Below are positions 1 through 64,000 of a stretch of DNA of 64,000 bases, one piece after another. Position 1 is the stretch's first letter, and every line of letters starts with the position of its first letter. The notes beneath the pieces are model-generated. The model searched no databases and had not been told where the DNA came from. It was given only the letters and a program-made list of their open reading frames with translations. The stretch is from an uncultured Actinomycetota bacterium (lineage in GTDB: Bacteria; Actinomycetota; Actinomycetes; JAHEKZ01): NCBI GenBank assembly GCA_963829525.1, contig CAWHIJ010000003.1:1568001-1632000 (forward strand), written 5' to 3'. The position numbers and the translations under genes are program-made.

Positions 1-68
1 CCGACAGCAACCGCGACCGGTGCTGCCTGCTCGGCAGGGGCCGGTCCGGTGTATGTACGAAGACTCAT
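1..68 (-). CDS. 5' fragment of a gene running off the window (MSLRTYTGPAPAEQ...), product unknown
   Basis: ATG at 68 overlaps the TGA of the upstream gene (ATGA); GAGGA RBS; frame open to the window edge. Confidence 0.55.
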   Translation of the reverse strand, partial: MSLRTYTGPAPAEQAAPVAVAV

Positions 69-652
69 GGTTCCTCAGCTGCCCGACCTTGTTGTCGGGA
101 GCGACGGTATCGGGCGATCGCTTTCCAAAAGAGGACGACCACCACGATACCCAGGGCCAGGAGAACGAAAGCGATCGCTGCCGCAACCCAGGGGGCAATG
201 AAGGCAAGCACAGTGACGATGAATACAGCGACGTCCTCGAGCAAGCTGACAATGATGTTGCTCACCGGTTCGGGGGAGGTGTTCACCGCCACGCGGGTGC
301 CGGTCTTGGTCAGATGTGCAGCCAGAGCCGTGGTGCCGCCGAGGCCGGCGAGAACCGCCTGCTGCAACGTCGTGGCATCACCGGATATCAGCAATGAGAG
401 TGCAACGCCGGCGACCGGACGAATCGCGGTGTTGACGGCGTCCCACGTCGAGTCAAGGTAGGCGGTCTTGTCGACGACGAAGTCGATGGCCGTAAGGACG
501 GCTGCAGCTATCAGGACGTCGGTGCGCATCAGCGCGTCTGGCACAGGAGCATCACCGATGCGCCCGGCGATGCCGGTCAGCAGAACGACGAGATACGGGT
601 TGATACCACTGGCCCAGCCGCTGGTGAAGACGAGCGGAATCAGCTCGGCCAT
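65..652 (-). CDS. DUF4126 family membrane protein
   Basis: MAELIPLVFTSGWASGINPY, DK..YLDSTWD, NTSPEPVSNI.VSLLED motifs; TGATG coupling with upstream gene. Confidence 0.85.
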   Translation of the reverse strand: MAELIPLVFTSGWASGINPYLVVLLTGIAGRIGDAPVPDALMRTDVLIAAAVLTAIDFVVDKTAYLDSTWDAVNTAIRPVAGVALSLLISGDATTLQQAVLAGLGGTTALAAHLTKTGTRVAVNTSPEPVSNIIVSLLEDVAVFIVTVLAFIAPWVAAAIAFVLLALGIVVVVLFWKAIARYRRSRQQGRAAEEP

Positions 653-1383
653 CACATCACCGGCAACGGAGCGCCGTCGATCGTGCCGTCGATGGCCAGA
701 ATGCTGAAGCGGGCGAAGAGCTCTTCGGCGAACCACCCGGTGTCGCGGGTGCGTGCAATTGCTTCTCGGTGGCCGGGGCTCTCGTAGGCGAACTGCCGGA
801 TCGCGTCGGCATCACGCCAGATGCTGAAGGTTCCCTGGAGCCCTATCGGAGCTTCGCCGATGCCCTTGGACCAGATCAGGCCGTTGGAGTGCGACACGGC
901 GGATGCGGCCTCTGGCACCGACCGCCAGAAGTCCCTCAGCTGTTGGGGTCGGATCCGAGCTCTGGTGATCGAGGCGACCGGTCCGTCGTTGGTCGGTGGT
1001 GCCGCAGGTGTCGAGCCGAACGGCTGCTGCTTCGACCAGCGACCCATGCTCGAGAGCGGTCTCATGGTGATGTGCAGGCGTTCGGTGGCCGCGGCGTCCC
1101 AGCGTCGGAGGACGCGGGAGCGCTCGAACGTGACGGCGGCGTGCGGGGTGTCCCAGCAGGTGAGGAGAGCCCAGTGGTGCGGGTCGGCGTCCTGAGGGGC
1201 GAAGGTCCTGCCACTCCCGGTGCCAAGGAGCTTGGCGAAGGTGAGCCCGGGATACCCACGCAGGCGGAACCGGTCGACGGCAAGCCGTCCTACGGCCGAG
1301 GCGATACCGGCCCTCGGCACGGTCCAAATGTGCAGGCCGACCACTGCGGGGGTTGGCTCAGCGGTGAGGCCGGATGTGGACAT
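652..1383 (-). CDS. Spheroidene monooxygenase (CrtA)-like protein
   Basis: FAKLLGTGSG, GIGEAPIGLQGTFSIW, H..AI..T...WFAEELFARF motifs; leaderless TAAGGT -10. Confidence 0.75.
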   Translation of the reverse strand: MSTSGLTAEPTPAVVGLHIWTVPRAGIASAVGRLAVDRFRLRGYPGLTFAKLLGTGSGRTFAPQDADPHHWALLTCWDTPHAAVTFERSRVLRRWDAAATERLHITMRPLSSMGRWSKQQPFGSTPAAPPTNDGPVASITRARIRPQQLRDFWRSVPEAASAVSHSNGLIWSKGIGEAPIGLQGTFSIWRDADAIRQFAYESPGHREAIARTRDTGWFAEELFARFSILAIDGTIDGAPLPVM

Positions 1384-1414
1384 GGGTCGACCTTAGGGCG
1401 CCGAATCGAGGGGG

Positions 1415-1443
1415 TTGACGTCGGACGTGGTGAGGGGTTTACT
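1415..1443 (+). promoter_or_regulatory. Putative sigmaA promoter of the SOS operon
   Basis: TTGACG (1415-1420), 17 bp, TTTACT (1438-1443); -10 is imperfect. Confidence 0.45.
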
Positions 1444-1452
1444 AGAGCTTAT

Positions 1453-1468
1453 TCGAACACATGTTCGA
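1453..1468. promoter_or_regulatory. LexA SOS box
   Basis: TCGAACACATGTTCGA matches the actinobacterial consensus TCGAAC-N4-GTTCGA, upstream of the dnaE2/dinB operon. Confidence 0.93.
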
Positions 1469-1472
1469 ACCT

Positions 1473-1526
1473 GAGCCGGTCGGGTGGGGTGCTGACCTCG
1501 ACCCTCACCGCCCGCCCGACCGGCTC
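1473..1526 (+). other. Strong 5' UTR hairpin
   Basis: GAGCCGGTCGGGTGGG pairs with CCCGCCCGACCGGCTC (16 bp, one G-U). Confidence 0.7.
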
Positions 1527-1587
1527 CCCGGCTTCCTGGTCCAACTGATGGACCAACTGATGGCTCGACCTGACAGGAGACAGCCCG

Positions 1588-1923
1588 ATGCGACGGATCG
1601 ACGAGTCGATTGAGTCGTTGACTCCCGTTGCTAGCGGTGAGACGGCGCCGCTGGCCTTCCGGTGGCGCGGCCGACGCTATGTCGTCGGAGCGGTATTGGC
1701 GCACTGGGTCGAGACGGGTGCGTGGTGGCGTCGGGTCGCATCGCGCCCCAGCTCCGGCTTCGATGAGCTGCCCGACCCCGAGCGGTGGCTCTGGCGGGTC
1801 GAGGCGTGCCGCGGGGCACAGACCGGAGTTTTCGACCTTTGCCTGGAAGTCGACAACCGTCCCGACGAGAGCTCCTGTGATCGCGGTCCAGCGCGCTGGT
1901 CCTTGTATGCGATCTACGACTGA
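1588..1923 (+). CDS. DUF6504 family protein (ImuB C-terminal-domain-like)
   Basis: AGGAG RBS; PLAFRWRGRRY.V..V...W.ETGAWW...WRVEA...GVFDL...W.LYAIYD. Confidence 0.8.
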   Translation: MRRIDESIESLTPVASGETAPLAFRWRGRRYVVGAVLAHWVETGAWWRRVASRPSSGFDELPDPERWLWRVEACRGAQTGVFDLCLEVDNRPDESSCDRGPARWSLYAIYD

Positions 1924-1977
1924 CCACCCGACTGACCACCCGACTGACCTACCGACTGACCTACCGACTGACCTACC
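1918..1977 (+). repeat. 12-bp tandem repeat x5
   Basis: GACTGACCACCC x2 then GACTGACCTACC x3, starting at the DUF6504 stop codon. Confidence 0.95.
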
Positions 1978-1993
1978 TGAAGGGATGGCCCCC

Positions 1994-2437
1994 ATGTCCA
2001 TCGACTTGTCCGTCGACCACGCCATCGCTCGACGAACCCCTCGGGGGTCGTCGGCTGGGGTCCTCGACCTGCTTGCTGCTGCGCACCGCGGCCTCACCGA
2101 GGCGGTGCTCGAGCCACGGGCCAGTCGCCGCTACGCCGTCGCCCACCTGGCGGCGCTCCGGGCGGCTGCCGCCGTGCTGGCCACCCGTGCTCGTCCGACC
2201 GGCCGCCGTGGCCCGCGCAGCGCCTGGGATCTTCTCGGCCAGGCTGCCCCCGAGCTTGCTGAGTGGGCGGCTTTCTTCGCCGCTGGCGCCGGCAAGCGGG
2301 CGGCGGCCGAGGCTGGCCTGGACGCGGTCACGCCCCGGGAGGCCGACGACCTGCTCCGGGACGTTGAAACCTTCCTAGCGCTGGCCGAGACCACCGTCGG
2401 TGTCCCACACCAGACCTCGCTGCCCCGTGTCAGCTGA
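1994..2437 (+). CDS. SAV_6107 family HEPN domain protein
   Basis: RYAVAHLAALRAAAAVLA...SAWDLL...APELAEWAAFFAAGAGKRAAAEAG...READDLLRD; start 1985 or 1994. Confidence 0.88.
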   Translation: MSIDLSVDHAIARRTPRGSSAGVLDLLAAAHRGLTEAVLEPRASRRYAVAHLAALRAAAAVLATRARPTGRRGPRSAWDLLGQAAPELAEWAAFFAAGAGKRAAAEAGLDAVTPREADDLLRDVETFLALAETTVGVPHQTSLPRVS

Positions 2438-2458
2438 CGAACCGGTGTCAGCTGACGA
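2427..2458. repeat. 14-bp direct repeat (18-bp period) across the HEPN gene stop
   Basis: GTGTCAGCTGACGA at 2427 and 2445, each containing the palindrome GTCAGCTGAC. Confidence 0.85.
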
Positions 2459-2485
2459 CCCGCGCCCTGTTCGGGTCTGCTCTCG

Positions 2486-5400
2486 GTGACCGGCTCTTCT
2501 TCTTTTCCACACCTGCATGTCGCCTCCGGCTGGTCGCTGCGTCACGGCGCATCCAGCCCAGAGGCGCTCGTCTCCGTCGCGGCTGACCGCGGCCTCGCCG
2601 TTCTCGGTCTGACCGACCGCGATGGTGTCCGTGGCGCTGTGCGTTTTGCCCGCGCCACCCTCGCCGCCGGGATCGCTCCGGTCTTCGGCGCCGACCTCGC
2701 CCTCGCGCCACCCCCGAACCCGGGACGTGCCCCCGAGCGAGCTCGTCGTACGCCGGTTCGAGGAGGCCGCACTCGTGACCTCCGACTGCCCAGGGTCACG
2801 GTGCTGGCGCGTGGCCCGCATGGCTGGGCGGCGCTCTGTCGCCTGGTCTCCGCTGCCCATGCCCAAGCCGAGGCAGCCGGACGTCGGGGGTACCCGACGG
2901 TCGACGCCGACCTGGTCGCTCACTACGCGGCCGAAGGTGCCTTGGTGGTGCTGCTCGGTCCCGACTCCGACGTCGGTCGGATGCTGGCAAGGCGTCGCCC
3001 CGACCTCGCGACGCTGGCGTGGCAGAGATGGCGAGACCGCATCCCTGCGCTGTGGTGCGAAGTGGTCAACCATCGTGGCGCTGACCCGGTTGGTCGGTCG
3101 GCGCCGTTCGCCGGTCGGATGCTCGGATGGGCGCACGAGCAGCAGGCAGACACCTTGCTGTCCAACGCGGTTCGCTACGCCCGTCGCGAGGACGCCCCGG
3201 TCGCCGACGTGCTCGACGCCGCACGTCAGCTGGTTCCGCTTGACCTGCGCCACATCGATCGTCGCACCGGCGAGGGCTACCTGAAGTCGTCATCACAGAT
3301 GGCCGAGATCGCCGCCGAGGTCGCTCGTCTGTCCGGCGTCGGCACCGAGCGCTCCACCAGCCGCGCGTTGCTCGCCGCCACTGAACGGCTCGCGCAGCAG
3401 TGTGTCCTGTCCCCAGTGGCCGACCTCGGTCTCGGCTCGGTGCACTTTCCCGAGCTCGAGGTGGTCGACCCGACCGCTGCCGTGGCCGGACGTGCGCCCG
3501 ATGCCGTGCTGCGTGAGCGGTGCGCAGCCCGTTGGTCGGCCCGCGAGCTGCCGACCGGCGGGCAGGCCGGACGCGAGGCGCGCGACCGTCTGGAGCACGA
3601 GCTCGGCATCATCGCCAGCCTTGGCTACGCCACCTACTTCCTCACCGTCGCCGACGTCGTCGACCTGATCCGCTCGATGCAGATTCGGGTTGCCGCACGT
3701 GGTTCGGGTGCTGGGTCACTGGTTACCTACCTACTCGGAATCTCAGGGGTCGATCCGGTTCGGCACGACCTTCTCTTCGAAAGGTTCCTCTCTCCGCTTC
3801 GCCAGGCGCTGCCCGACATCGACATCGACGTCGAGTCAGCGCGGCGCCTTGAGATCTACACTCAGATCTTCGAGCGCTTCGGCACTGCTCGCGTCGCTTG
3901 TGTCTCCATGGCCGATACCTACCGCGTCCGGCACGCGATTCGTGATGTCGGTGCGGCGCTTGGTCTGCCGCCCTCTGAGATCGACATGATCGCGAAGGCG
4001 TTCCCACACATTCGCGCCAAGGACGCGCAGAACGCTTTGCGTGAGCTGCCAGAGCTGCGGGCCAGCCGGATCGCCGACGACCCGCGGATGACGTTGCTCT
4101 TCTCGCTCGTCGAGCGTCTCGACGGTTTGCCGCGTCACCTCGCACTGCACCCGTGTGGCGTTCTGCTCTCCGACGCCACGCTGCTCGATCGCACACCGGT
4201 CGAGCAGAGCGCGATGGGTTTTGCCATGAGCCAGTTCGACAAGGACGACGTCGAGCACCTTGGCCTACTCAAGCTCGATGTCCTCGGCATCCGCATGCAG
4301 TCGGCGATGGCCTATGCCCTTGACGAGATCGAACGGGTCGACGGCCCGCAGCAGCGCCCTGACCTCGACAGCGTGCCGTTCGACGACCTGGCGACCTTCG
4401 ACCTCATCCGTTCCACGCACACCCTTGGGTGCTTTCAGATCGAGTCACCTGGTCAGCGTGAGCTGGTCGGCAAGTTCGCCCCCGAAACCTTCGACGATCT
4501 CATCATCGACATCTCGCTCTTCCGTCCCGGTCCGGTGAAGTCCGACATGGTCCGGCCCTTTCTCCATGCACGACATGGCTGGGCTGAGCCGCAGTACCTG
4601 CACCCCGACCTTGAGCCGGTACTGCGCTCCACCTACGGCGTTGTCGTCTTCCACGAGCAGGTGATCGACATGTTGCATGTCATCGCCGGGTGCTCCCGGG
4701 CCGAAGGTGACGAGAAGCGGAGGGCCCTCGGTGATCCCGATGGCCAGGCTGAGACGCGCGAGTGGTTCTATCGCTGTGCCCGAATGCGTGGGTACGACCT
4801 GCCGACAATCGAACGCATCTGGGATGTCCTGCGTGCGTTCGCCTCCTTCGGGTTCTGTAAGGCACACGCTGCAGCTTTTGCGCTGCCGACCTACCAGTCG
4901 GCGTGGCTCAAGACGCACCACACGGCTGGCTTCCTCGCTGGCGTCCTCACCCACGATCCCGGCATGTACCCGAAGCGGTTGATCCTCGACGACGCCCGAC
5001 AGTTCGGCGTCACCGTTTTGCCGCTCGACGTCAACGCATCCCGGACCGGCTATCGGGTCGAGCGGGTCGAGGTGGTCGACCCCGCTGACGCCCCTGCGCC
5101 GCCGCCCCGCACTCTCCCCGTCGCCGACTCCACGACCAGCCGGGCGCGCGGCGTCCTTGACCATCCGGCGCTTCCGGATGCCAGCGGTTACGGCATCCGC
5201 ATCGCGCTCGCCGAGGTCAAAGGAATCAGTGACGCCGAGGTCGAGCGGATCATTGCCGGGCAGCCTTTTCGTTCACTCACCGATTTCTGGCACCGCGCTG
5301 CCGTCTCGCGTCCGGTCGTCGAGCGGTTGGTGCTCGCCGGAGCCTTCGACAGGCTGCACGGCATCGACCTCACTCTTCCCGCTGCATCGGCGCGACGCCG

Positions 5401-6265
5401 GATCACCCGCCGAGACCTGCTGCTGGCAGTCGCTGAGCTCGACCGTTGGACCGCGATGCCCACGTTCCGTCGGGCCAAGTCTGGAGCTCGGCCTTCAGCA
5501 GTGGCCGGACCGGGCACCCAGCTCTCCTTCCCGCTCGGCCCCAGCGACGAGCAGGTGGCCCCCTCCGGTCTGCCGGAGATGACTGGCGCTGAGCAGGTCA
5601 GGGCAGAGCTCGACGTCCTCGGTCTGGACGCCAGCCGCCATGTCGTTGACTTCTACACCCCGTTGCTGCGTTCGCTCGACGTCGTGCGCTCCCGCGACCT
5701 GCTCACCTGTCGCTCGCGCAGCGAGATCTTGGTCGCGGGTGTGAAGGTGGCCACTCAGACACCGCCGATCCGTTCCGGCCGACGGGTCGTCTTCGTCACC
5801 CTCGACGACGCCACCGGCCCGGTCGATGCGACCTTCTTCGAAGATGCTCAAGGCCCCTATGCCGCGACGCTCTTCCACTCGTGGCTCCTGCTGATCCGGG
5901 GTGAGATACGCCGGACCGGTCCTCGGGGCGTCTCACTGCGTGCCACAGGGTGCTGGGAGCTTTCTGGTCTGTACGACCTGTGGCAGCGCAGTGGCACCGC
6001 CGCCATCCACGAGGTGCTCGACACGCCACCTCTGCTCAGCCCCTTGGGCACTAGCGCCGAGGAGGTGCAAGCTCCGGCTGGTCCGGCCCTGGTGGAGCCA
6101 GCCGGAATCACGGCTGGGGGAATGGGACGACGGCGTGTCCTGGTCCACCCCAGCGGCTTCCGCCAGTCGCCGTACGCAGACGTCCGCCCGGCAGGTGATG
6201 ACGTGAACCGCGGCACACCACCGCGCAAGCTCTGGCACTCCAGTCCAGGGAGCTCAGGTGGCTGA
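2486..6265 (+). CDS. dnaE2: Error-prone DNA polymerase III alpha (DnaE2 type)
   Basis: PHP domain, RGSGAGS, PDIDID, KLDVLG, FGFCKAHA, OB fold; degenerate PHP ligands; LexA box; second replicative dnaE in the window. Confidence 0.9.
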   Translation: MTGSSSFPHLHVASGWSLRHGASSPEALVSVAADRGLAVLGLTDRDGVRGAVRFARATLAAGIAPVFGADLALAPPPNPGRAPERARRTPVRGGRTRDLRLPRVTVLARGPHGWAALCRLVSAAHAQAEAAGRRGYPTVDADLVAHYAAEGALVVLLGPDSDVGRMLARRRPDLATLAWQRWRDRIPALWCEVVNHRGADPVGRSAPFAGRMLGWAHEQQADTLLSNAVRYARREDAPVADVLDAARQLVPLDLRHIDRRTGEGYLKSSSQMAEIAAEVARLSGVGTERSTSRALLAATERLAQQCVLSPVADLGLGSVHFPELEVVDPTAAVAGRAPDAVLRERCAARWSARELPTGGQAGREARDRLEHELGIIASLGYATYFLTVADVVDLIRSMQIRVAARGSGAGSLVTYLLGISGVDPVRHDLLFERFLSPLRQALPDIDIDVESARRLEIYTQIFERFGTARVACVSMADTYRVRHAIRDVGAALGLPPSEIDMIAKAFPHIRAKDAQNALRELPELRASRIADDPRMTLLFSLVERLDGLPRHLALHPCGVLLSDATLLDRTPVEQSAMGFAMSQFDKDDVEHLGLLKLDVLGIRMQSAMAYALDEIERVDGPQQRPDLDSVPFDDLATFDLIRSTHTLGCFQIESPGQRELVGKFAPETFDDLIIDISLFRPGPVKSDMVRPFLHARHGWAEPQYLHPDLEPVLRSTYGVVVFHEQVIDMLHVIAGCSRAEGDEKRRALGDPDGQAETREWFYRCARMRGYDLPTIERIWDVLRAFASFGFCKAHAAAFALPTYQSAWLKTHHTAGFLAGVLTHDPGMYPKRLILDDARQFGVTVLPLDVNASRTGYRVERVEVVDPADAPAPPPRTLPVADSTTSRARGVLDHPALPDASGYGIRIALAEVKGISDAEVERIIAGQPFRSLTDFWHRAAVSRPVVERLVLAGAFDRLHGIDLTLPAASARRRITRRDLLLAVAELDRWTAMPTFRRAKSGARPSAVAGPGTQLSFPLGPSDEQVAPSGLPEMTGAEQVRAELDVLGLDASRHVVDFYTPLLRSLDVVRSRDLLTCRSRSEILVAGVKVATQTPPIRSGRRVVFVTLDDATGPVDATFFEDAQGPYAATLFHSWLLLIRGEIRRTGPRGVSLRATGCWELSGLYDLWQRSGTAAIHEVLDTPPLLSPLGTSAEEVQAPAGPALVEPAGITAGGMGRRRVLVHPSGFRQSPYADVRPAGDDVNRGTPPRKLWHSSPGSSGG

Positions 6266-6277
6266 GAGGATGCCCTG

Positions 6278-7534
6278 GTGAGCAGGCAACAGCTCGGGCG
6301 TGGCATGGACGGCGGTGACCAGCCCGCCAGTGTCACCTCGCGCCGCGAGGTGGCCGATGACACCGGCTGCGACGTCCTGCATGTCGACATGGACGCGTTC
6401 TACGCATCGGTCGAACTGCTTCGCCACCCTGAGCTTGTCGGCACTCCCGTTGTCGTCGCAGGGGGAGGCACCCGCGGAGTCGTCCTGTCGGCCACATACG
6501 AGGCCCGTGCGCTCGGCGTCCACTCAGCGATGCCGACGTCACGTGCCCGCCGCCTGTGTCCCAACGCCACTTTCCTTGCGCCACACCATGAGGACTACGC
6601 GCGCATTTCATCGGGTGTCATGGCGATCTTCGGATCGGTCACTCCTGTCGTAGAGCCGCTCAGCCTCGATGAGGCCTTCCTCGACGTGCGTGGTGCGCAA
6701 CGAAGGCTCGGGTCACCGGCTGAGATCGGTGAGCTGATCCGTACCAAGGTCCAGGACGAACAGGGCATCACCTGTTCGGTCGGCGTCGCATCCACCAAGT
6801 TCGTCGCCAAGCTCGCCTCGGGGCGGTGCAAGCCCGATGGTCTGCTCGTCGTCCCAGCCGACAAGGTCATCGACTTCCTCCACCCACTCCAAATAGGCGC
6901 CCTGTGGGGAGTCGGTGACAAGACCGAAGAGGCATTGCACCGTCTTGGGCTGCGCACAGTCGCAGATCTGGCGAATACACCGATAGGAACGCTCGAACGC
7001 GCTATCGGCCCAGCTGCTGGACGGCACCTGTGGGAGCTGGCGTGGGGGCGCGATGAGCGCAGTGTCGTCGCCGATACCCAGGAGAAGAGCATCGGCAGGG
7101 ACCGTACCTTCGAGACCGACGTTGACGACGTCGAGGTGGTCTACCGCGAACTGCTGGCCCTCTCGCAGACGGTGGCGCGAGCACTCCGGGGCCGCGAGCT
7201 CGCCGGGAGGACGATCGCGATCCGGGTGCGGTTTGCCGACTTCACCACGATCACCCGCTCGCGCACCTTGGCGCATCCGACCGATGTCGCCCGTGACATC
7301 TACGCAACGGTTGTTGCCCTCTTCGACGCCCTCGGGCTTGATCGAGCTCGACTGCGCCTCGTGGGCGTTCGGGTGGAGGGCTTGGTCGACGGGTCGACCG
7401 TCGCCCACCAACTCACCTTCGACGAGCGCCCCGAAGCTTGGCGCGAAGCTGAGCGGGCCTCTGACCGGGCCGCCGACCGGTTCGGCCGAGGGGTGGTCCG
7501 CCCGGCAAGCCTGGTCGAGTCGCCCGACCCCTGA
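6278..7534 (+). CDS. dinB: DNA polymerase IV (Y family)
   Basis: HVDMDAFYAS, YEAR, SLDEAFLD, KPDG, RLVGVR, QLTF clamp motif; 12 nt after dnaE2. Confidence 0.95.
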   Translation: MSRQQLGRGMDGGDQPASVTSRREVADDTGCDVLHVDMDAFYASVELLRHPELVGTPVVVAGGGTRGVVLSATYEARALGVHSAMPTSRARRLCPNATFLAPHHEDYARISSGVMAIFGSVTPVVEPLSLDEAFLDVRGAQRRLGSPAEIGELIRTKVQDEQGITCSVGVASTKFVAKLASGRCKPDGLLVVPADKVIDFLHPLQIGALWGVGDKTEEALHRLGLRTVADLANTPIGTLERAIGPAAGRHLWELAWGRDERSVVADTQEKSIGRDRTFETDVDDVEVVYRELLALSQTVARALRGRELAGRTIAIRVRFADFTTITRSRTLAHPTDVARDIYATVVALFDALGLDRARLRLVGVRVEGLVDGSTVAHQLTFDERPEAWREAERASDRAADRFGRGVVRPASLVESPDP

Positions 7535-7725
7535 TGGAGCCAGCTGGGCTCCAGACGATCATGGGCTGTGCCGATGAACAAACGGTCACAGTCATTGCCG
7601 GTGATTTGCCGGTGGAGTTTCGCACTGGCGTCCGGGGACCTATCCTGGACGGGAGGGACGACCAGTTTCCCTCGTCCTCGGGTGAGCCCGGGGACGAACT
7701 GTGGTAGTCCAGCGAGGAGGAGGCC

Positions 7726-8104
7726 ATGCCGCTCTCTGAGCACGAGCAGCGCCTGCTCGAGCAGATGGAGCGTCAGCTCTACGCCGACGACCCCAAGTTG
7801 GCATCGACGCTTCGCGGAAGTGGTCGGTCGCTGCGTTCTCGACACCGGCTTGTCCTTGGTGCCCTGGGCGTAGTCCTTGGTCTGGCCGTGTTGGTTGCCG
7901 GAGTTGCGTCTCAGTTCTGGCCCGTCGGCGTGGCTGGCTTCCTCGTCATGCTGGGCGGCGGCTGGTGGGCGAGTACCGGTTGGCAAGGTGCGACGCGCAA
8001 CGCCTCTGCGGCGCCGCAGCAGTCACCAGAAGAGCTCACAACGCTCGGGATTCATGAACCGCATAGAAGAGCGCTGGGATCGCCGTCGCGACGGCGACCA
8101 GTAG
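7726..8104 (+). CDS. DUF3040 membrane protein (one apparent frameshift)
   Basis: MPLSEHEQRLLEQMERQLYADDPK N-terminus; FMNRIEERWDRRR C-terminus in another frame; GGAGG RBS. Confidence 0.85.
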
Positions 8105-8179
8105 CCGAGCTGCAGCACGCACCGCACGGCCTTCTGCTTGGCGGCCCCGTCCACTTGGTATGGCCTGGTCCACTTGGTC

Positions 8180-10617
8180 TTATCCGGTTGGCGCTTGCTG
8201 ACGTGACTTCGGCGTTCGCCAGTGCTGCCAGCGATCGGCCAGCCACTCGGCTGCGTGGTTCCGCCGTCGGCAAGGGCCAAGCGTCCAGAGGTGGGCCACC
8301 AGATGGCCCGACGTCGGTCGCGGGGGGAGATAGCCGCGTACAGGTCGCCACGGATGTCGCCGGCCAGCTGCTCTGATCTGTCCGGGACGGTCAGCGCGGT
8401 CGGCGGAACCGCGGTAGCGCAAGAACTCGACCCAGCGAGCCAACTGGCGCAGCTGTGCCGCTCGGGTGGGGCTGAGCCCACCTCGGGTCGGAATACGCTC
8501 GGCCAGATCGCGTGGCGTCTCGGTCGGCAGTGGACGCAGGTCGACATCGGTCGCCGCGTCGAGGACTTCCGCCCAGGCCGCGAGTATCGCGCTGTCGATT
8601 GACCCAGCATGGCGCCACCGTGACCGACGAACCATGACCGACGCCGCCTTGGGCGCGGCGATGGCGGCACCGCCCACCGCGATGACGAAGCAGCCACAGC
8701 AGGACCGTCGAGCCGTTGCCTTGCTCGGTGTCGGTGGCGGCCGAGCTCGACCCGATCGACTGGCCGCCTCGGTTGGCTCTGAGTCACCTCACGAGGTCGG
8801 GCGTCGTCCACCGCCGTTGCTGAGAGATCCGCCGCCGCGGCGGCAGAACCACACCACCGCCATCGTCGCGCCTCCACCCGGGTTGGCGGTGCTTGTCTTC
8901 TTGGGGTACGGGTGCCCAGCTCGGCGTAGCTCCACCATCGCCACCCCCTGGTGTGGGCTCGAAGCGGACCCAGCCCACGCCTTCGAACCACAGCTCGGGC
9001 CAGGCGTGCGCGTCGTGCGTCGTGACGACCCAGGTGCCGTCGTCGTCCTGTTCGCCGGGGGTGAATCCGACCTGCACCCGGGACGGGATGTCAAGGCTTC
9101 GGGCCATCAGCGCCATCGTCGCTGCGAACTGCTCGCAATATCCGCTGCGGTCTCGCAGGAAGTCTTCTAGTGCATCTGTGGCGTTTCCTTCCACCGTGTC
9201 GAGGCTGTAGGTGAAGTTGGTGCGGAACCAGTTCTGCAGCGCAAGCGCGCGGCCGTAGTCAGTCGTTGCGTCGGCGGTGACGTCCTCGGCCAGTGGAGTC
9301 AGTCGCTCCTCGATGCCGTCGGGGAGGTCGAGCCATTGGTAGAGGCGAGTTGTTGACCGATGGGTCCGCCGGGGGTGCTGCCTGCAACTGCTCGATGGTG
9401 GGCGTGATCTCCAGAGCGGTCGCGGTGTACTCCTGACCAAAAGCCGAGCCCTCCTCCTCGGCGCTGAAGACGTCGAAGGTCTGCTCGTCCCACCTCCAGT
9501 CGCCTGCGATATCGACCTTGGTGACCGGATAGGGGAGTGGCAGTCGGGGGGTGTCGAGAGCCCCGACGGTGATGTCGTAGCTCACCGGCGTCCGCGCGAT
9601 TGCGTCGGAGAGCCCAGGGGGGCTCGGTAGACCCGCCGGAGGCCTGTTGGTCGCTGCCCGCTGCCATTTCCTCGAGCGTCCAGGTCGTGCCATTGAACTT
9701 GTCGAGGGTGGCGATGCGCAGGTACTGAGGCGTCTGGGCCGCAGTTGTGTAGAAGAGGACCGCGCTGTCGTCCTGTTGAGTCAGATTGCGCTGCAGGTCG
9801 GTGATCGGGTTGATCGTGACGACGGTGCGGGCACTTGGTGACGACGCACCGCTGCCGTCACCCCCACTGCCGTCACCAGAGCCGCCACCGAACCTGCCGT
9901 CGCCGAGGCTGGGAAGAATCACCGGGACGATGACGGCAACGGTGAGCGCTGCGGCACCCAGCCTGCGGCCCGTGCCGCCCACGGAATGCACCTTCCCGTC
10001 GGCTCCGCCATCGATAGGCCGACCCCAGCGGGACAGTTCGACACGCCCGTCCTCAAGCAGGAGCAGCAACCAGCCAATGCCTGCCGCCAGGAACAACGGC
10101 CACGGGACGCCGTCAGGCAGCACCGTTGCCGGCACGAGGTAGAGCGTTAGCAGGGGGATGCCGGCGAGTGCCGCACGTCGACCACTGACCGCAATGGCAT
10201 CGACCGCCCAGGCGATGAGCGCCACGCCACTGACCACGAGGAACTGAATCCCTGCCGTGGCGGTCACCGGCGCGGTCTCCTGCGTGATCACGGTGTTTCC
10301 GTCACGTGCGAGATCGGCGAACACTCGCCAACGTCGCCATCTGGGAGGATCGCCGAACGCCGCGGTGTCTCTGGCGAAGAGCAGCGTCAGCAGCAGCAGC
10401 AGGCCACACGCCCTGCGCAGCCACGACCACCCATGTGGGGAGACCGAGGGCCCGGCCGGCAGCTCCGATCACCGCGACTGTTGCGATGGCGATCACCGAC
10501 ATGGCGAACCACGGACCGGTGAGCGTGGGGGAGAGCGCGAATGTCGTCAGCAGCGACGGCGACAGCGGCGGCCAGGGTGGGACGTAGCTGGTGCGACAAG
10601 TTTGCTCGCCTGCTCAT
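8180..10617 (-). CDS. Transglutaminase TgpA-like membrane protein (several frameshifts)
   Basis: GYCEQFA, HAWPE, FEPTP motifs; TM segments; ATGA overlap with DUF58. Confidence 0.82.
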
Positions 10618-11897
10618 GCCGGCACCTCAGAGCCGATGGTGGCCGAGCCGGAGAACCCTCCGGAGAAACCGAGGTGGGCCCAGACGTCGACCGAGGAGCT
10701 GGCCGCGGCCGCAGCGGTACGACCGCCCACCCGGCTGCCGCCAGCAGTGCCCAGGCGTCGGCGGTGTCGGCGGAGCGTGCTCTCGCGCCATGACGCGGTG
10801 TCGAGGGTGACTGCGACCGTTGTGCCCATGCCGTGTCTGGCTCGCGCGAGCTGGTCGGCTTCCTTGACGGTGATCGCGCCGAGGACGATCACTACCAGCC
10901 CGTCACTGCCGTGGCGGACCGAGGCGGTGAGTGAGTGGATGCTCGCCGAACGTGAGGGCTGCGCTACTGCAAGGGCGTCAAGCAACATGCCGGTCGGGTC
11001 GCTGCTCGCACCGTCGTCGACGGCGCTCTTGGTCGTGAGCTCGTGCCCGTCGGCGACCAAGCGCACCGCGTAGCCGCGATGTGAAAGGTGCATTCCGATC
11101 GAGGCGGCGGCACCGACGGCACGTTCGAACGATCCCGACAGCGACTCGCCGACGTGGGCGGTCTGGCGATCATCGAGAATCACCGTTGCGCGGCTCTCCC
11201 ATGGCTGCTCCTCCCTGCGGACCATGAGCGCGCCAGACCGAGCCGTTGCGCGCCAATGCACTCGACGTAGCTCGTCGCCGTGTCGGTACTCGCGAACCGC
11301 GACATCGTCCTCTCCGGCGGCGGCGATCGAGCGGGCTCGGCTCTCACCGGTGCCCGACCAGTCGCCGGAGAGAGGAACGGAGGGGAGTGGTTCGACACGC
11401 GGCGTGACCAGCAGGTGGCGCTGTCCACTGAACGACCGGTCGAGCTGGCAGAAGCCGAACGGGTCGGTCAGCCGCACCGACAGTGGGCCGATGGGGTATC
11501 GCCCCCGTCGGTCGGCGTGCACCGTGTAGCTGACTGATCTCACGCTGAGCGGAGCCAGACGATCGACGACGAAGCGAGGCCGAGGGCCGAGGGCGGGGGG
11601 CACCGTGTCCTCGACCATGAGCAGCCCGGTGGGGAGGTGGGCGACGTTCTCCAGTCGCACGGTCACTGTGGCGGACTCGCCGGCCGGTGTCCGCGAGGGC
11701 TCAACGGTGCGGTCGGACGCGAGCCGGAAGCGAGTACGCGCGACGCTGGCAGCGGCCAGCAGGGGCAGTGCACTCGCCAGCAGGCCGACACGCATGATGT
11801 CTTGCTGGTCGAGCATCGCGGCGAGGACAAAGGCGGTCAGACCCGCCGCCAGCAGTGCCCGACCACGGGGGGTAAGCCCTGCTAGTGCGGCGCGCAC
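10614..11897 (-). CDS. DUF58 domain protein
   Basis: DPFG, VREYRHGDELRRVHWRATARSGALMVR motifs. Confidence 0.92.
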   Translation of the reverse strand: MRAALAGLTPRGRALLAAGLTAFVLAAMLDQQDIMRVGLLASALPLLAAASVARTRFRLASDRTVEPSRTPAGESATVTVRLENVAHLPTGLLMVEDTVPPALGPRPRFVVDRLAPLSVRSVSYTVHADRRGRYPIGPLSVRLTDPFGFCQLDRSFSGQRHLLVTPRVEPLPSVPLSGDWSGTGESRARSIAAAGEDDVAVREYRHGDELRRVHWRATARSGALMVRREEQPWESRATVILDDRQTAHVGESLSGSFERAVGAAASIGMHLSHRGYAVRLVADGHELTTKSAVDDGASSDPTGMLLDALAVAQPSRSASIHSLTASVRHGSDGLVVIVLGAITVKEADQLARARHGMGTTVAVTLDTASWRESTLRRHRRRLGTAGGSRVGGRTAAAAASSSVDVWAHLGFSGGFSGSATIGSEVPA

Positions 11898-11898
11898 G

Positions 11899-12896
11899 TC
11901 AGCCGGCCGGTATCGCCGTGCTGTCGACCAACGACTCCACGACCGAGACGCTGGTGCGTCGCGCGATCTGGGCCTCAGCAGTCAGCAGGAGACGATGGGC
12001 CAGAACCGGAACAGCCAGCGAGCGGACGTCGTCGGGAAGGACGAAGTCGCGGTCGTCGAGTGCTGCAGACGCCTTGGCCGCTCGGATCAGCTGGAGCGTG
12101 GCTCGCGGTGACGCACCCAATCTGAGGTCAGGGTGGCGTCGTGATGCGATGACTAGGTCGACTGCGTACCGGTGTACCTCGGTGCTGACGTGCAGGTCGC
12201 GGACCTGGTCGATCAGCGCCTGCGACGTCGGATGCCGTGGCCACGGGAACGATGTCATCAAGTGGGCGACCTGCACCGTGCACGGCGAGCATTTCCATCT
12301 CGGCCGTCCGGTCGGGATAGCCCATCGACAGTCGCGCCATGAAACGGTCCCGTTGCGCCTCTGGCAGCGGGTAGGTGCCCTCCATCTCGATGGGGTTCTG
12401 GGTCGCCACCACCATGAAGGGCGTCGCCAGTGGGTACGTCGCACCGTCGACGGTGACCTGGTGCTCCTCCATCGCCTCGAGCAGTGCCGACTGCGTCTTG
12501 GGTGACGCGCGGTTGATCTCGTCGCCGATCACGATGTTGGCGAAGACCGCTCCCGGACGGAACTCGAAGTCGCGCGTCTCCTGATTGAAGACGCTGACCC
12601 CGGTGATGTCGCTGGGCAGCAGGTCGGGAGTGAACTGGATGCGGCGAACGGTGCAGTCGAGTGCTCGGGCCAGTGACTTGGCCAGCATCGTCTTGCCGAC
12701 GCCAGGCACGTCTTCGATCAGCAGGTGCCCTTCGGCCAGCAGCGTGACCAGGGCAAGGCGGATGGCGTCTGGTTTGCCTTCGATGACGCCCGCAACAGCG
12801 TCGCCGATCTTGGCGCCGCGAGCAGACACCCCTGGCGCTTCGGGTGGAATCGCCCGCCTCTGCCGGTGAGTGCGCTGAGCCGTCGACCGCGGTCAT
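11899..12896 (-). CDS. moxR: MoxR family AAA+ ATPase (frameshifted)
   Basis: [55 protein letters not shown]. Confidence 0.92.
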
Positions 12897-13091
12897 GGCA
12901 CATCCATGGAAACGGGGTGACGGCACCGGGCCTCCTGTGGGTCGGCGGCGAACTTGCGGGACACCTCGGGATCAAGGTCTCCAGCGTAAGCCGCGCGAGG
13001 GGTAGCGGCTCGCCTCAAATCCGCCGCTCCACTTCACCCCACCGCGATGATCTGCGATTTTTCCTCTTAAGCAATCAACATACAGGTCGAT

Positions 13092-13136
13092 GTGGTTGAC
13101 GGTGGGGGAAAGTGGAGTATGGTGGCGCATCGTGGG
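13092..13136 (+). promoter_or_regulatory. dcw promoter with MraZ-binding GTGG repeats
   Basis: GTGG at 13092, 13102, 13112, 13122, 13132 (10-bp period) overlapping TTGACG (13096) and TATGGT (13118). Confidence 0.85.
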
Positions 13137-13163
13137 TCACAGCGGAGAGGGGAGGCGGAGCCG

Positions 13164-13592
13164 GTGTTCTTGGGAACGCACTACCCCAAGCTCGACGACA
13201 AGGGACGCCTCTTCCTGCCGGCCAAGTTCCGCGAGCCCCTCCAGGGGGGGCTGGTGATCACCAAAGGGCAGGAGCACTCGCTCTTCGTCTTCCCCCGCGA
13301 GGACTTCTTCGACCTCGCCCGCCGCTTCGAGAGCGCTCCTTTGTCGAGCAAGGGTGCCCGCGACTACGTCCGAGTTCTGCTGTCCGGCGCTTCCGACGAG
13401 CTCCCCGACCGCCAGGGCCGCATCACGATTCCCCCGACCCTGCGCGAGTACGCCGGGCTGAGCAAGGAGTGCGTCGTCATCGGTGCGGGCGCTCGGGTAG
13501 AGATCTGGGACTCAGCCCGATGGACGGACTACCTCGGTGCGAGTGAGGGTGCGTACGCCGACCTCGCCGAGGAGGTGCTGCCCGGCATCTGA
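13164..13592 (+). CDS. mraZ: Transcriptional regulator MraZ
   Basis: FLGTHYPKLDDKGRL, DRQGRI, RVEIW; GTG start after GGAG. Confidence 0.96.
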   Translation: MFLGTHYPKLDDKGRLFLPAKFREPLQGGLVITKGQEHSLFVFPREDFFDLARRFESAPLSSKGARDYVRVLLSGASDELPDRQGRITIPPTLREYAGLSKECVVIGAGARVEIWDSARWTDYLGASEGAYADLAEEVLPGI

Positions 13593-13611
13593 TCCCACCG
13601 TCCCTGCGGCG

Positions 13612-13698
13612 TGGTCTTCCGCCGCTCTGCTTCCTGTCGGGTTGTTCCTGGCGCACTTCCCCGGTGCCAGGCCCCGAAGCCGGAGCGGAGGAAGACCA
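13612..13698 (+). ncRNA. mraW RNA motif (cis-regulatory hairpin)
   Basis: Long hairpin TGGTCTTCC...GGAAGACCA with apical CCTGGCGC-ACTTCCCCG-GTGCCAGG; CUUCCCC loop between mraZ and rsmH. Confidence 0.85.
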
Positions 13699-13808
13699 GG
13701 CCAACAGGGCCGAACGATCTCTCGCCAGTCCCACAACAGCTCTTTCAGTCCGATCGAGTCCAGTCCAGCCCTATTCAGTCCAGTCCAGCCGCACGTGAAG
13801 GGTCGAGC

Positions 13809-14015
13809 ATGAGTGGCACGTTTGGCGTCAACCCGGTCCGCGAGGTCGGTGTCGGTGGCGTGTCGCGGCTCGTGCGGTCGGTGCCTGGATGCGTCGGGAC
13901 GCTACGACGCCGCGGAGGTCTCACGGTGCCGGTCGCGGTTCCGGTTGCGATCGCCGTCACCGTGACCGTCGTATGGATGACGGTCACAGTCGCGGGTATA
14001 TGGATCGCCGCATGA
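13809..14015 (+). CDS. Possible 68-aa leader ORF coupled to rsmH
   Basis: GAAGGG then ATG; stop overlaps the rsmH start (ATGA); hydrophobic C-terminus. Confidence 0.35.
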
Positions 14016-14959
14016 GCGAGCCGACCCACGCCCCGGTGATGTGTGACCGGGTCGTAGCGTTGCTCGCCCCGGCGTTGCAACAGCCTGGCTCGGTCCTGGT
14101 GGACGCCACGGTCGGCCTCGGTGGACATAGCGGTGCGCTGTTGCGCACCTGCCCTCAGGCGCGGCTGGTCGGGATCGACCGTGACCCAGGGGCCCTGGCC
14201 ATCGCCGGCGCCCGCCTGGCCGATGTTGCCGAGCGCACCACCTTGGTCCACGCGGTCTATGACCAGATCCCACAGGTCCTCTCCGATCTGGGTTTGGCGG
14301 GCCTTCCGAGCGTTCACGGTGTGCTCCTCGACCTCGGTGTCTCTTCCATGCAGCTCGACCAGAGGGCGCGCGGGTTCGCCTACTCCTACAACGCCCCCCT
14401 GGACATGCGAATGGACCCGACGGCTGGGCTGACCGCCGCTGATGTCGTGAACGAGTACAGCGTCGCTGAGCTCGCACGCGTCCTACGTGAGTACGGCGAA
14501 GAGCGTTTCGCAACGCGCATCGCACGCGTGATTGCTGAGCGCCGTCCCTTGGCAACGAGCTCCGAGCTGGTGGATGCGATTCGCGAGGCCATTCCAGCGC
14601 CGGCACAACGCACCGGTGGGCACCCGGCCAAACGCACGTTTCAGGCGCTGCGGATCGAGGTGAACGACGAGCTGGGTGCGCTCCGTCGCGCACTCCCGGC
14701 AGCGATCGACGCGCTGGTCGTTCACGGCCGCGTCGTTGTCATGTCGTACCAATCGCTTGAGGACCGCATCGCCAAACGAGCCATTGCCGAGTACCTCGTT
14801 GACGATGTGCCGGCCGATCTACCGGTTCCAGGACGGGGCCCCGAGCTCACCCTGCTGACCCGGGGTGCCGAGCGTCCGACCAGCGCCGAGGTCGCGGCGA
14901 ATCCCAGGGCCGCATCGGCACGGGTACGGGCAGCTGAGCGACTCAGGGAGGCGGCATGA
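14012..14959 (+). CDS. rsmH: 16S rRNA m4C1402 methyltransferase
   Basis: [37 protein letters not shown]. Confidence 0.97.
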
Positions 14960-15537
14960 GTACCGCCACAGCCACACCTCGATCGGGAAGCCCATCGAAA
15001 CGAGGTGCGACACCGAGGCGGCGCCCCGTCAGTCGCCCTCCCGTCCGCGTCGTCGATGCGCCGGCTGTTCGACCGGCGCGAGCCCCGTTCGTTGTTCTGG
15101 TACTGGTTCTGCTCTCACTGGGACTCGGCGCGCTCCTTCTCCTGAACACTCTGCTGGCCCAGGGCTCGTTCACCCTGCACGAACTCGACGCAAAGGTGGC
15201 CAATCTGGCCGACCAGGAGCAGGCGCTGCAGCAGAAGGCGGCTGCGCTTGCCTCGCCCAAGCGGCTCACGCGGAGTGCGACCGAGCTTGGAATGGTGGCG
15301 TCGGTGAACCCCGCATTCCTGCGCGCCGAAGACGGCAAGGTTCTCGGCGCGCCGGTTCCGGCCGCGAGCCCACCCCCCGTGGTTGGATCAGAAACCAGCA
15401 CAGCAACGGCGCAGGTCAACGAGAACTCGCAGGCTTCCCAGGACAAGCAGTCTCAGAAGTCGGAGAAGCCTCAGCAGTCTCAGCAGGATGACCAGACACA
15501 GCAGAACGACGCAGGCAACGGAGGGGCAGATCGGTGA
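14956..15537 (+). CDS. ftsL: FtsL-like cell division protein
   Basis: Single TM then coiled coil, A..LGMV; position between rsmH and ftsI. Confidence 0.8.
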
Positions 15538-17318
15538 CGCAGGCACGACGGCCCGCGCCAGCGACTCGGGGCTCGGCTCGCCCGGTTCGGACTCAGCGGC
15601 AAAAGCGCGCCGACCCCCGCCGCCGTCTGGTGACCGTTGGAGTCCTCGTGGCGATGGTGATGTCCCTCTTCGCAGGACGGCTCTTGCAACTGCAGGGAGT
15701 CGAGGCCGCTGCCTACGCTGCCACTGCCGAGGCCGAGCGGCTGCGAACCGTCTCGATCCCCGCGACCCGTGGGGCGATCACCGACGCCAACGGCATCGCC
15801 TTGGCCACCACGGTCGACGCGGTCAACGTCACAGCCGACCAGACACAGATCGCCGATCCCCTGGCTGTTGCGGCTGCGCTCGCGCCAGTCCTCAATGAGC
15901 CGATCAAGACCATCGCGAACAGGGTCGACGGCGACCTGCGCTTTGCCTACGTCGCCAAGGAGATCACGCCGAAGAAGTGGGACGAGATTGCTGCGCTGCG
16001 ACTTCCGGGCATCTACAGCGAGCCGACGGCCAAGCGGGTGTACCCGCAAGGCTCTCTCGGCGCTGCCCTGCTGGGATTCGTCGGAAGCGACGGCCACGGG
16101 TTGGAGGGTTTGGAGTACAGCTGGGACAAAGCTCTGGCCGGCAAAGATGGGCAAGTGACCTATGAGTCCGCCGCCGGTGGCCGTCAGATTCCGAGTGCCG
16201 ACTCCGAGACTGAGGAGTCGGTGGCCGGCGTCGATGTTCAACTGACCATCGACCGAGACATCCAGTTCATCGCTGAGCGAGCCATTCGCGCCAAGGTCAA
16301 CCAGGCGGCGGCCGACAGTGGAACCGTGGTGGCGATGGACCCACGCACCGGCGAAGTCCTCGCGATGGCCACCTACCCTTCGCTCAACCCCAGCAACCCC
16401 ACCGCGGCTGCGGACGCTGATCGAGGGAACAGAGCAGTTACCGAGATCTACGAGCCTGGAAGTACGAGCAAGGTCATGACGATGGCGGCGGCCCTCGATG
16501 CCGGAGCGGTGACGCCGAATTCGAAGATCGAGGTACCGCCAATCCTCTATCGCGGTGGCGACGACTTCCACGACCACACGCCACACGGAACGCTGCACCT
16601 GACCGCAACCGGAGTCCTCGCCGAGTCGAGCAACATCGGGATGATCCTGATCGCCGAGAAGCTCGGCAACCAGGCGCTCTACACCTACCTGCGGAAGTTC
16701 GGCATAGGGTCGACCAGCGGATTGGACTTCCCCGGCGAGAGTGCCGGGATACTGCCGAATGTCGACGACTGGGGACCGACCAATGCGGCCACGATCGCCT
16801 TCGGCCAAGGACTTTCACTGAACGCGGTGCAATCGACGTCGGTGTTTGCCACGATTGCCAACAACGGAGTGCGCGTGGAACCGACTGTCGTCGCAGGGAC
16901 TACGGCTCCAGATGGTTCGTTCACCCCTGCTCCACCTCCCGAGCGCCATCGGGTGATAAGCGCTCAGAGCGCGACCACCCTTCGAGAGATGATGGAGACC
17001 GTCGTCTCTGATGAGGGCACGGCACCGATGGCGCAGATCCCTGGATATCGGGTGGCAGGCAAGACCGGCACCGCCGAGAGAGTCGACGAGAGCTGCGGCT
17101 GCTACCGGGGATTCACGGCCTCTTTCATCGGGTTTGCCCCTGCTGACAAGCCTGCCATCGTTGTCTCAGTCACCCTGCAGGACCCGAAGAACGACCACTA
17201 CGGCGGAGTGCTCGGGGGACCTGTCTTCAAACGGGTCACATCGTTTGCGTTGCAGACCGGGCATGTTCCGCCAACGCCGAGTTCGGCGCCCTCCATGCGG
17301 CTGACTTACCGCCCCTGA
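15534..17318 (+). CDS. ftsI: Penicillin-binding protein FtsI
   Basis: RG.ITD, EPGSTSK (SxxK), SSN, KTGT. Confidence 0.96.
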   Translation: MTQARRPAPATRGSARPVRTQRQKRADPRRRLVTVGVLVAMVMSLFAGRLLQLQGVEAAAYAATAEAERLRTVSIPATRGAITDANGIALATTVDAVNVTADQTQIADPLAVAAALAPVLNEPIKTIANRVDGDLRFAYVAKEITPKKWDEIAALRLPGIYSEPTAKRVYPQGSLGAALLGFVGSDGHGLEGLEYSWDKALAGKDGQVTYESAAGGRQIPSADSETEESVAGVDVQLTIDRDIQFIAERAIRAKVNQAAADSGTVVAMDPRTGEVLAMATYPSLNPSNPTAAADADRGNRAVTEIYEPGSTSKVMTMAAALDAGAVTPNSKIEVPPILYRGGDDFHDHTPHGTLHLTATGVLAESSNIGMILIAEKLGNQALYTYLRKFGIGSTSGLDFPGESAGILPNVDDWGPTNAATIAFGQGLSLNAVQSTSVFATIANNGVRVEPTVVAGTTAPDGSFTPAPPPERHRVISAQSATTLREMMETVVSDEGTAPMAQIPGYRVAGKTGTAERVDESCGCYRGFTASFIGFAPADKPAIVVSVTLQDPKNDHYGGVLGGPVFKRVTSFALQTGHVPPTPSSAPSMRLTYRP

Positions 17319-17333
17319 AAACGGTCTTCGGCC

Positions 17334-18875
17334 ATGTCCACCAACGCGACTCGTGCCCCTCGGCCGACTCCCCGGCCGATCCCACTCAGCGACGTTTGTG
17401 CTGCCTTGTCAGTCGACCCAGGGTTGGTCGGGGACATAGTGGTCACCGGGGTAACGGTCGACTCTCGCGATGTACGCCCAGGAGACCTTTTCGTGGCGCT
17501 CTCCGGGGAGCACGCACATGGCGCCACCTTTGCGTCACAGGCTGCCGCGTCGGGGGCGGTGGCCGCGGCCACGGACGAGGCCGGTGCCTCGCTGATCGGG
17601 TCGTTGCTGCCTTGCCTTGTGGTCGATGACCTCCGCAACCGGACCGGCCAGCTCGCTGCCGAGATCTACCACCGACCCGCCGACGAGTTGCTGCTGCTCG
17701 GTGTGACCGGGACCAACGGCAAGACCACAACGACCTACCTCCTCGAGTCAGGGCTGAGAGCGGCCGGGCATCGGACCGGCATGATTGGAACGGTCGCCAC
17801 GCTGATCGATGGTGAAGCGTTCGAAACGGTGCGGACGACGCCCGAGGCCCCAGAGCTGCACGCCTTGCTTGCGGTGATGCGCGAACGTGGAGTCACTGCG
17901 GTGGCGATGGAGGTCTCCAGCCATGCGTTGGCGATGCGGCGGGTAGACGGTTGCCGCTTCGACGTCGCGGGCTTCACCCAGCTGGCGGTCGACCACCTGG
18001 ATTTCCATGGAAGTGAAGAGGCATACTTCGCCGCCAAGCAGATGCTGTTCGAGCCTTCGCGGAGCAAGGCCGCCGTGATCGCTATCGAAGACGCCGGAGG
18101 GCGGCGCATGGCGAAGGCGGCGCGAACTCCCTCGGTCACGGTCGGGACGAGCCCTTCGGCCGACTGGAGGATCGCAGACGTCCGCGAACGTCGTGGCGGA
18201 GGGTATGAGTACACGTTGTCCCCTCCGCAGGGCCCCGTTCACGTTGGTCAGGTGCGGCTCATGGGTCGTTTCAACGTGGCGAACGCTGCGCTGGCACAGG
18301 TGATGCTCATGGTGGCCGGCATCGATCCTGTCGCAGCCGCAAGTGGAGTGGAGAAGTGCCGAGGAGTTCCGGGTCGAATGGAGCGGATCGGGCCAGATGA
18401 GGTTGCTTTGGTTGTGGACTATGCGCATACCGCCGATGCGCTGGGCCGGGCGATCGATGCAGTGACCCCCGATGGCGGTGGTCAGGTCATTGTCGTGTTC
18501 GGGTGTGGCGGAGACCGCGACCCAGGTAAGCGCGAACCAATGGGAGCGGTGGCCGCTGCCCGTGCTGCCATCGTTGTGGTGACCGATGACAACCCACGCT
18601 CGGAGCGTCCTGAGCTCATCCGGCAGGCTGTCCTTGCTGGCACCGAACAGGTGCCGGCCTCAGAACGTGCCGAGGTGATCGAGGTTGACGGCCGTAGGGC
18701 TGCCCTGGATCTGGCGGTCAGCCGGGCGCGACCGGGGGACGTCGTCCTCGTTGCTGGCAAGGGTCATGAAACGGGGCAGGAGGTCGGATCGGTGGTCATG
18801 CCCTTCGACGACCGAGTTGAGGTACTCGCCGCGTGGGTCGGCATTCACGGAGCGACGGCTGGGGGTCAGGAGTGA
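17334..18875 (+). CDS. murE: UDP-MurNAc-dipeptide diaminopimelate ligase
   Basis: [33 protein letters not shown]. Confidence 0.97.
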   Translation: MSTNATRAPRPTPRPIPLSDVCAALSVDPGLVGDIVVTGVTVDSRDVRPGDLFVALSGEHAHGATFASQAAASGAVAAATDEAGASLIGSLLPCLVVDDLRNRTGQLAAEIYHRPADELLLLGVTGTNGKTTTTYLLESGLRAAGHRTGMIGTVATLIDGEAFETVRTTPEAPELHALLAVMRERGVTAVAMEVSSHALAMRRVDGCRFDVAGFTQLAVDHLDFHGSEEAYFAAKQMLFEPSRSKAAVIAIEDAGGRRMAKAARTPSVTVGTSPSADWRIADVRERRGGGYEYTLSPPQGPVHVGQVRLMGRFNVANAALAQVMLMVAGIDPVAAASGVEKCRGVPGRMERIGPDEVALVVDYAHTADALGRAIDAVTPDGGGQVIVVFGCGGDRDPGKREPMGAVAAARAAIVVVTDDNPRSERPELIRQAVLAGTEQVPASERAEVIEVDGRRAALDLAVSRARPGDVVLVAGKGHETGQEVGSVVMPFDDRVEVLAAWVGIHGATAGGQE

Positions 18876-20257
18876 TTCCGACGAGCCTCATCGATATTGC
18901 AGAGGCCGTCGGTGGACAGCTGGTGAGCGTCGCTGACCCCACAGCTGTGGTCGTGCACGTGTGTTCAGACACCCGCGACGTCATTCCCGGCAGCCTCTTT
19001 GTGGCGCTTGAGGGGACGCGCGTTGATGGCCACGACTTCGCCGAAGCCGCGGTGGCCTCTGGTGCGGTAGCGGTCCTTGGCTCCCGACCATCCGGATCAC
19101 CCATGATCGTGGTCCCCGACGTGCTTGTCGCACTTGGCCAGCTGGCAAGATTTCACATCGACCGACTCACCGACACGACGGTGATCGGGGTCACCGGGTC
19201 GGTAGGCAAGACCACGGCGAAGGATCTGATCGCGTCGGTGTTGGAGACCGATGGGCCCACGATCTCACCGCCTGGATCGTTCAACAACGAGCTTGGGCTG
19301 CCACTGACCGTGCTGTCGGCCGATCAAGACACGCGGTACCTCGTGTTGGAGATGGGTGCTCGGGGGCTGGGCCACATCGAGTACCTCTGTTCGATCGCGC
19401 CACCCGACGTGGGGGTTGAGCTCGTGGTGGGCACCGCCCACCTCAGCGAGTTCGGCAGCCGGGCGGCCATCGCCAACGCGAAGGCCGAGCTCGTCCGGGC
19501 ACTGCCTCCTGGCGGAACGGCGGTGCTGAATGCCGATGACGCCCTGGTTCAGAAGATGGCCGGTGAAACGGCGGCTGCTGTGACGTGGTTCGGCCAGCGC
19601 CATGGCGCGCAGGTCAGCGCCGAGGGCCTCTCCTTCGACACGTTGGACCGGGCCAGGTTCACCTTGCGCACACCGGTCGGTTCGGCGCTGGTCGAAATGC
19701 AGTTCGTGGGTGGTCACGCCCTACCGAACGCGCTTGCCGCGGCCGCCGTCGGCTGGTCGTTGGGTATGGACACCGACGCGATCGCCAGGGCACTCTCTTC
19801 GGCCACACCTCGTAGCAAGTGGCGCATGGAGGTAACCGAGCGTTCCGATGGGCTGATCGTCATCAACGATGCGTACAACGCCAGTCCTGAGGCGGTGCGG
19901 GCAGCACTCAAGTCGCTCAAGCAGATTGCTGGCAATCGACGCAGCTGGGCGGTTCTCGGCGAGATGCTCGAGCTCGGTGACCAATCTGGAGCCGAACACG
20001 ATGCCATCGGACGCCTCGTCGTGCGCTTGGATGTGCAACGGTTAGTCGTCGTCGGAGAAGGCGCCAAGCCTATGCACCTGGCTGCTGGGCTCGAAGGGTC
20101 GTGGGGACGGGAGTCCATGTTCGTTCCAGATGTCGCGGGCGCGATGGCGATCTTGCACGAAGAGGTGCGTCCGGACGACGTGGTCCTCGTGAAGGCGTCC
20201 AGGGCTGCGGGCCTCGAGGTTGTCGCTGCTGAGCTCTTGGGCGGAGACGTCGAATGA
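18872..20257 (+). CDS. murF: UDP-MurNAc-tripeptide D-Ala-D-Ala ligase
   Basis: GSVGKTT, NNELGLP, NDAYNASP, KASR; GTGA overlap. Confidence 0.96.
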   Translation: MIPTSLIDIAEAVGGQLVSVADPTAVVVHVCSDTRDVIPGSLFVALEGTRVDGHDFAEAAVASGAVAVLGSRPSGSPMIVVPDVLVALGQLARFHIDRLTDTTVIGVTGSVGKTTAKDLIASVLETDGPTISPPGSFNNELGLPLTVLSADQDTRYLVLEMGARGLGHIEYLCSIAPPDVGVELVVGTAHLSEFGSRAAIANAKAELVRALPPGGTAVLNADDALVQKMAGETAAAVTWFGQRHGAQVSAEGLSFDTLDRARFTLRTPVGSALVEMQFVGGHALPNALAAAAVGWSLGMDTDAIARALSSATPRSKWRMEVTERSDGLIVINDAYNASPEAVRAALKSLKQIAGNRRSWAVLGEMLELGDQSGAEHDAIGRLVVRLDVQRLVVVGEGAKPMHLAAGLEGSWGRESMFVPDVAGAMAILHEEVRPDDVVLVKASRAAGLEVVAAELLGGDVE

Positions 20258-21339
20258 GGCTAGTGCTGGTCGCGGTCATCGTCAGCCTCGTCATCGGGTT
20301 CGTGGTGACCCCCTTGTGGGCCAAGTGGCTGAGCACCCGGGGCTACGCCCAATCCATCCGCGACGCCGAGGAGCTGGGCTACGCCGTCCCCGACCACGCA
20401 GGCAAACGGGGCACACCGTCCATGGGTGGCGTTGTCATCGTCGCCGGAACAGTCGTGAGCTACGCGGCCGCTCACCTCATCGCCGGTAGTGGTCCGAGCG
20501 CGGCGGCGATGCTCGTGTTGTTCCTCATGGTGGGTCTGGCATCCGTCGGATTCGCCGACGACTACATCAAGATTTTTCGGAGACGGTCGACCGGACTGCG
20601 GGTCAAGACCAAGCTCATCGGACAGGCCGCCGTAGCGATTGTCTTTGCGCTTCTCGCCCTGCAATTCCCCAGTGTTGAAGGGCTGACACCTGCTACGCAG
20701 TACATCTCGTTTGTTCGTGACACTGCCGTCTTCTTGCCGATTGGCATCTATGTCCTGTGGGTCTGGTTCATGGTGGCGGCCACTTCCAACGCGGTTAACC
20801 TCTCCGACGGGCTCGACGGGCTCGCCACCGGAGCGGCTTCGATGGTGTTCGGCGCGTACGTGACTGTGGGCCTGTGGCAGTACAACCAGAGATGCGCTGA
20901 TAGTCGTGCTTCCGAACTGCTACGAGGTGCGGAATCCCCTCGATCTGGCTGTCGTCGCAGCTGGAGTCATGGGTTCGTGCTTCGGGTTCCTCTGGTGGAA
21001 CACGTCACCAGCTCGCATCTTCATGGGGGACACGGGATCACTTGGCTCTCGGCGGCGCCATGGCCGGCATCGCGATCTGCACCCAGACCGAGCTGCTGCT
21101 TCCGGTGATGGCTGGCCTGTTCGTGGCCATCACTGCGTCGGTCATCATCCAGATCGCCTCGTTCAAGACGACGGGGAAGACGAGTCTTCCTGATGTCCCC
21201 GATCCAGCACCACTTCGAGATCAAGGGCTGGCCCGAGGTCCAGATCGTCACCAGATTCTGGATCATCTCCGGTCTCTTCACCGGAGCCGGTTTCATGCTC
21301 TTCTACACCGAGTGGCTCGGTGGGGGCGGCATCGGGTGA
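20254..21339 (+). CDS. mraY: Phospho-MurNAc-pentapeptide transferase (frameshifts)
   Basis: [36 protein letters not shown] across frames. Confidence 0.93.
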
Positions 21340-22793
21340 CCGCCTCGTCTGCTGTCTCCGAGTGGCTACGGGCGGCCGACCGAGCAGCCGACTGGTCAGG
21401 CGTCCGCGCGTGTGTCGTTGGCCTCGGAAAGAGCGGGTTCGCAGCAGCTGACGCCTTGCTGCGAGTGGGCGCGCGAGTCGAGGTCGTCGAGGCCGGTGAG
21501 GCGTCGAGATCAGGCTCACTGACAGGAGCGGGCCCAGATCCTCCAGACTCTGGGAGCAGCAGGTCCGGCTGGGTGTCCGCGGCGACGCCGGGATCGAGTG
21601 CGACCTCCTGGTCCCCTCTCCGGGCATCCCCCCGCACCATCGTTGGATCACAGGTGCCAGGGCCGGGACCATCTGGAGCGGCGAGCAGCTTGCCTGGAAC
21701 CTGCGCGTCTCCACCGTTCCGTGGCTCACCCTCACCGGAACCAACGGCAAGACGACCACGACCCAGCTGCTTGATGCAATGCTCAGAACAGCAGGTCTGC
21801 GGAGCCTTGCCGCCGGCAACATCGGGGTGCCCCTCGTAGAAGCTGTCTTCGCCGAGCCGCAGCCGGAGGTGCTGGTCGTCGAGCTGTCCAGCTTCCAGCT
21901 GCACTTCACCGAGACGGTCTCAGCGCACTCGTCGGCACTGCTCAACATTGCCGAGGACCACCTTGACTGGCATGGCTCATTCGACGCCTACATCGCCGAC
22001 AAGTCCAAGATCTTCACCAGGGTCGAGCACACCGTCGTCTACAACCATGACGATTCGCGCACAGAGGCGCTGGCCGAGGCTGCCGACGTGATGGAGGGCT
22101 GCCGTGCGGTCGGTTTCACCCTCGGTGTTCCTGGACGGGCGATGTTGGGTGTTGTCGACGGAGTCCTGGTCGACCGCGCCTATGGCGCCAACCGCGCCAC
22201 GCATGCTGAGCCGATCGTCGATGTTGACGCGCTTGCGATGGCCGGAGCGCATAACGTCCGCAACGTGTTGGCAGCAGCGGCACTGGCGCGATCGTTTGGA
22301 GTAGCTATCGCTGACGTACGTTCTGGGGCGCATTGGATTTGAGGTCGACGCTCATCGGGGCGAGCTTGTGGGGACCTTCGGCGATGTGCGATTCGTAGAT
22401 GACTCAAAGGCGACCAACGTGCTGGCCGCAGACGTGGCTCTTGCCGCGGCCAGCGGGCAGGTGGTGTGGATCGCGGGGGGACTGGCCAAAGGGGGCTCCT
22501 TCGATGCCCTTGTGCAGCGGCACCGGTCCAAGCTTCGCGCCGTGGTGCTCTTAGGCACTGACCGCTCGCTGATCGCCCAGGCACTCGCGCGACACGCGCC
22601 CGAGGTCCCGGTGATCGAGGTGCCGGACGGGGAGACTGAGCCTATGACTGACGCTGTTCGGATTTCGGCCTCGGTGGCCCAGCCGCACGACACCGTGCTG
22701 CTCGCTCCGGCGTGCGCGTCCATGGACCAGTTCTCCGACTACCAGGCCAGGGGTCAAGCTTTCAGTTCAGCCGCGGCCCGGCTCCGCCGCTGA
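21336..22793 (+). CDS. murD: UDP-MurNAc-L-Ala D-Glu ligase (frameshifts)
   Basis: [39 protein letters not shown]. Confidence 0.93.
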
Positions 22794-22803
22794 CGGATTA
22801 GGC

Positions 22804-24044
22804 ATGACCGTCACTTCCCCTCCCGCTTCCTCGACCCACCGGTCGGGGTTTGGTGCGTCACGTCCGCTCCGCGATCGGCAAGCCGTTGGCGCCGTATTAC
22901 CTGATTCTCGGCAGCACGGTGATGCTCACCGCACTTGGTTTGGTCATGGTGCTGTCCGCTTCCAGCGTCGAGTCGTACGCGGCCAGCGGGAACTCGTGGG
23001 CGATTGCTCAGCGCCAGGCGATGTGGGTGGTCATCGGGGTCCCCGCACTCGTTCGTGGCCAGCAGGCTCCCCACGTCGTGGTTCCGGCGGCTGGCGTTGC
23101 CCATCTTGGTTCTGTCGATCGTGCTGCTGGTCCTGGTTCTCGTCCCAGGCATCGGTGTCAGCGTAAACGGGAACCAGAACTGGATCGAGATCGGCGGCTC
23201 CTTCCGCATTCAGCCAGCGGAGGCGGCGAAGTTCGCACTGGTGCTGTGGGCTGCCGATCTGCTCACCCGAAAGCGCAAGCTGCTGCATCAGAACAAGCAT
23301 CTGCTGATTCCACTCATGCCGGTGGCCGCTGTCATCATCGGCTTGGTGTTGCTCGGGGGAGACCTTGGCACGTCGCTGATCCTCATGGCCATCGTCGCCG
23401 GAATGCTCTTCATCGCTGGTGCGCCTCTTCGGGTCTTCCTGGGGCTCGGTGCCCCAGCACTCGCCCTGATCTTGTTCATGACGTTTCAACGCAGCGCCCG
23501 ACTGTCTCGACTGCAGTCGTTCCTCGACCCGATGGCCGACTACCAGGGGACCGGTTGGCAGGCCGCTCACAGCATGTTCGCCCTCGCCTCCGGCGGTTGG
23601 TGGGGCGTGGGACTTGGTGCCAGCCGCGAGAAGTGGGGAAGCCTTCCTGAGGCCCATACCGACTTCATCTTCGCGATCATCGGCGAAGAGCTCGGCCTCG
23701 TCGGAACTCTGACCGTCCTCCTGCTCTTCGGAGCCATGATCCTCGGGGCACTGCGCATCGCCCTTGCCACAGACGACCTTTTCGTACGCTTTGCTGCGGG
23801 GGGAATCGTGGTCTGGATCGGGGTACAGATGGTGATCAACATCGGCGGTGTGCTGAGCGTGCTGCCGATCACCGGGGTGCCGCTGCCCTTGGTCTCCTAC
23901 GGTGGGTCGGCCCTGCTGGCCACCATGTTCGCGCTCGGGATGTTGCTTGCATTCGCCCGGAACCTGCCAGGTGCCCGAGAGGCGTTGAGCGAGCGTCGTG
24001 CAGCCAGGTGGCGTCCGCGGCTTCCTGGGGCGCGGACTCGGTGA
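22804..24044 (+). CDS. ftsW: SEDS peptidoglycan glycosyltransferase FtsW (5' frameshifts)
   Basis: LSASS, IQPAE, LPEAHTDFIFAIIGEELG, SYGGS. Confidence 0.94.
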
Positions 24045-25162
24045 GCACGCCAGACGGCGCCCCGTCGGGACCGCTGCGGGTCCTTCTCGCAGGGGGCGGC
24101 ACGGCGGGACACGTCGAACCATCGTTAGCGCTGGCCGACGCCTTGCTTCGCCGCCATCCGGACGCCGTCGTGACGGCACTGGGAACTGATTCTGGGTTGG
24201 AGACGACCCTCGTTCCTGCTCGCGGGATCGAGGTGCGTCTGATTCCGAAGGTCACGATGCCCCGCGCGGACCTGCGACGCTGGTTCGCAGTTCCGACTGG
24301 AGTCTGGTCGGCTGTGCGGGCCACCACGTCGGTTATCGCCGAGGTCAGCCCCGATGTCGTTGTCGGCTTCGGTGGCTACGTGGCCCTCCCTGCCTACCTC
24401 GCGTCGCGTCGTGCTGGGATCCCGTACGTCGTGCACGAGGCCAATGCGCGCCCAGGGGTCGCCAATCGGATCGGGGCGCGCTTCACGCCGCATGTGGCGG
24501 TGAGCGCGCCATCTACCGTCGCATCCTTGCCCCATGCGGTTCTCGTCGGAATTCCGTTGCGGCGCAGTATCGCCGCACTCGACCGGGTCGCGCTTCGCCC
24601 TAAGGCCAGACTCACGTTCGGGCTCGACGCCGACCGGCCGACCGTCCTTGTCTTCGGCGGTTCGCAGGGTGCCAGGACCATCAACGCTGCCATGCAGGGT
24701 GCGGCCCGCTACCTGTTGAACGCCGGTATCCAGGTCCTGCACGCGGCGGGTCCGTCCAACACAGTGGAGGTGGACCGCCACGAAGGTGACCCCCCGTACG
24801 TTGTCGTCCCATATCTCGACCGGATGGACTTGGCCTACGCGGCTGCCGACCTGGTACTGGGACGGTCTGGTGCGATGACGTGCGCCGAGCTGGCTGCTGT
24901 CGGCCTCCCAGCCGTCTTCGTGCCCTACCCACACAGCAACGGTGAGCAGGCAGTAAACGCCCAGCCGCTGGTGGATGTCGGCGCGGGACTCTTGATCCGG
25001 GACGAAGACCTCTCTGCGACGGTCGTTGAGCACGTCGTCGGCGAGCTCGTCCTTGACCACGATCGCCTGGAACAGATGGGCAAGGCGGCCGAGTCCTTGG
25101 GCGCTCGTGACGCCGATGAACGACTGACCGACATGGTTCTGCAGGCGGCAGGTCGATCATGA
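24041..25162 (+). CDS. murG: MurG glycosyltransferase
   Basis: GGGTAGH, GFGGY, HEAN, GGSQGA. Confidence 0.97.
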   Translation: MSTPDGAPSGPLRVLLAGGGTAGHVEPSLALADALLRRHPDAVVTALGTDSGLETTLVPARGIEVRLIPKVTMPRADLRRWFAVPTGVWSAVRATTSVIAEVSPDVVVGFGGYVALPAYLASRRAGIPYVVHEANARPGVANRIGARFTPHVAVSAPSTVASLPHAVLVGIPLRRSIAALDRVALRPKARLTFGLDADRPTVLVFGGSQGARTINAAMQGAARYLLNAGIQVLHAAGPSNTVEVDRHEGDPPYVVVPYLDRMDLAYAAADLVLGRSGAMTCAELAAVGLPAVFVPYPHSNGEQAVNAQPLVDVGAGLLIRDEDLSATVVEHVVGELVLDHDRLEQMGKAAESLGARDADERLTDMVLQAAGRS

Positions 25163-26601
25163 TCGACTATCCACCTGCCACCGCTGGACCACAGCTGGCC
25201 GAGCTGGGGCGAGTGCATCTGATCGGGGTGGCCGGTGCCGGGATGTCAGCACTCACACGGATGCTGTGCTCACGTGGCGTCCCGGTCACCGGGAGCGAAC
25301 TACGCGACTCGCGCATCGTTGCCTCACTTCGAGCAGTGGGGGCTGTCGTCCACTTCGGCCAGACGCCCGACTCGCTTCCACAGACAGACACGGTCATCGT
25401 GTCGACGGCGATCAGAGACTCCAACCCCGAACTCGTGGCAGCGCGGGAACGTGGCATCCGGGTTCTGCACAGAGCCGAAGCCCTTGCTTATTGCATGCGG
25501 GGGTACCAGTCGGTCGTCGTGTCCGGCACCCACGGAAAGACGACGACCACGTCGATGGCAGCCGTTGCCCTTCAGCATTGCGGAGCCGACCCCTCGTACT
25601 ACATCGGTGCCCAGCTCAACGAAACCGGCACGAACGCCCACGCGGGAACTGGATCGGTATTCGTCGCTGAGTCTGATGAGAGCGATGGGTCCTTCCTCGT
25701 CCTTGAGCCGCTCGTCGCTGTTGTCACCAACGTCGAGGCCGATCACCTCGACTACTGGGGTGACGCGCCGGCGGTGGAGGCCGGGTTCTGTCAGTTCGTC
25801 TCCAGGGTTCCGCAGCAGGGCGCGGTGATCGCCTGCGCCGATGACCCCGGCGCGGCGCGGGTGGCGGACTTCGCTCGCAAGAGTGGCCGACGCGTTGTCA
25901 CCTATGGCACCAGTGCTGGAGCAGATATCCGCATCACCGACGTCGAGCTCGACGCCACCGGGTCATGGTTTCGACCGGTGGTCAAGGGCCGACGTCTCCC
26001 CGATGTCTCATTGAAGATCGTCGGGATGCACAACGTGCTGAATGCGACCGCGGCTCTGGCCGTGACCCTAGAAGTTGGAGTCGGCGTTCCGGACGCCGTC
26101 GAGGGTTTGGCGCAGTACAGCGGTGCCCGTCGCCGGTTCGAGTTCAAGGGCGAGGCGAACGGGGTCAGGGTGTACGACGACTACGCCCACCACCACACCG
26201 AGCTTCGAGCTACTCTCACCGCGGCCCGGCAGATCGCCGATGGTGGCCGGATCATCGTCGCATTCCAACCGCTGCGGTTTACCCGCACCGCGGAGTTTCA
26301 CCGCGAGCTCGGAGACGCGCTAGGGCTCGCTGACGACGTTCTGGTGATGGAGGTCTACGGCTCCAACGAAGAGCCCATCCCCGGTGCCACAGGAGCGCTG
26401 GTGGCCGCTGGCGTCCCCTTGCCCGCAGACCATGTGTGCTTCGAGCCGTCCTTCTCGGCCGTTCCGGATTGGCTGGTATCCCGGGCCGAGCCGGGAGATC
26501 TCGTCCTGACACTCGGCGACGGAATCGTCACCACGCTCGGCCCGGAAATTGTCGAGTTGCTTCGACACCGCGCGGAACAGCGATCGGCTCCAATGCCATG
26601 A
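25159..26601 (+). CDS. murC: UDP-MurNAc L-Ala ligase
   Basis: GAGMS, GTHGKTTT, ESDESD, DDYAHH. Confidence 0.96.
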   Translation: MIDYPPATAGPQLAELGRVHLIGVAGAGMSALTRMLCSRGVPVTGSELRDSRIVASLRAVGAVVHFGQTPDSLPQTDTVIVSTAIRDSNPELVAARERGIRVLHRAEALAYCMRGYQSVVVSGTHGKTTTTSMAAVALQHCGADPSYYIGAQLNETGTNAHAGTGSVFVAESDESDGSFLVLEPLVAVVTNVEADHLDYWGDAPAVEAGFCQFVSRVPQQGAVIACADDPGAARVADFARKSGRRVVTYGTSAGADIRITDVELDATGSWFRPVVKGRRLPDVSLKIVGMHNVLNATAALAVTLEVGVGVPDAVEGLAQYSGARRRFEFKGEANGVRVYDDYAHHHTELRATLTAARQIADGGRIIVAFQPLRFTRTAEFHRELGDALGLADDVLVMEVYGSNEEPIPGATGALVAAGVPLPADHVCFEPSFSAVPDWLVSRAEPGDLVLTLGDGIVTTLGPEIVELLRHRAEQRSAPMP

Positions 26602-27326
26602 GTCCAGCAGCGATGAGATGGGTCAGAAGACCGTGGGTCTGGTTGGCCGTTGCACTTTGCATTGCTCTCAGTTCAGCCGCGACCCTGCGGTTCGCTCCCG
26701 CTTTCCAGGTCGACCAGGTCGAGGTGCTGGGCAATGGCCAGGTGTCAGCGGACGACGTGATTGCAGCGGCGAACGTGTCAGACAGCACCCCGATGGTGGC
26801 CCTTCCTATCGATGAGATCGAGTCGCGGGTTGAGTCACTTGACGCCGTGGCCGCTGCGCGCGTGGTGCGCGACTGGCCGGACCGCGTCGAGATCGTCATT
26901 CGTGAGAGGCGGGCCGTCGGCTATGTCGAGAGCGCCAACGGCTTCGGGCTCGTCGGCTCAGACGGCTCGATCTACCGTGAGCAGGACGAGGCACCCAAAG
27001 GCCTCCCTCAGTTGCCCGCGATTACCGAGCGATCCGCGCAAGTTGGTGACTCCTACTCCGACGCTGCCGGCGAAGCAGAGAACGCAGCGTTCGCTGTCGC
27101 AGCTGGCATCCCGAACTCGTTGCGGCGTGCTCTTGTCACCATCAGCGCCACTGGTACCAGGACCGTTCAGCTGACCTTCGCCGACGGAGTTGTCGTGAAG
27201 TGGGGGTCCTCGGGGTCACCGGAGGAGAAGGCAACCGTCGTCAATGCCCTTCGCGAACGGCAAGGGTGGGGGAGCACGTTCACCGTCGTGGACGTCACCG
27301 CACCTGAGGCTCCCGCGCTGAGCTGA
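26598..27326 (+). CDS. ftsQ: Cell division protein FtsQ
   Basis: TM plus POTRA domain (V.RDWPD), DVTAPEAP end; synteny. Confidence 0.9.
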   Translation: MSPAAMRWVRRPWVWLAVALCIALSSAATLRFAPAFQVDQVEVLGNGQVSADDVIAAANVSDSTPMVALPIDEIESRVESLDAVAAARVVRDWPDRVEIVIRERRAVGYVESANGFGLVGSDGSIYREQDEAPKGLPQLPAITERSAQVGDSYSDAAGEAENAAFAVAAGIPNSLRRALVTISATGTRTVQLTFADGVVVKWGSSGSPEEKATVVNALRERQGWGSTFTVVDVTAPEAPALS

Positions 27327-27393
27327 CCTGTGCTGAGCGTGACCTGTGCCGTGCCGAAAGCAGAGGCCAGCTGAAGCAGGTGATCGGCAGAGC

Positions 27394-27436
27394 GACACGC
27401 CGCGAGGTTGACGATCGCGAGCCCCTCCCGTACGTT
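27394..27436 (+). promoter_or_regulatory. ftsZ promoter with upstream GACAC (WhiA-type) site
   Basis: GACAC 27394-27398; TTGACG 27408-27413, 17 bp, TACGTT 27431-27436. Confidence 0.6.
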
Positions 27437-27538
27437 GCTCCGCGTCCCTGAAGTTGACATAACGTTATACGTCTACTAAAGGGTGAGAGTTGGAGTCGTC
27501 CGCCCCGCGGACGCGACGAGAGAGGCGTCACAAAGACC

Positions 27539-28711
27539 ATGGCTGCTCCGCAGAACTACCTGGCCGTCATCAAGGTGGTGGGCATCGGTGGTGGCGGTGT
27601 CAATGCCATCAACCGGATGATCGAGGTCGGCCTCAAAGGGGTCGAGTTCATCGCGATCAACACCGATGCCCAGGCACTCTTGATGAGTGATGCCGACGTC
27701 AAGCTCGACATCGGTCGTGAGCTCACCCGCGGTCTCGGTGCTGGCGCTGACCCAGAGGTCGGGCGCCGAGCTGCTGAAGATCACCGCACCGAGATTGAAG
27801 AGGTGCTCAAAGGTGCCGACATGGTCTTTGTCACCGCTGGCGAGGGCGGTGGAACCGGAACCGGTGGTGCACCGATCGTGGCGGAGGTCGCCCGTGCAAT
27901 CGGCGCGCTGACGATTGGCGTGGTCACCCGACCTTTCGGCTTCGAGGGGCGTCGTCGTGCGCAACAGGCCGATACCGGCATCGACGAACTGCGCGCCGAG
28001 GTCGACACGCTCATCGTGATTCCCAACGACCGGTTGCTGTCGATCAGCGATCGCGCCGTCAGCGTTCTGGATGCCTTCAAGTCAGCTGACCATGTGTTGA
28101 TGTCCGGAGTGCAAGGGATCACCGACCTCATCACCACCCCAGGGTTGATCAACCTCGACTTCGCTGACGTCAAGTCCGTGATGCAAGGCGCAGGAACCGC
28201 GTTGATGGGTATTGGTAACGCACGTGGTGACGACCGCGCCATCGCCGCAGCTGAGACCGCGATCTCCAGCCCATTGCTCGAGGCATCCATCGACGGAGCA
28301 CGAGGCGTCCTTCTTTCGGTCTCCGGTGGCTCCGATCTGGGGTTGTTCGAGATCAATGAGGCAGCTCGCATGGTGGCCGAGTCGGCCCACCCCGAGGCGA
28401 ACATCATCTTTGGTGCCGTCATCGACGACGCTCTCGGTGACGAGGTGCGAGTCACCGTCATTGCCGCCGGCTTCGACGGAGGTCAGCCCGGAAAGCCTAA
28501 AGTCACCGCCCGCAAGACCGACGATCTCGTCGCCCCCGAGCTGTCGGCGTCGGCCGGCGAGGTCAACGCCGAGGCGTCTGCCGCGCCAGATGAGCCGGCC
28601 GCAGCAACAGACGACCAGTACATCGAGCTGCCGGAGCGCAAAGCTCCACGAACCATCGTCTTTGATGACTCGTCAGCTGACGACCTGGACGTCCCAGACT
28701 TCTTGAAGTAG
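27539..28711 (+). CDS. ftsZ: Cell division protein FtsZ
   Basis: GGGTGTG tubulin signature, NLDFAD, C-terminal LDVPDFLK. Confidence 0.99.
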
Positions 28712-28713
28712 CG

Positions 28714-29424
28714 ATGGTCACCGAGCACCGCCGGCAAGAGATTGCTGCCGGCCTCGCGGCGGCGCGCGAGCGCATTGCCGCTGCTGAGGTCGCGGCTGGC
28801 CGCGCTGCTGGATCGGTTTCGCTGGTAGTGGTCACCAAGACTTTCCCAGCCGACGACGTCGCTGTGCTCGCAGATCTTGGCATCCGGCACGTTGGCGAGA
28901 ACCGCGACCAGGAGGCCAAGCCGAAGGCCGAGGCGCTCCAGGGCTCCGGCTTGGTTTGGCACTTCATCGGCCAGCTGCAGACGAACAAGGCCCGCTCGGT
29001 AGCCGGGTATGCCGATGTCGTTGAGTCAGTGGACCGGGTCAAACTGGTCGGGGCGCTGAGCCGAGCGGCTTCCGAGCTCGGTAACCCAGACCGTCGGCTT
29101 CGTTGCCTGGTGCAGGTCTGTCTCGATGACCAACCCGGCCGTGGCGGCGCCCAGCCCGGGCAGGTGGCTGAGATCGCCGCCTTGATTGCCGGTTCGCCTG
29201 GGCTGACGTTGGGCGGAGTGATGGCCGTTGCGCCACTCGAGGCGGACCCCGATGTCGCGTTTGCCCGGCTTGCGGATGTGGCCGGCGAGGTGCGCTCGGA
29301 TCATCCACAGGCCGAAGTGGTCTCGGCCGGCATGAGCGGCGATCTCGAAGCGGCCGTCCGACACGGCGCGACACAAGTGCGGCTCGGGAGCGCGGTCCTC
29401 GGGCACCGCCCTCCTGTCCGGTAG
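28714..29424 (+). CDS. yggS: PLP homeostasis protein YggS
   Basis: [27 protein letters not shown]. Confidence 0.95.
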
Positions 29425-29488
29425 CGTGCACCTGACGGCTGATGGTCCCGGAGAGGACCGAGCCACTAGAGACGAAGGGGTCGGGCGT

Positions 29489-29983
29489 ATGGCCGGCGCA
29501 ATGCGCAAGATGGCTGTGTATCTCGGATTGGTCGAGAACGAGGACCAGTACGACGAGTACGACAGCTACGACCGCCAGCATGACCAGCGGGACTACGACG
29601 AGCGCACTCGCCAGCTCCATGCGGTCCGAGATGACGAACCGGCGTCGAGCCGGTCGGGCAACTCCGCGGGCGTGTCGCGCGCCCCTGTCCCTCCTGCGGC
29701 CTCTGCCTCACGAATCACCACCCTTCACCCGCGCACGTACAACGACGCAAGGGCGATCGGCGAGCAGTTCCGCGACGGCACACCGGTCATCATGAATCTC
29801 AGCGAGATGGACGATGGGGACGCCAAGCGGATCGTCGACTTTGCTGCGGGGCTCTCCTTTGGGCTGCACGGGACTCTTGAGCGCGTGACGCAGAAGGTCT
29901 TCCTGCTATCACCGGCCAACGTGGTGGTGACCGCCGAGGAGAAAGCGCAACTGGCACAAGGCGGTTTCTTCAACCAGAGCTGA
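29489..29983 (+). CDS. sepF: Cell division protein SepF
   Basis: [31 protein letters not shown]. Confidence 0.96.
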
Positions 29984-29994
29984 CTCGCTGCGTT

Positions 29995-30291
29995 ATGGCT
30001 ATCGTTTTTGAAGTCCTTCTGCTTGTGCTGTGGCTGTTCTTGCTGACCCTGATTGCCAGGGTGGTGATTGACCTGCTGCAGATCTTTGCCCGCGATTTCC
30101 GGCCCAGCGGTCTAGTTCTTGTTCTCTTCGAGGCAGTCTTCACCGTGACCGACCCGCCTTTGCGGGCGTTGCGCAGGTTCATCCCGCCGGTACGGCTCGG
30201 AGCAGTCTCCTTCGACTTGGCGATTCTCGTGCTCTTCATCGGCACGCAGGTGCTGATCATGGTGGTCGGCAAGGTTGCGGCTGGGGTGTGA
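29995..30291 (+). CDS. yggT: YggT family membrane protein
   Basis: TDPPLRALRRFIPPVRLG...DL; synteny. Confidence 0.92.
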   Translation: MAIVFEVLLLVLWLFLLTLIARVVIDLLQIFARDFRPSGLVLVLFEAVFTVTDPPLRALRRFIPPVRLGAVSFDLAILVLFIGTQVLIMVVGKVAAGV

Positions 30292-30371
30292 GGGCGTCTC
30301 GTGGTGCCAGTAGTGCCTGTGACGGATGTGACGCTAGTGTTCTGTGTGATCTGCAAGCCTGAGGAGAACTG

Positions 30372-31262
30372 ATGCCGCTGACTGCCGACGATGTCAACAA
30401 CGTCGTCTTCCAGACGTCGACGAAGCGCAAGGCTGGATATGACGAGGACGAAGTTGACGCCTTCTTGGACCAGGTCGCCGCTGAGCTGACACGGCTCACC
30501 GCAGAAAACGATTCGCTGCGTGCCCAGCTTGCGACCCGCCCAGCCGCAGGTGCTGCTCCCGTGGCCCCCGTAGTGGCTGCGCCGGTGGCTGCTGTGCCGC
30601 CCTCATCTGGAGCTGAGCAGGCAGCCCGGGTGCTGGCCGCAGCCGAACGAACTGCTGACGACGTCGTGGCGTCAGCGCGCTCCGAAGCCGACACCATGTT
30701 GGCAACTGCGCGGAGCAGGGCCGACAACGCCGAACGTGAGGCCGTGACCAAGCACCAGGCGACCATGGCCAGCCTGGCTGGCGAGCGCTCAGCGCTGGAG
30801 AAGCAGGTCGACGAACTGCGCTCGTTCGAGCGTGAGTACCGGACCAGGCTGAAGTCATACCTGGAGCAGCAGCTGCGTGACCTGACCTCCCGCTCCGAGA
30901 CCGGCGGTGCGCAAGCGGCCGCAACAGCTGCGACTGCGACTGCGACCCCACCGCAGCGTCCCGCCTCCGGCGCGGTTGCGCCGCAGGCCCAGCCGCAACA
31001 ACCGCCGGTGCAGCGGCCCCCGGCGGCCCAGCCGCAGGCACAGCCGCCGGCCCAGCCGCAGGCACAGCCGCAGGCCCAGCCGCCAGTGCCGCCGCAGCAA
31101 CCGCCTGTACAAGCGCCGGCCCAGCCGCAGGCACAACCGCCAGTGCCGCCGCAGCAACCGCCTGTACAAGCGCCGGCGCAACCGCCAGCCCCGCCACGTC
31201 CAGCCCAGAGTGTGCCACCTGCTGGACCACCGAGCTCTCCGCCTGCTCAACCACGTCCGTAG
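30372..31262 (+). CDS. divIVA: DivIVA/Wag31 with Pro/Gln-rich tail
   Basis: MPLTADDV...GYDEDEVDAFLD, FEREYRTRLKSYLE. Confidence 0.95.
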   Translation: MPLTADDVNNVVFQTSTKRKAGYDEDEVDAFLDQVAAELTRLTAENDSLRAQLATRPAAGAAPVAPVVAAPVAAVPPSSGAEQAARVLAAAERTADDVVASARSEADTMLATARSRADNAEREAVTKHQATMASLAGERSALEKQVDELRSFEREYRTRLKSYLEQQLRDLTSRSETGGAQAAATAATATATPPQRPASGAVAPQAQPQQPPVQRPPAAQPQAQPPAQPQAQPQAQPPVPPQQPPVQAPAQPQAQPPVPPQQPPVQAPAQPPAPPRPAQSVPPAGPPSSPPAQPRP

Positions 31263-31306
31263 GAAGCCAGGACCGCTTTGCAGGTGGATGCTCACTGAGC
31301 ACAAAC

Positions 31307-31336
31307 GAGGACCCCGGCCAGGTGGCCGGGGTCCTC
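31307..31336. terminator. Hairpin terminator between convergent genes
   Basis: GAGGACCCCGGCCA-GG-TGGCCGGGGTCCTC perfect inverted repeat. Confidence 0.8.
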
Positions 31337-31353
31337 TGTCGTCGGGGTCCTGC

Positions 31354-31824
31354 TCAGATACGGCGACGGAACGGGTCGCGTGGCGGTGGCGCGGGCATCG
31401 AGATACGCGCACCGTCGATGGGGATGCCGGTCAGGCCAAGCACCTTCGTCAAGACCGAGAGGGTGGTCTCGCCAGCACCAATTCCATTCTCGGTGACCAT
31501 GGCGCGGTAGATCGTGACGTAGTGCTTCACCGGGGTGTCATAGGTCCAGTCGACGGAGCCGAGGTGCACCGACTCGCCGGGGCCTTGCTCTGGGCTCAGC
31601 CAGGGGCGGTCCCAGACCTGGATGCCAGTCGGGCTCACACAGAAGATGCCACCCATGGTGATGTCATGCTGTTTGGCGGTCTCGATCAGCTGACGACTCT
31701 CCCGCTCAGCAAGAACGAGTGCAGGACGGACGTTGCTGGCGAGCGCAGGAACGGCGACGGCATTGGCCTTGAGCCGTACCTGGGGGAGCGAAGCTGAGTT
31801 TGTGGCGGCGATGGGTTGCACCAT
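31354..31824 (-). CDS. Hypothetical protein (156 aa)
   Basis: GGAGG RBS, ATG, globular-looking composition; no family recognised. Confidence 0.75.
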   Translation of the reverse strand: MVQPIAATNSASLPQVRLKANAVAVPALASNVRPALVLAERESRQLIETAKQHDITMGGIFCVSPTGIQVWDRPWLSPEQGPGESVHLGSVDWTYDTPVKHYVTIYRAMVTENGIGAGETTLSVLTKVLGLTGIPIDGARISMPAPPPRDPFRRRI

Positions 31825-32011
31825 GGCTGTCCTCCGTGTGCTGCCGTCCGGCGGTGTCGCGGTTGCGACAGCCGTTGATTGGGTATCGGCTCGTCGACCC
31901 ACGCACTTGGTTACTCCATTTGGGTGATTCTGGTAACGCTGCCCTGTCGGGGGATCAAGGGCTGAGGTGCCCCAACCGAGGTGCCCCAGCCGAGATGAGA
32001 CAACCGCCGAC

Positions 32012-35000
32012 TCAGGCTCGACTGAGCGTGAAGCGTAGCCCTGAGTCCTCGTCAACGAAGGCTGAGACGTCCGCTACGGAGTTTTCGCTGCCCTCACTCC
32101 CCTCACTCATAGAGGTCGCAAGCACCTCACCCCCGATGGTGTCGGAGTGCTCAACGATGGCCTCTCGCAGTTCACCGCTTGCCGACCACCGCAGTGAGAT
32201 CCGGTCTGAGACCTCCAGCCCAGATGTCTTACGGGCCTCCTGGACCTGTCGCACCACATCGCGGGCCAGGCCCAGCCGCCTGAGCTCAGGGGTGAGAGTC
32301 AGGTCGAGCGCGATGCTCTCGCCCGCATCGTGGTGGACCGCCCATCCCTCGCGTGGCGTCTCGGTCAGCACGACCTCGTCGGGCTCGATCGTGACCGGTT
32401 CGCCACCGAGGTCGACCTGGGCGCGACCGGCGAGGGCCAGCGACTGCTGCAGCATCTGGGGGTCGGCAGCCGCGATGGCTGCGGCCACCTCGGGCGTCTG
32501 CTTGCCGAACCGCTTGCCGAGTGCCCGGAAGTTGGCCTTTGCGGTGACCGACACCAGCTCGTCCACAGCACTTCCGAGGGCCTCGATACGTTGAACGTTC
32601 AGCTCGGCGGACAGCTCAGCCTGCAGCTCGGCCGGCATGAGTTCCCATCCGGGCGCCGAGACGAGTGCGCGACCCAGCGGCTGGCGGGTCTTGACCCCGG
32701 ACGCTGCCCGAGCGGCGCGACCGAGCTCGACGAGTCGTCTGACCTGCGCCATCTGCGTCGTGAGAGATTCATCGACCGCCGTCTCGTCGACCGCCGGCCA
32801 GTCGGCCAGATGCACCGAGTCGACGGCGTTCGGTGTGGTGGACCGGACGAGGTCCTGCCAGACCTGCTCGGTGATGAAGGGGGTCAGGGGAGCCGTCACC
32901 AAGGTGACGGCGGTCAGTGCCTCATGCAGCGTGGTGAACGCGGCGTCGTCGCCATCCCAGAACCGACGTCGGGATCGGCGGACGTACCAGTTGGAGAGCT
33001 CGTCGACGAAGGTGGCGATCTGCCCACCTGCGCCTGCCGCGTCAAAACCATCGAGCGCGGCGTCGACAGCCTTGACCAGCTGTTGAGTACGCGAAGCGAG
33101 CCACCTGTCCATCGCTGGGCGGTCAGCGACTGGGATCACGACCTCAGGGGGGCTCCATCCCGCGAGGCGGGCATAGAGGGCCTGGAACGAGACGGTGTTC
33201 CAATAGGTGAGCAGAGTCTTGCGGACCACCTCCTGAATCGTCTCGTGACTGACCCGCCTGGCCGACCACGGTGACCCGCTGGCCACCATGAACCATCGAA
33301 CGGCATCGGCCCCGTGTCGCTCCATCAGCGGCATTGGCTCAAGGACGTTGCCGAGGTGCTTGCTCATCTTGCGGCCATCCTTGTCGAGGATGTGGCCGAG
33401 ACAGAGCACCGTTCGGTAGGACGACTCTTCGAAGACAAGTGTCCCGACGGTCATCAGCGTGTAGAACCACCCGCGGGTCTGGTCGATCGCTTCGCAGATG
33501 TAGTCGGCCGGGTACTGGGCGCGAAACGCCTCCTCGGTCTGCAGGTGCGGGTAGCCCCACTGCGCGAAAGGCATACAGCCGGAGTCGAACCAACCATCGA
33601 CGACCTCAGGCACCCGTCGGGCGGGTTCGCCGCACTCCCGGCACGGCAGGACGACGTCGTCGACGAACGGACGGTGAGGGTCCATGTCATGCAGAGGCTG
33701 GCCCGCCACTTTGGCCAGCTCTGCGCGTGACCCGATCACGGTCAGGTGGTCCGACGGACAGCGCCAGATGGGCAGTGGGGTACCCCAGTAGCGGTTGCGC
33801 GACAGCGCCCAGTCGATGTTGTTCTCCAGCCAGTTGCCGTAACGACCGTGCTTGATGGAATCGGGGAACCAGGTGGTCGCCTCGTTCTGTGCGAGCAGCT
33901 GGTCCTTGATGGCGGTCGTCCGGATGTACCAGGAGGGCTGCGCGTAGTACATCAACGGCGTGTGGCAGCGCCAGCAGTGTGGGTAGCTGTGCTCGTACGG
34001 CAAGTGGGCGAAGAGGAGACCGCGCTGGCCGAGGTCGGCCACCAACGCCCCGTCGGCCTTCTTGAAGAAGACGCCGCCGACGAGCCCGACATCTGCGCCG
34101 AACTCCCCGTTGGCCAGCAGCGGGTTCACGACAGGCAGACCATGGGCTCTACCGATGGCGAGGTCCTCAGGGCCAAAGGCTGGTGCAAGGTGCACCAACC
34201 CGGTCCCGTCGGTGACGGTGACGTAGTCCGCCGACAGCACGGTGTGGATCGGACCTTCATCGGGTATCGGCACGAGGTCGAAGGGGGGGAGATAGCTCGT
34301 GCCGACAAGTTCGGCGCCCAGGAGGTGACTCACCACCGTGGCGTCATCACCGAGTGTGGTCGCGAGCAGGGGCTCGGCGACGACGAGCAGCTCACCGGCT
34401 GCCGTGCGGGCGAGCACGTAATCGACGTCGGGGTGGACAGCGACGGCGGTGTTGGACACCAAGGTCCACGGAGTCGTGGTCCACACCAGCAGGGCCGCGT
34501 CTTGGCCGGCGAAAGGACCGCCCGTCACCGGGAAGCGGACATAGACCGATGGGTCGACGACCGTCTCGTAACCCTGGGCCAGCTCGTGGTCGGAGAGCCC
34601 AGTTCCACAGCGCGGGCAATAGGGCGCGACCCGGTGGTCCTGGACGAGCAGGCCCTTGTCATGGATCTGCTTCAAAGCCCACCAGAGGCTGTCGACGTAG
34701 GCCGGATCCATCGTCCAGTACGCCTGGTCGGTGTCGACCCAGTAGCCCATCCGCTCAGTCATCTGCTCGAACTCGTCGACGTGACGCAGCACCGACTCAC
34801 GGCACTTGGCGTTGAACTCGGCGACGCCGAAGGCCTCGATGTCCTGCTTTCCGGAGAACCCCAGCTCCTTCTCGACGGCGATCTCGACCGGAAGGCCATG
34901 GCAGTCCCAGCCAGCCTTTCGGGGAACCCGGTACCCCTTCATCGTCCGGTACCGGGGGAAGACGTCCTTGAAGACGCGAGCCTCGATGTGGTGGGTGCCT

Positions 35001-35161
35001 GGGGTGCCGTTGGCGGTGGGTGGCCCTTCGTAGAAGACCCAAGCCGGGGCGTCGGCGCGCTGCTCCAGGCTTCGGTGGAAGGTGTTCTGGTCCCGCCACA
35101 GCGCGAGGACGTCGTGTTCGAGCGCTGGCAGGTCGACCTGCGGCGGAACTTCGCGGTACAT
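32012..35161 (-). CDS. ileS: Isoleucine-tRNA ligase, type 2
   Basis: FYEGPPTANG, GWDCHGLP, WTTTPWTL, KMSK; GTHH in place of HIGH. Confidence 0.98.
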   Translation of the reverse strand: MYREVPPQVDLPALEHDVLALWRDQNTFHRSLEQRADAPAWVFYEGPPTANGTPGTHHIEARVFKDVFPRYRTMKGYRVPRKAGWDCHGLPVEIAVEKELGFSGKQDIEAFGVAEFNAKCRESVLRHVDEFEQMTERMGYWVDTDQAYWTMDPAYVDSLWWALKQIHDKGLLVQDHRVAPYCPRCGTGLSDHELAQGYETVVDPSVYVRFPVTGGPFAGQDAALLVWTTTPWTLVSNTAVAVHPDVDYVLARTAAGELLVVAEPLLATTLGDDATVVSHLLGAELVGTSYLPPFDLVPIPDEGPIHTVLSADYVTVTDGTGLVHLAPAFGPEDLAIGRAHGLPVVNPLLANGEFGADVGLVGGVFFKKADGALVADLGQRGLLFAHLPYEHSYPHCWRCHTPLMYYAQPSWYIRTTAIKDQLLAQNEATTWFPDSIKHGRYGNWLENNIDWALSRNRYWGTPLPIWRCPSDHLTVIGSRAELAKVAGQPLHDMDPHRPFVDDVVLPCRECGEPARRVPEVVDGWFDSGCMPFAQWGYPHLQTEEAFRAQYPADYICEAIDQTRGWFYTLMTVGTLVFEESSYRTVLCLGHILDKDGRKMSKHLGNVLEPMPLMERHGADAVRWFMVASGSPWSARRVSHETIQEVVRKTLLTYWNTVSFQALYARLAGWSPPEVVIPVADRPAMDRWLASRTQQLVKAVDAALDGFDAAGAGGQIATFVDELSNWYVRRSRRRFWDGDDAAFTTLHEALTAVTLVTAPLTPFITEQVWQDLVRSTTPNAVDSVHLADWPAVDETAVDESLTTQMAQVRRLVELGRAARAASGVKTRQPLGRALVSAPGWELMPAELQAELSAELNVQRIEALGSAVDELVSVTAKANFRALGKRFGKQTPEVAAAIAAADPQMLQQSLALAGRAQVDLGGEPVTIEPDEVVLTETPREGWAVHHDAGESIALDLTLTPELRRLGLARDVVRQVQEARKTSGLEVSDRISLRWSASGELREAIVEHSDTIGGEVLATSMSEGSEGSENSVADVSAFVDEDSGLRFTLSRA

Positions 35162-35425
35162 CGGTCCTCCGTCGGGTGTGGCGTCCGATCAGAGGGACGA
35201 GGCCCTCTTGCGTGGCCCCGCGGTACCACCCTCATTGGCGGAGGTCGGTGTGGACGTCCACCCACTCGAGGTCGCTGCAGCCGGTTCTACCTGGCCCCGC
35301 CGCTCCCGACTGGGCCGCTCTTCCGGCAGCTCGGGGTGATGTTCTCCGCGCCAGACCCCCCGGGCTCACACCATCCCCGGGTCGCTCGTTGGCCTGATGC
35401 GCGCGGGTACTCGTCCCGTCGACGC
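35162..35425 (-). ncRNA. Ile T-box riboswitch (translational type)
   Basis: AGGGTGGTACCGCG T-box (35219-35232), AUC specifier (35338-35340), AGCGA bulge and GGTG loop, CCTC sequestrator for GGAGG SD; -10 TAGACT at 35442-35447. Confidence 0.92.
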
Positions 35426-35468
35426 CGTGCAGTCACCGGTGAGTCTAGCGATGCAGCAAACTGCAGTG

Positions 35469-35756
35469 GTGGTGGACACCAGCGAGTACGAGTCGACGCT
35501 TCAGATCTGGGTGCGGCCGGGCTCGTCACACACTCGGGTCGGTGGTGAGCACGCCGGAGCCCTGGCCGTGGCGGTGCCGGCCAAAGCGGTTGACGGGGCC
35601 GCGACCGACGCCGGGTTGACCGCCCTGGCGCAGGCGCTGGAGGTCCCCAGGCGAGGAGTGTGGCTGGTCCGAGGGGCCGCGGCGCGGCAGAAGATCGTTG
35701 GGGTGAACCTCCCCAGCCAGGAACTGGCCAGACGCGTGAATGTCCTGAAGGGCTAG
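35469..35756 (+). CDS. DUF167 (YggU) family protein
   Basis: VRPG...VGG.H..AL.VAV...AVDGAA...V.L.RG..AR.K; start uncertain (35451 or 35469). Confidence 0.85.
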   Translation: MVDTSEYESTLQIWVRPGSSHTRVGGEHAGALAVAVPAKAVDGAATDAGLTALAQALEVPRRGVWLVRGAAARQKIVGVNLPSQELARRVNVLKG

Positions 35757-35884
35757 CCAGGCGCGCTAGGCCGAGCGTTGCTGCCGAGCGCGCGGCGGCC
35801 TCGGCGGCGTGGCGGTTTGGCTCCGACCCCCTCAAGCGCCTATTCTCGCGCGGACTCCGCGCAGTCGGTCTCTGGGAGGTCCGC

Positions 35885-36816
35885 ATGGCGCAGCACACGT
35901 CCAGTGGTGGAACGACCCGGTCTCGGGGTGCTTCCACGCGCTCCCGATCGCGGACATCCTCGGCTACGACCAACGCAGCGAAGAAGGCCTCAGCGAAGAA
36001 GCGAAGAAGACGGTGACAAAGAAGACCGTGACGACGAAGACACCAGCGACAAATAAGACGCCCGCGACAAAGAAGGCCTCAGCGAAGAAGGCCGTCGCGA
36101 AGAAGACGGTGACAAAAAAGACCGTGACGAAGAAGGCACCGGCGAAGAAGGCCGTCGCGAAGAAGGCACCGGCGAAGAAGGCCGTCGCGAAGAAGGCACC
36201 GGCGAAGAAGGCCGTCGCGAAGAAGGCACCGGCGAAGAAGGCCGTCGCGAAGAAGGCACCGGCGAAGAAGGCACCGGCCAAGAAGGCCGTCGCGAAGAAG
36301 GCACCGGCCAAGAAGGCACCGGCCAAGAAAGCCGTCGTTGCACCCGCACCGGCATCCGCCACACCCGAGCCCGTTGCACCTGCACCCGCCAAACCGGTGG
36401 TGCCCTTGAAGAAGGCCGCCGTCGCCCCGAAGCGGTCGGCGCGCGGTCGCAAACCGCTGACCCCCGCGGAGCGCGATGAGATGCGCGGCGTCCTGCGGGC
36501 CGAGCGGGTACGCCTTAAGGCTGAGATCGCCACAGCAGTGGAAGATCTCAATGAGCTGCTGCGCGACTCCGGCGATGGCTCCGGTGACGACCAAGCAGAT
36601 GCGGGAAGCAAGACTTTCGAGCGCGAGCACGAGATGTCGGTTGCCAACAACTCCCGTGACCTGCTCGAACAAGTTGAGCACGCCCTGAAGCGGATTACCG
36701 ACGGCTCCTACGGGACGTGTGAAAGCTGTGGTCTTCCGATCGGCAAGATGCGTCTTGAAGCTTTTCCCCGCGCGACGCTCTGTGTCGACTGCAAGCAGCG
36801 TGAGGAACGGCGCTGA
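35885..36816 (+). CDS. TraR/DksA C4 zinc-finger protein with histone-like AKK N-terminus (frameshift near 36000)
   Basis: GGAGG RBS; DQAD, CESC...[12 protein letters not shown]. Confidence 0.9.
35978..36333 (+). repeat. Coding 15/30-bp tandem repeats ([15 protein letters not shown])
   Basis: GCGAAGAAGGCACCGGCGAAGAAGGCCGTC repeated. Confidence 0.93.
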
Positions 36817-37331
36817 GCTCCGATCCGCTTGTTCCTGCGTCTCGCCGTCCGCTCTGGATCACCTTGGGGGTCGCTGCTGGGGTCCTGGCTGTCGACCAGG
36901 GAACGAAATGGTGGGTCCAGCAGCAGATGCCCGGTCGCGAGCCGATTGACATCGTGGGGGATTGGCTCCAGATCACCTACACCCTCAACCCAGGTGCCGC
37001 GTTCAGCATGGGGGGCAGTTTCACCTTTGTGCTGACAGCCATCGCGATCACGGTGGCCGTCGTCATCATCCGGATGGCGTCGCGGCTGGGGTCCAACGCC
37101 TGGGCTGTCGCGCTCGGCGGACTCCTCGGGGGCGCCTTGGGTAACTTGACGGACCGGCTGTTCCGCGGCCCGGCTCCGTTTCGCGGCTCGGTCGTCGACT
37201 GGATCTCAGTGCCCAACTGGCCGGTCTTCAACATCGCAGACAGCGCGATCTTCTGCTCGGCGATCCTGATGGTGTGGCTGTCGTTTCGCGGGATCGGTCT
37301 CGACGGATCTCGACCGAGCGCGACGGGCTAA
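36813..37331 (+). CDS. lspA: Lipoprotein signal peptidase
   Basis: [32 protein letters not shown]; start CTG 36813 or TTG 36864. Confidence 0.95.
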
Positions 37332-37340
37332 CCTCACCAA

Positions 37341-38267
37341 GTGCCAGAACATCGCAGTGTCGCAGTCCCGGAAGGGCTTGAGGGCGAGCGTGTCGACGCG
37401 GCGATGGCCAGGCTGTTCGGGCTCTCGCGCACCAAGGCGGCTGACCTCATCAGCGCTGGGGCCGTGTTGGTGGACGGCGCGGCTCCCCTCAAGAGCGACC
37501 GCGTCCGGGCTGGCCTGATGCTCGAGGTCGAGCTTCCGGACGTAGCGTCACCGGTCGCGATCGACACCGAACCGGTGCCTGGCTTGCTCGTCCTGCACGA
37601 CGACGACGACATCGTGGTCGTCGACAAGCCGGTCGGAGTTGCTGCACATCCAAGCCCTGGGTGGAGCGGGCCTACCGTGGTGGGGGGTCTTGCTGCAGCT
37701 GGCTACCGGGTTGCGACGAGCGGAGCGGCCGAACGCCAGGGGGTCGTGCACCGACTCGACGTCGGTACGAGCGGGGTGATGGTTGTGGCCAAGTCCGAGC
37801 GCGCCTACAGCCTGCTGAAAGCTGCTTTCAAAGAGCGGGCGGTCGAGAAGATCTACCACGCCGTGGTCCAAGGACACCCTGATCCAAGTCGGGGAACCGT
37901 TGACGCACCGATCGGGCGTCATCCCAAAGATGACTGGCGCTGGGCCGTGACCGCCGGTGGCAAGGACAGCGTGACTCATTACGAGACGCTTGAGGCGTTC
38001 CGTGCGGCGAGTCTGCTCATCATCCACCTGGAGACTGGACGGACGCATCAGATTCGGGTGCACATGAGCGCGATCCGACATCCCTGTGTGGGGGACCTGA
38101 CATACGGGGCCGACCCGACGCTCTCGGCGCGCCTCGGCCTGTCGCGACAGTGGCTTCATGCGCGTGAACTTGCCTTTGCACACCCGTCCTCCGGTGAGCA
38201 GGTGCGGTTCACCTCGCCCTACCCGGACGACCTTGAGCGCGCGCTCGAGGTGCTGCGCGAGGAGTAG
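37341..38267 (+). CDS. rluD: RluA/RluD family pseudouridine synthase
   Basis: S4 domain, [19 protein letters not shown]. Confidence 0.93.
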
Positions 38268-38284
38268 AAGACGGGGCGAGTCCC

Positions 38285-39553
38285 TTAGGTCGGGGCAGGT
38301 TCTAGGTATGCCCATGGCTCGGTGGTGAAGCGTCGTCCGACAGGGGTCGTCCACTCAAGCAGGCCGTCCGGTTGGTTCACCACGCTCCAACCGGGGGAGT
38401 GTTTGACCCGATGATGGTGGCGGCAGAGCACCGCCAGGTTCGCGGCTTCGGTGGGGCCTTCCGGCCAGGCCACGGAGTGGTCAAGGTCGGTACCGGTGCG
38501 CTCACCGACGGCTGAGCGGCGGCATCCGGGGAACCGGCACGTGACGTCGCGCGACCGGACTGCCCGTTCGAGCCGAGGTGTTGGCCGGTACTGCCGCTCG
38601 GCGACATCCAGGAGCACCCCAGAGCTCTCATCGACAAGCAACCGTCGCCAGGTGGCGGGGGATCCACAGCCACCTGACGCGAGGTCGCGGGCCACGGACG
38701 CAGTGATCGGTCCGATGCCAGGGATGTGGCCGGGCTCGGCTCCTTCGCCGAGGAGCGAGTCGACGGGGACCAGCACCTGCACGTGAACCTGCGGAGGCTC
38801 GGCGCGACCCAAGAGCAGGTCGAACAGCGCGTCAGCGCGTCGTTGGTCCGTAGTGCGTACCTCTTCGGCTCCCGCCTCGTTCGCCACCGCGTTAACCGTG
38901 TCGTAGATCTGTCGCGCTTGGATGCTGGGCAGGATCGCTGTCAGTTCAGATACGCCATCACCAAGTGGGGTCAACATGACTCGGCGGTCAGCGATCGCTC
39001 GGTGCCGACGAATCTCCGCTGCTCCAGGATCGGCCGCGATCACGCGACGCGCCAGCCATGCGCGAACCTGAGTGGTTGTTCGGGTCGATGCGTACTCGAC
39101 AGCCGCCTGTGCGAGTGAGTCGGCGAAGACTGGGTCGACATCGCAAACGCCGTCGGCGATCACCGAGACCTTGCGCTCGTCGAGCCGACCGAGCGACCAA
39201 GCAGCCATCACAGATGGCAGTGTCGAGGCTGCGCATGCGATTCCGAATCGGCGCGCGGCGACCGGCTTGGTGCACGTCAGTGTCACCGCGATCTCGTCGG
39301 CGATGAACTCTGATCGACACTCACTCGACCAGAGCGGTCGGCCCAAACGCTGCTCGTCCAGGCGGTCAGCGTGCGCGGCCCTGCGTGCCATCTCGGCCAT
39401 CGCCGTTGCCTGGCGCGCCATCAGCATCTGCGCCGCCTGCTCGCAGTCCACGAGTTCATCACGCAAGGCTGCGTCGGTGACGTCCGCAATGTCAGTCACG
39501 TTCGCAAGCAGGTTGGACACCTGCTGCGCGACGGATGGGTGGGTCGAGTTCAT
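38285..39553 (-). CDS. DUF222 / HNH endonuclease (13E12-like) protein
   Basis: QRRADAL, RDVTCRFPGC, DLDH..W..GPT...NL..LCRHHHRVKH, WTTP.GR. Confidence 0.92.
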   Translation of the reverse strand: MNSTHPSVAQQVSNLLANVTDIADVTDAALRDELVDCEQAAQMLMARQATAMAEMARRAAHADRLDEQRLGRPLWSSECRSEFIADEIAVTLTCTKPVAARRFGIACAASTLPSVMAAWSLGRLDERKVSVIADGVCDVDPVFADSLAQAAVEYASTRTTTQVRAWLARRVIAADPGAAEIRRHRAIADRRVMLTPLGDGVSELTAILPSIQARQIYDTVNAVANEAGAEEVRTTDQRRADALFDLLLGRAEPPQVHVQVLVPVDSLLGEGAEPGHIPGIGPITASVARDLASGGCGSPATWRRLLVDESSGVLLDVAERQYRPTPRLERAVRSRDVTCRFPGCRRSAVGERTGTDLDHSVAWPEGPTEAANLAVLCRHHHRVKHSPGWSVVNQPDGLLEWTTPVGRRFTTEPWAYLEPAPT

Positions 39554-39560
39554 GAAGTGC

Positions 39561-39582
39561 ACTCTTCCACCTGGGTCTGACA
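39561..39582 (-). promoter_or_regulatory. PafBC-type (RecA-NDp) DNA-damage promoter, leaderless
   Basis: TGTCAG-N10-AAGAGT, then 7 nt to ATG; consensus TGTCGG-N10-TANNNT. Confidence 0.6.
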
Positions 39583-39640
39583 AGCCGTCCGTTGCGTTGT
39601 GGTGTTGTCCACACCACCCAGTCACACCGTCACCGAGCGG

Positions 39641-39960
39641 TCAACTCTCGTTGGTGGGTGAGGATCGGTGGGCCAGTCGGACGGCGAGGAAGACGCCGGC
39701 GAAGACTCCGCTTAACAGCATCAGCATGAGAACCACTTCGATGGACCCGAGGTCGAACATGTCGTGAAACCTCCTAGAAGATTGAGCCGAAGAGGAGCCC
39801 GATCACCAGCAAGATCGATCCGGATCCCAATAACGTGGCCACCCACTTCTCGCCCCTGGTCCACGCCGGCGAGAGCCAGGCGCAGACCAGGCCAGCCAAG
39901 GGACCGATCACCCATGTAGCTGTCGATCGCGCCTGCTCCGGGTAGGCCGGTCTGGGTCAT
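39641..39960 (-). pseudogene. Fragmented PadR-partner membrane protein
   Basis: MTQTGLPGAGAIDSY joined out of frame to VIGPLAGLVCAWLSPAWTRGEKWVATL; downstream 39-aa hydrophobic ORF 39641-39760. Confidence 0.5.
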
Positions 39961-39965
39961 GTCCG

Positions 39966-40310
39966 TCAGTTCCCCTCGGTGATCAGTGTGTCGACAGCGT
40001 CGCGAAAACTGGTCCACTCCTCGGCAAATGCGCGCAGCGAGACTCGCCCCGACTCGGTGATGCGGTAGTAGCGACGCGGTGGGCCGGTTTCCGACTCTCG
40101 CCACGTCGTTGCGACCAAGCCCTCGCGCCGCAGCCGGGAGAGCAGCGGATAGAGGGTGCCCTCGCTGGTGACGAGCGCCTCGACCCGTCCGAGGTCGCCC
40201 ACGAGGTCAACGGCGTATCGCTCCTCGTGGGAGACCAGGGCGAGGACGCAGTACTCCAGCGCCCCGCGACGCAGCTGGGTCAGGCTCGTTCGCTGCTCTG
40301 CCGCTTCCAT
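39966..40310 (-). CDS. PadR family transcriptional regulator
   Basis: [33 protein letters not shown]. Confidence 0.95.
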
Positions 40311-40386
40311 GCGAGACAAGGTACCAGGTGAGGCACGTTGCCGGGGCGGTTTCGCAAAGCATCCACCTCGGTCGCAGGATGGACCC

Positions 40387-41277
40387 ATGACAACTGCGAC
40401 GCCCGCCACCTTCGCTATTCGCGGCAGCTTGCCCATCCACCGACTCGGCTACGGCGCCATGCAGATCACGGGGGAGGGGATCTGGGGCCCTCCTGCCGAC
40501 CATGACGGTGCGCTGGCCGTACTGCGCAGGGCCGTCGAGCTCGGGGTCGACTTCATCGACACGGCAGACTCGTACGGTCCGACCGTCAGTGAAGAGCTGA
40601 TCGCCGAGGCGCTGCACCCCTACCCGGAGAGCCTGGTCATCGCGACCAAGGCCGGACTGACCAGGACCGGGCCGGGCCATTGGCACGTGCTGGGCTTCCC
40701 TGAGTACCTGAAGCAGCAGTGTGAGCTGAGTCTTCGGCGGCTCAAGGTGGAAACGATCGATCTCTTTCAACTGCACCGGGTGGACACCAGGGTTCCGCTG
40801 GCTGACCAAATCGGCGCATTAGTCGAGCTGCAGAAGGAAGGCAAGATCCGGCACATCGGGCTCTCCGAGATCACCGTCTCCCAGCTCCAGGCGGCGCTGC
40901 AGATCACGCCCATCGCCACGGTCCAGAATCTGTACAACGTCGGCAACCGAGCGAGTGAGCCGCTGCTGGACGTGTGCGCCTCCGCCGGCATCGGCTTCAT
41001 CCCCTGGTTCCCGGTGCAGACCGGTGAGCTCGCGGCACGAGGCAGTCGGCTGGACGCCCTTGCGACGTCCACCGGCCACACCCCGGCACAGCTCGCTCTT
41101 GCCTGGCTCCTTCAGCGGTCGCCAGTGATGCTGCCGATCCCGGGCACCAAGTCGGTTGGGCACCTCGAGGAGAACTGCCAAGCGGCGCACATCACCTTGG
41201 ACGACGCAGCCGTCGCCACCCTGGACGCCCTCGTGGCGCCGGGAACTGACCCAGAGACAAAGGGCACCTCGAGCTGA
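40387..41277 (+). CDS. Aldo/keto reductase
   Basis: RLGYGAM, DTADSYG, IATK, IGLSE, IPGT. Confidence 0.95.
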
Positions 41278-41415
41278 CTACCCGGAGCGTCGGTTCGGGG
41301 TTCGGGGGTGGGGCCGACTACAGTCGGCAGGGCCGCCTTCCCCCGGCACTTCACAGCCACTCAAGAACCCTCCACGGTTCTTCCGAACGACCCTCTCAGG
41401 GAGGCCGGCGCCGGT

Positions 41416-44400
41416 ATGGCCGACTCGTTCGTGCACCTGCACGTGCACACCGAGTACTCCATGCTCGACGGTGCCGCCCGCGTCGGTGAGCTGCTCGACG
41501 CCGCAGTCGATCAGCAGATGCCCGCCATTGCGATCACCGATCACGGAAATCTCTTCGGCGCCCACGACTTCTACCGTCAGGCGCGCGACCGCGGAATCAG
41601 ACCGATCGTCGGGATCGAGGCCTACCTGACCCCTGGCACCGATCGCCGCGACCGCACCAGGGTCCGGTGGGGCGGCGGTGGCCAAGACGACGTCTCCGGC
41701 GCCGGTGCCTACACGCACATGACCATGCTGGCCCAATCGACAGCCGGTATGCACAACCTGTTCCGACTCTCCAGTCTGGCGAGCATCGAGGGCTTCTACT
41801 TCAAGCCGCGGATGGACCGAGAGCTGCTACAGACCTACTCCGACGGCATCATTGCCACGACCGGATGTCCATCCGGTGAGGTGCAGACGTTGCTTCGTCT
41901 CGGCAAGTACGACGCCGCAGTCCAGGCCGCGTCGGACTACCGGGACATCTTCGGGGCGGACAACTACTTCTGCGAGCTGATGGACCACGGCCTCGACATC
42001 GAACGGCGTCCACGGGACGACTTGCTTCGCCTGGCCAAGCAGCTGAACCTGCCGCTCGTCGCCACCAACGACCTGCACTACACCCATGCTGCTGACGCAG
42101 AGTCGCACGCGGCGTTGCTGTGCGTGCAGTCCGGCTCGACCCTGGCCGACCCCACCCGCTTCAAGTTCGACGCCGACGAGTTCTACCTCAAGACGGCAGA
42201 GGAGATGCGCGAGGTCTGGCGTGACTATCCCGAGGCATGTGACAACACCTTGCTCATCGCCGAGCGCTGCCAGGTTGCCTTCAACGAGGACGCCAACCTC
42301 ATGCCGCGCTACGACGTCCCCGACGGCGAGACTGAGGCGTCCTGGTTCGTCAAAGAGGTAGAGCGCGGTCTGCATCTTCGCTACCCGACGGGGATCTCCG
42401 ACGAGGTGCGCAAGCAGGCCGAGTACGAGGTCGGCGTCATCTGCCAGATGGGCTTTCCCGGCTACTTCCTGGTCGTCGCCGACTTCATCGGATGGGCCAA
42501 GCGACAAGGCATCCGGGTCGGCCCCGGCCGCGGGTCGGCTGCTGGCGCGATCGTGGCCTACGCGCTGGGGATCACCGACCTCGATCCTCTGCAGCATGGA
42601 CTGCTGTTCGAGCGCTTCCTCAACCCCGAACGGGTCTCGATGCCCGACATCGACATCGACTTCGACGAGCGCCGTCGCGGTGACGTCATTCGCTACGTCA
42701 CCGAACGGTACGGCGACGACCGCGTCGCGCAGATCGTGACCTACGGCACCATCAAGGCCAAACAAGCGATCAAGGACTCCTCGCGAGTTCTTGGCTATCC
42801 CTATGCACTGGGGGACCGCATCACCAAGGTGTTACCGCCATCGGTTATGGGGAAGGACATCTCCCTCAAGGGAGTCTTCGACGCGAAGGACAAGCGTTAC
42901 AACGAAGCCGGCGAGTTCCGCTCCCTCTACGAGTCCGACGCTGACGTCAAGCGGGTGGTCGACACCGCTCGTGGCCTCGAGAACCTCAAGCGTCAGTGGG
43001 GCGTGCACGCCGCCGGTGTGATCATGTCCAGCGAGCGGCTGATCGACCACATTCCCATCATGAAGCGCGAGCAGGACGGCGCGATCATCACGCAGTTCGA
43101 CTACCCGACCTGCGAACGGCTCGGGCTGCTGAAGATGGACTTCCTGGGTCTTCGCAACCTCACGGTTCTGGAGGACGCGCTCGCCAACATCGAGGCGAAC
43201 CGAGGCGAGACCGTGGTACTCGAGACGCTCACCCTGGACGACAAGCCCACCTATGAGCTCTTGGCCACCGGTGACACGCTGGGTGTCTTCCAGCTCGACG
43301 GCGGGCCGATGCGGGCACTCCTGCGCTCAATGGTGCCGGACAGCTTCGAGGACATCTCGGCAGTCCTGGCGCTCTACCGCCCGGGGCCGATGGGGGCCAA
43401 CGCGCACAACGACTACGCCGACCGCAAGAACGACCGCAAGCCGGTGACGCCGATCCATCCAGAGCTTGAAGAGCCACTCGCCGATATCTTGGGTGACACC
43501 TACGGTGTCATCGTCTACCAGGAACAGGTCATGGCGATCGCTCAGCAGCTCGCTGGTTACACCCTGGGCCAGGCAGACCTGCTGCGACGGGCAATGGGCA
43601 AGAAGAAGAAGGAAGTTCTCGACAAGGAGTTTGTGCCGTTCTCTGACGGCATGCGCGCACGCGGGTATTCCGACAAGGCGATCTCCACGCTGTGGGAGAT
43701 CCTCGTTCCTTTCGCCGACTACGCCTTCAACAAGGCGCACACCGCCGGGTACGGGCTCGTCTCCTACTGGACGGCCTATCTCAAGGCGAACTTCCCAGCC
43801 GAGTACATGGCCGCGCTGCTCACGTCGGTCCGCGACGACAAGGACAAGTCAGCCCTCTACCTGCACGAGTGCAGGCGCATGGGCATCAAGGTGCTTCCCC
43901 CAGATGTCAATGACTCGGATGCGAACTACACCCCCCGTGGAACCGATATCCGCTTCGGACTCGCTGCGATTCGCAATGTCGGGCTCAACGTCGTTGGCTC
44001 AATCGTCGAAGCCCGACGCGCCAAGGGCAGGTTCGCCGACTTCGCTGACTTCCTCGCCAAGGTCGACCAGGTGGTCTGCAATAAACGGGTTATCGAGTCA
44101 CTGGTCAAGGCTGGCGCCTTCGACTCACTTGGGCACACCAGACGTGGGCTCATCGCGGTACATGTCGAAGCAGTCGACATGGTGCTGGAGACCAAGCGTG
44201 CCGAGGCGATCGGCCAGTTCGACCTTTTCGGGTCGTCCGAGGACAGCGACACAGCTGGCTTCACCTCCGAGCTGACGATTCCGGTCGGTGAGTGGGAGAA
44301 GTCAACGTTGCTGACGCACGAGCGCGACATGCTGGGCCTGTATGTGTCAGACCATCCGCTCTTCGGAGTCGAGCACGTGCTGGCAGCCAACTCCGACTGC

Positions 44401-44931
44401 TCGGTGGCTGAGCTGATGGCAGATGGTGAGCGGCCGGACGGATCGACGATAACTGTCGGCGGTCTGATCACCGGTCTTCAGCGCAAGGTCACCAAACAGG
44501 GAAATGCGTGGGCCATCGCAACACTGGAGGATCTTGAGGGCGCCATCGAGGCGATGTTCTTCCCAGCCACCTACAACCTGGTCGCTCCGCACCTGCACGA
44601 AGACCGCATCGTCTTGGTGCGGGGGCGAATCGACCGCCGCGAAGATGTTCCGAAGCTCATCGCGATGGAACTGACGGTTCCCGATCTCGACGTGGAGGAG
44701 GCGCGGGGCCCGGTCGTCATTACCCTTCCGGTCGCGCGATGTGTGCCGCCTGTTGTCGACCGCCTCAAGGAGGTGCTGAGCGCGCACCCGGGAACGGTCG
44801 AGGTACACCTTCAGCTGCAATCGGGTGGGCGAACCACAGTCATGCGACTTGACGATCGGCTGCGGGTACGACCATCGCCGGCGCTCTTTGGCGATGTGAA
44901 GGCGCTCCTCGGGCAGGCCAGCGTCGCGTGA
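41416..44931 (+). CDS. dnaE: Replicative DNA polymerase III alpha
   Basis: [18 protein letters not shown] intact PHP; PDIDIDF, YAFNKAH, QFDLF clamp motif. Confidence 0.98.
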
Positions 44932-45004
44932 CCGCAGGACACACTGCCCAACCACTGCCCGGTCGGCGGTCTTGACCGCGGCAAACGGGCGCTAGCCTGG
45001 TGCG

Positions 45005-46562
45005 ATGAGTGCCACCGGGGGGGTCGAGCAGACCGAGCACACGGGGGTGCGAAATCCGCATAGTCGCCGGCGGGTGTTGGTTGCGGCAGCGGTGGCTCTA
45101 GCTCTGGTTCTGTCAGCTGGAGCCGGTTTTGCCGTCGGAACCGTCGTCGGTGGCGGCGGGACCCAGCCCGAGGACGTCCTGCCGGACACAGTGTTGGCCT
45201 ACGTCGACGTCGATCTCGACCCCGCTGCGCAGCAGAAGATCAACCTGGTGCGTCTGCTCGGTCAGTTTCCGGATGTCGAGCAGGAGTACGGCCGTGAGCC
45301 AGACATCCGTACCGTCGTCGTCGACTGGCTCGTCGATGGCACCGAGCTTCAGGACGCCAACGCATCGGAATGGATCGGTGACCGGGTCGGTGCCGGCCTC
45401 AGCTGGGATGCCGATGCCAAGACGCTGACGCCCGTTGCTGCGATCCAGGTGACCGACGAGGAAGAGGCGGTGGCCGATCTCGGACGGGTGCTCGCGCCGG
45501 ATCAGATCGCCCTGAGCGATGGCTATGTGGTGGTGACGGGGGATCTGCTGAACGAGTTCTCCGCCCTTGATGAGCTTGATGGTCTTGTCGGCACTGGCGG
45601 GCCACCAACGCAGAGTGCCGCTGAGGTTGTCGCTTCCGGCCGGTCAGCGCCGCTGTCGCAGTCGGTGGCTTTCACAGATGTCTTCGGGCATCTCGATGAC
45701 GGGCTGTTGTCGATGTATGTCGACGGCAAGGGAGTCGCCGCAGCTGGACAGCAGATCGCTGGGGGTCTGGGGCTCGGAGCTCCTGCCGTCAGCGACTCCT
45801 TGGCCAGCGCAGCAGAGTCGGGACAGGTTGGGGCCGTCCTGCGGGCAGAGCCAAACGCCCTTGAGCTGCTGGCCTGGAGCAGTGCCGCTCCGCCAAGCGG
45901 TTCGGCGCCGGCCGAACTGACGCCCACCTTGCCAGAGAGCACGCTGTTCGCCCTGGAGTTCACCGGTGGCGCCGAGCAGGTCGCTGACCGCTGGGCCCAG
46001 ACGCTGGGGGGCGGGCTCACAGCCCAAGGAAGTCGAGCGGCAGCTGGCCAGCTTGGAGGCGCAGTACGGAGTTCGGCTTCCCGATGATCTGCAGACACTG
46101 GTTGGCGAGGACGCGGTGCTCGCCGTCGATGGTGAGGGTCTGTTGACGTCTGTGCCGGGAATCGGTTTGAGATCGGTCACTGATCCTGCCGCCGGCACCG
46201 CCCTGGCCTCCCAGATCGAGAGCGCCCTGGCCTCGCTGACCGGTGGGTTCGGGATCACCGCCCGAGGAACCGCTGACGGCATGGTGGTGGCCACCACGGA
46301 CGAGTACGCGGCCCGGCTTGAGGCCGGGGACGGAACTCTGGGCACGGACTCGACCTACCAGGAGGCGCTGCCCGACGCCGCCGACGCCTCCTACCTTGTC
46401 TGGATCGACTTCTCTGCGGTAAGGGGGTTCGTCGCGCTGGCGGCGCCTGATGCCGGCGGCATCCTGGGGCCCCTCGACGCATTCGGTGCGACGGTGAGCC
46501 CCGACGGCGGCGGGTCACTGGTCCGTGCGCGCCTGGTCTTCAGCGAGGAAAGCGACTCGTGA
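45005..46562 (+). CDS. Membrane-anchored DUF3352-like protein (frameshift near 46020)
   Basis: N-terminal TM, QPEDVLP...Y.DVDLDP...QK, continued in ORF 45966-46562. Confidence 0.65.
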
Positions 46563-47140
46563 CGAGTCCCAGCCGCGGGGGTGTCCTTGTGGTTGCCGAG
46601 ACCGCCTTCGCCGGCGTGGCCCTTGGCGCCCTGATGGGGGTGATCTGGTGGTGGGTCGCCCCGACCGAGGAGTGGCGAGTCGTCGACGGTGGCCGGCTGG
46701 TGCCGTCCGAAATCGGATTCAACGCCTGGTTCGCAGCAGATGGTTGGTTCGCGGTGCTTGGCGCAGTCGCCGGAGTTCTTCTGACGCTGATCTCCTGGCG
46801 CAGGGGTCGCCGGAACCCTGTTGCCCTGGCCATTGGCGTGATCGTCGGCGGAGCGCTCCTGGCTCTCACTGCCTGGTCGCTGGGTGGCATTTTGGGTCCC
46901 CCTGACCCGAAGACCGTCGCGGACGCCGCGGAACAGGGAACGACGGTCGAAGGGGCACTCGGTCTACGGGCCCTTGGGGTGTTGTGCGCACCGCTCCTCG
47001 CCGCCCTGACCACCCTGGCGCTGTCTGGTGGCCAGCGCCCATGTGGACAAGCCTCCGACCGAGCCCACGTCACCGTCGGATCGAGACCGGGGTACCTCAG
47101 CCGTCCTGGTAGCCCGTCTCTTCCTAGACTGAGGCCATGA
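46559..47140 (+). CDS. DUF2567-like membrane protein (3' end uncertain)
   Basis: G..WWWVAP, FAADGWF, LGPPDP; multiple TMs. Confidence 0.6.
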
Positions 47141-48443
47141 TCTCCCGTATCGACCTCAGCGGGCCGGCACGCGCGTCGGTCGATCCACGAGATGTACTAC
47201 CGCGTGCGGTCCTGAGCGTCGAGGTTGCCGTCGAGCAGGTGCGGCCGATCTGCGAGGACGTCCGACAGCGAGGCGCGGTCGCCGTGCGCGAGCTCACGGA
47301 GCGCTTCGACGGTGTTGACCTCGAATCGGCCAGGGTCCCGGCACAGGCAGTCCGGAGGGCCGTCGACGAGCTCGATCCTGCCTTACGTGCTGCGCTCGAG
47401 GAAGCCATCCGCCGCGCGAGAGCGGTGCACGAGGCTCAGGTTCGTCGAGACGTCACCGTTGAGGTGGTGCCGGGTGGCCGGGTCACCGAGAAATGGCTGC
47501 CCGTGTCGCGCGTTGGCCTTTACGTGCCGGGTGGGCTGGTCGCGTATCCGAGCAGCGTGGTGATGAACGTCGTCCCGGCACAGGTGGCTGGCGTCCCGTC
47601 GATCGCTGTCGCCTCGCCACCCCGGCGTGAGCACGGCGGCTTACCGCACTCGGCTGTCCTGGCGGCCTGCGGCCTGCTCGGCATCGAGGAGGTCTATGCC
47701 GCTCGGTGGGGCGCAGGCCGTGGCGATGTTCGCGTACGGCACGCGAGACTGCGCGCGGGTGGACCTCGTGACCGGTCCAGGCAACGTCTACGTTGCTGCC
47801 GCCAAGCGCCTCCTCAAGGGCGTCATCGGGATCGACTCCGAAGCGGGCCCGACCGAGATCGGCATCCTTGCCGACGCTGGTGCCGACCCGAGTTACCTGG
47901 CGGCCGACCTGATTGCGCAGGCTGAGCACGACGAGAACGCATCCTGCCTGCTGGTGACCGACGCATCCGCACTGCTCGACGCCGTCGACATCGAGGTCGA
48001 GGTCCAGCTCACGACGACGCCGCACCGCGAGCGGGTCGAGAAGGCGCTCTCCAATCAGAGCGCCTTCGTCCTCGTCGACGACCTCGACCAGGGTTTGCAG
48101 GTCGTCGACGAGTGGGCTGCTGAACACCTCGAGGTCATCACAGCTGATGCGGGCGTACGCGCCGGCCGCGTCCGAAACGCCGGTGCGATCTTCGTCGGCC
48201 CGTACTCGCCGGTGTCGCTCGGCGACTACCTCGCGGGCTCCAACCACGTGCTTGCCGACAGGTGGCACTGCTCGGCACAGCAGCGGCCTCTCTGTCCAGT
48301 CCTTCCTGCGCGGCATCCACATCGTCGACTACGACCGCGAGGCGTTAGCTGCTTCGGCTCCGCACATCGACGCCCTGGGTGGCGCCGAAGACCTCGGGGC
48401 ACACGTTGCTGCCGTCCGAGTGCGCGTGCCCCGGGGCTCGTGA
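47137..48443 (+). CDS. hisD: Histidinol dehydrogenase (frameshifts)
   Basis: GLYVPGG, GPGN.YV, EAGPTE, QAEHD, EHLE, GDY.AGSNHVL. Confidence 0.93.
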
Positions 48444-49538
48444 TGGCACTCGACGACCTGCCGTTGCGCGACGACCTGCGCGGGCAGAGTCCCTACGGCG
48501 CACCCCAGCTCGATGTCTCGGTACGGCTGAACACGAACGAGAACCCGTACGCGCCCAGCAGCACGGTCACGTCATCGATCGTCGCCCGCGTGAGTGCGGC
48601 AGCAGCCGGTCTCAACCGATATCCGGACCGCGACTCGCGTCGAGCTTCGCCAGGCGCTCGCGCGCTACGTCAAGGACCGCACCGGCGGCAGGTGACAGCC
48701 GGTCAGGTGTGGCCGGCCAATGGCAGCAACGAGGTGCTGCAACAGATCCTTCAGGCTTTTGGCGGCCCGGGTCGGAGAGCCATAGGTTTCGAACCGTCGT
48801 ACTCGATGCATCGACTGATCTGCCGTGGCACCGGCACCGAGTACCTGCCACTGGATCGAGGCGACCGCTTCGCCATGACGGGCCGAAGACGTGCGCGCCG
48901 CGGTCGACGAACACGATCCCGACATCGTCTTCCTCTGCACCCCCAACAACCCGACGGGTACGGCCCTGCCGCTCGACGTGGTTGAGGCGGCCTATGACGC
49001 AACGCCCGGCGTCGTCGTTGTCGACGAGGCTTACGCGGAGTTCAGCCAGAGCCCAAGCGCGGTGAGCTGCTACCTGGGCGGGAGCGACTGATCGTTGTTC
49101 GGACGCTGAGCAAGGCGCTCGAGCTCGCTGGGGCGCGAATCGGCTACGCCGTGGCGAACGAGGCCGTTGTCGATGCGCTTGCAGCTTGTCCGGTTGCCGT
49201 ACCACCTCTCATCGATCACCCAGGCCGTCGGGATGGCGGCCCTCGAGCACGCCGACGAGCTGCTCGCGGTGGGTTGAAGTTCTCAAGGTCCAGCGCGATC
49301 GCATCGCGGCGATGCTCTCAGGAGCTCGGGTACGAGGTCTATCCCTCCGAAGCCAACTTCGTGTTCTTCGGTGGGCCTCGCCGACCAGACCGTCCTCTGG
49401 CACTCACTCCTCGACGCCTCCGTCTTGATCCGAGACGTCGGTATCCCCGGTCATCTGCGCGTCACGGCAGGAACACCGCACGAGACCGATGCGTTCATCG
49501 AAGCGATCCGGGCCATCACTAAGGAGACCGCCGCATGA
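48443..49538 (+). CDS. hisC: Histidinol-phosphate aminotransferase (frameshifts)
   Basis: [34 protein letters not shown]. Confidence 0.92.
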
Positions 49539-50171
49539 CAGCCGCAGAAGGCAGCGCAGCCTCAGGGGGACAGGACCTCCAGGCGTGCTCGCGTCGAACG
49601 GAATACGAAGGAGTCGTCGGTCCTCGTCGTGCTCGACGTCGATGGCTCTGGGGTGGTGGAGGTCGACACCGGAGTCCCCTTCTTCGACCACATGCTGGCG
49701 CAGCTCGGAAAGCACGGGCTCTTGGACCTCGACCGTCCGCACCAAGGGCGACGTCGAGGTCGACGCACACCACACCGTCGAGGACACCTCGCTGGCTGTC
49801 GGCCAGGCGCTCCGCGAGGCGCTGGGGGACAAGGCTGGTGTCCGCCGGTTCGGCCACGCGGTGGTGCCGCTCGACGAGACGCGGGTGCTGGCGTCGGTCG
49901 ACCTCTCGGGGCGTCCGTACCTGGTGCACTCCGAGCCAGAGCTGGTCGAGCTGATCGGCAGCTACGACACCACGCTTGACCCGACACATCTGGGAGTCGA
50001 TCGTCGCCGAGGCACGGATCACTCTGCACGTCGAGGTGCAGACCGGCCGCAATGCCCACCACGTTGTCGAGGCCCAGTTCAAGGCCGTGGCCAGAGCGCT
50101 GCAGAGATGCGGTGGCACTCGACCCGCGCGTCACCGGGGTGCCGTCCACCAAGGGAACGTTGGGTCGATGA
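49535..50171 (+). CDS. hisB: Imidazoleglycerol-phosphate dehydratase (frameshifts)
   Basis: [31 protein letters not shown]. Confidence 0.92.
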
Positions 50172-50323
50172 GCTCGGTGCTGCCAGTCCTGCTTCTGGCG
50201 CTGGCCGGGTTCTGCTTCGGTGGCGCGTACGCGCTCTACTCGCAGCGGAAGCCGCTGTGGGCGGTGGGCCTGGTGGCCGCACTGGGTGCGCTGTCCTTGG
50301 TCGGCGGGTGGCTCTACCTGTGA
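50168..50323 (+). CDS. Small two-TM hypothetical protein
   Basis: ATGA overlap with hisB; hydrophobic; typical of actinobacterial hisB-hisH interval. Confidence 0.7.
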   Translation: MSSVLPVLLLALAGFCFGGAYALYSQRKPLWAVGLVAALGALSLVGGWLYL

Positions 50324-50341
50324 GTGCACCGTGAGACGATC

Positions 50342-50984
50342 ATGAGTCAGGTAAAGCCCTCGGTCGTCGTACTGGACTATGGATCGGGGAACGTCCGTTC
50401 AGCGGTTCGAGCCCTGGAGCGTGCCGGCGCAGACGTGACGCTCAGCTCCGAGCGGTCGGCGAGCAACCGCGGCCGATGGCCTAGTCGTCCCGGGGGTCGG
50501 GGCGTTTTCGGCGTGCATGCAGGCGCTGAATGCTTTGCGAGCCGGCGAGATCATCGGTCGACGGTTGGCCGGAGGGAGGCCCGTCCTTGGCATCTGCGTG
50601 GGAATGCAGGTGATGTTCGAGCGTGGGGTCGAGCACGGCGTTGCGACCGATGGCTTCGGAGAGTGGCCGGGCCAGGTGGTCGAACTCCAGGCTCCGGTGT
50701 TGCCTCACATGGGCTGGAACACGGTGGACGTGCCGCGATGATTCGTCGCTCTTCCACGGCGTCGCGGACCAGCGCTTCTACTTCGTCCACTCCTACGGTG
50801 TGCGCTACCTGGGAGCTCGTCGCCCGACCCCAGAATGCCTGCTCCTCTGGTCACCTGGGCCACGCATGGGGAGCCCTTCGTCGCTGCCGTCGAGAACGGG
50901 CCGCTCACCGCCACACAGTTCCACCCGGAGAAGTCCGGCGACGCTGGGCACCTCCTGCTCCAGAACTGGTTGGGCACCCTCTAG
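50342..50984 (+). CDS. hisH: IGP synthase glutaminase subunit (frameshifts)
   Basis: [39 protein letters not shown]. Confidence 0.93.
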
Positions 50985-50994
50985 CCTGCACGAC

Positions 50995-51312
50995 ATGAGC
51001 AAGGAGAAGGCGCGTCGTCGAGCTGAGGAACGTGCCAAGAAGAGTGCGCCCAAGGCGAAGCCGACCGAAAAGCTGGCAGCGACCCAGGCCAGACCGAAAA
51101 AGAAGGTGGCCACCAGGTCCGCCCGTCAGCAGCGCCAACGTCGTCGCTTGTGGGTCATGGCGGCAATGTGGCTCGTTGCCAACGCGGTCATCTGGATCGT
51201 CAGCGGCGCCGGCAACTGGGAGGCCAAGTGGATCGGCCTGACCATCACCACCATCTTGGTCCCGTTGATCGTCTGGCTGGTGTGGGACCCCGAGGGTCGC
51301 GTCGACCTCTGA
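50995..51312 (+). CDS. Hypothetical membrane protein with basic N-terminus
   Basis: [12 protein letters not shown]..., two C-terminal TMs; leaderless TAGCCT. Confidence 0.7.
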
Positions 51313-51349
51313 CTCGGGAGCTGGGCCGGCTCACCGTAGAGTTTCGGTC

Positions 51350-52085
51350 ATGTCTGAACCACGTCTGGAGCTGTTGCCAGCTGTCGATGTCGCTGACGGT
51401 CAGGCGGTCCGGCTCGTGCAGGGAGCAGCCGGGACCGAGACCTCTTACGGCGACCCCTGGTCGGCGGCGCTGGCATGGCAAGAGGCAGGGGCGGAGTGGA
51501 TCCACCTCGTCGATCTCGACGCCGCCTTCGGCAGGGGAAGCAACCGTGAGCTGCTCGTCGAGGTCGTGGGCAAGCTCGATGTCGATGTCGAGCTGAGTGG
51601 TGGCATCCGTGACGATGCTTCGCTGTCGGCGGCGCTGGGCACTGGTTGTCGGCGGGTCAACCTCGGAACAGCTGCCCTGGAGAACCCTGAGTGGTGTGCA
51701 AGGGCGATCGCCCGAGCACGGCGACCGGATCGCGGTAGGACTTGACGTCCGGGGCACCACCCTCGCGGCTCGCGGCTGGACCGAGGAGGGCGGCGACCTC
51801 TGGGAGACGCTCGAGCGTCTCGAGCGGGACGGCTGCGTCCGCTACGTGGTCACAGACGTCACCAAGGACGGCACCCTGCGGGGACCCAACCTCGAACTGC
51901 TTCGCGAGGTGGCCTCTCGGACCGACAAGCCCATCGTTGCGAGCGGGGGAGTGTCCTCGCTCGCCGATCTCGAGGCGATCGCTGCACTCGTTCCGATGGG
52001 TGTCGAGGGAGCAATCGTCGGCAAGGCGCTCTACGCCGGAGCCTTCACCTTGCAGGATGCCTTGGCGACGGTGTCCCGGCGGTGA
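51350..52085 (+). CDS. priA: Bifunctional HisA/TrpF isomerase PriA (one frameshift)
   Basis: [37 protein letters not shown]. Confidence 0.93.
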
Positions 52086-52113
52086 CAACCGTCGGGGACT
52101 CAGATGAGTACCA

Positions 52114-52527
52114 GTGCCTCGGGGCAGTGACGATCCGAATGCGAGGGGCACAGCATTCGTGAGGCATCAGGTTGAGGTACGAATCAGCATGGAGCGCCCA
52201 CTTCACGAAGTCTGGGGCTTGGCCTGCGACGTCAGCTCATGGCCAGCGATGCCAGGTGCCGATCTAGCCATCACGCTAACGCCGGTCGCGACCGAAGACC
52301 GGATTGAGTACGGCATCTCGGCAGGTTTGCCCGTTCGCGACCACCACGGGCAGCTGGCCATGACCTCGACGCCGGACGGTGGAACCGAGCTCGTCTTTGC
52401 CGAGTCGTTCCGACCGCGAATCTGGGGCACCGGAGGGTATCTGCGCGGTCGCCGTGAGCGGGCCCTGATCGACACAGCGCAATCGTGGGGTCGGGCGAGC
52501 CCTGACAGCGCCCAGCGCTCCATCTAG
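52114..52527 (+). CDS. SRPBCC-like hypothetical protein
   Basis: VW....DVSSWP, Y....GLPVRDH.G pattern; start uncertain. Confidence 0.55.
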   Translation: MPRGSDDPNARGTAFVRHQVEVRISMERPLHEVWGLACDVSSWPAMPGADLAITLTPVATEDRIEYGISAGLPVRDHHGQLAMTSTPDGGTELVFAESFRPRIWGTGGYLRGRRERALIDTAQSWGRASPDSAQRSI

Positions 52528-52536
52528 GCTGCCGGC

Positions 52537-53307
52537 GTGACAGTGGCTGTGCGGGTGATCCCGTGCCTTGACGTCGATGCCGGTCGAGTCGTCAAGGGCG
52601 TCAACTTCGAGAACCTGCGAGATGCCGGGGATCCGGTGGAGCTGGCCCGTCGGTACGACCCGAAGGAGCCGACGAGCTGACCTTCCTCGACATCACTGCG
52701 TCAAGCGGTGACCGTGCCACCACCTATGACGTCGTCAACCGCACCGCTGATGAGGTGTTCATCCCGCTCACCGTCGGCGGTGGCGTTCGGTCGGTCGGCG
52801 ACGTTGACCGCCTCTTGCGGGAAGGAGCCGACAAGGTGGGGGTGAACACCGCAGCGATCGCTCGGCCCGAGCTGATTGCTGAGATCGCAGCGCGGTTCGG
52901 TCGCCAGGTATCTGGTTCTGAGTGTCGATGCCCGTCGCGCCAAGGGACGTGAGGACCGCGTCTGGGTTCGAGGTGACGACGCACGGCGGCCGTCAGGGGA
53001 CGGGCATCGACGCCATCGAGTGGGTCGAGCGCGCGCAGCAGCTAGGTGCTGGTGAGATCTTGCTGAACTCGATGGACGCCGACGGGACGCGGGAGGGTTT
53101 CGACGTTCGGATGATCTGCTGCGGTCAGGAGTCGGACTCACCTGCCGCTGGTGGCGAGCGGTGGTGCTGGAACACCCGACCACTTCTGCGATGCGGTCGA
53201 GGCCGGAGCTGACGCGGTGCTTGCGGCAAGCGTCTTTCACTTCGGCAGCTTCACGATCGCGGACGTCAAGGACACGCTTCCGCGCGGCAGGACATTGCGT
53301 CCGTTAA
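52537..53307 (+). CDS. hisF: IGP synthase cyclase subunit (frameshifts)
   Basis: [41 protein letters not shown]. Confidence 0.93.
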
Positions 53308-53358
53308 GGCCGCTGGTCCTGCGGGGCATTGGACGGTGAGCCTCTAGACGCTGAGCCT

Positions 53359-54025
53359 CTAGACGCTGAGATGGTGCTTCCGCCACCGCCCGACCGATTC
53401 GTCGGTGCCGTCCACGTCTACCTCGGCCTGCTCGCGTCGGCCGTGGAGGTAGAGAACCAACTCGGCGGGAGGCCCGGTCAAGCGTGATCGCCGTGTCCTC
53501 GTCGGTGTTTCCCACCGAGATGGCGCCGAAGTCTGGGGCTACGAGCCGGACAGGGACCGGTGACCTTCGGACGTACATGCGTACGCGGCGCGTGAGGTGC
53601 TGCCAAAGGTTGCGTTGGTCCGTCTCGGCCAGCTCGCGGACCGTCCAGCTGGCGCCGGCCCTGCGGACGTCCTCGTGATGGACGAAGTGTTCGAAGGCGT
53701 TGGCCGCAGCGTCGGCGCCGGGCAGCCGCATCGGCGAGATCAGGGGAGGCCCATGCCGGAACCGCTCGACAAGTGCCGCGTATGGCGCTAACGCGGTTCG
53801 TTGTTGCTGCCGTGCTGTCCAGCCGGCCAGTGGCCGAAGAACGATCCCGGCGGCTGCAGGGTGTCCCTCGCGTACGACGAGGTGCGCCACGAGGTCCCGG
53901 GTGTCCCAGCCGGCGCACAGCGTAGGGGCGTCAGGTCCCATCTCGTCGAGGAGGTCGGCCAGGGCGGCCCGTTCCCGGGTTGCGAGGGAGCGGCTGTCAG
54001 GTTGCGAAGGCGGTGTCTGGGACAT
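53359..54025 (-). CDS. TIGR03085-like mycothiol-dependent metal-binding protein (frameshift)
   Basis: [30 protein letters not shown]. Confidence 0.85.
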
Positions 54026-54091
54026 ACCTGCAGCCTGACTGCTGCGGGGCGCCAACGCCAGTTGAGTGGGTCGACGGCAGAATGGGATGTC

Positions 54092-54430
54092 ATGTCCAGC
54101 ATCTCCGCCCTTGACCCGGCCATCGCCGCGCGCCTGAAGCGCGACCAGCACGGGCTCTTCCCCGCTGTCGCCCAGCAGTACGACACCGGTGAGGTCTTGA
54201 TGGTCGGCTGGATGGACGACGAGGCATTGCAGCGAACCCTGACCTCAGGACGCGCGACCTACTTCAGCCGCAGCAGGCAGGACTACTGGCGAAAGGGCGA
54301 CACCTCGGGGAATGTCCAGTGGGTCAAGGAAGTCCGGCTTGACTGTGACGGCGACACAGTCCTGGTGCGGGTCGACCAGGTCGGCCCGGCCTGCCACACC
54401 GGTGCGCGCACCTGTTTCGACGACGGGTGA
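54092..54430 (+). CDS. hisI: Phosphoribosyl-AMP cyclohydrolase (may extend to 54467)
   Basis: SRSR, KGDTSG, DCDGD, ACHTG..TCF. Confidence 0.95.
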
Positions 54431-54463
54431 GCTCTCCGTTGCGCCACCGCCGGCTGGCGCGCC

Positions 54464-55971
54464 GTGAGCACGGGCGCCGTCGCCCCAACGCTTGAGGAGT
54501 TCGGCGTTCTGGCCCGTGACCGACGGGTGATCCCCGTCGTGCGCCGACTGATGGCAGACGCCGAGACTCCCGTGGGTCTGTATCGCAAACTGCGCAGGTG
54601 ATCGTCCAGGGACGTTTCTGCTGGAGTCGGCCGAGCACGGTGGGGTGTGGTCTCGCTACTCGATCGTCGGCGTGAGGTCGCACTCGGTCCTGACCGAGGT
54701 GGATGGACATGCGGTGTGGACGGGGGGCGAGCCGCCGGTCGGCATCCCGCGCGTTGGCGAGCCGCTTGCCGTCCTGCGAGGAGGTGCTTCGTGGGTTGCA
54801 CACGCCACGCCAACCGGGTTTGCCGCCGCTGACGGGGGGTCTGGTCGGCTACATCGGCTACGACGCGGTCCGTCGCTGGGAGCGGCTACCGTCGATCGCA
54901 GCCGACGAGCTGCGCCTGCCCGAGATCGGTCTCATGCTCGCTACCGATCTGGCCGTGCTGGACCACTCTGACGGCACCGTGCTGCTCATCGCCAACGCGA
55001 TCAACTACGACGCCACCGATGACCGGGTGGACGAGGCCTGGCTCGACGCGGTTGCCCGGCTCGACGCGATGACGGCGGACCTGGCCGTTTCGACCTCGGC
55101 GACCGTTGCGGTGGTCGATGAAGTCGTCGATCGGGCGTACGTTTCCCGCACTGAGCGGAGCGACTTCTTGGCGGCTGTCGAGCAGTGCGAAGGAGGCGAT
55201 CTGGGCGGGGGATGCCTTCCAGATCGTGGTCAGCCAGCGTTTTGAAATGGATTGCCCAGCCGACAGCCTCGATGTATATCGCGTTCTGCGGGCCGTTAAT
55301 CCCAGCCCGTACATGTACCTGCTGCGTTTCGATGATTTCGACATTGTGGGATCGAGCCCCGAGGCACTGGTGAAAGTTGCCGAAGGCAGAGCGCTCGAGC
55401 ACCCGATTGCTGGAACCCGGTGGCGCGGTCAGACTCCGGAGGAGGACGCTGCGCTTGCGACCGAGCTGTTGGCAGATGAGAAGGAGCGAGCGGAGCACCT
55501 GATGCTCGTTGACCTGGCACGCAACGACCTAGGGCGGGTCTGTCGACCGGGAAGCGTCGAGGTTGTCGATTTCATGACGGTGGAGCGCTACTCACACGTC
55601 ATGCACATCGTGTCGACCGTGGTCGGTGAAGTGGCTCCGGCCGCACGGCGTTCGACGTCCTCGCGGCCACGTTTCCCGCTGGAACGCTTTCGGGAGCGCC
55701 GAAGGTCCGTGCGATGGAGCTGATCGACGAGCTCGAGCCGAGTCGTCGTGGTCTCTACGGCGGTACGGTGGGCTACTTCGACTTCGCCGGAGACATGGAC
55801 ATGGCCATCGCCATTCGTACTGCGCTGGTCCGAGATGGTCGGGCCTACGTCCAGGCCGGGGGAGGTATCGTCGCCGACTCCGACCCCGCGGCTGAGTTCG
55901 ACGAGTCGGTGAACAAGGCGGCCGCAGTTCTGCGTGCGGTCGCCACCGCATCCACTCTCCGCGCGCCGTGA
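54464..55971 (+). CDS. trpE: Anthranilate synthase component I (frameshifts)
   Basis: [39 protein letters not shown]. Confidence 0.93.
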
Positions 55972-56423
55972 CCCGTCTCGGCTCCCGTGGCTGGGTGCTA
56001 GCTCTTCTTGCGCTGTCGGCGACGGCCGGGTTTGCGTCGTCTGTTGAAGCAGCGACGGGGTTGGCGCTGTTGGCTGCCGCGACGATTCCTGCCCTGTTTG
56101 CGGTACCTCCGCGCGGACGTCCGGTTCTCGGTGTCGTTGTTGCGGGCTGTGGCCTTGTTGGCGCGCTCTATGGAGACCTCGGCGATGGCGCCGCTGCCTG
56201 GATCTCGGCTGCCTCACTCACGGTAGCTGCCGTGATCATCACCGTGCGGGGGGCAACGTGGCCCCGTCTGGGGCGACGGTACGACGACGGGGTCTTGGGC
56301 GAACACGCCGGCGAGCCGGTCGACCTGTGGCGCGCACTGGACAGGGGCGAGGACCCCACCGTCGGCGACTCGCCGGGCGCCTCCGGTGGAGGCCCGGCTC
56401 CGAAAGCTGATCCGGTCGACTAG
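55968..56423 (+). CDS. Trp biosynthesis-associated membrane protein
   Basis: WP.LGRRYD...[13 protein letters not shown] motif after trpE. Confidence 0.85.
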
Positions 56424-56433
56424 CCTGCGCCCC

Positions 56434-56913
56434 GTGAGCACCCCAGAGCCTCCTGGCACTCCCGATCCCTGGCAGCCGCCCGCCGATGGCGTAACGCCCC
56501 CTCCGCCGCCGCCACCACCACCGCCGCCACCACCACCACCGCCGCCACCACCACCGCCGCCACCACCACCCTCGGAGGGGTATGCCCCGAGTTACCCACC
56601 CAACTTCCCCCCGGCCGGACAACCGGGGGCATTCCCTGCCGCACCGCGCTCCAGCGGCAAGGCAACGGCCATCCTGGTGCTGGGCATCGTCGGCCTGGTG
56701 ATGAGCTGCGGATGGGGGCTCGGGATTGTGCCGGCTGTCGTCGCGCTCGCACTGGCGCCTGGTGCCAAGCGCGAGATCGCCGCATCTGGGGGCACCTTGA
56801 CCGGTGATGGCTTCGTCAAGGCGGGAGTCATCTGCTCCTGGATCACTGTCGGTCTGGTCGTCGCGTTCATTCTCTACATCGTTGTTGCAATCGCCTTCGC
56901 CCGCTTGTCCTAG
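56434..56913 (+). CDS. DUF4190 membrane protein with 25-Pro tract
   Basis: KA.A.LVLGI, AKREIAASGG.LTG.G...AG. Confidence 0.8.
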   Translation: MSTPEPPGTPDPWQPPADGVTPPPPPPPPPPPPPPPPPPPPPPPPPSEGYAPSYPPNFPPAGQPGAFPAAPRSSGKATAILVLGIVGLVMSCGWGLGIVPAVVALALAPGAKREIAASGGTLTGDGFVKAGVICSWITVGLVVAFILYIVVAIAFARLS

Positions 56914-56920
56914 GCTCTGA

Positions 56921-56965
56921 CACTATGGGGCACTATGGGGCACTTATGGGGCACTTATGGGGCAC
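56921..56965 (+). repeat. 10/11-bp tandem repeat x4 with four GGGG tracts
   Basis: CACTATGGGG x2 then CACTTATGGGG x2. Confidence 0.92.
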
Positions 56966-57019
56966 GATCGCCCGCCTTCGTACCGCCTGCGACTTGCGTG
57001 TCTTGAACGAGGAGAACTG

Positions 57020-57226
57020 ATGTCAGCCGAGCACAACGACCACGGCTCAACTCCGGCGGCTTGGACCGCTGTCACCATCATCATGATCGCCTTCGTCGTC
57101 GGCGGGGTAGGCGTGCTGATTGCCCAGGCCGCGGTCTTTTGGGCCGGAGTCGTTCTGGTAATCATCGGGATTGTGGTTGGCAAGGTCATGCAGATGATGG
57201 GGATGGGCGCTCCCGAGTCGTCCTGA
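57020..57226 (+). CDS. HGxxPAAW family small membrane protein
   Basis: HGSTPAAW motif; AGGAG RBS. Confidence 0.9.
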   Translation: MSAEHNDHGSTPAAWTAVTIIMIAFVVGGVGVLIAQAAVFWAGVVLVIIGIVVGKVMQMMGMGAPESS

Positions 57227-57684
57227 TGGCGCAGACCATGGCTACCCTCACGTCGACCCGACATCGCGCGATTGAACGATGGGCGTGGGCGGCCGGTGGC
57301 GCGGCGACGCTTGGTCTGCTTTGGGCGCGCGACCCGAACTCAGCGGGCAACTACGGGTTCTGCCCACTGCGCGCGATGACCGGTCTCGACTGCCCCTTCT
57401 GCGGCGGGCTTCGCGGCACCTACGCCCTGATGCACGGTGACGTCGCGACCGCACTGGACCACAATCTCCTGCTGCCACTCTTTCTGGGGGTGGCCATGGC
57501 TCTTGCCATTCGTGCTTGGGCACAGGCGGGCGGCTCATCGGGAGGAGGCGAGCGCAGCAACGCCCCCACTCGGTCGGTGGCCGGCGCCCCCGTCGCCCTG
57601 TGGTGGGCACTCGTGGCGGTCACCGCTGTCTTCTTTGTGGTCCGGAACTTGCCCTGGTTCCCGTACCTGGACTCAGCGGCCTGA
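57226..57684 (+). CDS. DUF2752 membrane protein
   Basis: CPLRAMTGLDCPFCGGLR, F.VVRNLP. Confidence 0.9.
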   Translation: MAQTMATLTSTRHRAIERWAWAAGGAATLGLLWARDPNSAGNYGFCPLRAMTGLDCPFCGGLRGTYALMHGDVATALDHNLLLPLFLGVAMALAIRAWAQAGGSSGGGERSNAPTRSVAGAPVALWWALVAVTAVFFVVRNLPWFPYLDSAA

Positions 57685-58079
57685 TGTCTGACTACCCGCC
57701 CCCACCGCCGCCGGGGGAGTATCCACAGCCCGCGTCTGGGAATCCGTCGGGGCCACCGATACAACCGGACTATCCCGCTCCGCCAGAACATCCTCCGGCC
57801 TACCCGACGGCTGCTGCCCAGTCGCCGAGCTCGGGTAAGGCAGTGGCGGCGCTCGTGCTGGGAATTCTCGGCATCGTGTCGTGCCAGCCACTCGGCATCG
57901 CAGCGATCATCGTTGGCAACCAAGCCGCCGAGGAGATCGCCGCCTCCGGTGGTCGGCTCGGCGGCGATGGGATGGCCAAGGTCGGGGTGATCTTGGGATG
58001 GATCGCTGTTGCGCTGCTCGCCCTGGTGATCGTCGGCTTTGCCTTCTTCTTCATCGCCCTCGCCGTGGCGTCCGGCTGA
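57684..58079 (+). CDS. DUF4190 membrane protein
   Basis: [19 protein letters not shown]...G.GMA..G.ILGW. Confidence 0.85.
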
Positions 58080-58123
58080 CAGGCTGTGCCAAGCGGGAAC
58101 CGACCCGCAGATACCCTGGAGCA

Positions 58124-58936
58124 GTGAGCGTCCTGGCCGAGATCGTCGCAGGGGTCCGAGAGGACCTCGCCATCCGTGAGGCTGCTCGCCCCCTCGAGGA
58201 CGTAAAAGCTGGCGCCAGGAACCGGCCGCAGCCGCTGGACGCATTTGGTCTCCTTCGAGACCACCCGGGGGTAGCCGTCATCGCCGAGGTGAAGCGCTCC
58301 TCCCCGTCCAAAGGCGAGCTGGCACCGATTGCCGACCCAGCAGCCCTCGCCACCCGGTACGCCAGAGGTGGAGCGATGGTCATTTCGGTACTCACAGAAG
58401 GGCGGCGCTTCGGCGGAAGCATTCAGGACCTGCGTGCGGTTCGCGCCGCAGTTGAAGTACCCGTTCTCTGCAAGGACTTCATTGTCACCAGCTACCAGCT
58501 GTGGGAGGCACGCGAAGCCGGTGCAGACTTGGCACTGCTCATCGTCGCCGCCCTCGAGCAGGAGGCGTTGGTCTCGCTGATCGAGCGCGCCGAGTCGCTT
58601 GGCCTGACGCCCCTCGTTGAGGTCCATGACACCGATGAGGTTGAGCGCGCGGTTGCAGCCGGCGCGCGAGTCATCGGCGTGAACGCTCGCAACCTCAAGA
58701 CCCTCGAGGTTGATCCGACGACGTTCTCTCGGGTGTCGCCTGCGGTTCCAGCTGGTGTTCTCCAGATCGCCGAGTCCGGAGTGCGCGGGCCGGCCGACGT
58801 GGTGTCGTACGCACATCAAGGGGCACACGCCGTTCTCGTGGGTGAGGCTCTGGTCACCGGTGCCGACCCCGAGGCTGTAGTCGCTGAACTGGTCGCTGCC
58901 GGATCCCATCCCACCTCTACCCGGGGAGCCTCATGA
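58124..58936 (+). CDS. trpC: Indole-3-glycerol phosphate synthase
   Basis: [31 protein letters not shown]. Confidence 0.97.
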
Positions 58937-60177
58937 GCATCGACACCCCGCCGCACACGGCCGGCACAACCGGCTTCGACCCAGACGAGACCGGGCACTG
59001 GGGGCGGTTCGGTGGACGCTTCGTCCCGGAAGCGCTGGTGGCGGCTCTTGATGAGTTGACCGCCGCCTTCTGTCAGGCGCGAACCGACCCAGACTTCATC
59101 ACTACGCTTGCGCACCTTCAGCGCACCTACAACGGCCGCCCGAGCCCGCTCACCGAGGCGAACCGGCTGACTGAGCACGCCGGTGGAGCGAAGATCCTGC
59201 TCAAGCGTGAGGATCTCAACCACACGGGTTCGCACAAGATCAACAATGTGTTGGGGCAGGCTCTGCTCACCAAGCGGATGGGCAAGTCCAGGGTCATTGC
59301 CGAGACCGGCGCGGGCCAACACGGTGTTGCGACCGCGACAGCCTGCGCCCTCCTCGGGCTGGAGTGCGTTGTCTACATGGGTGCCGAAGACACGCGTCGA
59401 CAAGCGCTCAACGTCGCGCGTATGGAACTTCTCGGTGCCGAGGTGGTCTCCGTCCAGTCGGGAAGCCAGACACTCAAGGACGCGATCAACGACGCGATGC
59501 GTGACTGGGTGACCAACGTCGACCGCACGCACTACATCCTCGGAACCGTTACCGGCCCACACCCCTTCCCCATGATGGTGCGCGACTTCCAACGGGTGAT
59601 AGGTGACGAGGCCAGGCAGCAGGTGATCGACCTCACCGGCAGCCTTCCTGATGCAGTCATCGCTTGCGTCGGTGGCGGTTCCAACGCCATGGGGATCTTC
59701 ACAGCGTTCCTTGAGGACGCCGATGTTCGGCTCTACGGGTTTGAAGCCGGGGGCGATGGTGTCGGAACCGGCCGTCATGCCGCGCGCATGGCCGGTGGTT
59801 CGCCAGGCGTTCTTCACGGAACCCGCACGTATGTGATGCAAGACGAGATGGGGCAGACGGTCCCATCGCACTCGATCTCAGCCGGTCTGGACTACCCCGG
59901 TGTCGGGCCACAGCATGCCTGGCTGCATGAGACGGGGCGGGTGACCTATGCGCCGATCTCTGATGTCGAGGCTATGGCGGCCTTCGAACTGGTGTGTCGC
60001 ACGGAGGGAATCATTCCGGCCATCGAGTCGGCGCACGCGGTGGCTGGCGCCCTCCAGGTCGGTCGCGAGCTCGGTCCAGACTCGGTGCTGTTGGTGAACA
60101 TGTCCGGACGCGGCGACAAGGACGTTGCCACTGCCGCCGCCTGGTTTGGGATCGATGCCGGCGAGGGTGGCGCGTGA
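58933..60177 (+). CDS. trpB: Tryptophan synthase beta
   Basis: [39 protein letters not shown]. Confidence 0.98.
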
Positions 60178-60983
60178 GCTCTCTGGCTGATCTCTTCGGG
60201 CGCACCCGGGCCGAGAACCGAGCAGCGTTGATTGGGTACTTGCCGGCGGGATTTCCCTCGGTGGCTGGCGCGATCGATGCCATGCACGCCATGGTTGACG
60301 GCGGAGTGGACGCCATAGAGGTTGGCCTGCCGTACTCCGATCCGCTCCTGGACGGTCCGACGATTCAAGAGGCCGTTGACCGCGCCCTGACCGCCGGTGT
60401 CACCACCACCGAAGTGATGGATACCGTTCGTGCCGTTGCCGCCAAGGGCGTTCCGACGATGGTGATGAGCTACTGGAACCCTATCGAGAGGTTCGGAGTT
60501 CAACGCTTTGCCCACGAGCTTGCGTCAGCGGGTGGAGTCGGTGTGATCACCGCAGACATCACCCCAGAAGAGGCAGGGGAGTGGATCTCCGCCAGTGAGC
60601 TGGAGGGCTTGGCTCGGATATTCTTGGTAGCGCCGTCCTCGACGACAGCGCGGATCGCCCTCACCGCTGATGCAGCTTCGGGGTTTGTATACGCCGCTGC
60701 CGTGATGGGCGTTACCGGTGCCCGTGACCAGGTCGGATCCGCGGCCCGCGAGCTCGTCGAGCGGACGCGGGCGGCAACGAGCCTCCCGATCTGCGTGGGT
60801 CTTGGAGTCTCCAGCGGTCGTCAGGCGGCTGAGATAGCAGAGTTCGCCGACGGGGTTATTGTTGGATCGGCGTTTGTCCGAGCGTTGTTGGACGCTCCAA
60901 CACCGGCAGACGGTATTGATCGAGTCCGAGCCCTGGCGGTGGACCTGCGCTCCGGCGTCGCCCGCGGCAACTCGGCGACATGA
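60174..60983 (+). CDS. trpA: Tryptophan synthase alpha
   Basis: [29 protein letters not shown]. Confidence 0.97.
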
Positions 60984-61609
60984 AGGGCTTCCGCGGCTCT
61001 ACCGCACAGATGTGGATCTCCACGGTACTTCGACTGGGTCTTGCCGTTGTTCTGCTGTGGAGTGGCGGAGCGAAGGTCTCCGAGCCAACTCAGGCGGTGA
61101 TGGCCGTTCAGGCATATCAGATCCTGCCGGCCGGCGTTGGAGAGTTCGTGGGCTACGCCCTTCCGCTCTTCGAGCTAGCGATGGGCGTGGCGTTGTTGGT
61201 GGGAGTGGCAACCCGGATCACCGCGGTGGTTGCCGGCGCATTGATGACCGCATTCGTGGTTGGGGTCGCCTCGGTCTGGGCGCGCGGCCTCTCGATCGAC
61301 TGCGGATGTTTCGGTGGTGGTGGAGCCGTTCCGGAGGGAGAGGCGAATTACCTGCCCGTGTTGCTGCGCGACTTCAGCTTCGTGGCGATGGCTGCCTGGC
61401 TGGTGATTTTTCCTGCGACCCGCTGGGCCATCGATCGCAGCGGCAAGGCGGGCACGGGGGACCTTGGGCTCTACGACGAGTGGGACGACCAAGCAGAATC
61501 GCAGCAGGGGCGCCACCGGCGTGCCGACGACGATGACCGGGGCGGCTACGCCTCAGTCGAGTACTCAGACGATCAGGTAAACGATCAGGCAGAGGAGCCG
61601 AAGCTGTGA
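60980..61609 (+). CDS. MauE/DoxX family membrane protein
   Basis: AY.ILP, LP..E, RGLSIDCGCFG. Confidence 0.85.
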   Translation: MKGFRGSTAQMWISTVLRLGLAVVLLWSGGAKVSEPTQAVMAVQAYQILPAGVGEFVGYALPLFELAMGVALLVGVATRITAVVAGALMTAFVVGVASVWARGLSIDCGCFGGGGAVPEGEANYLPVLLRDFSFVAMAAWLVIFPATRWAIDRSGKAGTGDLGLYDEWDDQAESQQGRHRRADDDDRGGYASVEYSDDQVNDQAEEPKL

Positions 61610-62421
61610 CGAACGGCGCACGCAACGGGGACACCCACGACGGAGCAGGCAAGGGAGCAGGTCGCCAGGGCGGGAAGGGCCAGGGGGGAAAGCGGGGCGC
61701 ACGAGACCGTCTGGCGTCCGAGCGGGCGCGACAGGCCAAGGCCGATGATCGCAAGCGCAAGCTCTCCAACATTGCGATCGCCACCGTCGTGGCTGTAGTA
61801 GCGGTAATGATCATCGGGTACGCCTGGTGGGCGTCGAATGACAACGGCCCCACCGACGCGGCCCTGCCGGCTCTGGTCGCAGAGCCTGGAGGGGGCGTCG
61901 TCGTCGGCGACGGCCCCGTTGACCTCACCCTCTGGGAGGACTTCCAGTGTCCGGGCTGCAAGCAATTTGAGGAGACGAACTCCGACCTTGTCCGGGAGCG
62001 GGTCGACGCGGGGGACGTCACGGTGACGATCCATCCGCTTTCGTTCCTGGATGCAAAGCTCGGCAACAGCTCCTCGGTGGCTGCAGCCAGCGCCTTCGGG
62101 TGTGCTGCTGACGTGGGCGAGGCTGAGGCGCTGGACTTCCACCAGACTGTCTACGCAAACCAGCCGGCGGAGTCTCCCGGGCAAGAGGCCTGGACAACGG
62201 ACGATCTCATCGGCTGGGGCAACGATGTCGGTATCGAGGGGAGCGAATGGGAGTCGTGCGTCACCGACCAGACTTACGCTGGCTGGGTTGAGCAAGTGGC
62301 CAAGAGTCAAGGAGCTGCGAACATCTCTTCAACTCCGACCGTCTTCATCGACGGAAAGACCTTCGACGTCACCGGCGATCTGGCTGCAGCCATCGACGAT
62401 GCTCTGAAGAACACTCAGTAG
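61606..62421 (+). CDS. Membrane-anchored DsbA-like thioredoxin protein
   Basis: TM then EDFQCPGC, STPT. Confidence 0.9.
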   Translation: MTNGARNGDTHDGAGKGAGRQGGKGQGGKRGARDRLASERARQAKADDRKRKLSNIAIATVVAVVAVMIIGYAWWASNDNGPTDAALPALVAEPGGGVVVGDGPVDLTLWEDFQCPGCKQFEETNSDLVRERVDAGDVTVTIHPLSFLDAKLGNSSSVAAASAFGCAADVGEAEALDFHQTVYANQPAESPGQEAWTTDDLIGWGNDVGIEGSEWESCVTDQTYAGWVEQVAKSQGAANISSTPTVFIDGKTFDVTGDLAAAIDDALKNTQ

Positions 62422-62426
62422 GGCGC

Positions 62427-63335
62427 GTGGCCAACCCGGTGTATTCGATCCCCAGCCCCGCTGACGGCGTCTGGCACATCGGGTTCTTCCCGCTGCGGGG
62501 CTATGCGGTGGCCATCATCATCGGCATCGCGTTGGCGATTTGGATCGGTGACCGTCGGTGGCGTGCCCGAGGCGGCGCCCCTGGCGTCGTCGCAGATGTG
62601 GCGGTGTGGGCGGTTCCTTTCGGCATCATCGGTGGGCGCATCTATCACGTGATCACCTCGCCGGCGGCGTACTTCGGCGATGGCGGCAACCCGGTCGATG
62701 CCCTGAGGATCTGGGAGGGCGGACTCGGTATCTGGGGTGCGGTCTTCTTCGGAGGAGTCGGCGCGTGGATCGGAGTGCGCCGGCGCGGGATCCCCCTGCC
62801 ACCTTTCGGCGACGCGATAGCTCCTGGAATTGCCGTTGCCCAAGCGATGGGCCGCTGGGGAAATTGGTTTAACCAGGAACTCTTTGGGGGCCCCACCACT
62901 CTTCCCTGGGGGGTGGAGATCGATATCGAACATCGCCCCCTTGACTACCTCGACGTCACAACCTTCCATCCCACGTTCCTCTACGAATCGCTCTGGATGC
63001 TGGCGGTCGCCGGCATCTTGGTGCTGGTCGACCGGCGGTGGCGTTTCGGGCACGGGCGACTGTTCGCCCTCTACGTCGCCCTCTATGCATTCGGTCGTCT
63101 TCCCATCGAGCTTCTGCGGATCGACGCTGCCAATGAGATCCTGGGGCTGCGTGTCAACGTCTGGGTCTCGATCGCGACGTTCATCGGCGCCGTGACCTAC
63201 CTCGTAATCTCCTGGCGGCGTGTTCCGGGCCGCGAGTCTTCTGAGGAGCTGCGGGGGACGGTCCATCAGGTCTCTTCGGGATCGGCGGATCCAGATGACC
63301 CTGAACCAGCAGTGCAACCGAAGGGATCCTCGTGA
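62427..63335 (+). CDS. lgt: Prolipoprotein diacylglyceryl transferase
   Basis: GGRIYHV, WEGGLGIWG, GRWGNWFNQE, HPTFLYE. Confidence 0.97.
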   Translation: MANPVYSIPSPADGVWHIGFFPLRGYAVAIIIGIALAIWIGDRRWRARGGAPGVVADVAVWAVPFGIIGGRIYHVITSPAAYFGDGGNPVDALRIWEGGLGIWGAVFFGGVGAWIGVRRRGIPLPPFGDAIAPGIAVAQAMGRWGNWFNQELFGGPTTLPWGVEIDIEHRPLDYLDVTTFHPTFLYESLWMLAVAGILVLVDRRWRFGHGRLFALYVALYAFGRLPIELLRIDAANEILGLRVNVWVSIATFIGAVTYLVISWRRVPGRESSEELRGTVHQVSSGSADPDDPEPAVQPKGSS

Positions 63336-64000
63336 CCGAGCGAGCTTTTGAAATACACCACTCGCACCGCGATGTGACTGGCGGCTGGTTGCGACCGGCC
63401 GTCTTCGGGGCCAGCGACGGCCTGGTCTCGAACTTCGCGTTGATCGCCGGTGTTGCCGGAGGCACCGCGGCGACGGGCTCGGACAGCACGGCCGTCGTGA
63501 TCGCCGGTCTTGCGGGCCTGGTGGCGGGCGCCAGCTCGATGGCTGCCGGGGAGTACGTAAGTGTCGCCTCGCAAAGTGAGCTGGCTCAGGCCGAGATCGA
63601 GCTGGAGCGGACCGAGCTGGAGAACCGGCCCGAGGCCGAGGAACGCGAACTCGCTGACACCTTCCAACGACGGGGGCTCTCACCGGAGCTGGCCGGCGAG
63701 GTGGCGCGTGAGCTGTCTCGCGATCCCGACCACGCACTCGAGGTGCACGTGCGCGAAGAACTGGGCGTTGACATTCACGAGCTTCCCTCGCCGGTGACGG
63801 CGGGGGTCTCGAGCTTCTTGGCATTCAGCGTCGGTGCGTTTATTCCGTTGTTGCCCTATTTGCTAGGGGCCACAAGCCTCTGGCCGGCATTGATCGTCTC
63901 GTTCGTGGCCCTCTTCAGCGTGGGTGTGCTCGTTTCGCGCATCACTGTGCGCTCGTGGTTGTTCTCAGGAACTCGACAGCTACTGCTCGGCGGTGCCGCC
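63332..64000 (+). CDS. VIT1/CCC1 Fe/Mn transporter family (partial)
   Basis: GTG overlapping the lgt stop; LRPAVFGASDGLVSN, SMAAGEYVSV, EELG; runs off the window. Confidence 0.9.
   Translation, partial: MTERAFEIHHSHRDVTGGWLRPAVFGASDGLVSNFALIAGVAGGTAATGSDSTAVVIAGLAGLVAGASSMAAGEYVSVASQSELAQAEIELERTELENRPEAEERELADTFQRRGLSPELAGEVARELSRDPDHALEVHVREELGVDIHELPSPVTAGVSSFLAFSVGAFIPLLPYLLGATSLWPALIVSFVALFSVGVLVSRITVRSWLFSGTRQLLLGGAA

Follow-up and report, generated by a model that had tools for sequence, protein, structure and literature searches.

The ImuA'-ImuB-DnaE2 mutasome of Mycobacterium and Caulobacter includes ImuB, a catalytically dead Y-family protein. The locus described here raises the question of how a LexA-headed cassette with a DnaE2-type polymerase might operate when neither ImuA' nor ImuB is encoded around it. 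The window, by which we mean the whole 64-kb stretch of DNA that was analyzed, comes from an uncultured actinomycete, and the account that we judge reasonably probable as a whole is that of a LexA-repressed translesion-synthesis operon comprising two polymerases, a DUF6504 adaptor, a HEPN accessory, and a leader RNA element. In actinobacteria, DnaE2-type polymerases drive damage-induced mutagenesis, which in mycobacteria includes the rise of chromosomal drug resistance (PMC10421592). The features of the locus are the following.

1453..1468, strand not assigned: LexA box (actinobacterial SOS box), perfect palindrome TCGAACACATGTTCGA, by consensus match
1478..1521, + strand: leader hairpin, candidate cis-regulatory RNA, by fold and covariance model R1
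1588..1923, + strand: DUF6504 protein, 111 aa, all-beta (Pfam PF20114, E 1.3e-17)
1917..1977, + strand: tandem repeat of 12-nt units, 5.1 copies (score of 87 in Tandem Repeats Finder)
1994..2437, + strand: HEPN_SAV_6107 protein, 147 aa, extended to 150 aa if the ATG at 1985 is used (Pfam PF18726, E 3.1e-33)
2486..6265, + strand: C-family DNA polymerase, 1259 aa, DnaE2-like by NCBIfam scores and identities
6278..7534, + strand: DinB / Pol IV, 418 aa (NCBIfam PRK03858)

A LexA-headed unit with two polymerases

The palindrome TCGAACACATGTTCGA is the sole zero-mismatch match to TCGAAC-N4-GTTCGA in the 64-kb window, which holds nine matches with at most two mismatches compared with 3.2 expected from shuffles, and its presence in the promoter region is consistent with membership in the actinobacterial LexA (SOS) regulon. 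The first start codon follows 119 nt after the end of the box, and the four genes downstream, encoding DUF6504, HEPN_SAV_6107, the C-family polymerase, and the Y-family polymerase, all lie on the + strand with intergenic spacers of 70 (or 61), 48, and 12 nt; an in-frame ATG is also found at 1985, upstream of the HEPN start at 1994. The perfect LexA box followed by four co-oriented genes, as described in the initial annotation, is confirmed, and the unit is operon-like. A promoter scan returned no promoter-like site above threshold, and the recA gene is absent from the 64-kb window. Upon DNA damage, RecA-stimulated cleavage of LexA would free the 1453-1468 box and allow co-transcription of all four genes.

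Related loci were drawn from a survey seeded with HEPN, in which the best 80 of 582 confirmed relatives were retained; it samples HEPN-bearing loci only, and the frequency of DUF6504 or of the polymerases without HEPN is outside its scope. Among the relatives listed, the nearest records belong to Actinomycetes and to MAGs of Candidatus Nanopelagicales. In these best 80 of 582 there are 64 perfect boxes, 61 at the position seen in the window and 3 before imuA' (L016 and L042 were corrected by eye), and the placement of the box is beyond chance, with a perfect LexA box upstream at the same position in 60 of 74 judgeable loci. A window-type polymerase lies directly after HEPN in 49 of these 80. 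Layout classes were counted in the 68 loci of this set with at least 6.5 kb downstream, where the order DUF6504-HEPN-DnaE occurs 39 times, accompanied by a methyltransferase and DinB in 23 cases, by DinB only in 14, and by a methyltransferase only in 2. The DinB-only class (14/68) has the window's layout, and the layout is widespread among related loci. Within the same 68, HEPN-DnaE was found once (L064), DUF6504-HEPN without DnaE 4 times, HEPN with a methyltransferase only 13 times, HEPN alone 6 times, and HEPN beside imuA'-imuB-dnaE2 5 times (L058, L065, L068, L079, and L080).

The C-family polymerase contains PHP, DNA_pol3_alpha, finger, HHH_6, and OB domains, and its PHP motifs are substituted. 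It scores 636.5 bits against the NCBIfam 'error-prone DNA polymerase' model NF004225 (cutoff 939) and 626.7 bits against that for DnaE (cutoff 1002), whereas DnaE2 from an imuA'B locus reaches 1487.7 bits against the same cutoff of 939. With 28% identity to the window's own DnaE1 and 30-32% to DnaE2 from imuA'B loci, it is as far from DnaE1 as from DnaE2A, and membership in canonical ImuC / DnaE2A was rejected on the NF004225 score and this low identity. It shares 54-57% identity with a clade of polymerases in related loci, across which the C-terminal tail is kept. The window polymerase is probably DnaE2B, as judged by scores, identities, and PHP substitution.

DinB scores 380 bits against NCBIfam PRK03858 (cutoff 367), and its VDMDAFY and SLDEA motifs align with the equivalent motifs in solved Pol IV structures; of 46 orthologous ORFs, 41 have both catalytic motifs and 40 have the tail motif. 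These intact motifs predict an active enzyme and bear out the earlier claim of a catalytically intact Y-family partner. DinB also has a QLTF motif of the clamp type and, in its C-terminal tail, a RecA-NT-like motif, the tail matching the one extracted for CCH88881.1 and ABS04677.1 (Table S2, PMC6511836), and Pfam DUF4113 has no match in DinB at E up to 0.01. The enzymatic core would then consist of a DnaE2-type C-family polymerase with a substituted PHP proofreading site and an active DinB-type Y-family polymerase.

The absence of imuA' and imuB, likewise claimed at the outset, holds within the 64-kb window by both phmmer and Pfam. Against the six-frame ORFs of the window, ImuA' of L058 (a query that is itself NF058630, at 172 bits versus a cutoff of 65) gave no matches at E up to 1, and ImuB of the same locus retrieved only the DinB gene, weakly. 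A second Y-family gene was not found in a Pfam search of 52 further window ORFs; DinB is the sole Y-family gene in the window, and there is no catalytically dead ImuB with a C-terminal ImuB-C domain. We propose that the arrangement of DUF6504 and DinB substitutes for ImuA'/ImuB, with DinB recruiting RecA and the clamp via its RecA-NT-like and QLTF motifs, on the published DnaE2B model (PMC12926913).

Relation to known mutasomes

Like ImuA'-ImuB-DnaE2, the locus is an SOS-box-headed cassette in which a DnaE paralogue that does not proofread accompanies a Y-family protein, but it is without ImuA' and dead ImuB, and its own Y-family protein appears to be active. DnaE2B in genomes without ImuA/ImuB has been reported by Timinskas, Venclovas and co-workers (NAR 2026, PMC12926913), with groundwork for this class in PMC3765255 and PMC6511836. 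The former work includes an Actinobacteria-only group, exemplified by Tessaracoccus lapidicaptus, that combines DnaE2B, active PolY, standalone ImuB-C, and RecA; the class is known from genome comparison and modeling, and in the models ImuB-C, which has no PDB match, is bound to the DnaE2 PHP domain. The polymerase part of the window probably corresponds to this DnaE2B-PolY-[ImuB-C]-RecA group, with which it shares an apparently active PolY with a RecA-NT-like motif. Of the two-active-polymerase complex inferred in the initial annotation, the seemingly active DinB beside a DnaE2-type polymerase stands, and an arrangement of this kind is already published as an Actinobacteria-only class.

The window adds two elements to this group: the HEPN_SAV_6107 gene, which separates the gene for the small protein from that for the polymerase, and, following the LexA box, a leader hairpin that is conserved. 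In two published DnaE2B examples, the ImuB-C and DnaE2 accessions are consecutive (PMC12926913), which suggests that no HEPN gene lies between them and that the example genomes either are HEPN-less or are laid out otherwise than the window. The term 'HEPN' has no occurrences in the accessible main text of PMC12926913, and the hairpin is likewise unnamed there or in the accessible supplement. What appears to be new here is that HEPN is linked to the SOS response as well as to mutasomes of both types, together with the leader RNA hairpin; the DnaE2B-type mutasome class thereby gains two conserved, readily testable parts. If HEPN or the hairpin controls polymerase output, this would represent a new layer of SOS regulation; otherwise, DUF6504 and PF18726 gain a firm genomic context, which in the literature searched was found in print for neither.

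The dnaE2-dinB2 pair of Streptomyces shares the order of SOS box, dnaE2, and dinB with the window, and its induction by UV and MMS has been demonstrated (Tsai et al. 2012, PMC3273824). Contrary to its use in the initial annotation, it offers a poor parallel to a pair of active polymerases, because DinB2 is placed among the inactive proteins (PMC6511836, section 17); in addition, dinB2 overlaps dnaE2 by 4 bp, whereas DinB of the window is 12 nt away and, by its motifs, active. Deletion of dnaE2 in Streptomyces coelicolor left UV killing and mutagenesis unaffected (PMC3273824), so a mutagenesis role for the polymerase class is not established. Geobacter's lexA-imuB-C-polY operon has a small standalone ImuB-C-type gene and an active PolY under SOS control (PMC6511836, section 17) and resembles L042, L045, and L050, in which the order is DUF6504-HEPN-methyltransferase-DinB. 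The window differs from the Geobacter operon in lacking a lexA gene, in its extra DnaE2 and HEPN, and in belonging to another phylum.

DUF6504 as a candidate free-standing adaptor

The AlphaFold2 model of DUF6504 (pLDDT 85.6) has six strands and no fold match in the PDB, and residues W104, R29, and R70 show little or no variation among 71 sequences. The gene-neighborhood survey suggested in the initial annotation was run among the best 80 of 582 HEPN relatives and agrees with the linkage of the small genes to the polymerase proposed there: DUF6504 lies upstream in 48 of 49 loci with a window-type polymerase, the sole exception being L064, where the contig ends, and in none of the 5 imuB-carrying loci. 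The ImuB-C superfamily consists of a beta-rich domain, ~100 residues long and with conservation of a C-terminal Trp and of basic residues, which occurs standalone in DinB/DnaE2 operons and is also on record with DinB alone (PMC3765255, section 7 for the latter). The same features, a beta-rich fold, a C-terminal Trp, basic residues, and the operon context, are present in DUF6504; being descriptive, they indicate a family likeness and are no proof of homology. From context, fold class, and literature, it is likely that DUF6504 is an ImuB-C-type free-standing adaptor, and as an equivalent of the ImuB C-terminal domain, it would hold the PHP domain of DnaE2.

It is also conceivable, albeit unlikely in our estimation, that DUF6504 is unrelated to ImuB-C and is a small accessory factor of another kind, such as a partner of DinB resembling UmuD/YolD. 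Every sequence comparison with actinobacterial ImuB C-termini is insignificant, as would be expected if this were so: the DUF6504 HMM matched 0 of 121 ImuB proteins, hhalign gave a probability of 1.4% (E 0.038), and, with filters off, real ImuB C-termini reached a median of 2.35 bits against the DUF6504 profile versus -1.4 for shuffles, with 55 of 1400 shuffles attaining the real median and reversed sequences scoring up to 5.8. A search for longer proteins yielded a single one, of 289 aa, and no fusion to a Y-family protein. DUF6504 furthermore stays beside DinB in L042, L045, and L050, all without DnaE2B, but this is matched by the reports of standalone ImuB-C with DinB alone cited above. The presence of DUF6504 with nearly every window-type polymerase and its absence where ImuB occurs argue against such an unrelated factor, as do a beta-rich fold without a PDB match, like that of published ImuB-C (PMC12926913), and the alignment of the extreme C-termini of DUF6504 and one ImuB, which share the same ending. 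The split adaptor proposed in the initial annotation is upheld in that DUF6504 would suit the role of the ImuB C-terminal domain in free-standing form; the homology comparisons are insignificant.

HEPN_SAV_6107 and the leader hairpin

In HEPN RNases, the Rx4-6H motif is located at the start of the last helix. The last helix of the window protein (114-135) begins with R115 and is without His, and the RNase motif is not present there; R46-x4-H51 is instead found in helix 2, and R-x4-H is retained in 85 of 86 complete copies. The model is a helical bundle (pLDDT 87.5), and its top PDB folds are HEPN proteins, with 2hsb at a probability of 1.00, TM 0.54/0.59, and an E of 0.049 in Foldseek, a value that makes the fold evidence by itself modest. 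The Pfam match and the helical-bundle fold are common to this protein and the HEPN-M (SAV_6107) family of Anantharaman et al. 2013 (PMC3710099). That source gives no gene context for HEPN-M and describes it as lacking a conserved Rx4-6H motif, whereas the SOS context is conserved here and R-x4-H is near-invariant at a non-canonical place.

A perfect box precedes HEPN as the first gene in, for example, L028, L037, L046, L047, L052, L055, and L063. HEPN has its own box downstream of imuA'-imuB-dnaE2 in L058, L065, and L068, and the order is box-HEPN-imuA'-imuB-dnaE2 in L079 and L080. HEPN_SAV_6107 is a LexA-box-linked gene found next to both types of DnaE2 cassette, which appears undescribed, and we envisage it as a separate SOS-box-linked accessory that may act alongside both kinds of DnaE2 system in a non-obligate manner.

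HEPN_SAV_6107 is probably not an obligate polymerase subunit. Its placement within the complex, as envisaged in the initial annotation, is unsupported because the gene is kept at LexA-box loci without DnaE2 or DUF6504. A role for HEPN within the DnaE2 complex, as a structural or regulatory subunit that binds DUF6504, DnaE2, or DinB, would suit its position between DUF6504 and the polymerase with short spacers in 48 loci, its proximity to canonical imuA'-imuB-dnaE2 in 5 loci and in two orders (both among the best 80 of 582), and its very strong conservation, with 44 invariant columns in an alignment of 25 sequences. This possibility is nonetheless distinctly improbable, as 19 of the 68 loci that extend 6.5 kb or more downstream (best 80 of 582) have HEPN but no DUF6504 and no DnaE2 of either kind, and published DnaE2B examples (PMC12926913) appear to be without HEPN. 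Moreover, in Streptomyces (four loci among the best 80 of 582) HEPN lies beside the dcw cluster and is not preceded by a perfect LexA box, and dnaE2-dinB2 is located elsewhere.

It is similarly doubtful that HEPN partners a SAM methyltransferase on RNA or another substrate, with the polymerases as mere syntenic, co-regulated neighbors and the methyltransferase lost in the window lineage. Of the 68 loci that extend 6.5 kb or more downstream, 43 have a methyltransferase of one family after HEPN or DnaE2B; its best NCBIfam match is the tRNA methyltransferase CmoM, below cutoff (94 versus 366 bits). HEPN-methyltransferase-DUF3040-TgpA forms a fixed backbone beside the dcw cluster even where the polymerases are missing. 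HEPN and the methyltransferase share a single ORF in L029, although this lone MAG case could be an indel artefact. However, there is no such methyltransferase in the window and 14 further loci (best 80 of 582), and L079 and L080 pair HEPN with imuA'-imuB-dnaE2 in a different genomic setting with no methyltransferase. It is highly improbable that HEPN acts as the toxin in a defense module, toxin-antitoxin or anti-phage, that is merely located in the operon. HEPN toxins of MNT-HEPN pairs are among the best fold matches and PADLOC gives weak matches to the candidate system PDC-M05B (E 0.002), but the latter score ~16 bits, a nucleotidyltransferase or antitoxin-like neighbor was not found, the chromosomal position beside the dcw cluster is fixed across orders, the upstream LexA box is conserved, and the canonical HEPN motif is lacking (PMC3710099).

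The covarying leader hairpin, missed in the initial annotation, appears to be an undescribed element. It lies 10 nt downstream of the LexA box and has a G+C-rich stem of ~17 pairs and the loop C-CTCGACCC, in which CTCGACCC is invariant across hairpin copies. Positions 1466-1590 fold at -58.2 kcal/mol (z -4.6), and covariance model R1 scores 41.4 bits at the hairpin with no other match in 64 kb. All 18 of 18 pairs vary on both sides, and 93.9% of the alignment cells pair compared with 56.4% in shuffles; the cells include 81 G.U versus 16 A.C, an excess that points to the + strand. Rfam 15 yielded no family match for positions 1300-2600, where only Atu_C10 was returned (22.7 bits versus a gathering score of 60), and 9 related loci totaling 131,062 nt gave none either. 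Among the best 80 of 582 HEPN relatives, the hairpin is present in 48 of 77 judgeable sources; 17 loci have the box and HEPN with no hairpin match, and 12 have neither box nor hairpin. The transcript would begin at or very near the CUCGACCC-loop stem-loop, which may act in cis and set mRNA stability or serve as a regulator landing site.

We consider it quite unlikely, rather than negligible, that HEPN_SAV_6107 recognizes or cuts its own leader CUCGACCC hairpin and thereby exerts post-transcriptional feedback on the SOS polymerase operon instead of acting as a subunit. HEPN domains are mainly RNA-directed (PMC3710099), the R-x4-H is almost always retained, and a constant loop on a variable stem suits sequence-specific recognition. 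The hairpin also precedes HEPN in eight loci without DUF6504 and DnaE2B (L029, L047, L052, L055, L058, L063, L065, and L068) and was not found at 3 LexA boxes heading imuA' in those same loci. On the other hand, the R-x4-H falls in helix 2, away from the position of the HEPN RNase motif, the family is described as without the motif (PMC3710099), many HEPN loci have no hairpin match as counted above, and the loci were all picked via HEPN, so the co-occurrence of hairpin and HEPN is a non-independent test. The broader proposal that HEPN_SAV_6107 and the CUCGACCC hairpin constitute a hitherto unseen module that controls the actinobacterial SOS response at the RNA level, with the relocated R-x4-H binding or cleaving the 5' end of the mutasome mRNA, is a long shot; if true, the module would time or cap the expression of DnaE2-type polymerases, of the ImuA'/ImuB and DnaE2B types alike.

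The spacer between DUF6504 and HEPN is occupied by the 12-nt repeat, in which the DUF6504 stop codon recurs in frame in each unit, and the closest relatives, L001-L003 (among the best 80 of 582), have 2-3 copies of it.

The operon and its neighborhood in related loci

At the left end of the window, a LexA box is followed by four genes on the same strand, and the features that concern us here are as follows.

1453-1468: LexA box, perfect palindrome TCGAACACATGTTCGA, located by motif scan
1478-1521, + strand: leader hairpin, 10 nt after the box
1588-1923, + strand: DUF6504 gene
1994-2437, + strand: HEPN_SAV_6107 gene
2486-6265, + strand: C-family polymerase, 1259 aa
6278-7534, + strand: Pol IV (DinB), 418 aa
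41278-44931: dnaE1 of the window

No other site in the 64 kb matches the actinobacterial LexA box without a mismatch, and the spacers between the genes are 70 (or 61), 48, and 12 nt, so the initial annotation, which had described a perfect box and four co-oriented genes with short spacers, was correct as written. The G+C content of this stretch is ~64-73%. Beyond it lies the actinobacterial dcw (cell division) region (mraZ, mraW, ftsI, mur genes, ftsW, and ftsZ), followed by sepF, ileS, lspA, dnaE1, and his and trp genes.

The analysis as a whole covers these 64 kb of genome and the best 80 loci of a single HEPN-seeded scan. The query was an alignment of 25 HEPN relatives; of at least 600 matching stretches, 582 passed confirmation and the best 80 of these were retained, so the sample leans toward close relatives. 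Modestobacter and Klenkia species are represented among the matches. Genes in the loci were placed with tblastn and with HMMs made for this analysis, and selected ORFs were run against Pfam and NCBIfam. A polymerase of the window's type lies directly 3' of the HEPN gene in 49 of these best 80 of 582 loci, and DUF6504 precedes HEPN in 48 of the 49, the exception (L064) being cut at a contig end. The linkage of the two small genes to the polymerase, for which the initial annotation had proposed a neighborhood survey, is thus upheld among the best 80.

Architecture classes, counted on the 68 loci of the best 80 with at least 6.5 kb downstream
DUF6504-HEPN-DnaE: 39/68 (23 with SAM methyltransferase and DinB; 14 with DinB only, as in the window; 2 with methyltransferase only)
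HEPN-DnaE: 1/68
DUF6504-HEPN without polymerase: 4/68
HEPN-methyltransferase: 13/68 (DinB in 4)
imuA'-imuB-dnaE2, then HEPN-methyltransferase: 3/68
HEPN, then imuA'-imuB-dnaE2: 2/68
HEPN alone, other settings: 6/68

The common backbone is (DUF6504)-HEPN-(DnaE2)-(methyltransferase)-(DinB)-DUF3040, followed by tgpA on the opposite strand and the dcw cluster, and the window matches it without the methyltransferase. In most lineages, a SAM-dependent methyltransferase of one family is found between polymerase and DinB (L004-L011, L014-L020, and others) or directly 3' of HEPN; its best NCBIfam match, below cutoff, is the tRNA methyltransferase CmoM, and no member of the family was found in the window. 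HEPN and methyltransferase share one ORF in L029 (7974-9200). An apparent HEPN-DnaE fusion in L002 was rejected, as the two genes are in different frames and the long ORF is an upstream frame left open in G+C-rich DNA.

A perfect LexA box occurs within 450 nt of the first gene in 60 of the 74 loci of the best 80 that have more than 300 nt upstream. Of the 64 perfect boxes counted across the 80 loci, 61 lie upstream of the first gene and the other 3 before imuA'. No perfect box was found in the four Streptomyces loci or in the group L057, L060, L066, and L075.

Two polymerases and a standalone DUF6504 protein

The C-family polymerase has a complete DnaE domain set, yet falls in neither curated NCBIfam family, reaching 636.5 of the 939 bits required for 'error-prone DNA polymerase' and 626.7 of the 1002 required for DnaE; the DnaE2 of an imuA'B locus reaches 1487.7 bits on the former. 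It is 54-57% identical to a clade from the related loci, 30-32% to the DnaE2 of imuA'-imuB loci, and 28% to the DnaE1 encoded in the window. Of the first five PHP motif positions kept by DnaE1, three are substituted in this polymerase, which agrees with the description of DnaE2 in PMC12926913. The clade also carries a conserved C-terminal extension (window 6050-6262), with an end motif in nearly all full-length copies, that is absent from DnaE1 and from imuA'B-linked DnaE2.

The whole core of the Y-family enzyme aligns to solved Pol IV structures, and both catalytic motifs are kept. Its tail has a QLTF motif that aligns with the QLSF of the best PDB match, and the segment that follows is the one extracted as a 'RecA-NT-like motif' in Table S2 of PMC6511836 for clear orthologues in two species, Modestobacter marinus and Kineococcus radiotolerans. 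In the tables of that paper, these orthologues appear in Table S2 only and not among the ImuB-C operons. Across the orthologous DinB ORFs of the related loci and the window, scored with strict patterns, both catalytic motifs are present in 41 of 46 and the tail motif in 40 of 46.

Several published systems bear on this arrangement. RecA-NT-like motifs in PolY tails and mutasome variants without ImuA have been described, and Streptomyces DinB2 is reported there as inactive (PMC6511836). The Streptomyces dnaE2-dinB2 pair forms an SOS-box operon with ~six-fold UV induction, and deletion of dnaE2 is reported to give no UV phenotype (PMC3273824). In some operons with DinB or DnaE2, the C-terminal domain of ImuB (ImuB-C) is encoded on its own as a short standalone protein; the domain is described as beta-rich, and a C-terminal Trp and basic residues are conserved in it (PMC3765255). 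DnaE2 has been divided into groups A, B, and X, with group B in genomes without imuA/imuB; one Actinobacteria-only B group combines an active PolY, a standalone ImuB-C, and RecA, and another pairs with ImuB-C alone (PMC12926913). In the AlphaFold models of that study, ImuB-C, a beta-barrel whose fold is said to be without PDB counterpart, sits on the PHP domain of DnaE2. In the two published DnaE2B examples, whose ImuB-C proteins are VEP41449 and ALV45565, ImuB-C and DnaE2 have consecutive accessions and so probably have no HEPN gene between them.

Whether DUF6504 is such a standalone ImuB-C is answered differently by its context and by its sequence. The genomic context says yes: DUF6504 is the small gene ahead of the window's class of polymerase, it is kept with DinB in L042, L045, and L050, and it is absent from all five loci, among the best 80, whose ImuB has its own C-terminal domain. 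An AlphaFold2 model from a 71-sequence alignment (pLDDT 85.6) consists of six strands and one short helix, and a PDB fold search with this model gave no neighbor (best E 1.3, TM at most 0.31). By BLASTP, the last 15 residues of DUF6504 align with the last 13 of an ImuB, the two ends being alike (E 0.021), with no longer match, and a shuffle test against ImuB C-termini gave a weak shift over shuffles. A DUF6504 HMM matched 0 of 121 ImuB proteins, and hhalign against ImuB-C returned a probability of 1.4% in four settings. Among longer proteins, a single 289-aa match and no Y-family fusion were found, a blank result that is weak evidence; all 30 protein atlas matches were DUF6504 itself, with none usable once that family was excluded. 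PDB sequence searches with DUF6504, HEPN, and ImuB returned nothing informative, and literature searches did not find DUF6504 by name. Homology to ImuB-C is therefore not claimed, given the HMM, hhalign, shuffle, and fusion results. As the context agrees and the formal sequence tests fail, DUF6504 is taken as likely to work like ImuB-C and as a candidate member of its family.

The HEPN protein and the leader hairpin

The HEPN_SAV_6107 family is large, with more than 6,268 clusters (90% identity) at E 0.001 among 8,000 candidates scored, and is tightly conserved in the alignment of 25 relatives. The window protein is modelled as a helical bundle (pLDDT 87.5), and the best PDB neighbors of this model are HEPN proteins. 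In HEPN RNases, the Rx4-6H motif sits in the last helix; the last helix of the window protein is without His. An R46-x4-H51 (window 2129-2146) at the start of helix 2, away from the place of the RNase motif, occurs in 85 of the 86 complete copies, L073 having Tyr for His. HEPN-M (SAV_6107) is described in PMC3710099 as actinobacterial, with no conserved Rx4-6H and no context listed there. PADLOC gave only 16-bit matches with the HEPN protein, and no literature was found that brings HEPN, LexA, and dnaE2 together.

No other gene of the locus is as persistent as HEPN, which lies behind a LexA box in most lineages of the best 80. It adjoins both kinds of DnaE2 cassette, in three gene orders. L065 (an Acidothermaceae MAG) as well as L058:1919-8435 and L068 (both unclassified Actinomycetes MAGs) carry it after the end of a canonical imuA'-imuB-dnaE2 cassette, with its own LexA box and hairpin, and in Dactylosporangium (L079 and L080:7590-15034) the order is box, HEPN, imuA', imuB, dnaE2. 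HEPN also occurs without DnaE2 in reach, as where it is the first gene behind a box (e.g., L028, L037, L046, L047, L052, L055, and L063). Such a distribution is more in keeping with an accessory factor of the SOS response than with an obligate subunit.

The leader hairpin is absent from the finding of the initial annotation. When the 110-nt stretch downstream of every LexA box was folded, most loci showed a long G+C-rich hairpin, with a stem that varies by locus and the loop (A/C)CTCGACCC; in the window, the folding energy of 1466-1590 is -58.2 kcal/mol (z -4.6). TCGACC occurs 3,323 times when both strands of the window and of the 80 loci are counted; 45 of these sites are flanked by a stem of at least 13 pairs, and 38 of these 45 are on the + strand no more than 1 kb upstream of HEPN. 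RNAalifold on a plain MAFFT alignment, in which indels put the stems out of register, yielded no more than 11 pairs and was superseded by an ungapped seed of 16 sequences and a covariance model. In the seed, all 18 pairs show changes on both sides, and the paired share of cells is 90.6%, versus 58.6% when shuffled and 38-50% when slid; this percentage is inflated, as the sequences were chosen for having the stem, and the compensatory changes are not. The covariance model built from the seed gave 49 matches at E ≤ 1 in 1,183,023 nt, all on the + strand, of which 48 precede DUF6504 or HEPN (in the window and 47 loci, the 16 seeds included) and one lies elsewhere (L011:9151). For the 45 distinct matches, in an alignment fitted to the model, 93.9% of cells pair versus 56.4% shuffled and 40-46% slid. 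The matches hold 81 G.U cells versus 16 A.C; it is therefore the sense strand that folds, which points to RNA.

Of 77 judged sources, 48 have the hairpin (45 with a box and 3 without), 17 have the box but no hairpin, and 12 lack both. The distance from the box to the start of the hairpin is 6-93 nt (median 37 nt), and the hairpin also stands before HEPN in loci without DUF6504 and DnaE2B. The covariance model detected none at the three boxes heading imuA', no Rfam 15 family matches it, and literature searches for the loop octamer with LexA returned unrelated papers only. A second copy of the loop heptamer, CTCGACC, lies directly 5' of the DUF6504 ribosome-binding site only in the window (1564-1570) and in its nearest two full-length relatives, L002 (7587) and L003 (7595); as a general feature this was rejected, an extra copy anywhere before or in HEPN occurring in 9 of 48 sources and near the start codon in 3.

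Judging from the perfect box, we infer that the operon would be repressed by LexA and derepressed on DNA damage; published work shows induction for the analogous operon of Streptomyces. DnaE2 and DinB would then carry out lesion bypass, with DUF6504 as the putative tether of DnaE2 in place of ImuB-C and the DinB tail bringing the clamp and RecA, both after the published model. The 5' hairpin may protect the message or may be a landing site read by a factor, for which HEPN would be the obvious candidate.

Other features of the window

A scan of 1300-7900 for promoters and terminators was uninformative: nothing promoter-like was picked up, and the single terminator-like site, within the HEPN gene, is below the number obtained from shuffled sequence. 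A one-mismatch LexA-like site inside the polymerase gene (2746-2761) is probably due to chance. Upstream of the LexA box and sharing its intergenic region, a divergent gene (652-1383, - strand) resembles CrtA, spheroidene monooxygenase (178.6 bits versus a cutoff of 300), and also DUF3291; it is probably unrelated to the operon, as it is conserved in the closest relatives only. The DUF3040 gene (7726-8376) follows DinB, before tgpA and the dcw cluster, in the window and nearly all related loci; it is part of the conserved backbone, with nothing that ties it to the polymerases.

Several housekeeping genes appear split or truncated in three regions of the window (20233-22793, 8023-10468, and 47567-53212). 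murD is in two ORFs (21500-22342 and 22305-22793), mraY is short, the N-terminal domain of tgpA is alone in one ORF, and the his genes are in fragments. These may be either indel errors of the assembly or genome decay; the four operon genes, unlike split murD, mraY, tgpA, and his genes, are intact.

The spacers of the operon hold tandem repeats. After DUF6504 there are 5.1 copies of a 12-nt unit (1917-1977), with 2-3 copies in the closest relatives (L001-L003), and after HEPN 2 copies of an 18-nt unit (2427-2462) that is also present in L003 and not in L002. Both repeats begin in the stop codon of the preceding gene, which is repeated in frame in each unit.

Follow-up and report, generated by a model that had tools for sequence, protein, structure and literature searches.

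Stand-alone ImuB-C systems and the operon in the window

A stand-alone form of the ImuB C-terminal domain (ImuB-C) was defined in 2013, and the domain was described as about 80–100 residues long, formed mainly of β-strands, and bearing a conserved C-terminal tryptophan and conserved basic residues (PMC3765255). Operons that lack ImuA and combine stand-alone ImuB-C with Y-family polymerases, whether active or inactive, and/or with DnaE2 were described in 2019 (PMC6511836). More recently, a DnaE2B group with an active PolY, a stand-alone ImuB-C, and RecA was reported in Actinobacteria only (NAR 2026, PMC12926913); it is the fourth DnaE2B group of that paper, with Tessaracoccus lapidicaptus as an example. 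The free-standing domain, for which the preliminary description of the present locus had proposed a literature check, thus proved to be already published (PMC3765255, PMC6511836, PMC12926913, in the portions drawn on).

The window, i.e., the whole stretch of 64,000 nucleotides analysed here, derives from an uncultured Actinomycetota bacterium. Four of its genes lie in order on one strand, namely, imuB-C (1588..1923), a HEPN_SAV_6107 family gene (1985..2437), dnaE2 (2486..6265), and dinB (6278..7534), with gaps of only 61, 48, and 12 nt, respectively. A LexA-type SOS box, TCGAACACATGTTCGA (1453..1468), which is perfectly palindromic and fits the consensus without mismatch, lies 120 nt upstream of the start of imuB-C. 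We take TCGAAC-N4-GTTCGA to be the actinobacterial LexA box consensus; perfect sites of this form occur seven times in the 2.96-Mb genome, including the imuB-C box and one upstream of lexA (C3:2129863), and a site with one mismatch precedes recA (C3:2154923). An SOS box was also found 5′ of stand-alone imuB-C in all 13 other loci, with nine perfect, three one-mismatch, and one two-mismatch sites. The sole terminator-like hairpin found in the operon sits inside the HEPN gene, and a scan for sigma-70-like promoters over positions 1300–8000, which is uninformative for a GC-rich actinobacterium, returned no site. We refer to imuB-C as the first gene of a predicted LexA-repressed four-gene operon.

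The arrangement recurs in related loci. Twenty regions were fetched, and 15 centred on DUF6504 could be scored (L082–L085 and L089–L099); those left out were L100, which showed imuB-C alone, L101, in which imuB-C escaped a tblastn search with the window protein, and three Streptomyces-like HEPN loci. Twelve of the 15 scored loci have imuB-C, dnaE2, and dinB following each other in this order on the same strand, with dnaE2 adjoining dinB, and the other three (L090, L093, and L098) contained dnaE2 with no dinB reached in the fetched region.

We consider it about 70% probable that the window carries a stand-alone ImuB-C in a LexA-repressed operon that represents the published actinobacterial DnaE2B-[ImuB-C]-PolY-RecA module, with the domain coupled to DnaE2. 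The predicted gene content fits this module, where DnaE2 was judged by percent identity rather than by a tree. In both cases, an apparently active Y-family partner is present and neither ImuA nor fused ImuB was found, whereas a HEPN_SAV_6107 gene between imuB-C and dnaE2 was seen on the window side only and goes without mention in the main text of the published account. Because the operon fits the group published in NAR 2026 (PMC12926913, as far as the consulted parts extend), the identification of a stand-alone ImuB-C module in the window is correct but already known and ordinary. It confirms the published picture of modular mutasomes, in which ImuB can occur split into separate parts.

Other known systems share parts of this layout. 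The imuY-dnaE2 system likewise lacks ImuA and encodes a small separate ImuB-C, a Y-family protein, and DnaE2 in one operon under SOS control, and both imuY and dnaE2 are needed there for UV mutagenesis; however, ImuY is predicted to be inactive while the DinB of the window retains its catalytic motifs, lexA lies inside that operon but elsewhere in the window's genome, the gene order is different, and there is no HEPN gene. The mycobacterial ImuA′-ImuB-DnaE2 mutasome has the same module order of Y-family body, clamp motif, RecA-NT, and ImuB-C, the second and third of which are candidate motifs in the window, and likewise involves DnaE2 as a partner and control by LexA. In mycobacteria, the Y-family protein to which ImuB-C is fused is catalytically dead and ImuA′, a RecA paralogue, is present, whereas in the window the domain is free and the polymerase intact, and in its genome only RecA itself was found. 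The operon lexA-imuB-C-polY of Geobacter sulfurreducens (GSU0042 type) resembles the window in placing both a stand-alone ImuB-C and an active Y-family polymerase under SOS control, but lacks DnaE2 according to the sections of the two sources considered (PMC3765255, PMC6511836). Escherichia coli Pol V (UmuD′2C-RecA) also combines a Y-family polymerase carrying a RecA-contacting C-terminal motif, for which the window has a candidate, with a small β-rich subunit and LexA control, although UmuD′ is SH3-like, self-cleaving, and unrelated to ImuB-C, and no C-family polymerase is a partner.

The genome (2.96 Mb in three contigs, 97% complete) contained one RecA and one LexA with the queries used, and its IMS-family genes were two only, both DinB-like. 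An ImuB2-C query detected no fused ImuB2-type C-terminus in this genome or in any of the five genomes of its family. A search of the 97% complete genome with an actinobacterial ImuA′ found nothing at E 1, and the ImuA model matched recA only, no ImuA being found. The locus thus departs from the canonical ImuA-ImuB-DnaE2 cassette, the ORF being free-standing with 111 aa and no ImuA being found with the queries used.

PF20114 (DUF6504) matched 116 of 301 genomes in the phylum sample and 90 of 151 in the class Actinomycetes; the phylum tallies for this profile and for PF18726 include nine genomes marked unpublished, and the class tallies, including the cross-tabulation, include seven. The ImuB2-C query matched 44 of the 151 class genomes, two of which were dropped as spurious (a 6271-aa frame with E 3.4e-4 and a stop-containing match with E 8.2e-4). 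Cross-tabulation gave 90 genomes with stand-alone ImuB-C, 42 with fused ImuB2-C, and only four with both, statistics that are inflated by kinship among the genomes. Since 90 of the 151 sampled Actinomycetes carry stand-alone imuB-C, the RecA-dependent variant is probably widespread, and a large share of environmental actinobacteria probably use it, rather than mycobacterial ImuA′B, for damage-induced mutagenesis. The closest relatives of the window protein (86% identity) were encoded in metagenome-assembled genomes labelled Actinomycetes or Candidatus Nanopelagicales, and more distant ones in Nocardioidaceae, Propionibacteriales, and Jiangellales, with Nocardioides species among those that are named; 208 stretches encoded relatives in all.

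DUF6504 and ImuB's C-terminal domain

The imuB-C ORF (1588..1923 on the forward strand, including the stop codon) starts with ATG, encodes 111 aa, and is preceded by a Shine-Dalgarno-like AGGAG read from the sequence 8 nt 5′ of the start codon (1575..1579, forward strand). PF20114 matched the protein with E 1.3e-17 and 64.4 bits (cut-off 24.2), covering residues 2–110 of 111 and profile positions 4–102 of 103, and the label DUF6504 given to this ORF in the preliminary description is therefore correct over nearly its full length. None of the NCBIfam models matched the 111-aa protein. The residue pattern quoted earlier is present in the translation, but its spacing was one residue off (W-x-E-xxx-WW, not W.E..WW).

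In an alignment of 27 stand-alone proteins (A1), P21, F24, W26, R27, W40, R70, W104, and D111 were invariant and R3 was nearly so. The AF2 model built from this alignment (pLDDT 82, pTM 0.73) was mostly β, with six strands and one short helix. Two of the 27 rows (L008 and L014) come from genomes marked unpublished, and the AF2 model and the profile-profile comparison below rest in small part on them. In size, mainly β content, C-terminal tryptophan, and conserved basic residues, the family matches the published description of ImuB-C.

Many overlapping open frames occur on both strands of this region, as would be expected if the ORF were no gene and had stayed open by chance in GC-rich DNA, yet the strong family match, the ribosome-binding site, the residues invariant in 27 homologues, the conserved gene position, and the confident fold prediction oppose this explanation, whose probability we regard as negligible. 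A chance ORF is ruled out by conservation, because the family occurs in 116 of 301 phylum and 90 of 151 class genomes with invariant residues.

The proposal that DUF6504 is a free-standing ImuB C-terminal domain was borne out by a profile match above the cut-off to the C-terminus of a Sinorhizobium ImuB and by AF2 models that share their strand order. Four annotated imuA-imuB-dnaE2 cassettes on proteobacterial plasmids were picked by tblastn with the window DnaE2. The Sinorhizobium plasmid ImuB (507 aa), an annotated Y-family protein whose gene is flanked by genes for ImuA and for an error-prone polymerase, matched PF20114 at residues 429–504 with 26.9 bits, above the cut-off of 24.2. The Agrobacterium (503 aa) and Cereibacter (485 aa) proteins matched at residues 428–498 and 406–471 with 18.0 and 18.5 bits, respectively, below the cut-off, and the Burkholderia ImuB gave no match. 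Hence, one of the four proteobacterial ImuB proteins scored above and two below the cut-off (E 0.002–0.004), always at the extreme C-terminus. Among 14 control genomes, PF20114 matched only Caulobacter vibrioides, as a genome-level match, and Caulobacter carries imuAB-dnaE2 (PMC6511836, in the part considered).

None of three mycobacterial-type ImuB proteins matched PF20114, even at E 10, and the profiles were therefore compared directly, using an alignment of 29 mycobacterial-type ImuB (ImuB2) C-termini (A3). With hhalign, A1 and A3 aligned end to end over 74 columns with P 9.6e-4 at a probability of only 22%, and a local run was similar; both families end at the stop codon in W-x-[LV]-x3-[YW]-[DE]. 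When an ImuB2-C HMM was searched against 1176 frames of DUF6504 loci, 20 of the top 21 were DUF6504 frames, and at full sensitivity the top-ranked DUF6504 frames had E values of 2.5e-5 to 0.06. In the reverse HMM search, ImuB C-termini ranked first, with a best E of 0.005. The window protein was absent from the ImuB2-C HMM matches among the 1176 frames, and the link to ImuB2 therefore holds at the family level only. The AF2 model of imuB-C has strands at residues 2–7, 23–26, 29–43, 65–75, 78–87, and 103–110, and that of ImuB2-C from A3 (pLDDT 89, pTM 0.80) has strands at residues 5–10, 31–34, 37–50, 66–73, 78–84, and 87–94, each with a short helix following the third strand. In both models, two short strands precede a long one, a short helix follows at the WW motif, and three further strands complete the order. 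Judged from these profile matches and predicted folds, DUF6504 is, at the family level, the ImuB-C domain.

Neither model had a convincing relative among solved structures. When the PDB was searched by sequence with ImuB-C, matches were at chance level only (best, a thiol transferase with E 0.003), and an ImuB query returned DinB structures only. Foldseek found no match in the PDB at E ≤ 0.001, and in the wide VIA-align search the best match, to cystatins, had a Z of 6.3, within the stated noise range of the tool. This outcome agrees with the published comment that close structural relatives of ImuB-C are lacking and does not by itself prove a new fold. A word-indexed search with A1 for longer proteins, which is weak evidence by the tool's own rating, retrieved eight proteins of 220–765 aa, seven of them with PF20114; none of the eight had an IMS domain, and a single-protein query gave no longer protein.

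No papers using the names DUF6504, PF20114, or IPR045443 were found in the literature searched, and the proposed equation of DUF6504 with ImuB-C appears to be unpublished to that extent. As the Pfam names are absent from that literature, genome annotations still read ‘domain of unknown function’; the practical value of the result thus lies in annotation, namely, that Pfam DUF6504 would be recorded as the ImuB-C domain.

Polymerase partners and proposed coupling to DnaE2

The dnaE2 gene (2486..6265, forward strand) encodes a C-family polymerase of 1259 aa with Pfam PHP, DNA_pol3_alpha, finger, HHH_6, and OB domains, and contains the motifs PDIDID (aa 443–448) and LKLDVLG (aa 595–601). Its best NCBIfam match was ‘error-prone DNA polymerase’, below the model cut-off. 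The genome has one DnaE-type gene besides dnaE2, which counts as the second of the two, and the other, located elsewhere in the same window, is presumably the replicative one. The window DnaE2 showed 54–61% identity to DnaE2 proteins encoded beside stand-alone imuB-C in the same class, 30–37% to those beside fused ImuB, and 45% to a DnaE2 that is encoded on a Streptomyces plasmid next to a Y-family-like gene.

The dinB gene (6278..7534, forward strand; the true start may be at 6305 or 6350) carries Pfam IMS, IMS_HHH, and IMS_C domains and matched NF003015, DNA polymerase IV, with 380 bits against a cut-off of 367. The catalytic motifs DMDAFY (aa 37–42) and SLDEA (aa 129–133) are kept, and this Y-family partner is apparently active; since these motifs are intact, unlike in ImuB, as are those of DnaE2, the system seems to comprise two active polymerases. 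In the tail of DinB, QLTF (aa 378–381; 7409..7420, forward strand) was recognised by inspection as a candidate β-clamp-binding motif, by analogy with QLPLW of M. smegmatis ImuB. Ten of 12 full-length aligned orthologues of DnaE2-linked DinB have QLTL, QLALL, or QATL at this position, where L084 differs and L096 is cut by a contig end. Further along (aa 388–412; 7439..7513, forward strand), a motif resembling the RecA N-terminus, with the core RFGRGVV, was found by eye. The N-terminus of the genome's own RecA has QFGKGSV in a matching setting, a likeness likewise seen by eye without a statistic, and RFG-x-G is kept in all 12 full-length orthologue tails aligned. The product of the genome's second DinB-like gene ends right after the little-finger domain and has no such tail.

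In M. smegmatis ImuB, the clamp motif QLPLW is followed by RecA-NT and then ImuB-C (PMC11791113, in the part considered). As the candidate motifs of the DinB tail stand in the same order, the window DinB looks like an ImuB that stops ahead of ImuB-C, yet is apparently still an active enzyme. In the preliminary description, ImuB function was taken to be divided between DinB, with its polymerase core and clamp motif, and a small DnaE2 adaptor. A DinB core with a clamp-like motif and a separately encoded ImuB-C were indeed found; the analogy falls short in that DinB, unlike ImuB, keeps its catalytic motifs, and the picture was incomplete, having missed the RecA-NT-like tail of DinB and the HEPN gene in the operon.

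Under the preferred reading as an actinobacterial DnaE2B module, DNA damage would lead to RecA-stimulated cleavage of LexA and derepression of the operon. DinB would provide the body of the Y-family type, the contact to the clamp, and the RecA-NT motif, through which RecA itself would be recruited in place of ImuA. The free ImuB-C β-domain would dock on the PHP domain of DnaE2, as in the AlphaFold models published for ImuB-DnaE2, and this docking would couple DnaE2 to the clamp-bound complex, allowing error-prone lesion bypass. The C-terminal part of ImuB binds DnaE2 and ImuA′ (PMC6511836), and AlphaFold models place ImuB-C, a β-barrel, on the DnaE2 PHP domain (PMC12926913), as far as the consulted parts of these papers go. 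We infer binding of the window ImuB-C to DnaE2 from this analogy. A complex prediction with DnaE2 residues 1–340 (A2) and ImuB-C (A1) scored 0.00 in two runs without controls and carries no weight either way.

A different function was proposed for ImuB-C by Aravind and colleagues in 2013 (PMC3765255), in which the domain marks damage. On this view, which we regard as unlikely, ImuB-C would be no polymerase adaptor; as a small module binding DNA or lesions, it would recruit an adjacently encoded repair enzyme. It draws on the occurrence of stand-alone ImuB-C beside DinB alone, Ku and ligase, SplB photolyase, and SRAP, and on the conserved basic residues noted in the same work (PMC3765255); in the present alignment, R27 and R70 are invariant and R3 nearly so. 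However, imuB-C was tied to dnaE2 in nearly all of the phylum loci examined, its stand-alone form was nearly exclusive with fused ImuB, and published models seat ImuB-C on both the DnaE2 PHP domain and ImuA (PMC12926913, PMC11791113, as far as considered). Because stand-alone ImuB-C has been described beside genes other than dnaE2 (PMC3765255), a general role in DNA or damage recognition retains a small share of the probability.

The HEPN_SAV_6107 neighbour

The gene between imuB-C and dnaE2 (1985..2437, forward strand; 150 aa) belongs to the HEPN_SAV_6107 family (PF18726, E 3.3e-33). PF18726 matched 119 of the 151 class genomes versus only 21 of the 301 sampled from the phylum. Of the 90 class genomes with imuB-C, 72 had the HEPN gene directly downstream on the same strand, with domain gaps of 68–509 nt, raw counts that are inflated by kinship. 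This adjacency, together with the SOS box that precedes HEPN itself, would suit a two-protein unit of ImuB-C and HEPN_SAV_6107, e.g., a regulator or checkpoint of translesion synthesis, in which HEPN and not DnaE2 is the primary partner of ImuB-C. Against such a unit, 41 of the 119 HEPN-bearing class genomes had no PF20114 match, and 12 loci outside Actinomycetes (L089–L100) had imuB-C with no HEPN match and variable genes in the gap. Given these HEPN-only and imuB-C-only cases, neither protein requires the other, and we consider the two-protein unit improbable compared with the DnaE2-coupled module.

All 41 loci with HEPN but no PF20114 match were fetched. An SOS box with at most one mismatch was found near HEPN, at positions between about 70 nt into the gene and 500 nt upstream of its estimated start, in 33 of the 41; the eight exceptions were five Streptomyces-like loci, one cut by a contig end, G083, and one in which tblastn found no HEPN. 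Several gene orders were observed. In 13 loci, the box was followed by HEPN and dinB, mostly then by DUF3040, whereas the order imuB2-dnaE2-box-HEPN-DUF3040 occurred in three loci, with two more in which only dnaE2 was in view. One locus had the box and HEPN, a gap of about 0.8 kb, and then imuB2-dnaE2-dinB-DUF3040. HEPN-dnaE2 occurred in three loci, two of them with the box and the third cut by a contig end, and in the remaining loci HEPN stood with DUF3040 or alone in the fetched stretch. Across Actinomycetes, at least five gene orders thus keep HEPN next to dinB, dnaE2, or imuB genes, and it retains its own SOS box even when downstream of dnaE2.

In Streptomyces-like genomes, HEPN, methyltransferase, DUF3040, and transglutaminase genes follow in that order, and neither HMM detected a divergent imuB-C beside HEPN there. 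The window also contains a DUF3040 gene (7726–8376), assigned by eye and by tblastn matches to a Pfam-labelled orthologue, and a transglutaminase-like ORF on the reverse strand (8784–9440), labelled by eye from its translation. As these two genes are common to the window and the Streptomyces-like loci, the adjacency is partly conserved synteny.

An alignment of 46 HEPN sequences shared R49-x4-H54, W81, W94, R105, R118, D121, R125, and F130 (window numbering). In a 2013 survey of HEPN domains, the row for the SAV_6107 family reads ‘No’ in the column that follows its name (PMC3710099, in the part considered). This entry presumably refers to Rx4-6H, the catalytic motif of active HEPN RNases. R49 and H54 were conserved in 45 and 43 of the 46 sequences, respectively. 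In the literature searched, no papers on HEPN_SAV_6107 were found beyond that table row, and the word ‘HEPN’ occurs nowhere in the main text and the part of the supplement of PMC12926913 that was covered, where supplementary figures may bear on it. The link of HEPN_SAV_6107 with imuB-C and SOS boxes appears to be unreported.

Tentatively, HEPN_SAV_6107 may be a LexA-controlled accessory factor, as a subunit or gatekeeper, of actinobacterial DnaE2/DinB mutasomes that has been left out of the published models. If the observation holds, the family is a testable candidate component of the mutasome machinery. In the window, a 12-bp tandem repeat of 5.1 copies (1917..1977; TRF score 87, 95% matches) spans the stop codon of imuB-C and the spacer that separates it from the HEPN gene.

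The HEPN_SAV_6107 gene and its association with translesion polymerases

The gene immediately following the stand-alone imuB-C gene encodes a HEPN_SAV_6107 protein (window 1985–2437), which we compared with its counterparts at the fetched loci L082–L088 and L110–L148. A HEPN_SAV_6107 gene was located directly 3′ of imuB-C in 72 of the 90 imuB-C-bearing genomes of the class sample, and among the 41 genomes in which imuB-C was not found, 33 carried a separate TCGAAC-N4-GTTCGA box at HEPN_SAV_6107 itself. Its neighbours were dinB, dnaE2 or imuB, in a variable gene order that comprised several arrangements. The R-x4-H pair was largely retained in the compared sequences (R in 45 and H in 43 of 46). 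Judged from these sequence comparisons, HEPN_SAV_6107 resembles a member of the SOS regulon with ties to translesion polymerases.

Variant arrangements and the chromosomal site

Fused ImuB2 and stand-alone imuB-C, the latter followed by the HEPN gene, occurred together in four genomes of a single family (G341, G368, G389, and G427; family f109), the only ones among the 151 class genomes to contain both ImuB forms. In Nonomuraea gerenzanensis (NZ_LT559118.1, locus L080), imuB-C lay immediately 5′ of dnaE2; HEPN was not matched at this locus, and dinB was not found within 4 kb. At another locus (L092), imuB-C and dnaE2 were separated by a two-ORF insert, which looks like a toxin-antitoxin pair when the translations are inspected by eye.

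The operon is followed by a DUF3040-like gene (window 7726–8376, forward strand) and a transglutaminase-like ORF (8784–9440, reverse strand). In Streptomyces-like genomes, the HEPN gene is flanked by matching neighbours, in the arrangement HEPN, methyltransferase, DUF3040, and TgpA, and this site is devoid of polymerase genes. The operon appears to occupy a conserved chromosomal position at which mutasome genes are gained and lost. Upstream, two genes are encoded on the opposite strand, namely a DUF4126 membrane protein (65–736) and a spheroidene-monooxygenase-like gene (652–1383; NF045923, E-value 1e-52, below the cut-off).

Other polymerases, repeats and SOS-box-like sites

A second DnaE-type polymerase gene, presumably that of the replicative DnaE1, was located at approximately 42343–43149 of the window (G000:C3:1610343–1611149), about 40 kb from dnaE2, so that both genes fall within the 64-kb window. 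The second DinB-like polymerase of the genome (locus L003, G000:C3:2828658–2832092) ends directly after the little-finger domain; the clamp-like and RecA-NT-like tail is present on the operon DinB and absent from this protein.

Two 12-bp tandem repeats were observed around imuB-C, one (5.1 copies, 1917–1977) extending over its stop codon and the intergenic gap that precedes the HEPN gene, and the other (2.2 copies, 1537–1563) lying between the SOS box and its start. An SOS-box-like site with one mismatch was present within the start of dnaE2 (2746–2761), and a further perfect SOS box was found approximately 1.5 kb beyond the window end (G000:C3:1633505–1633520).
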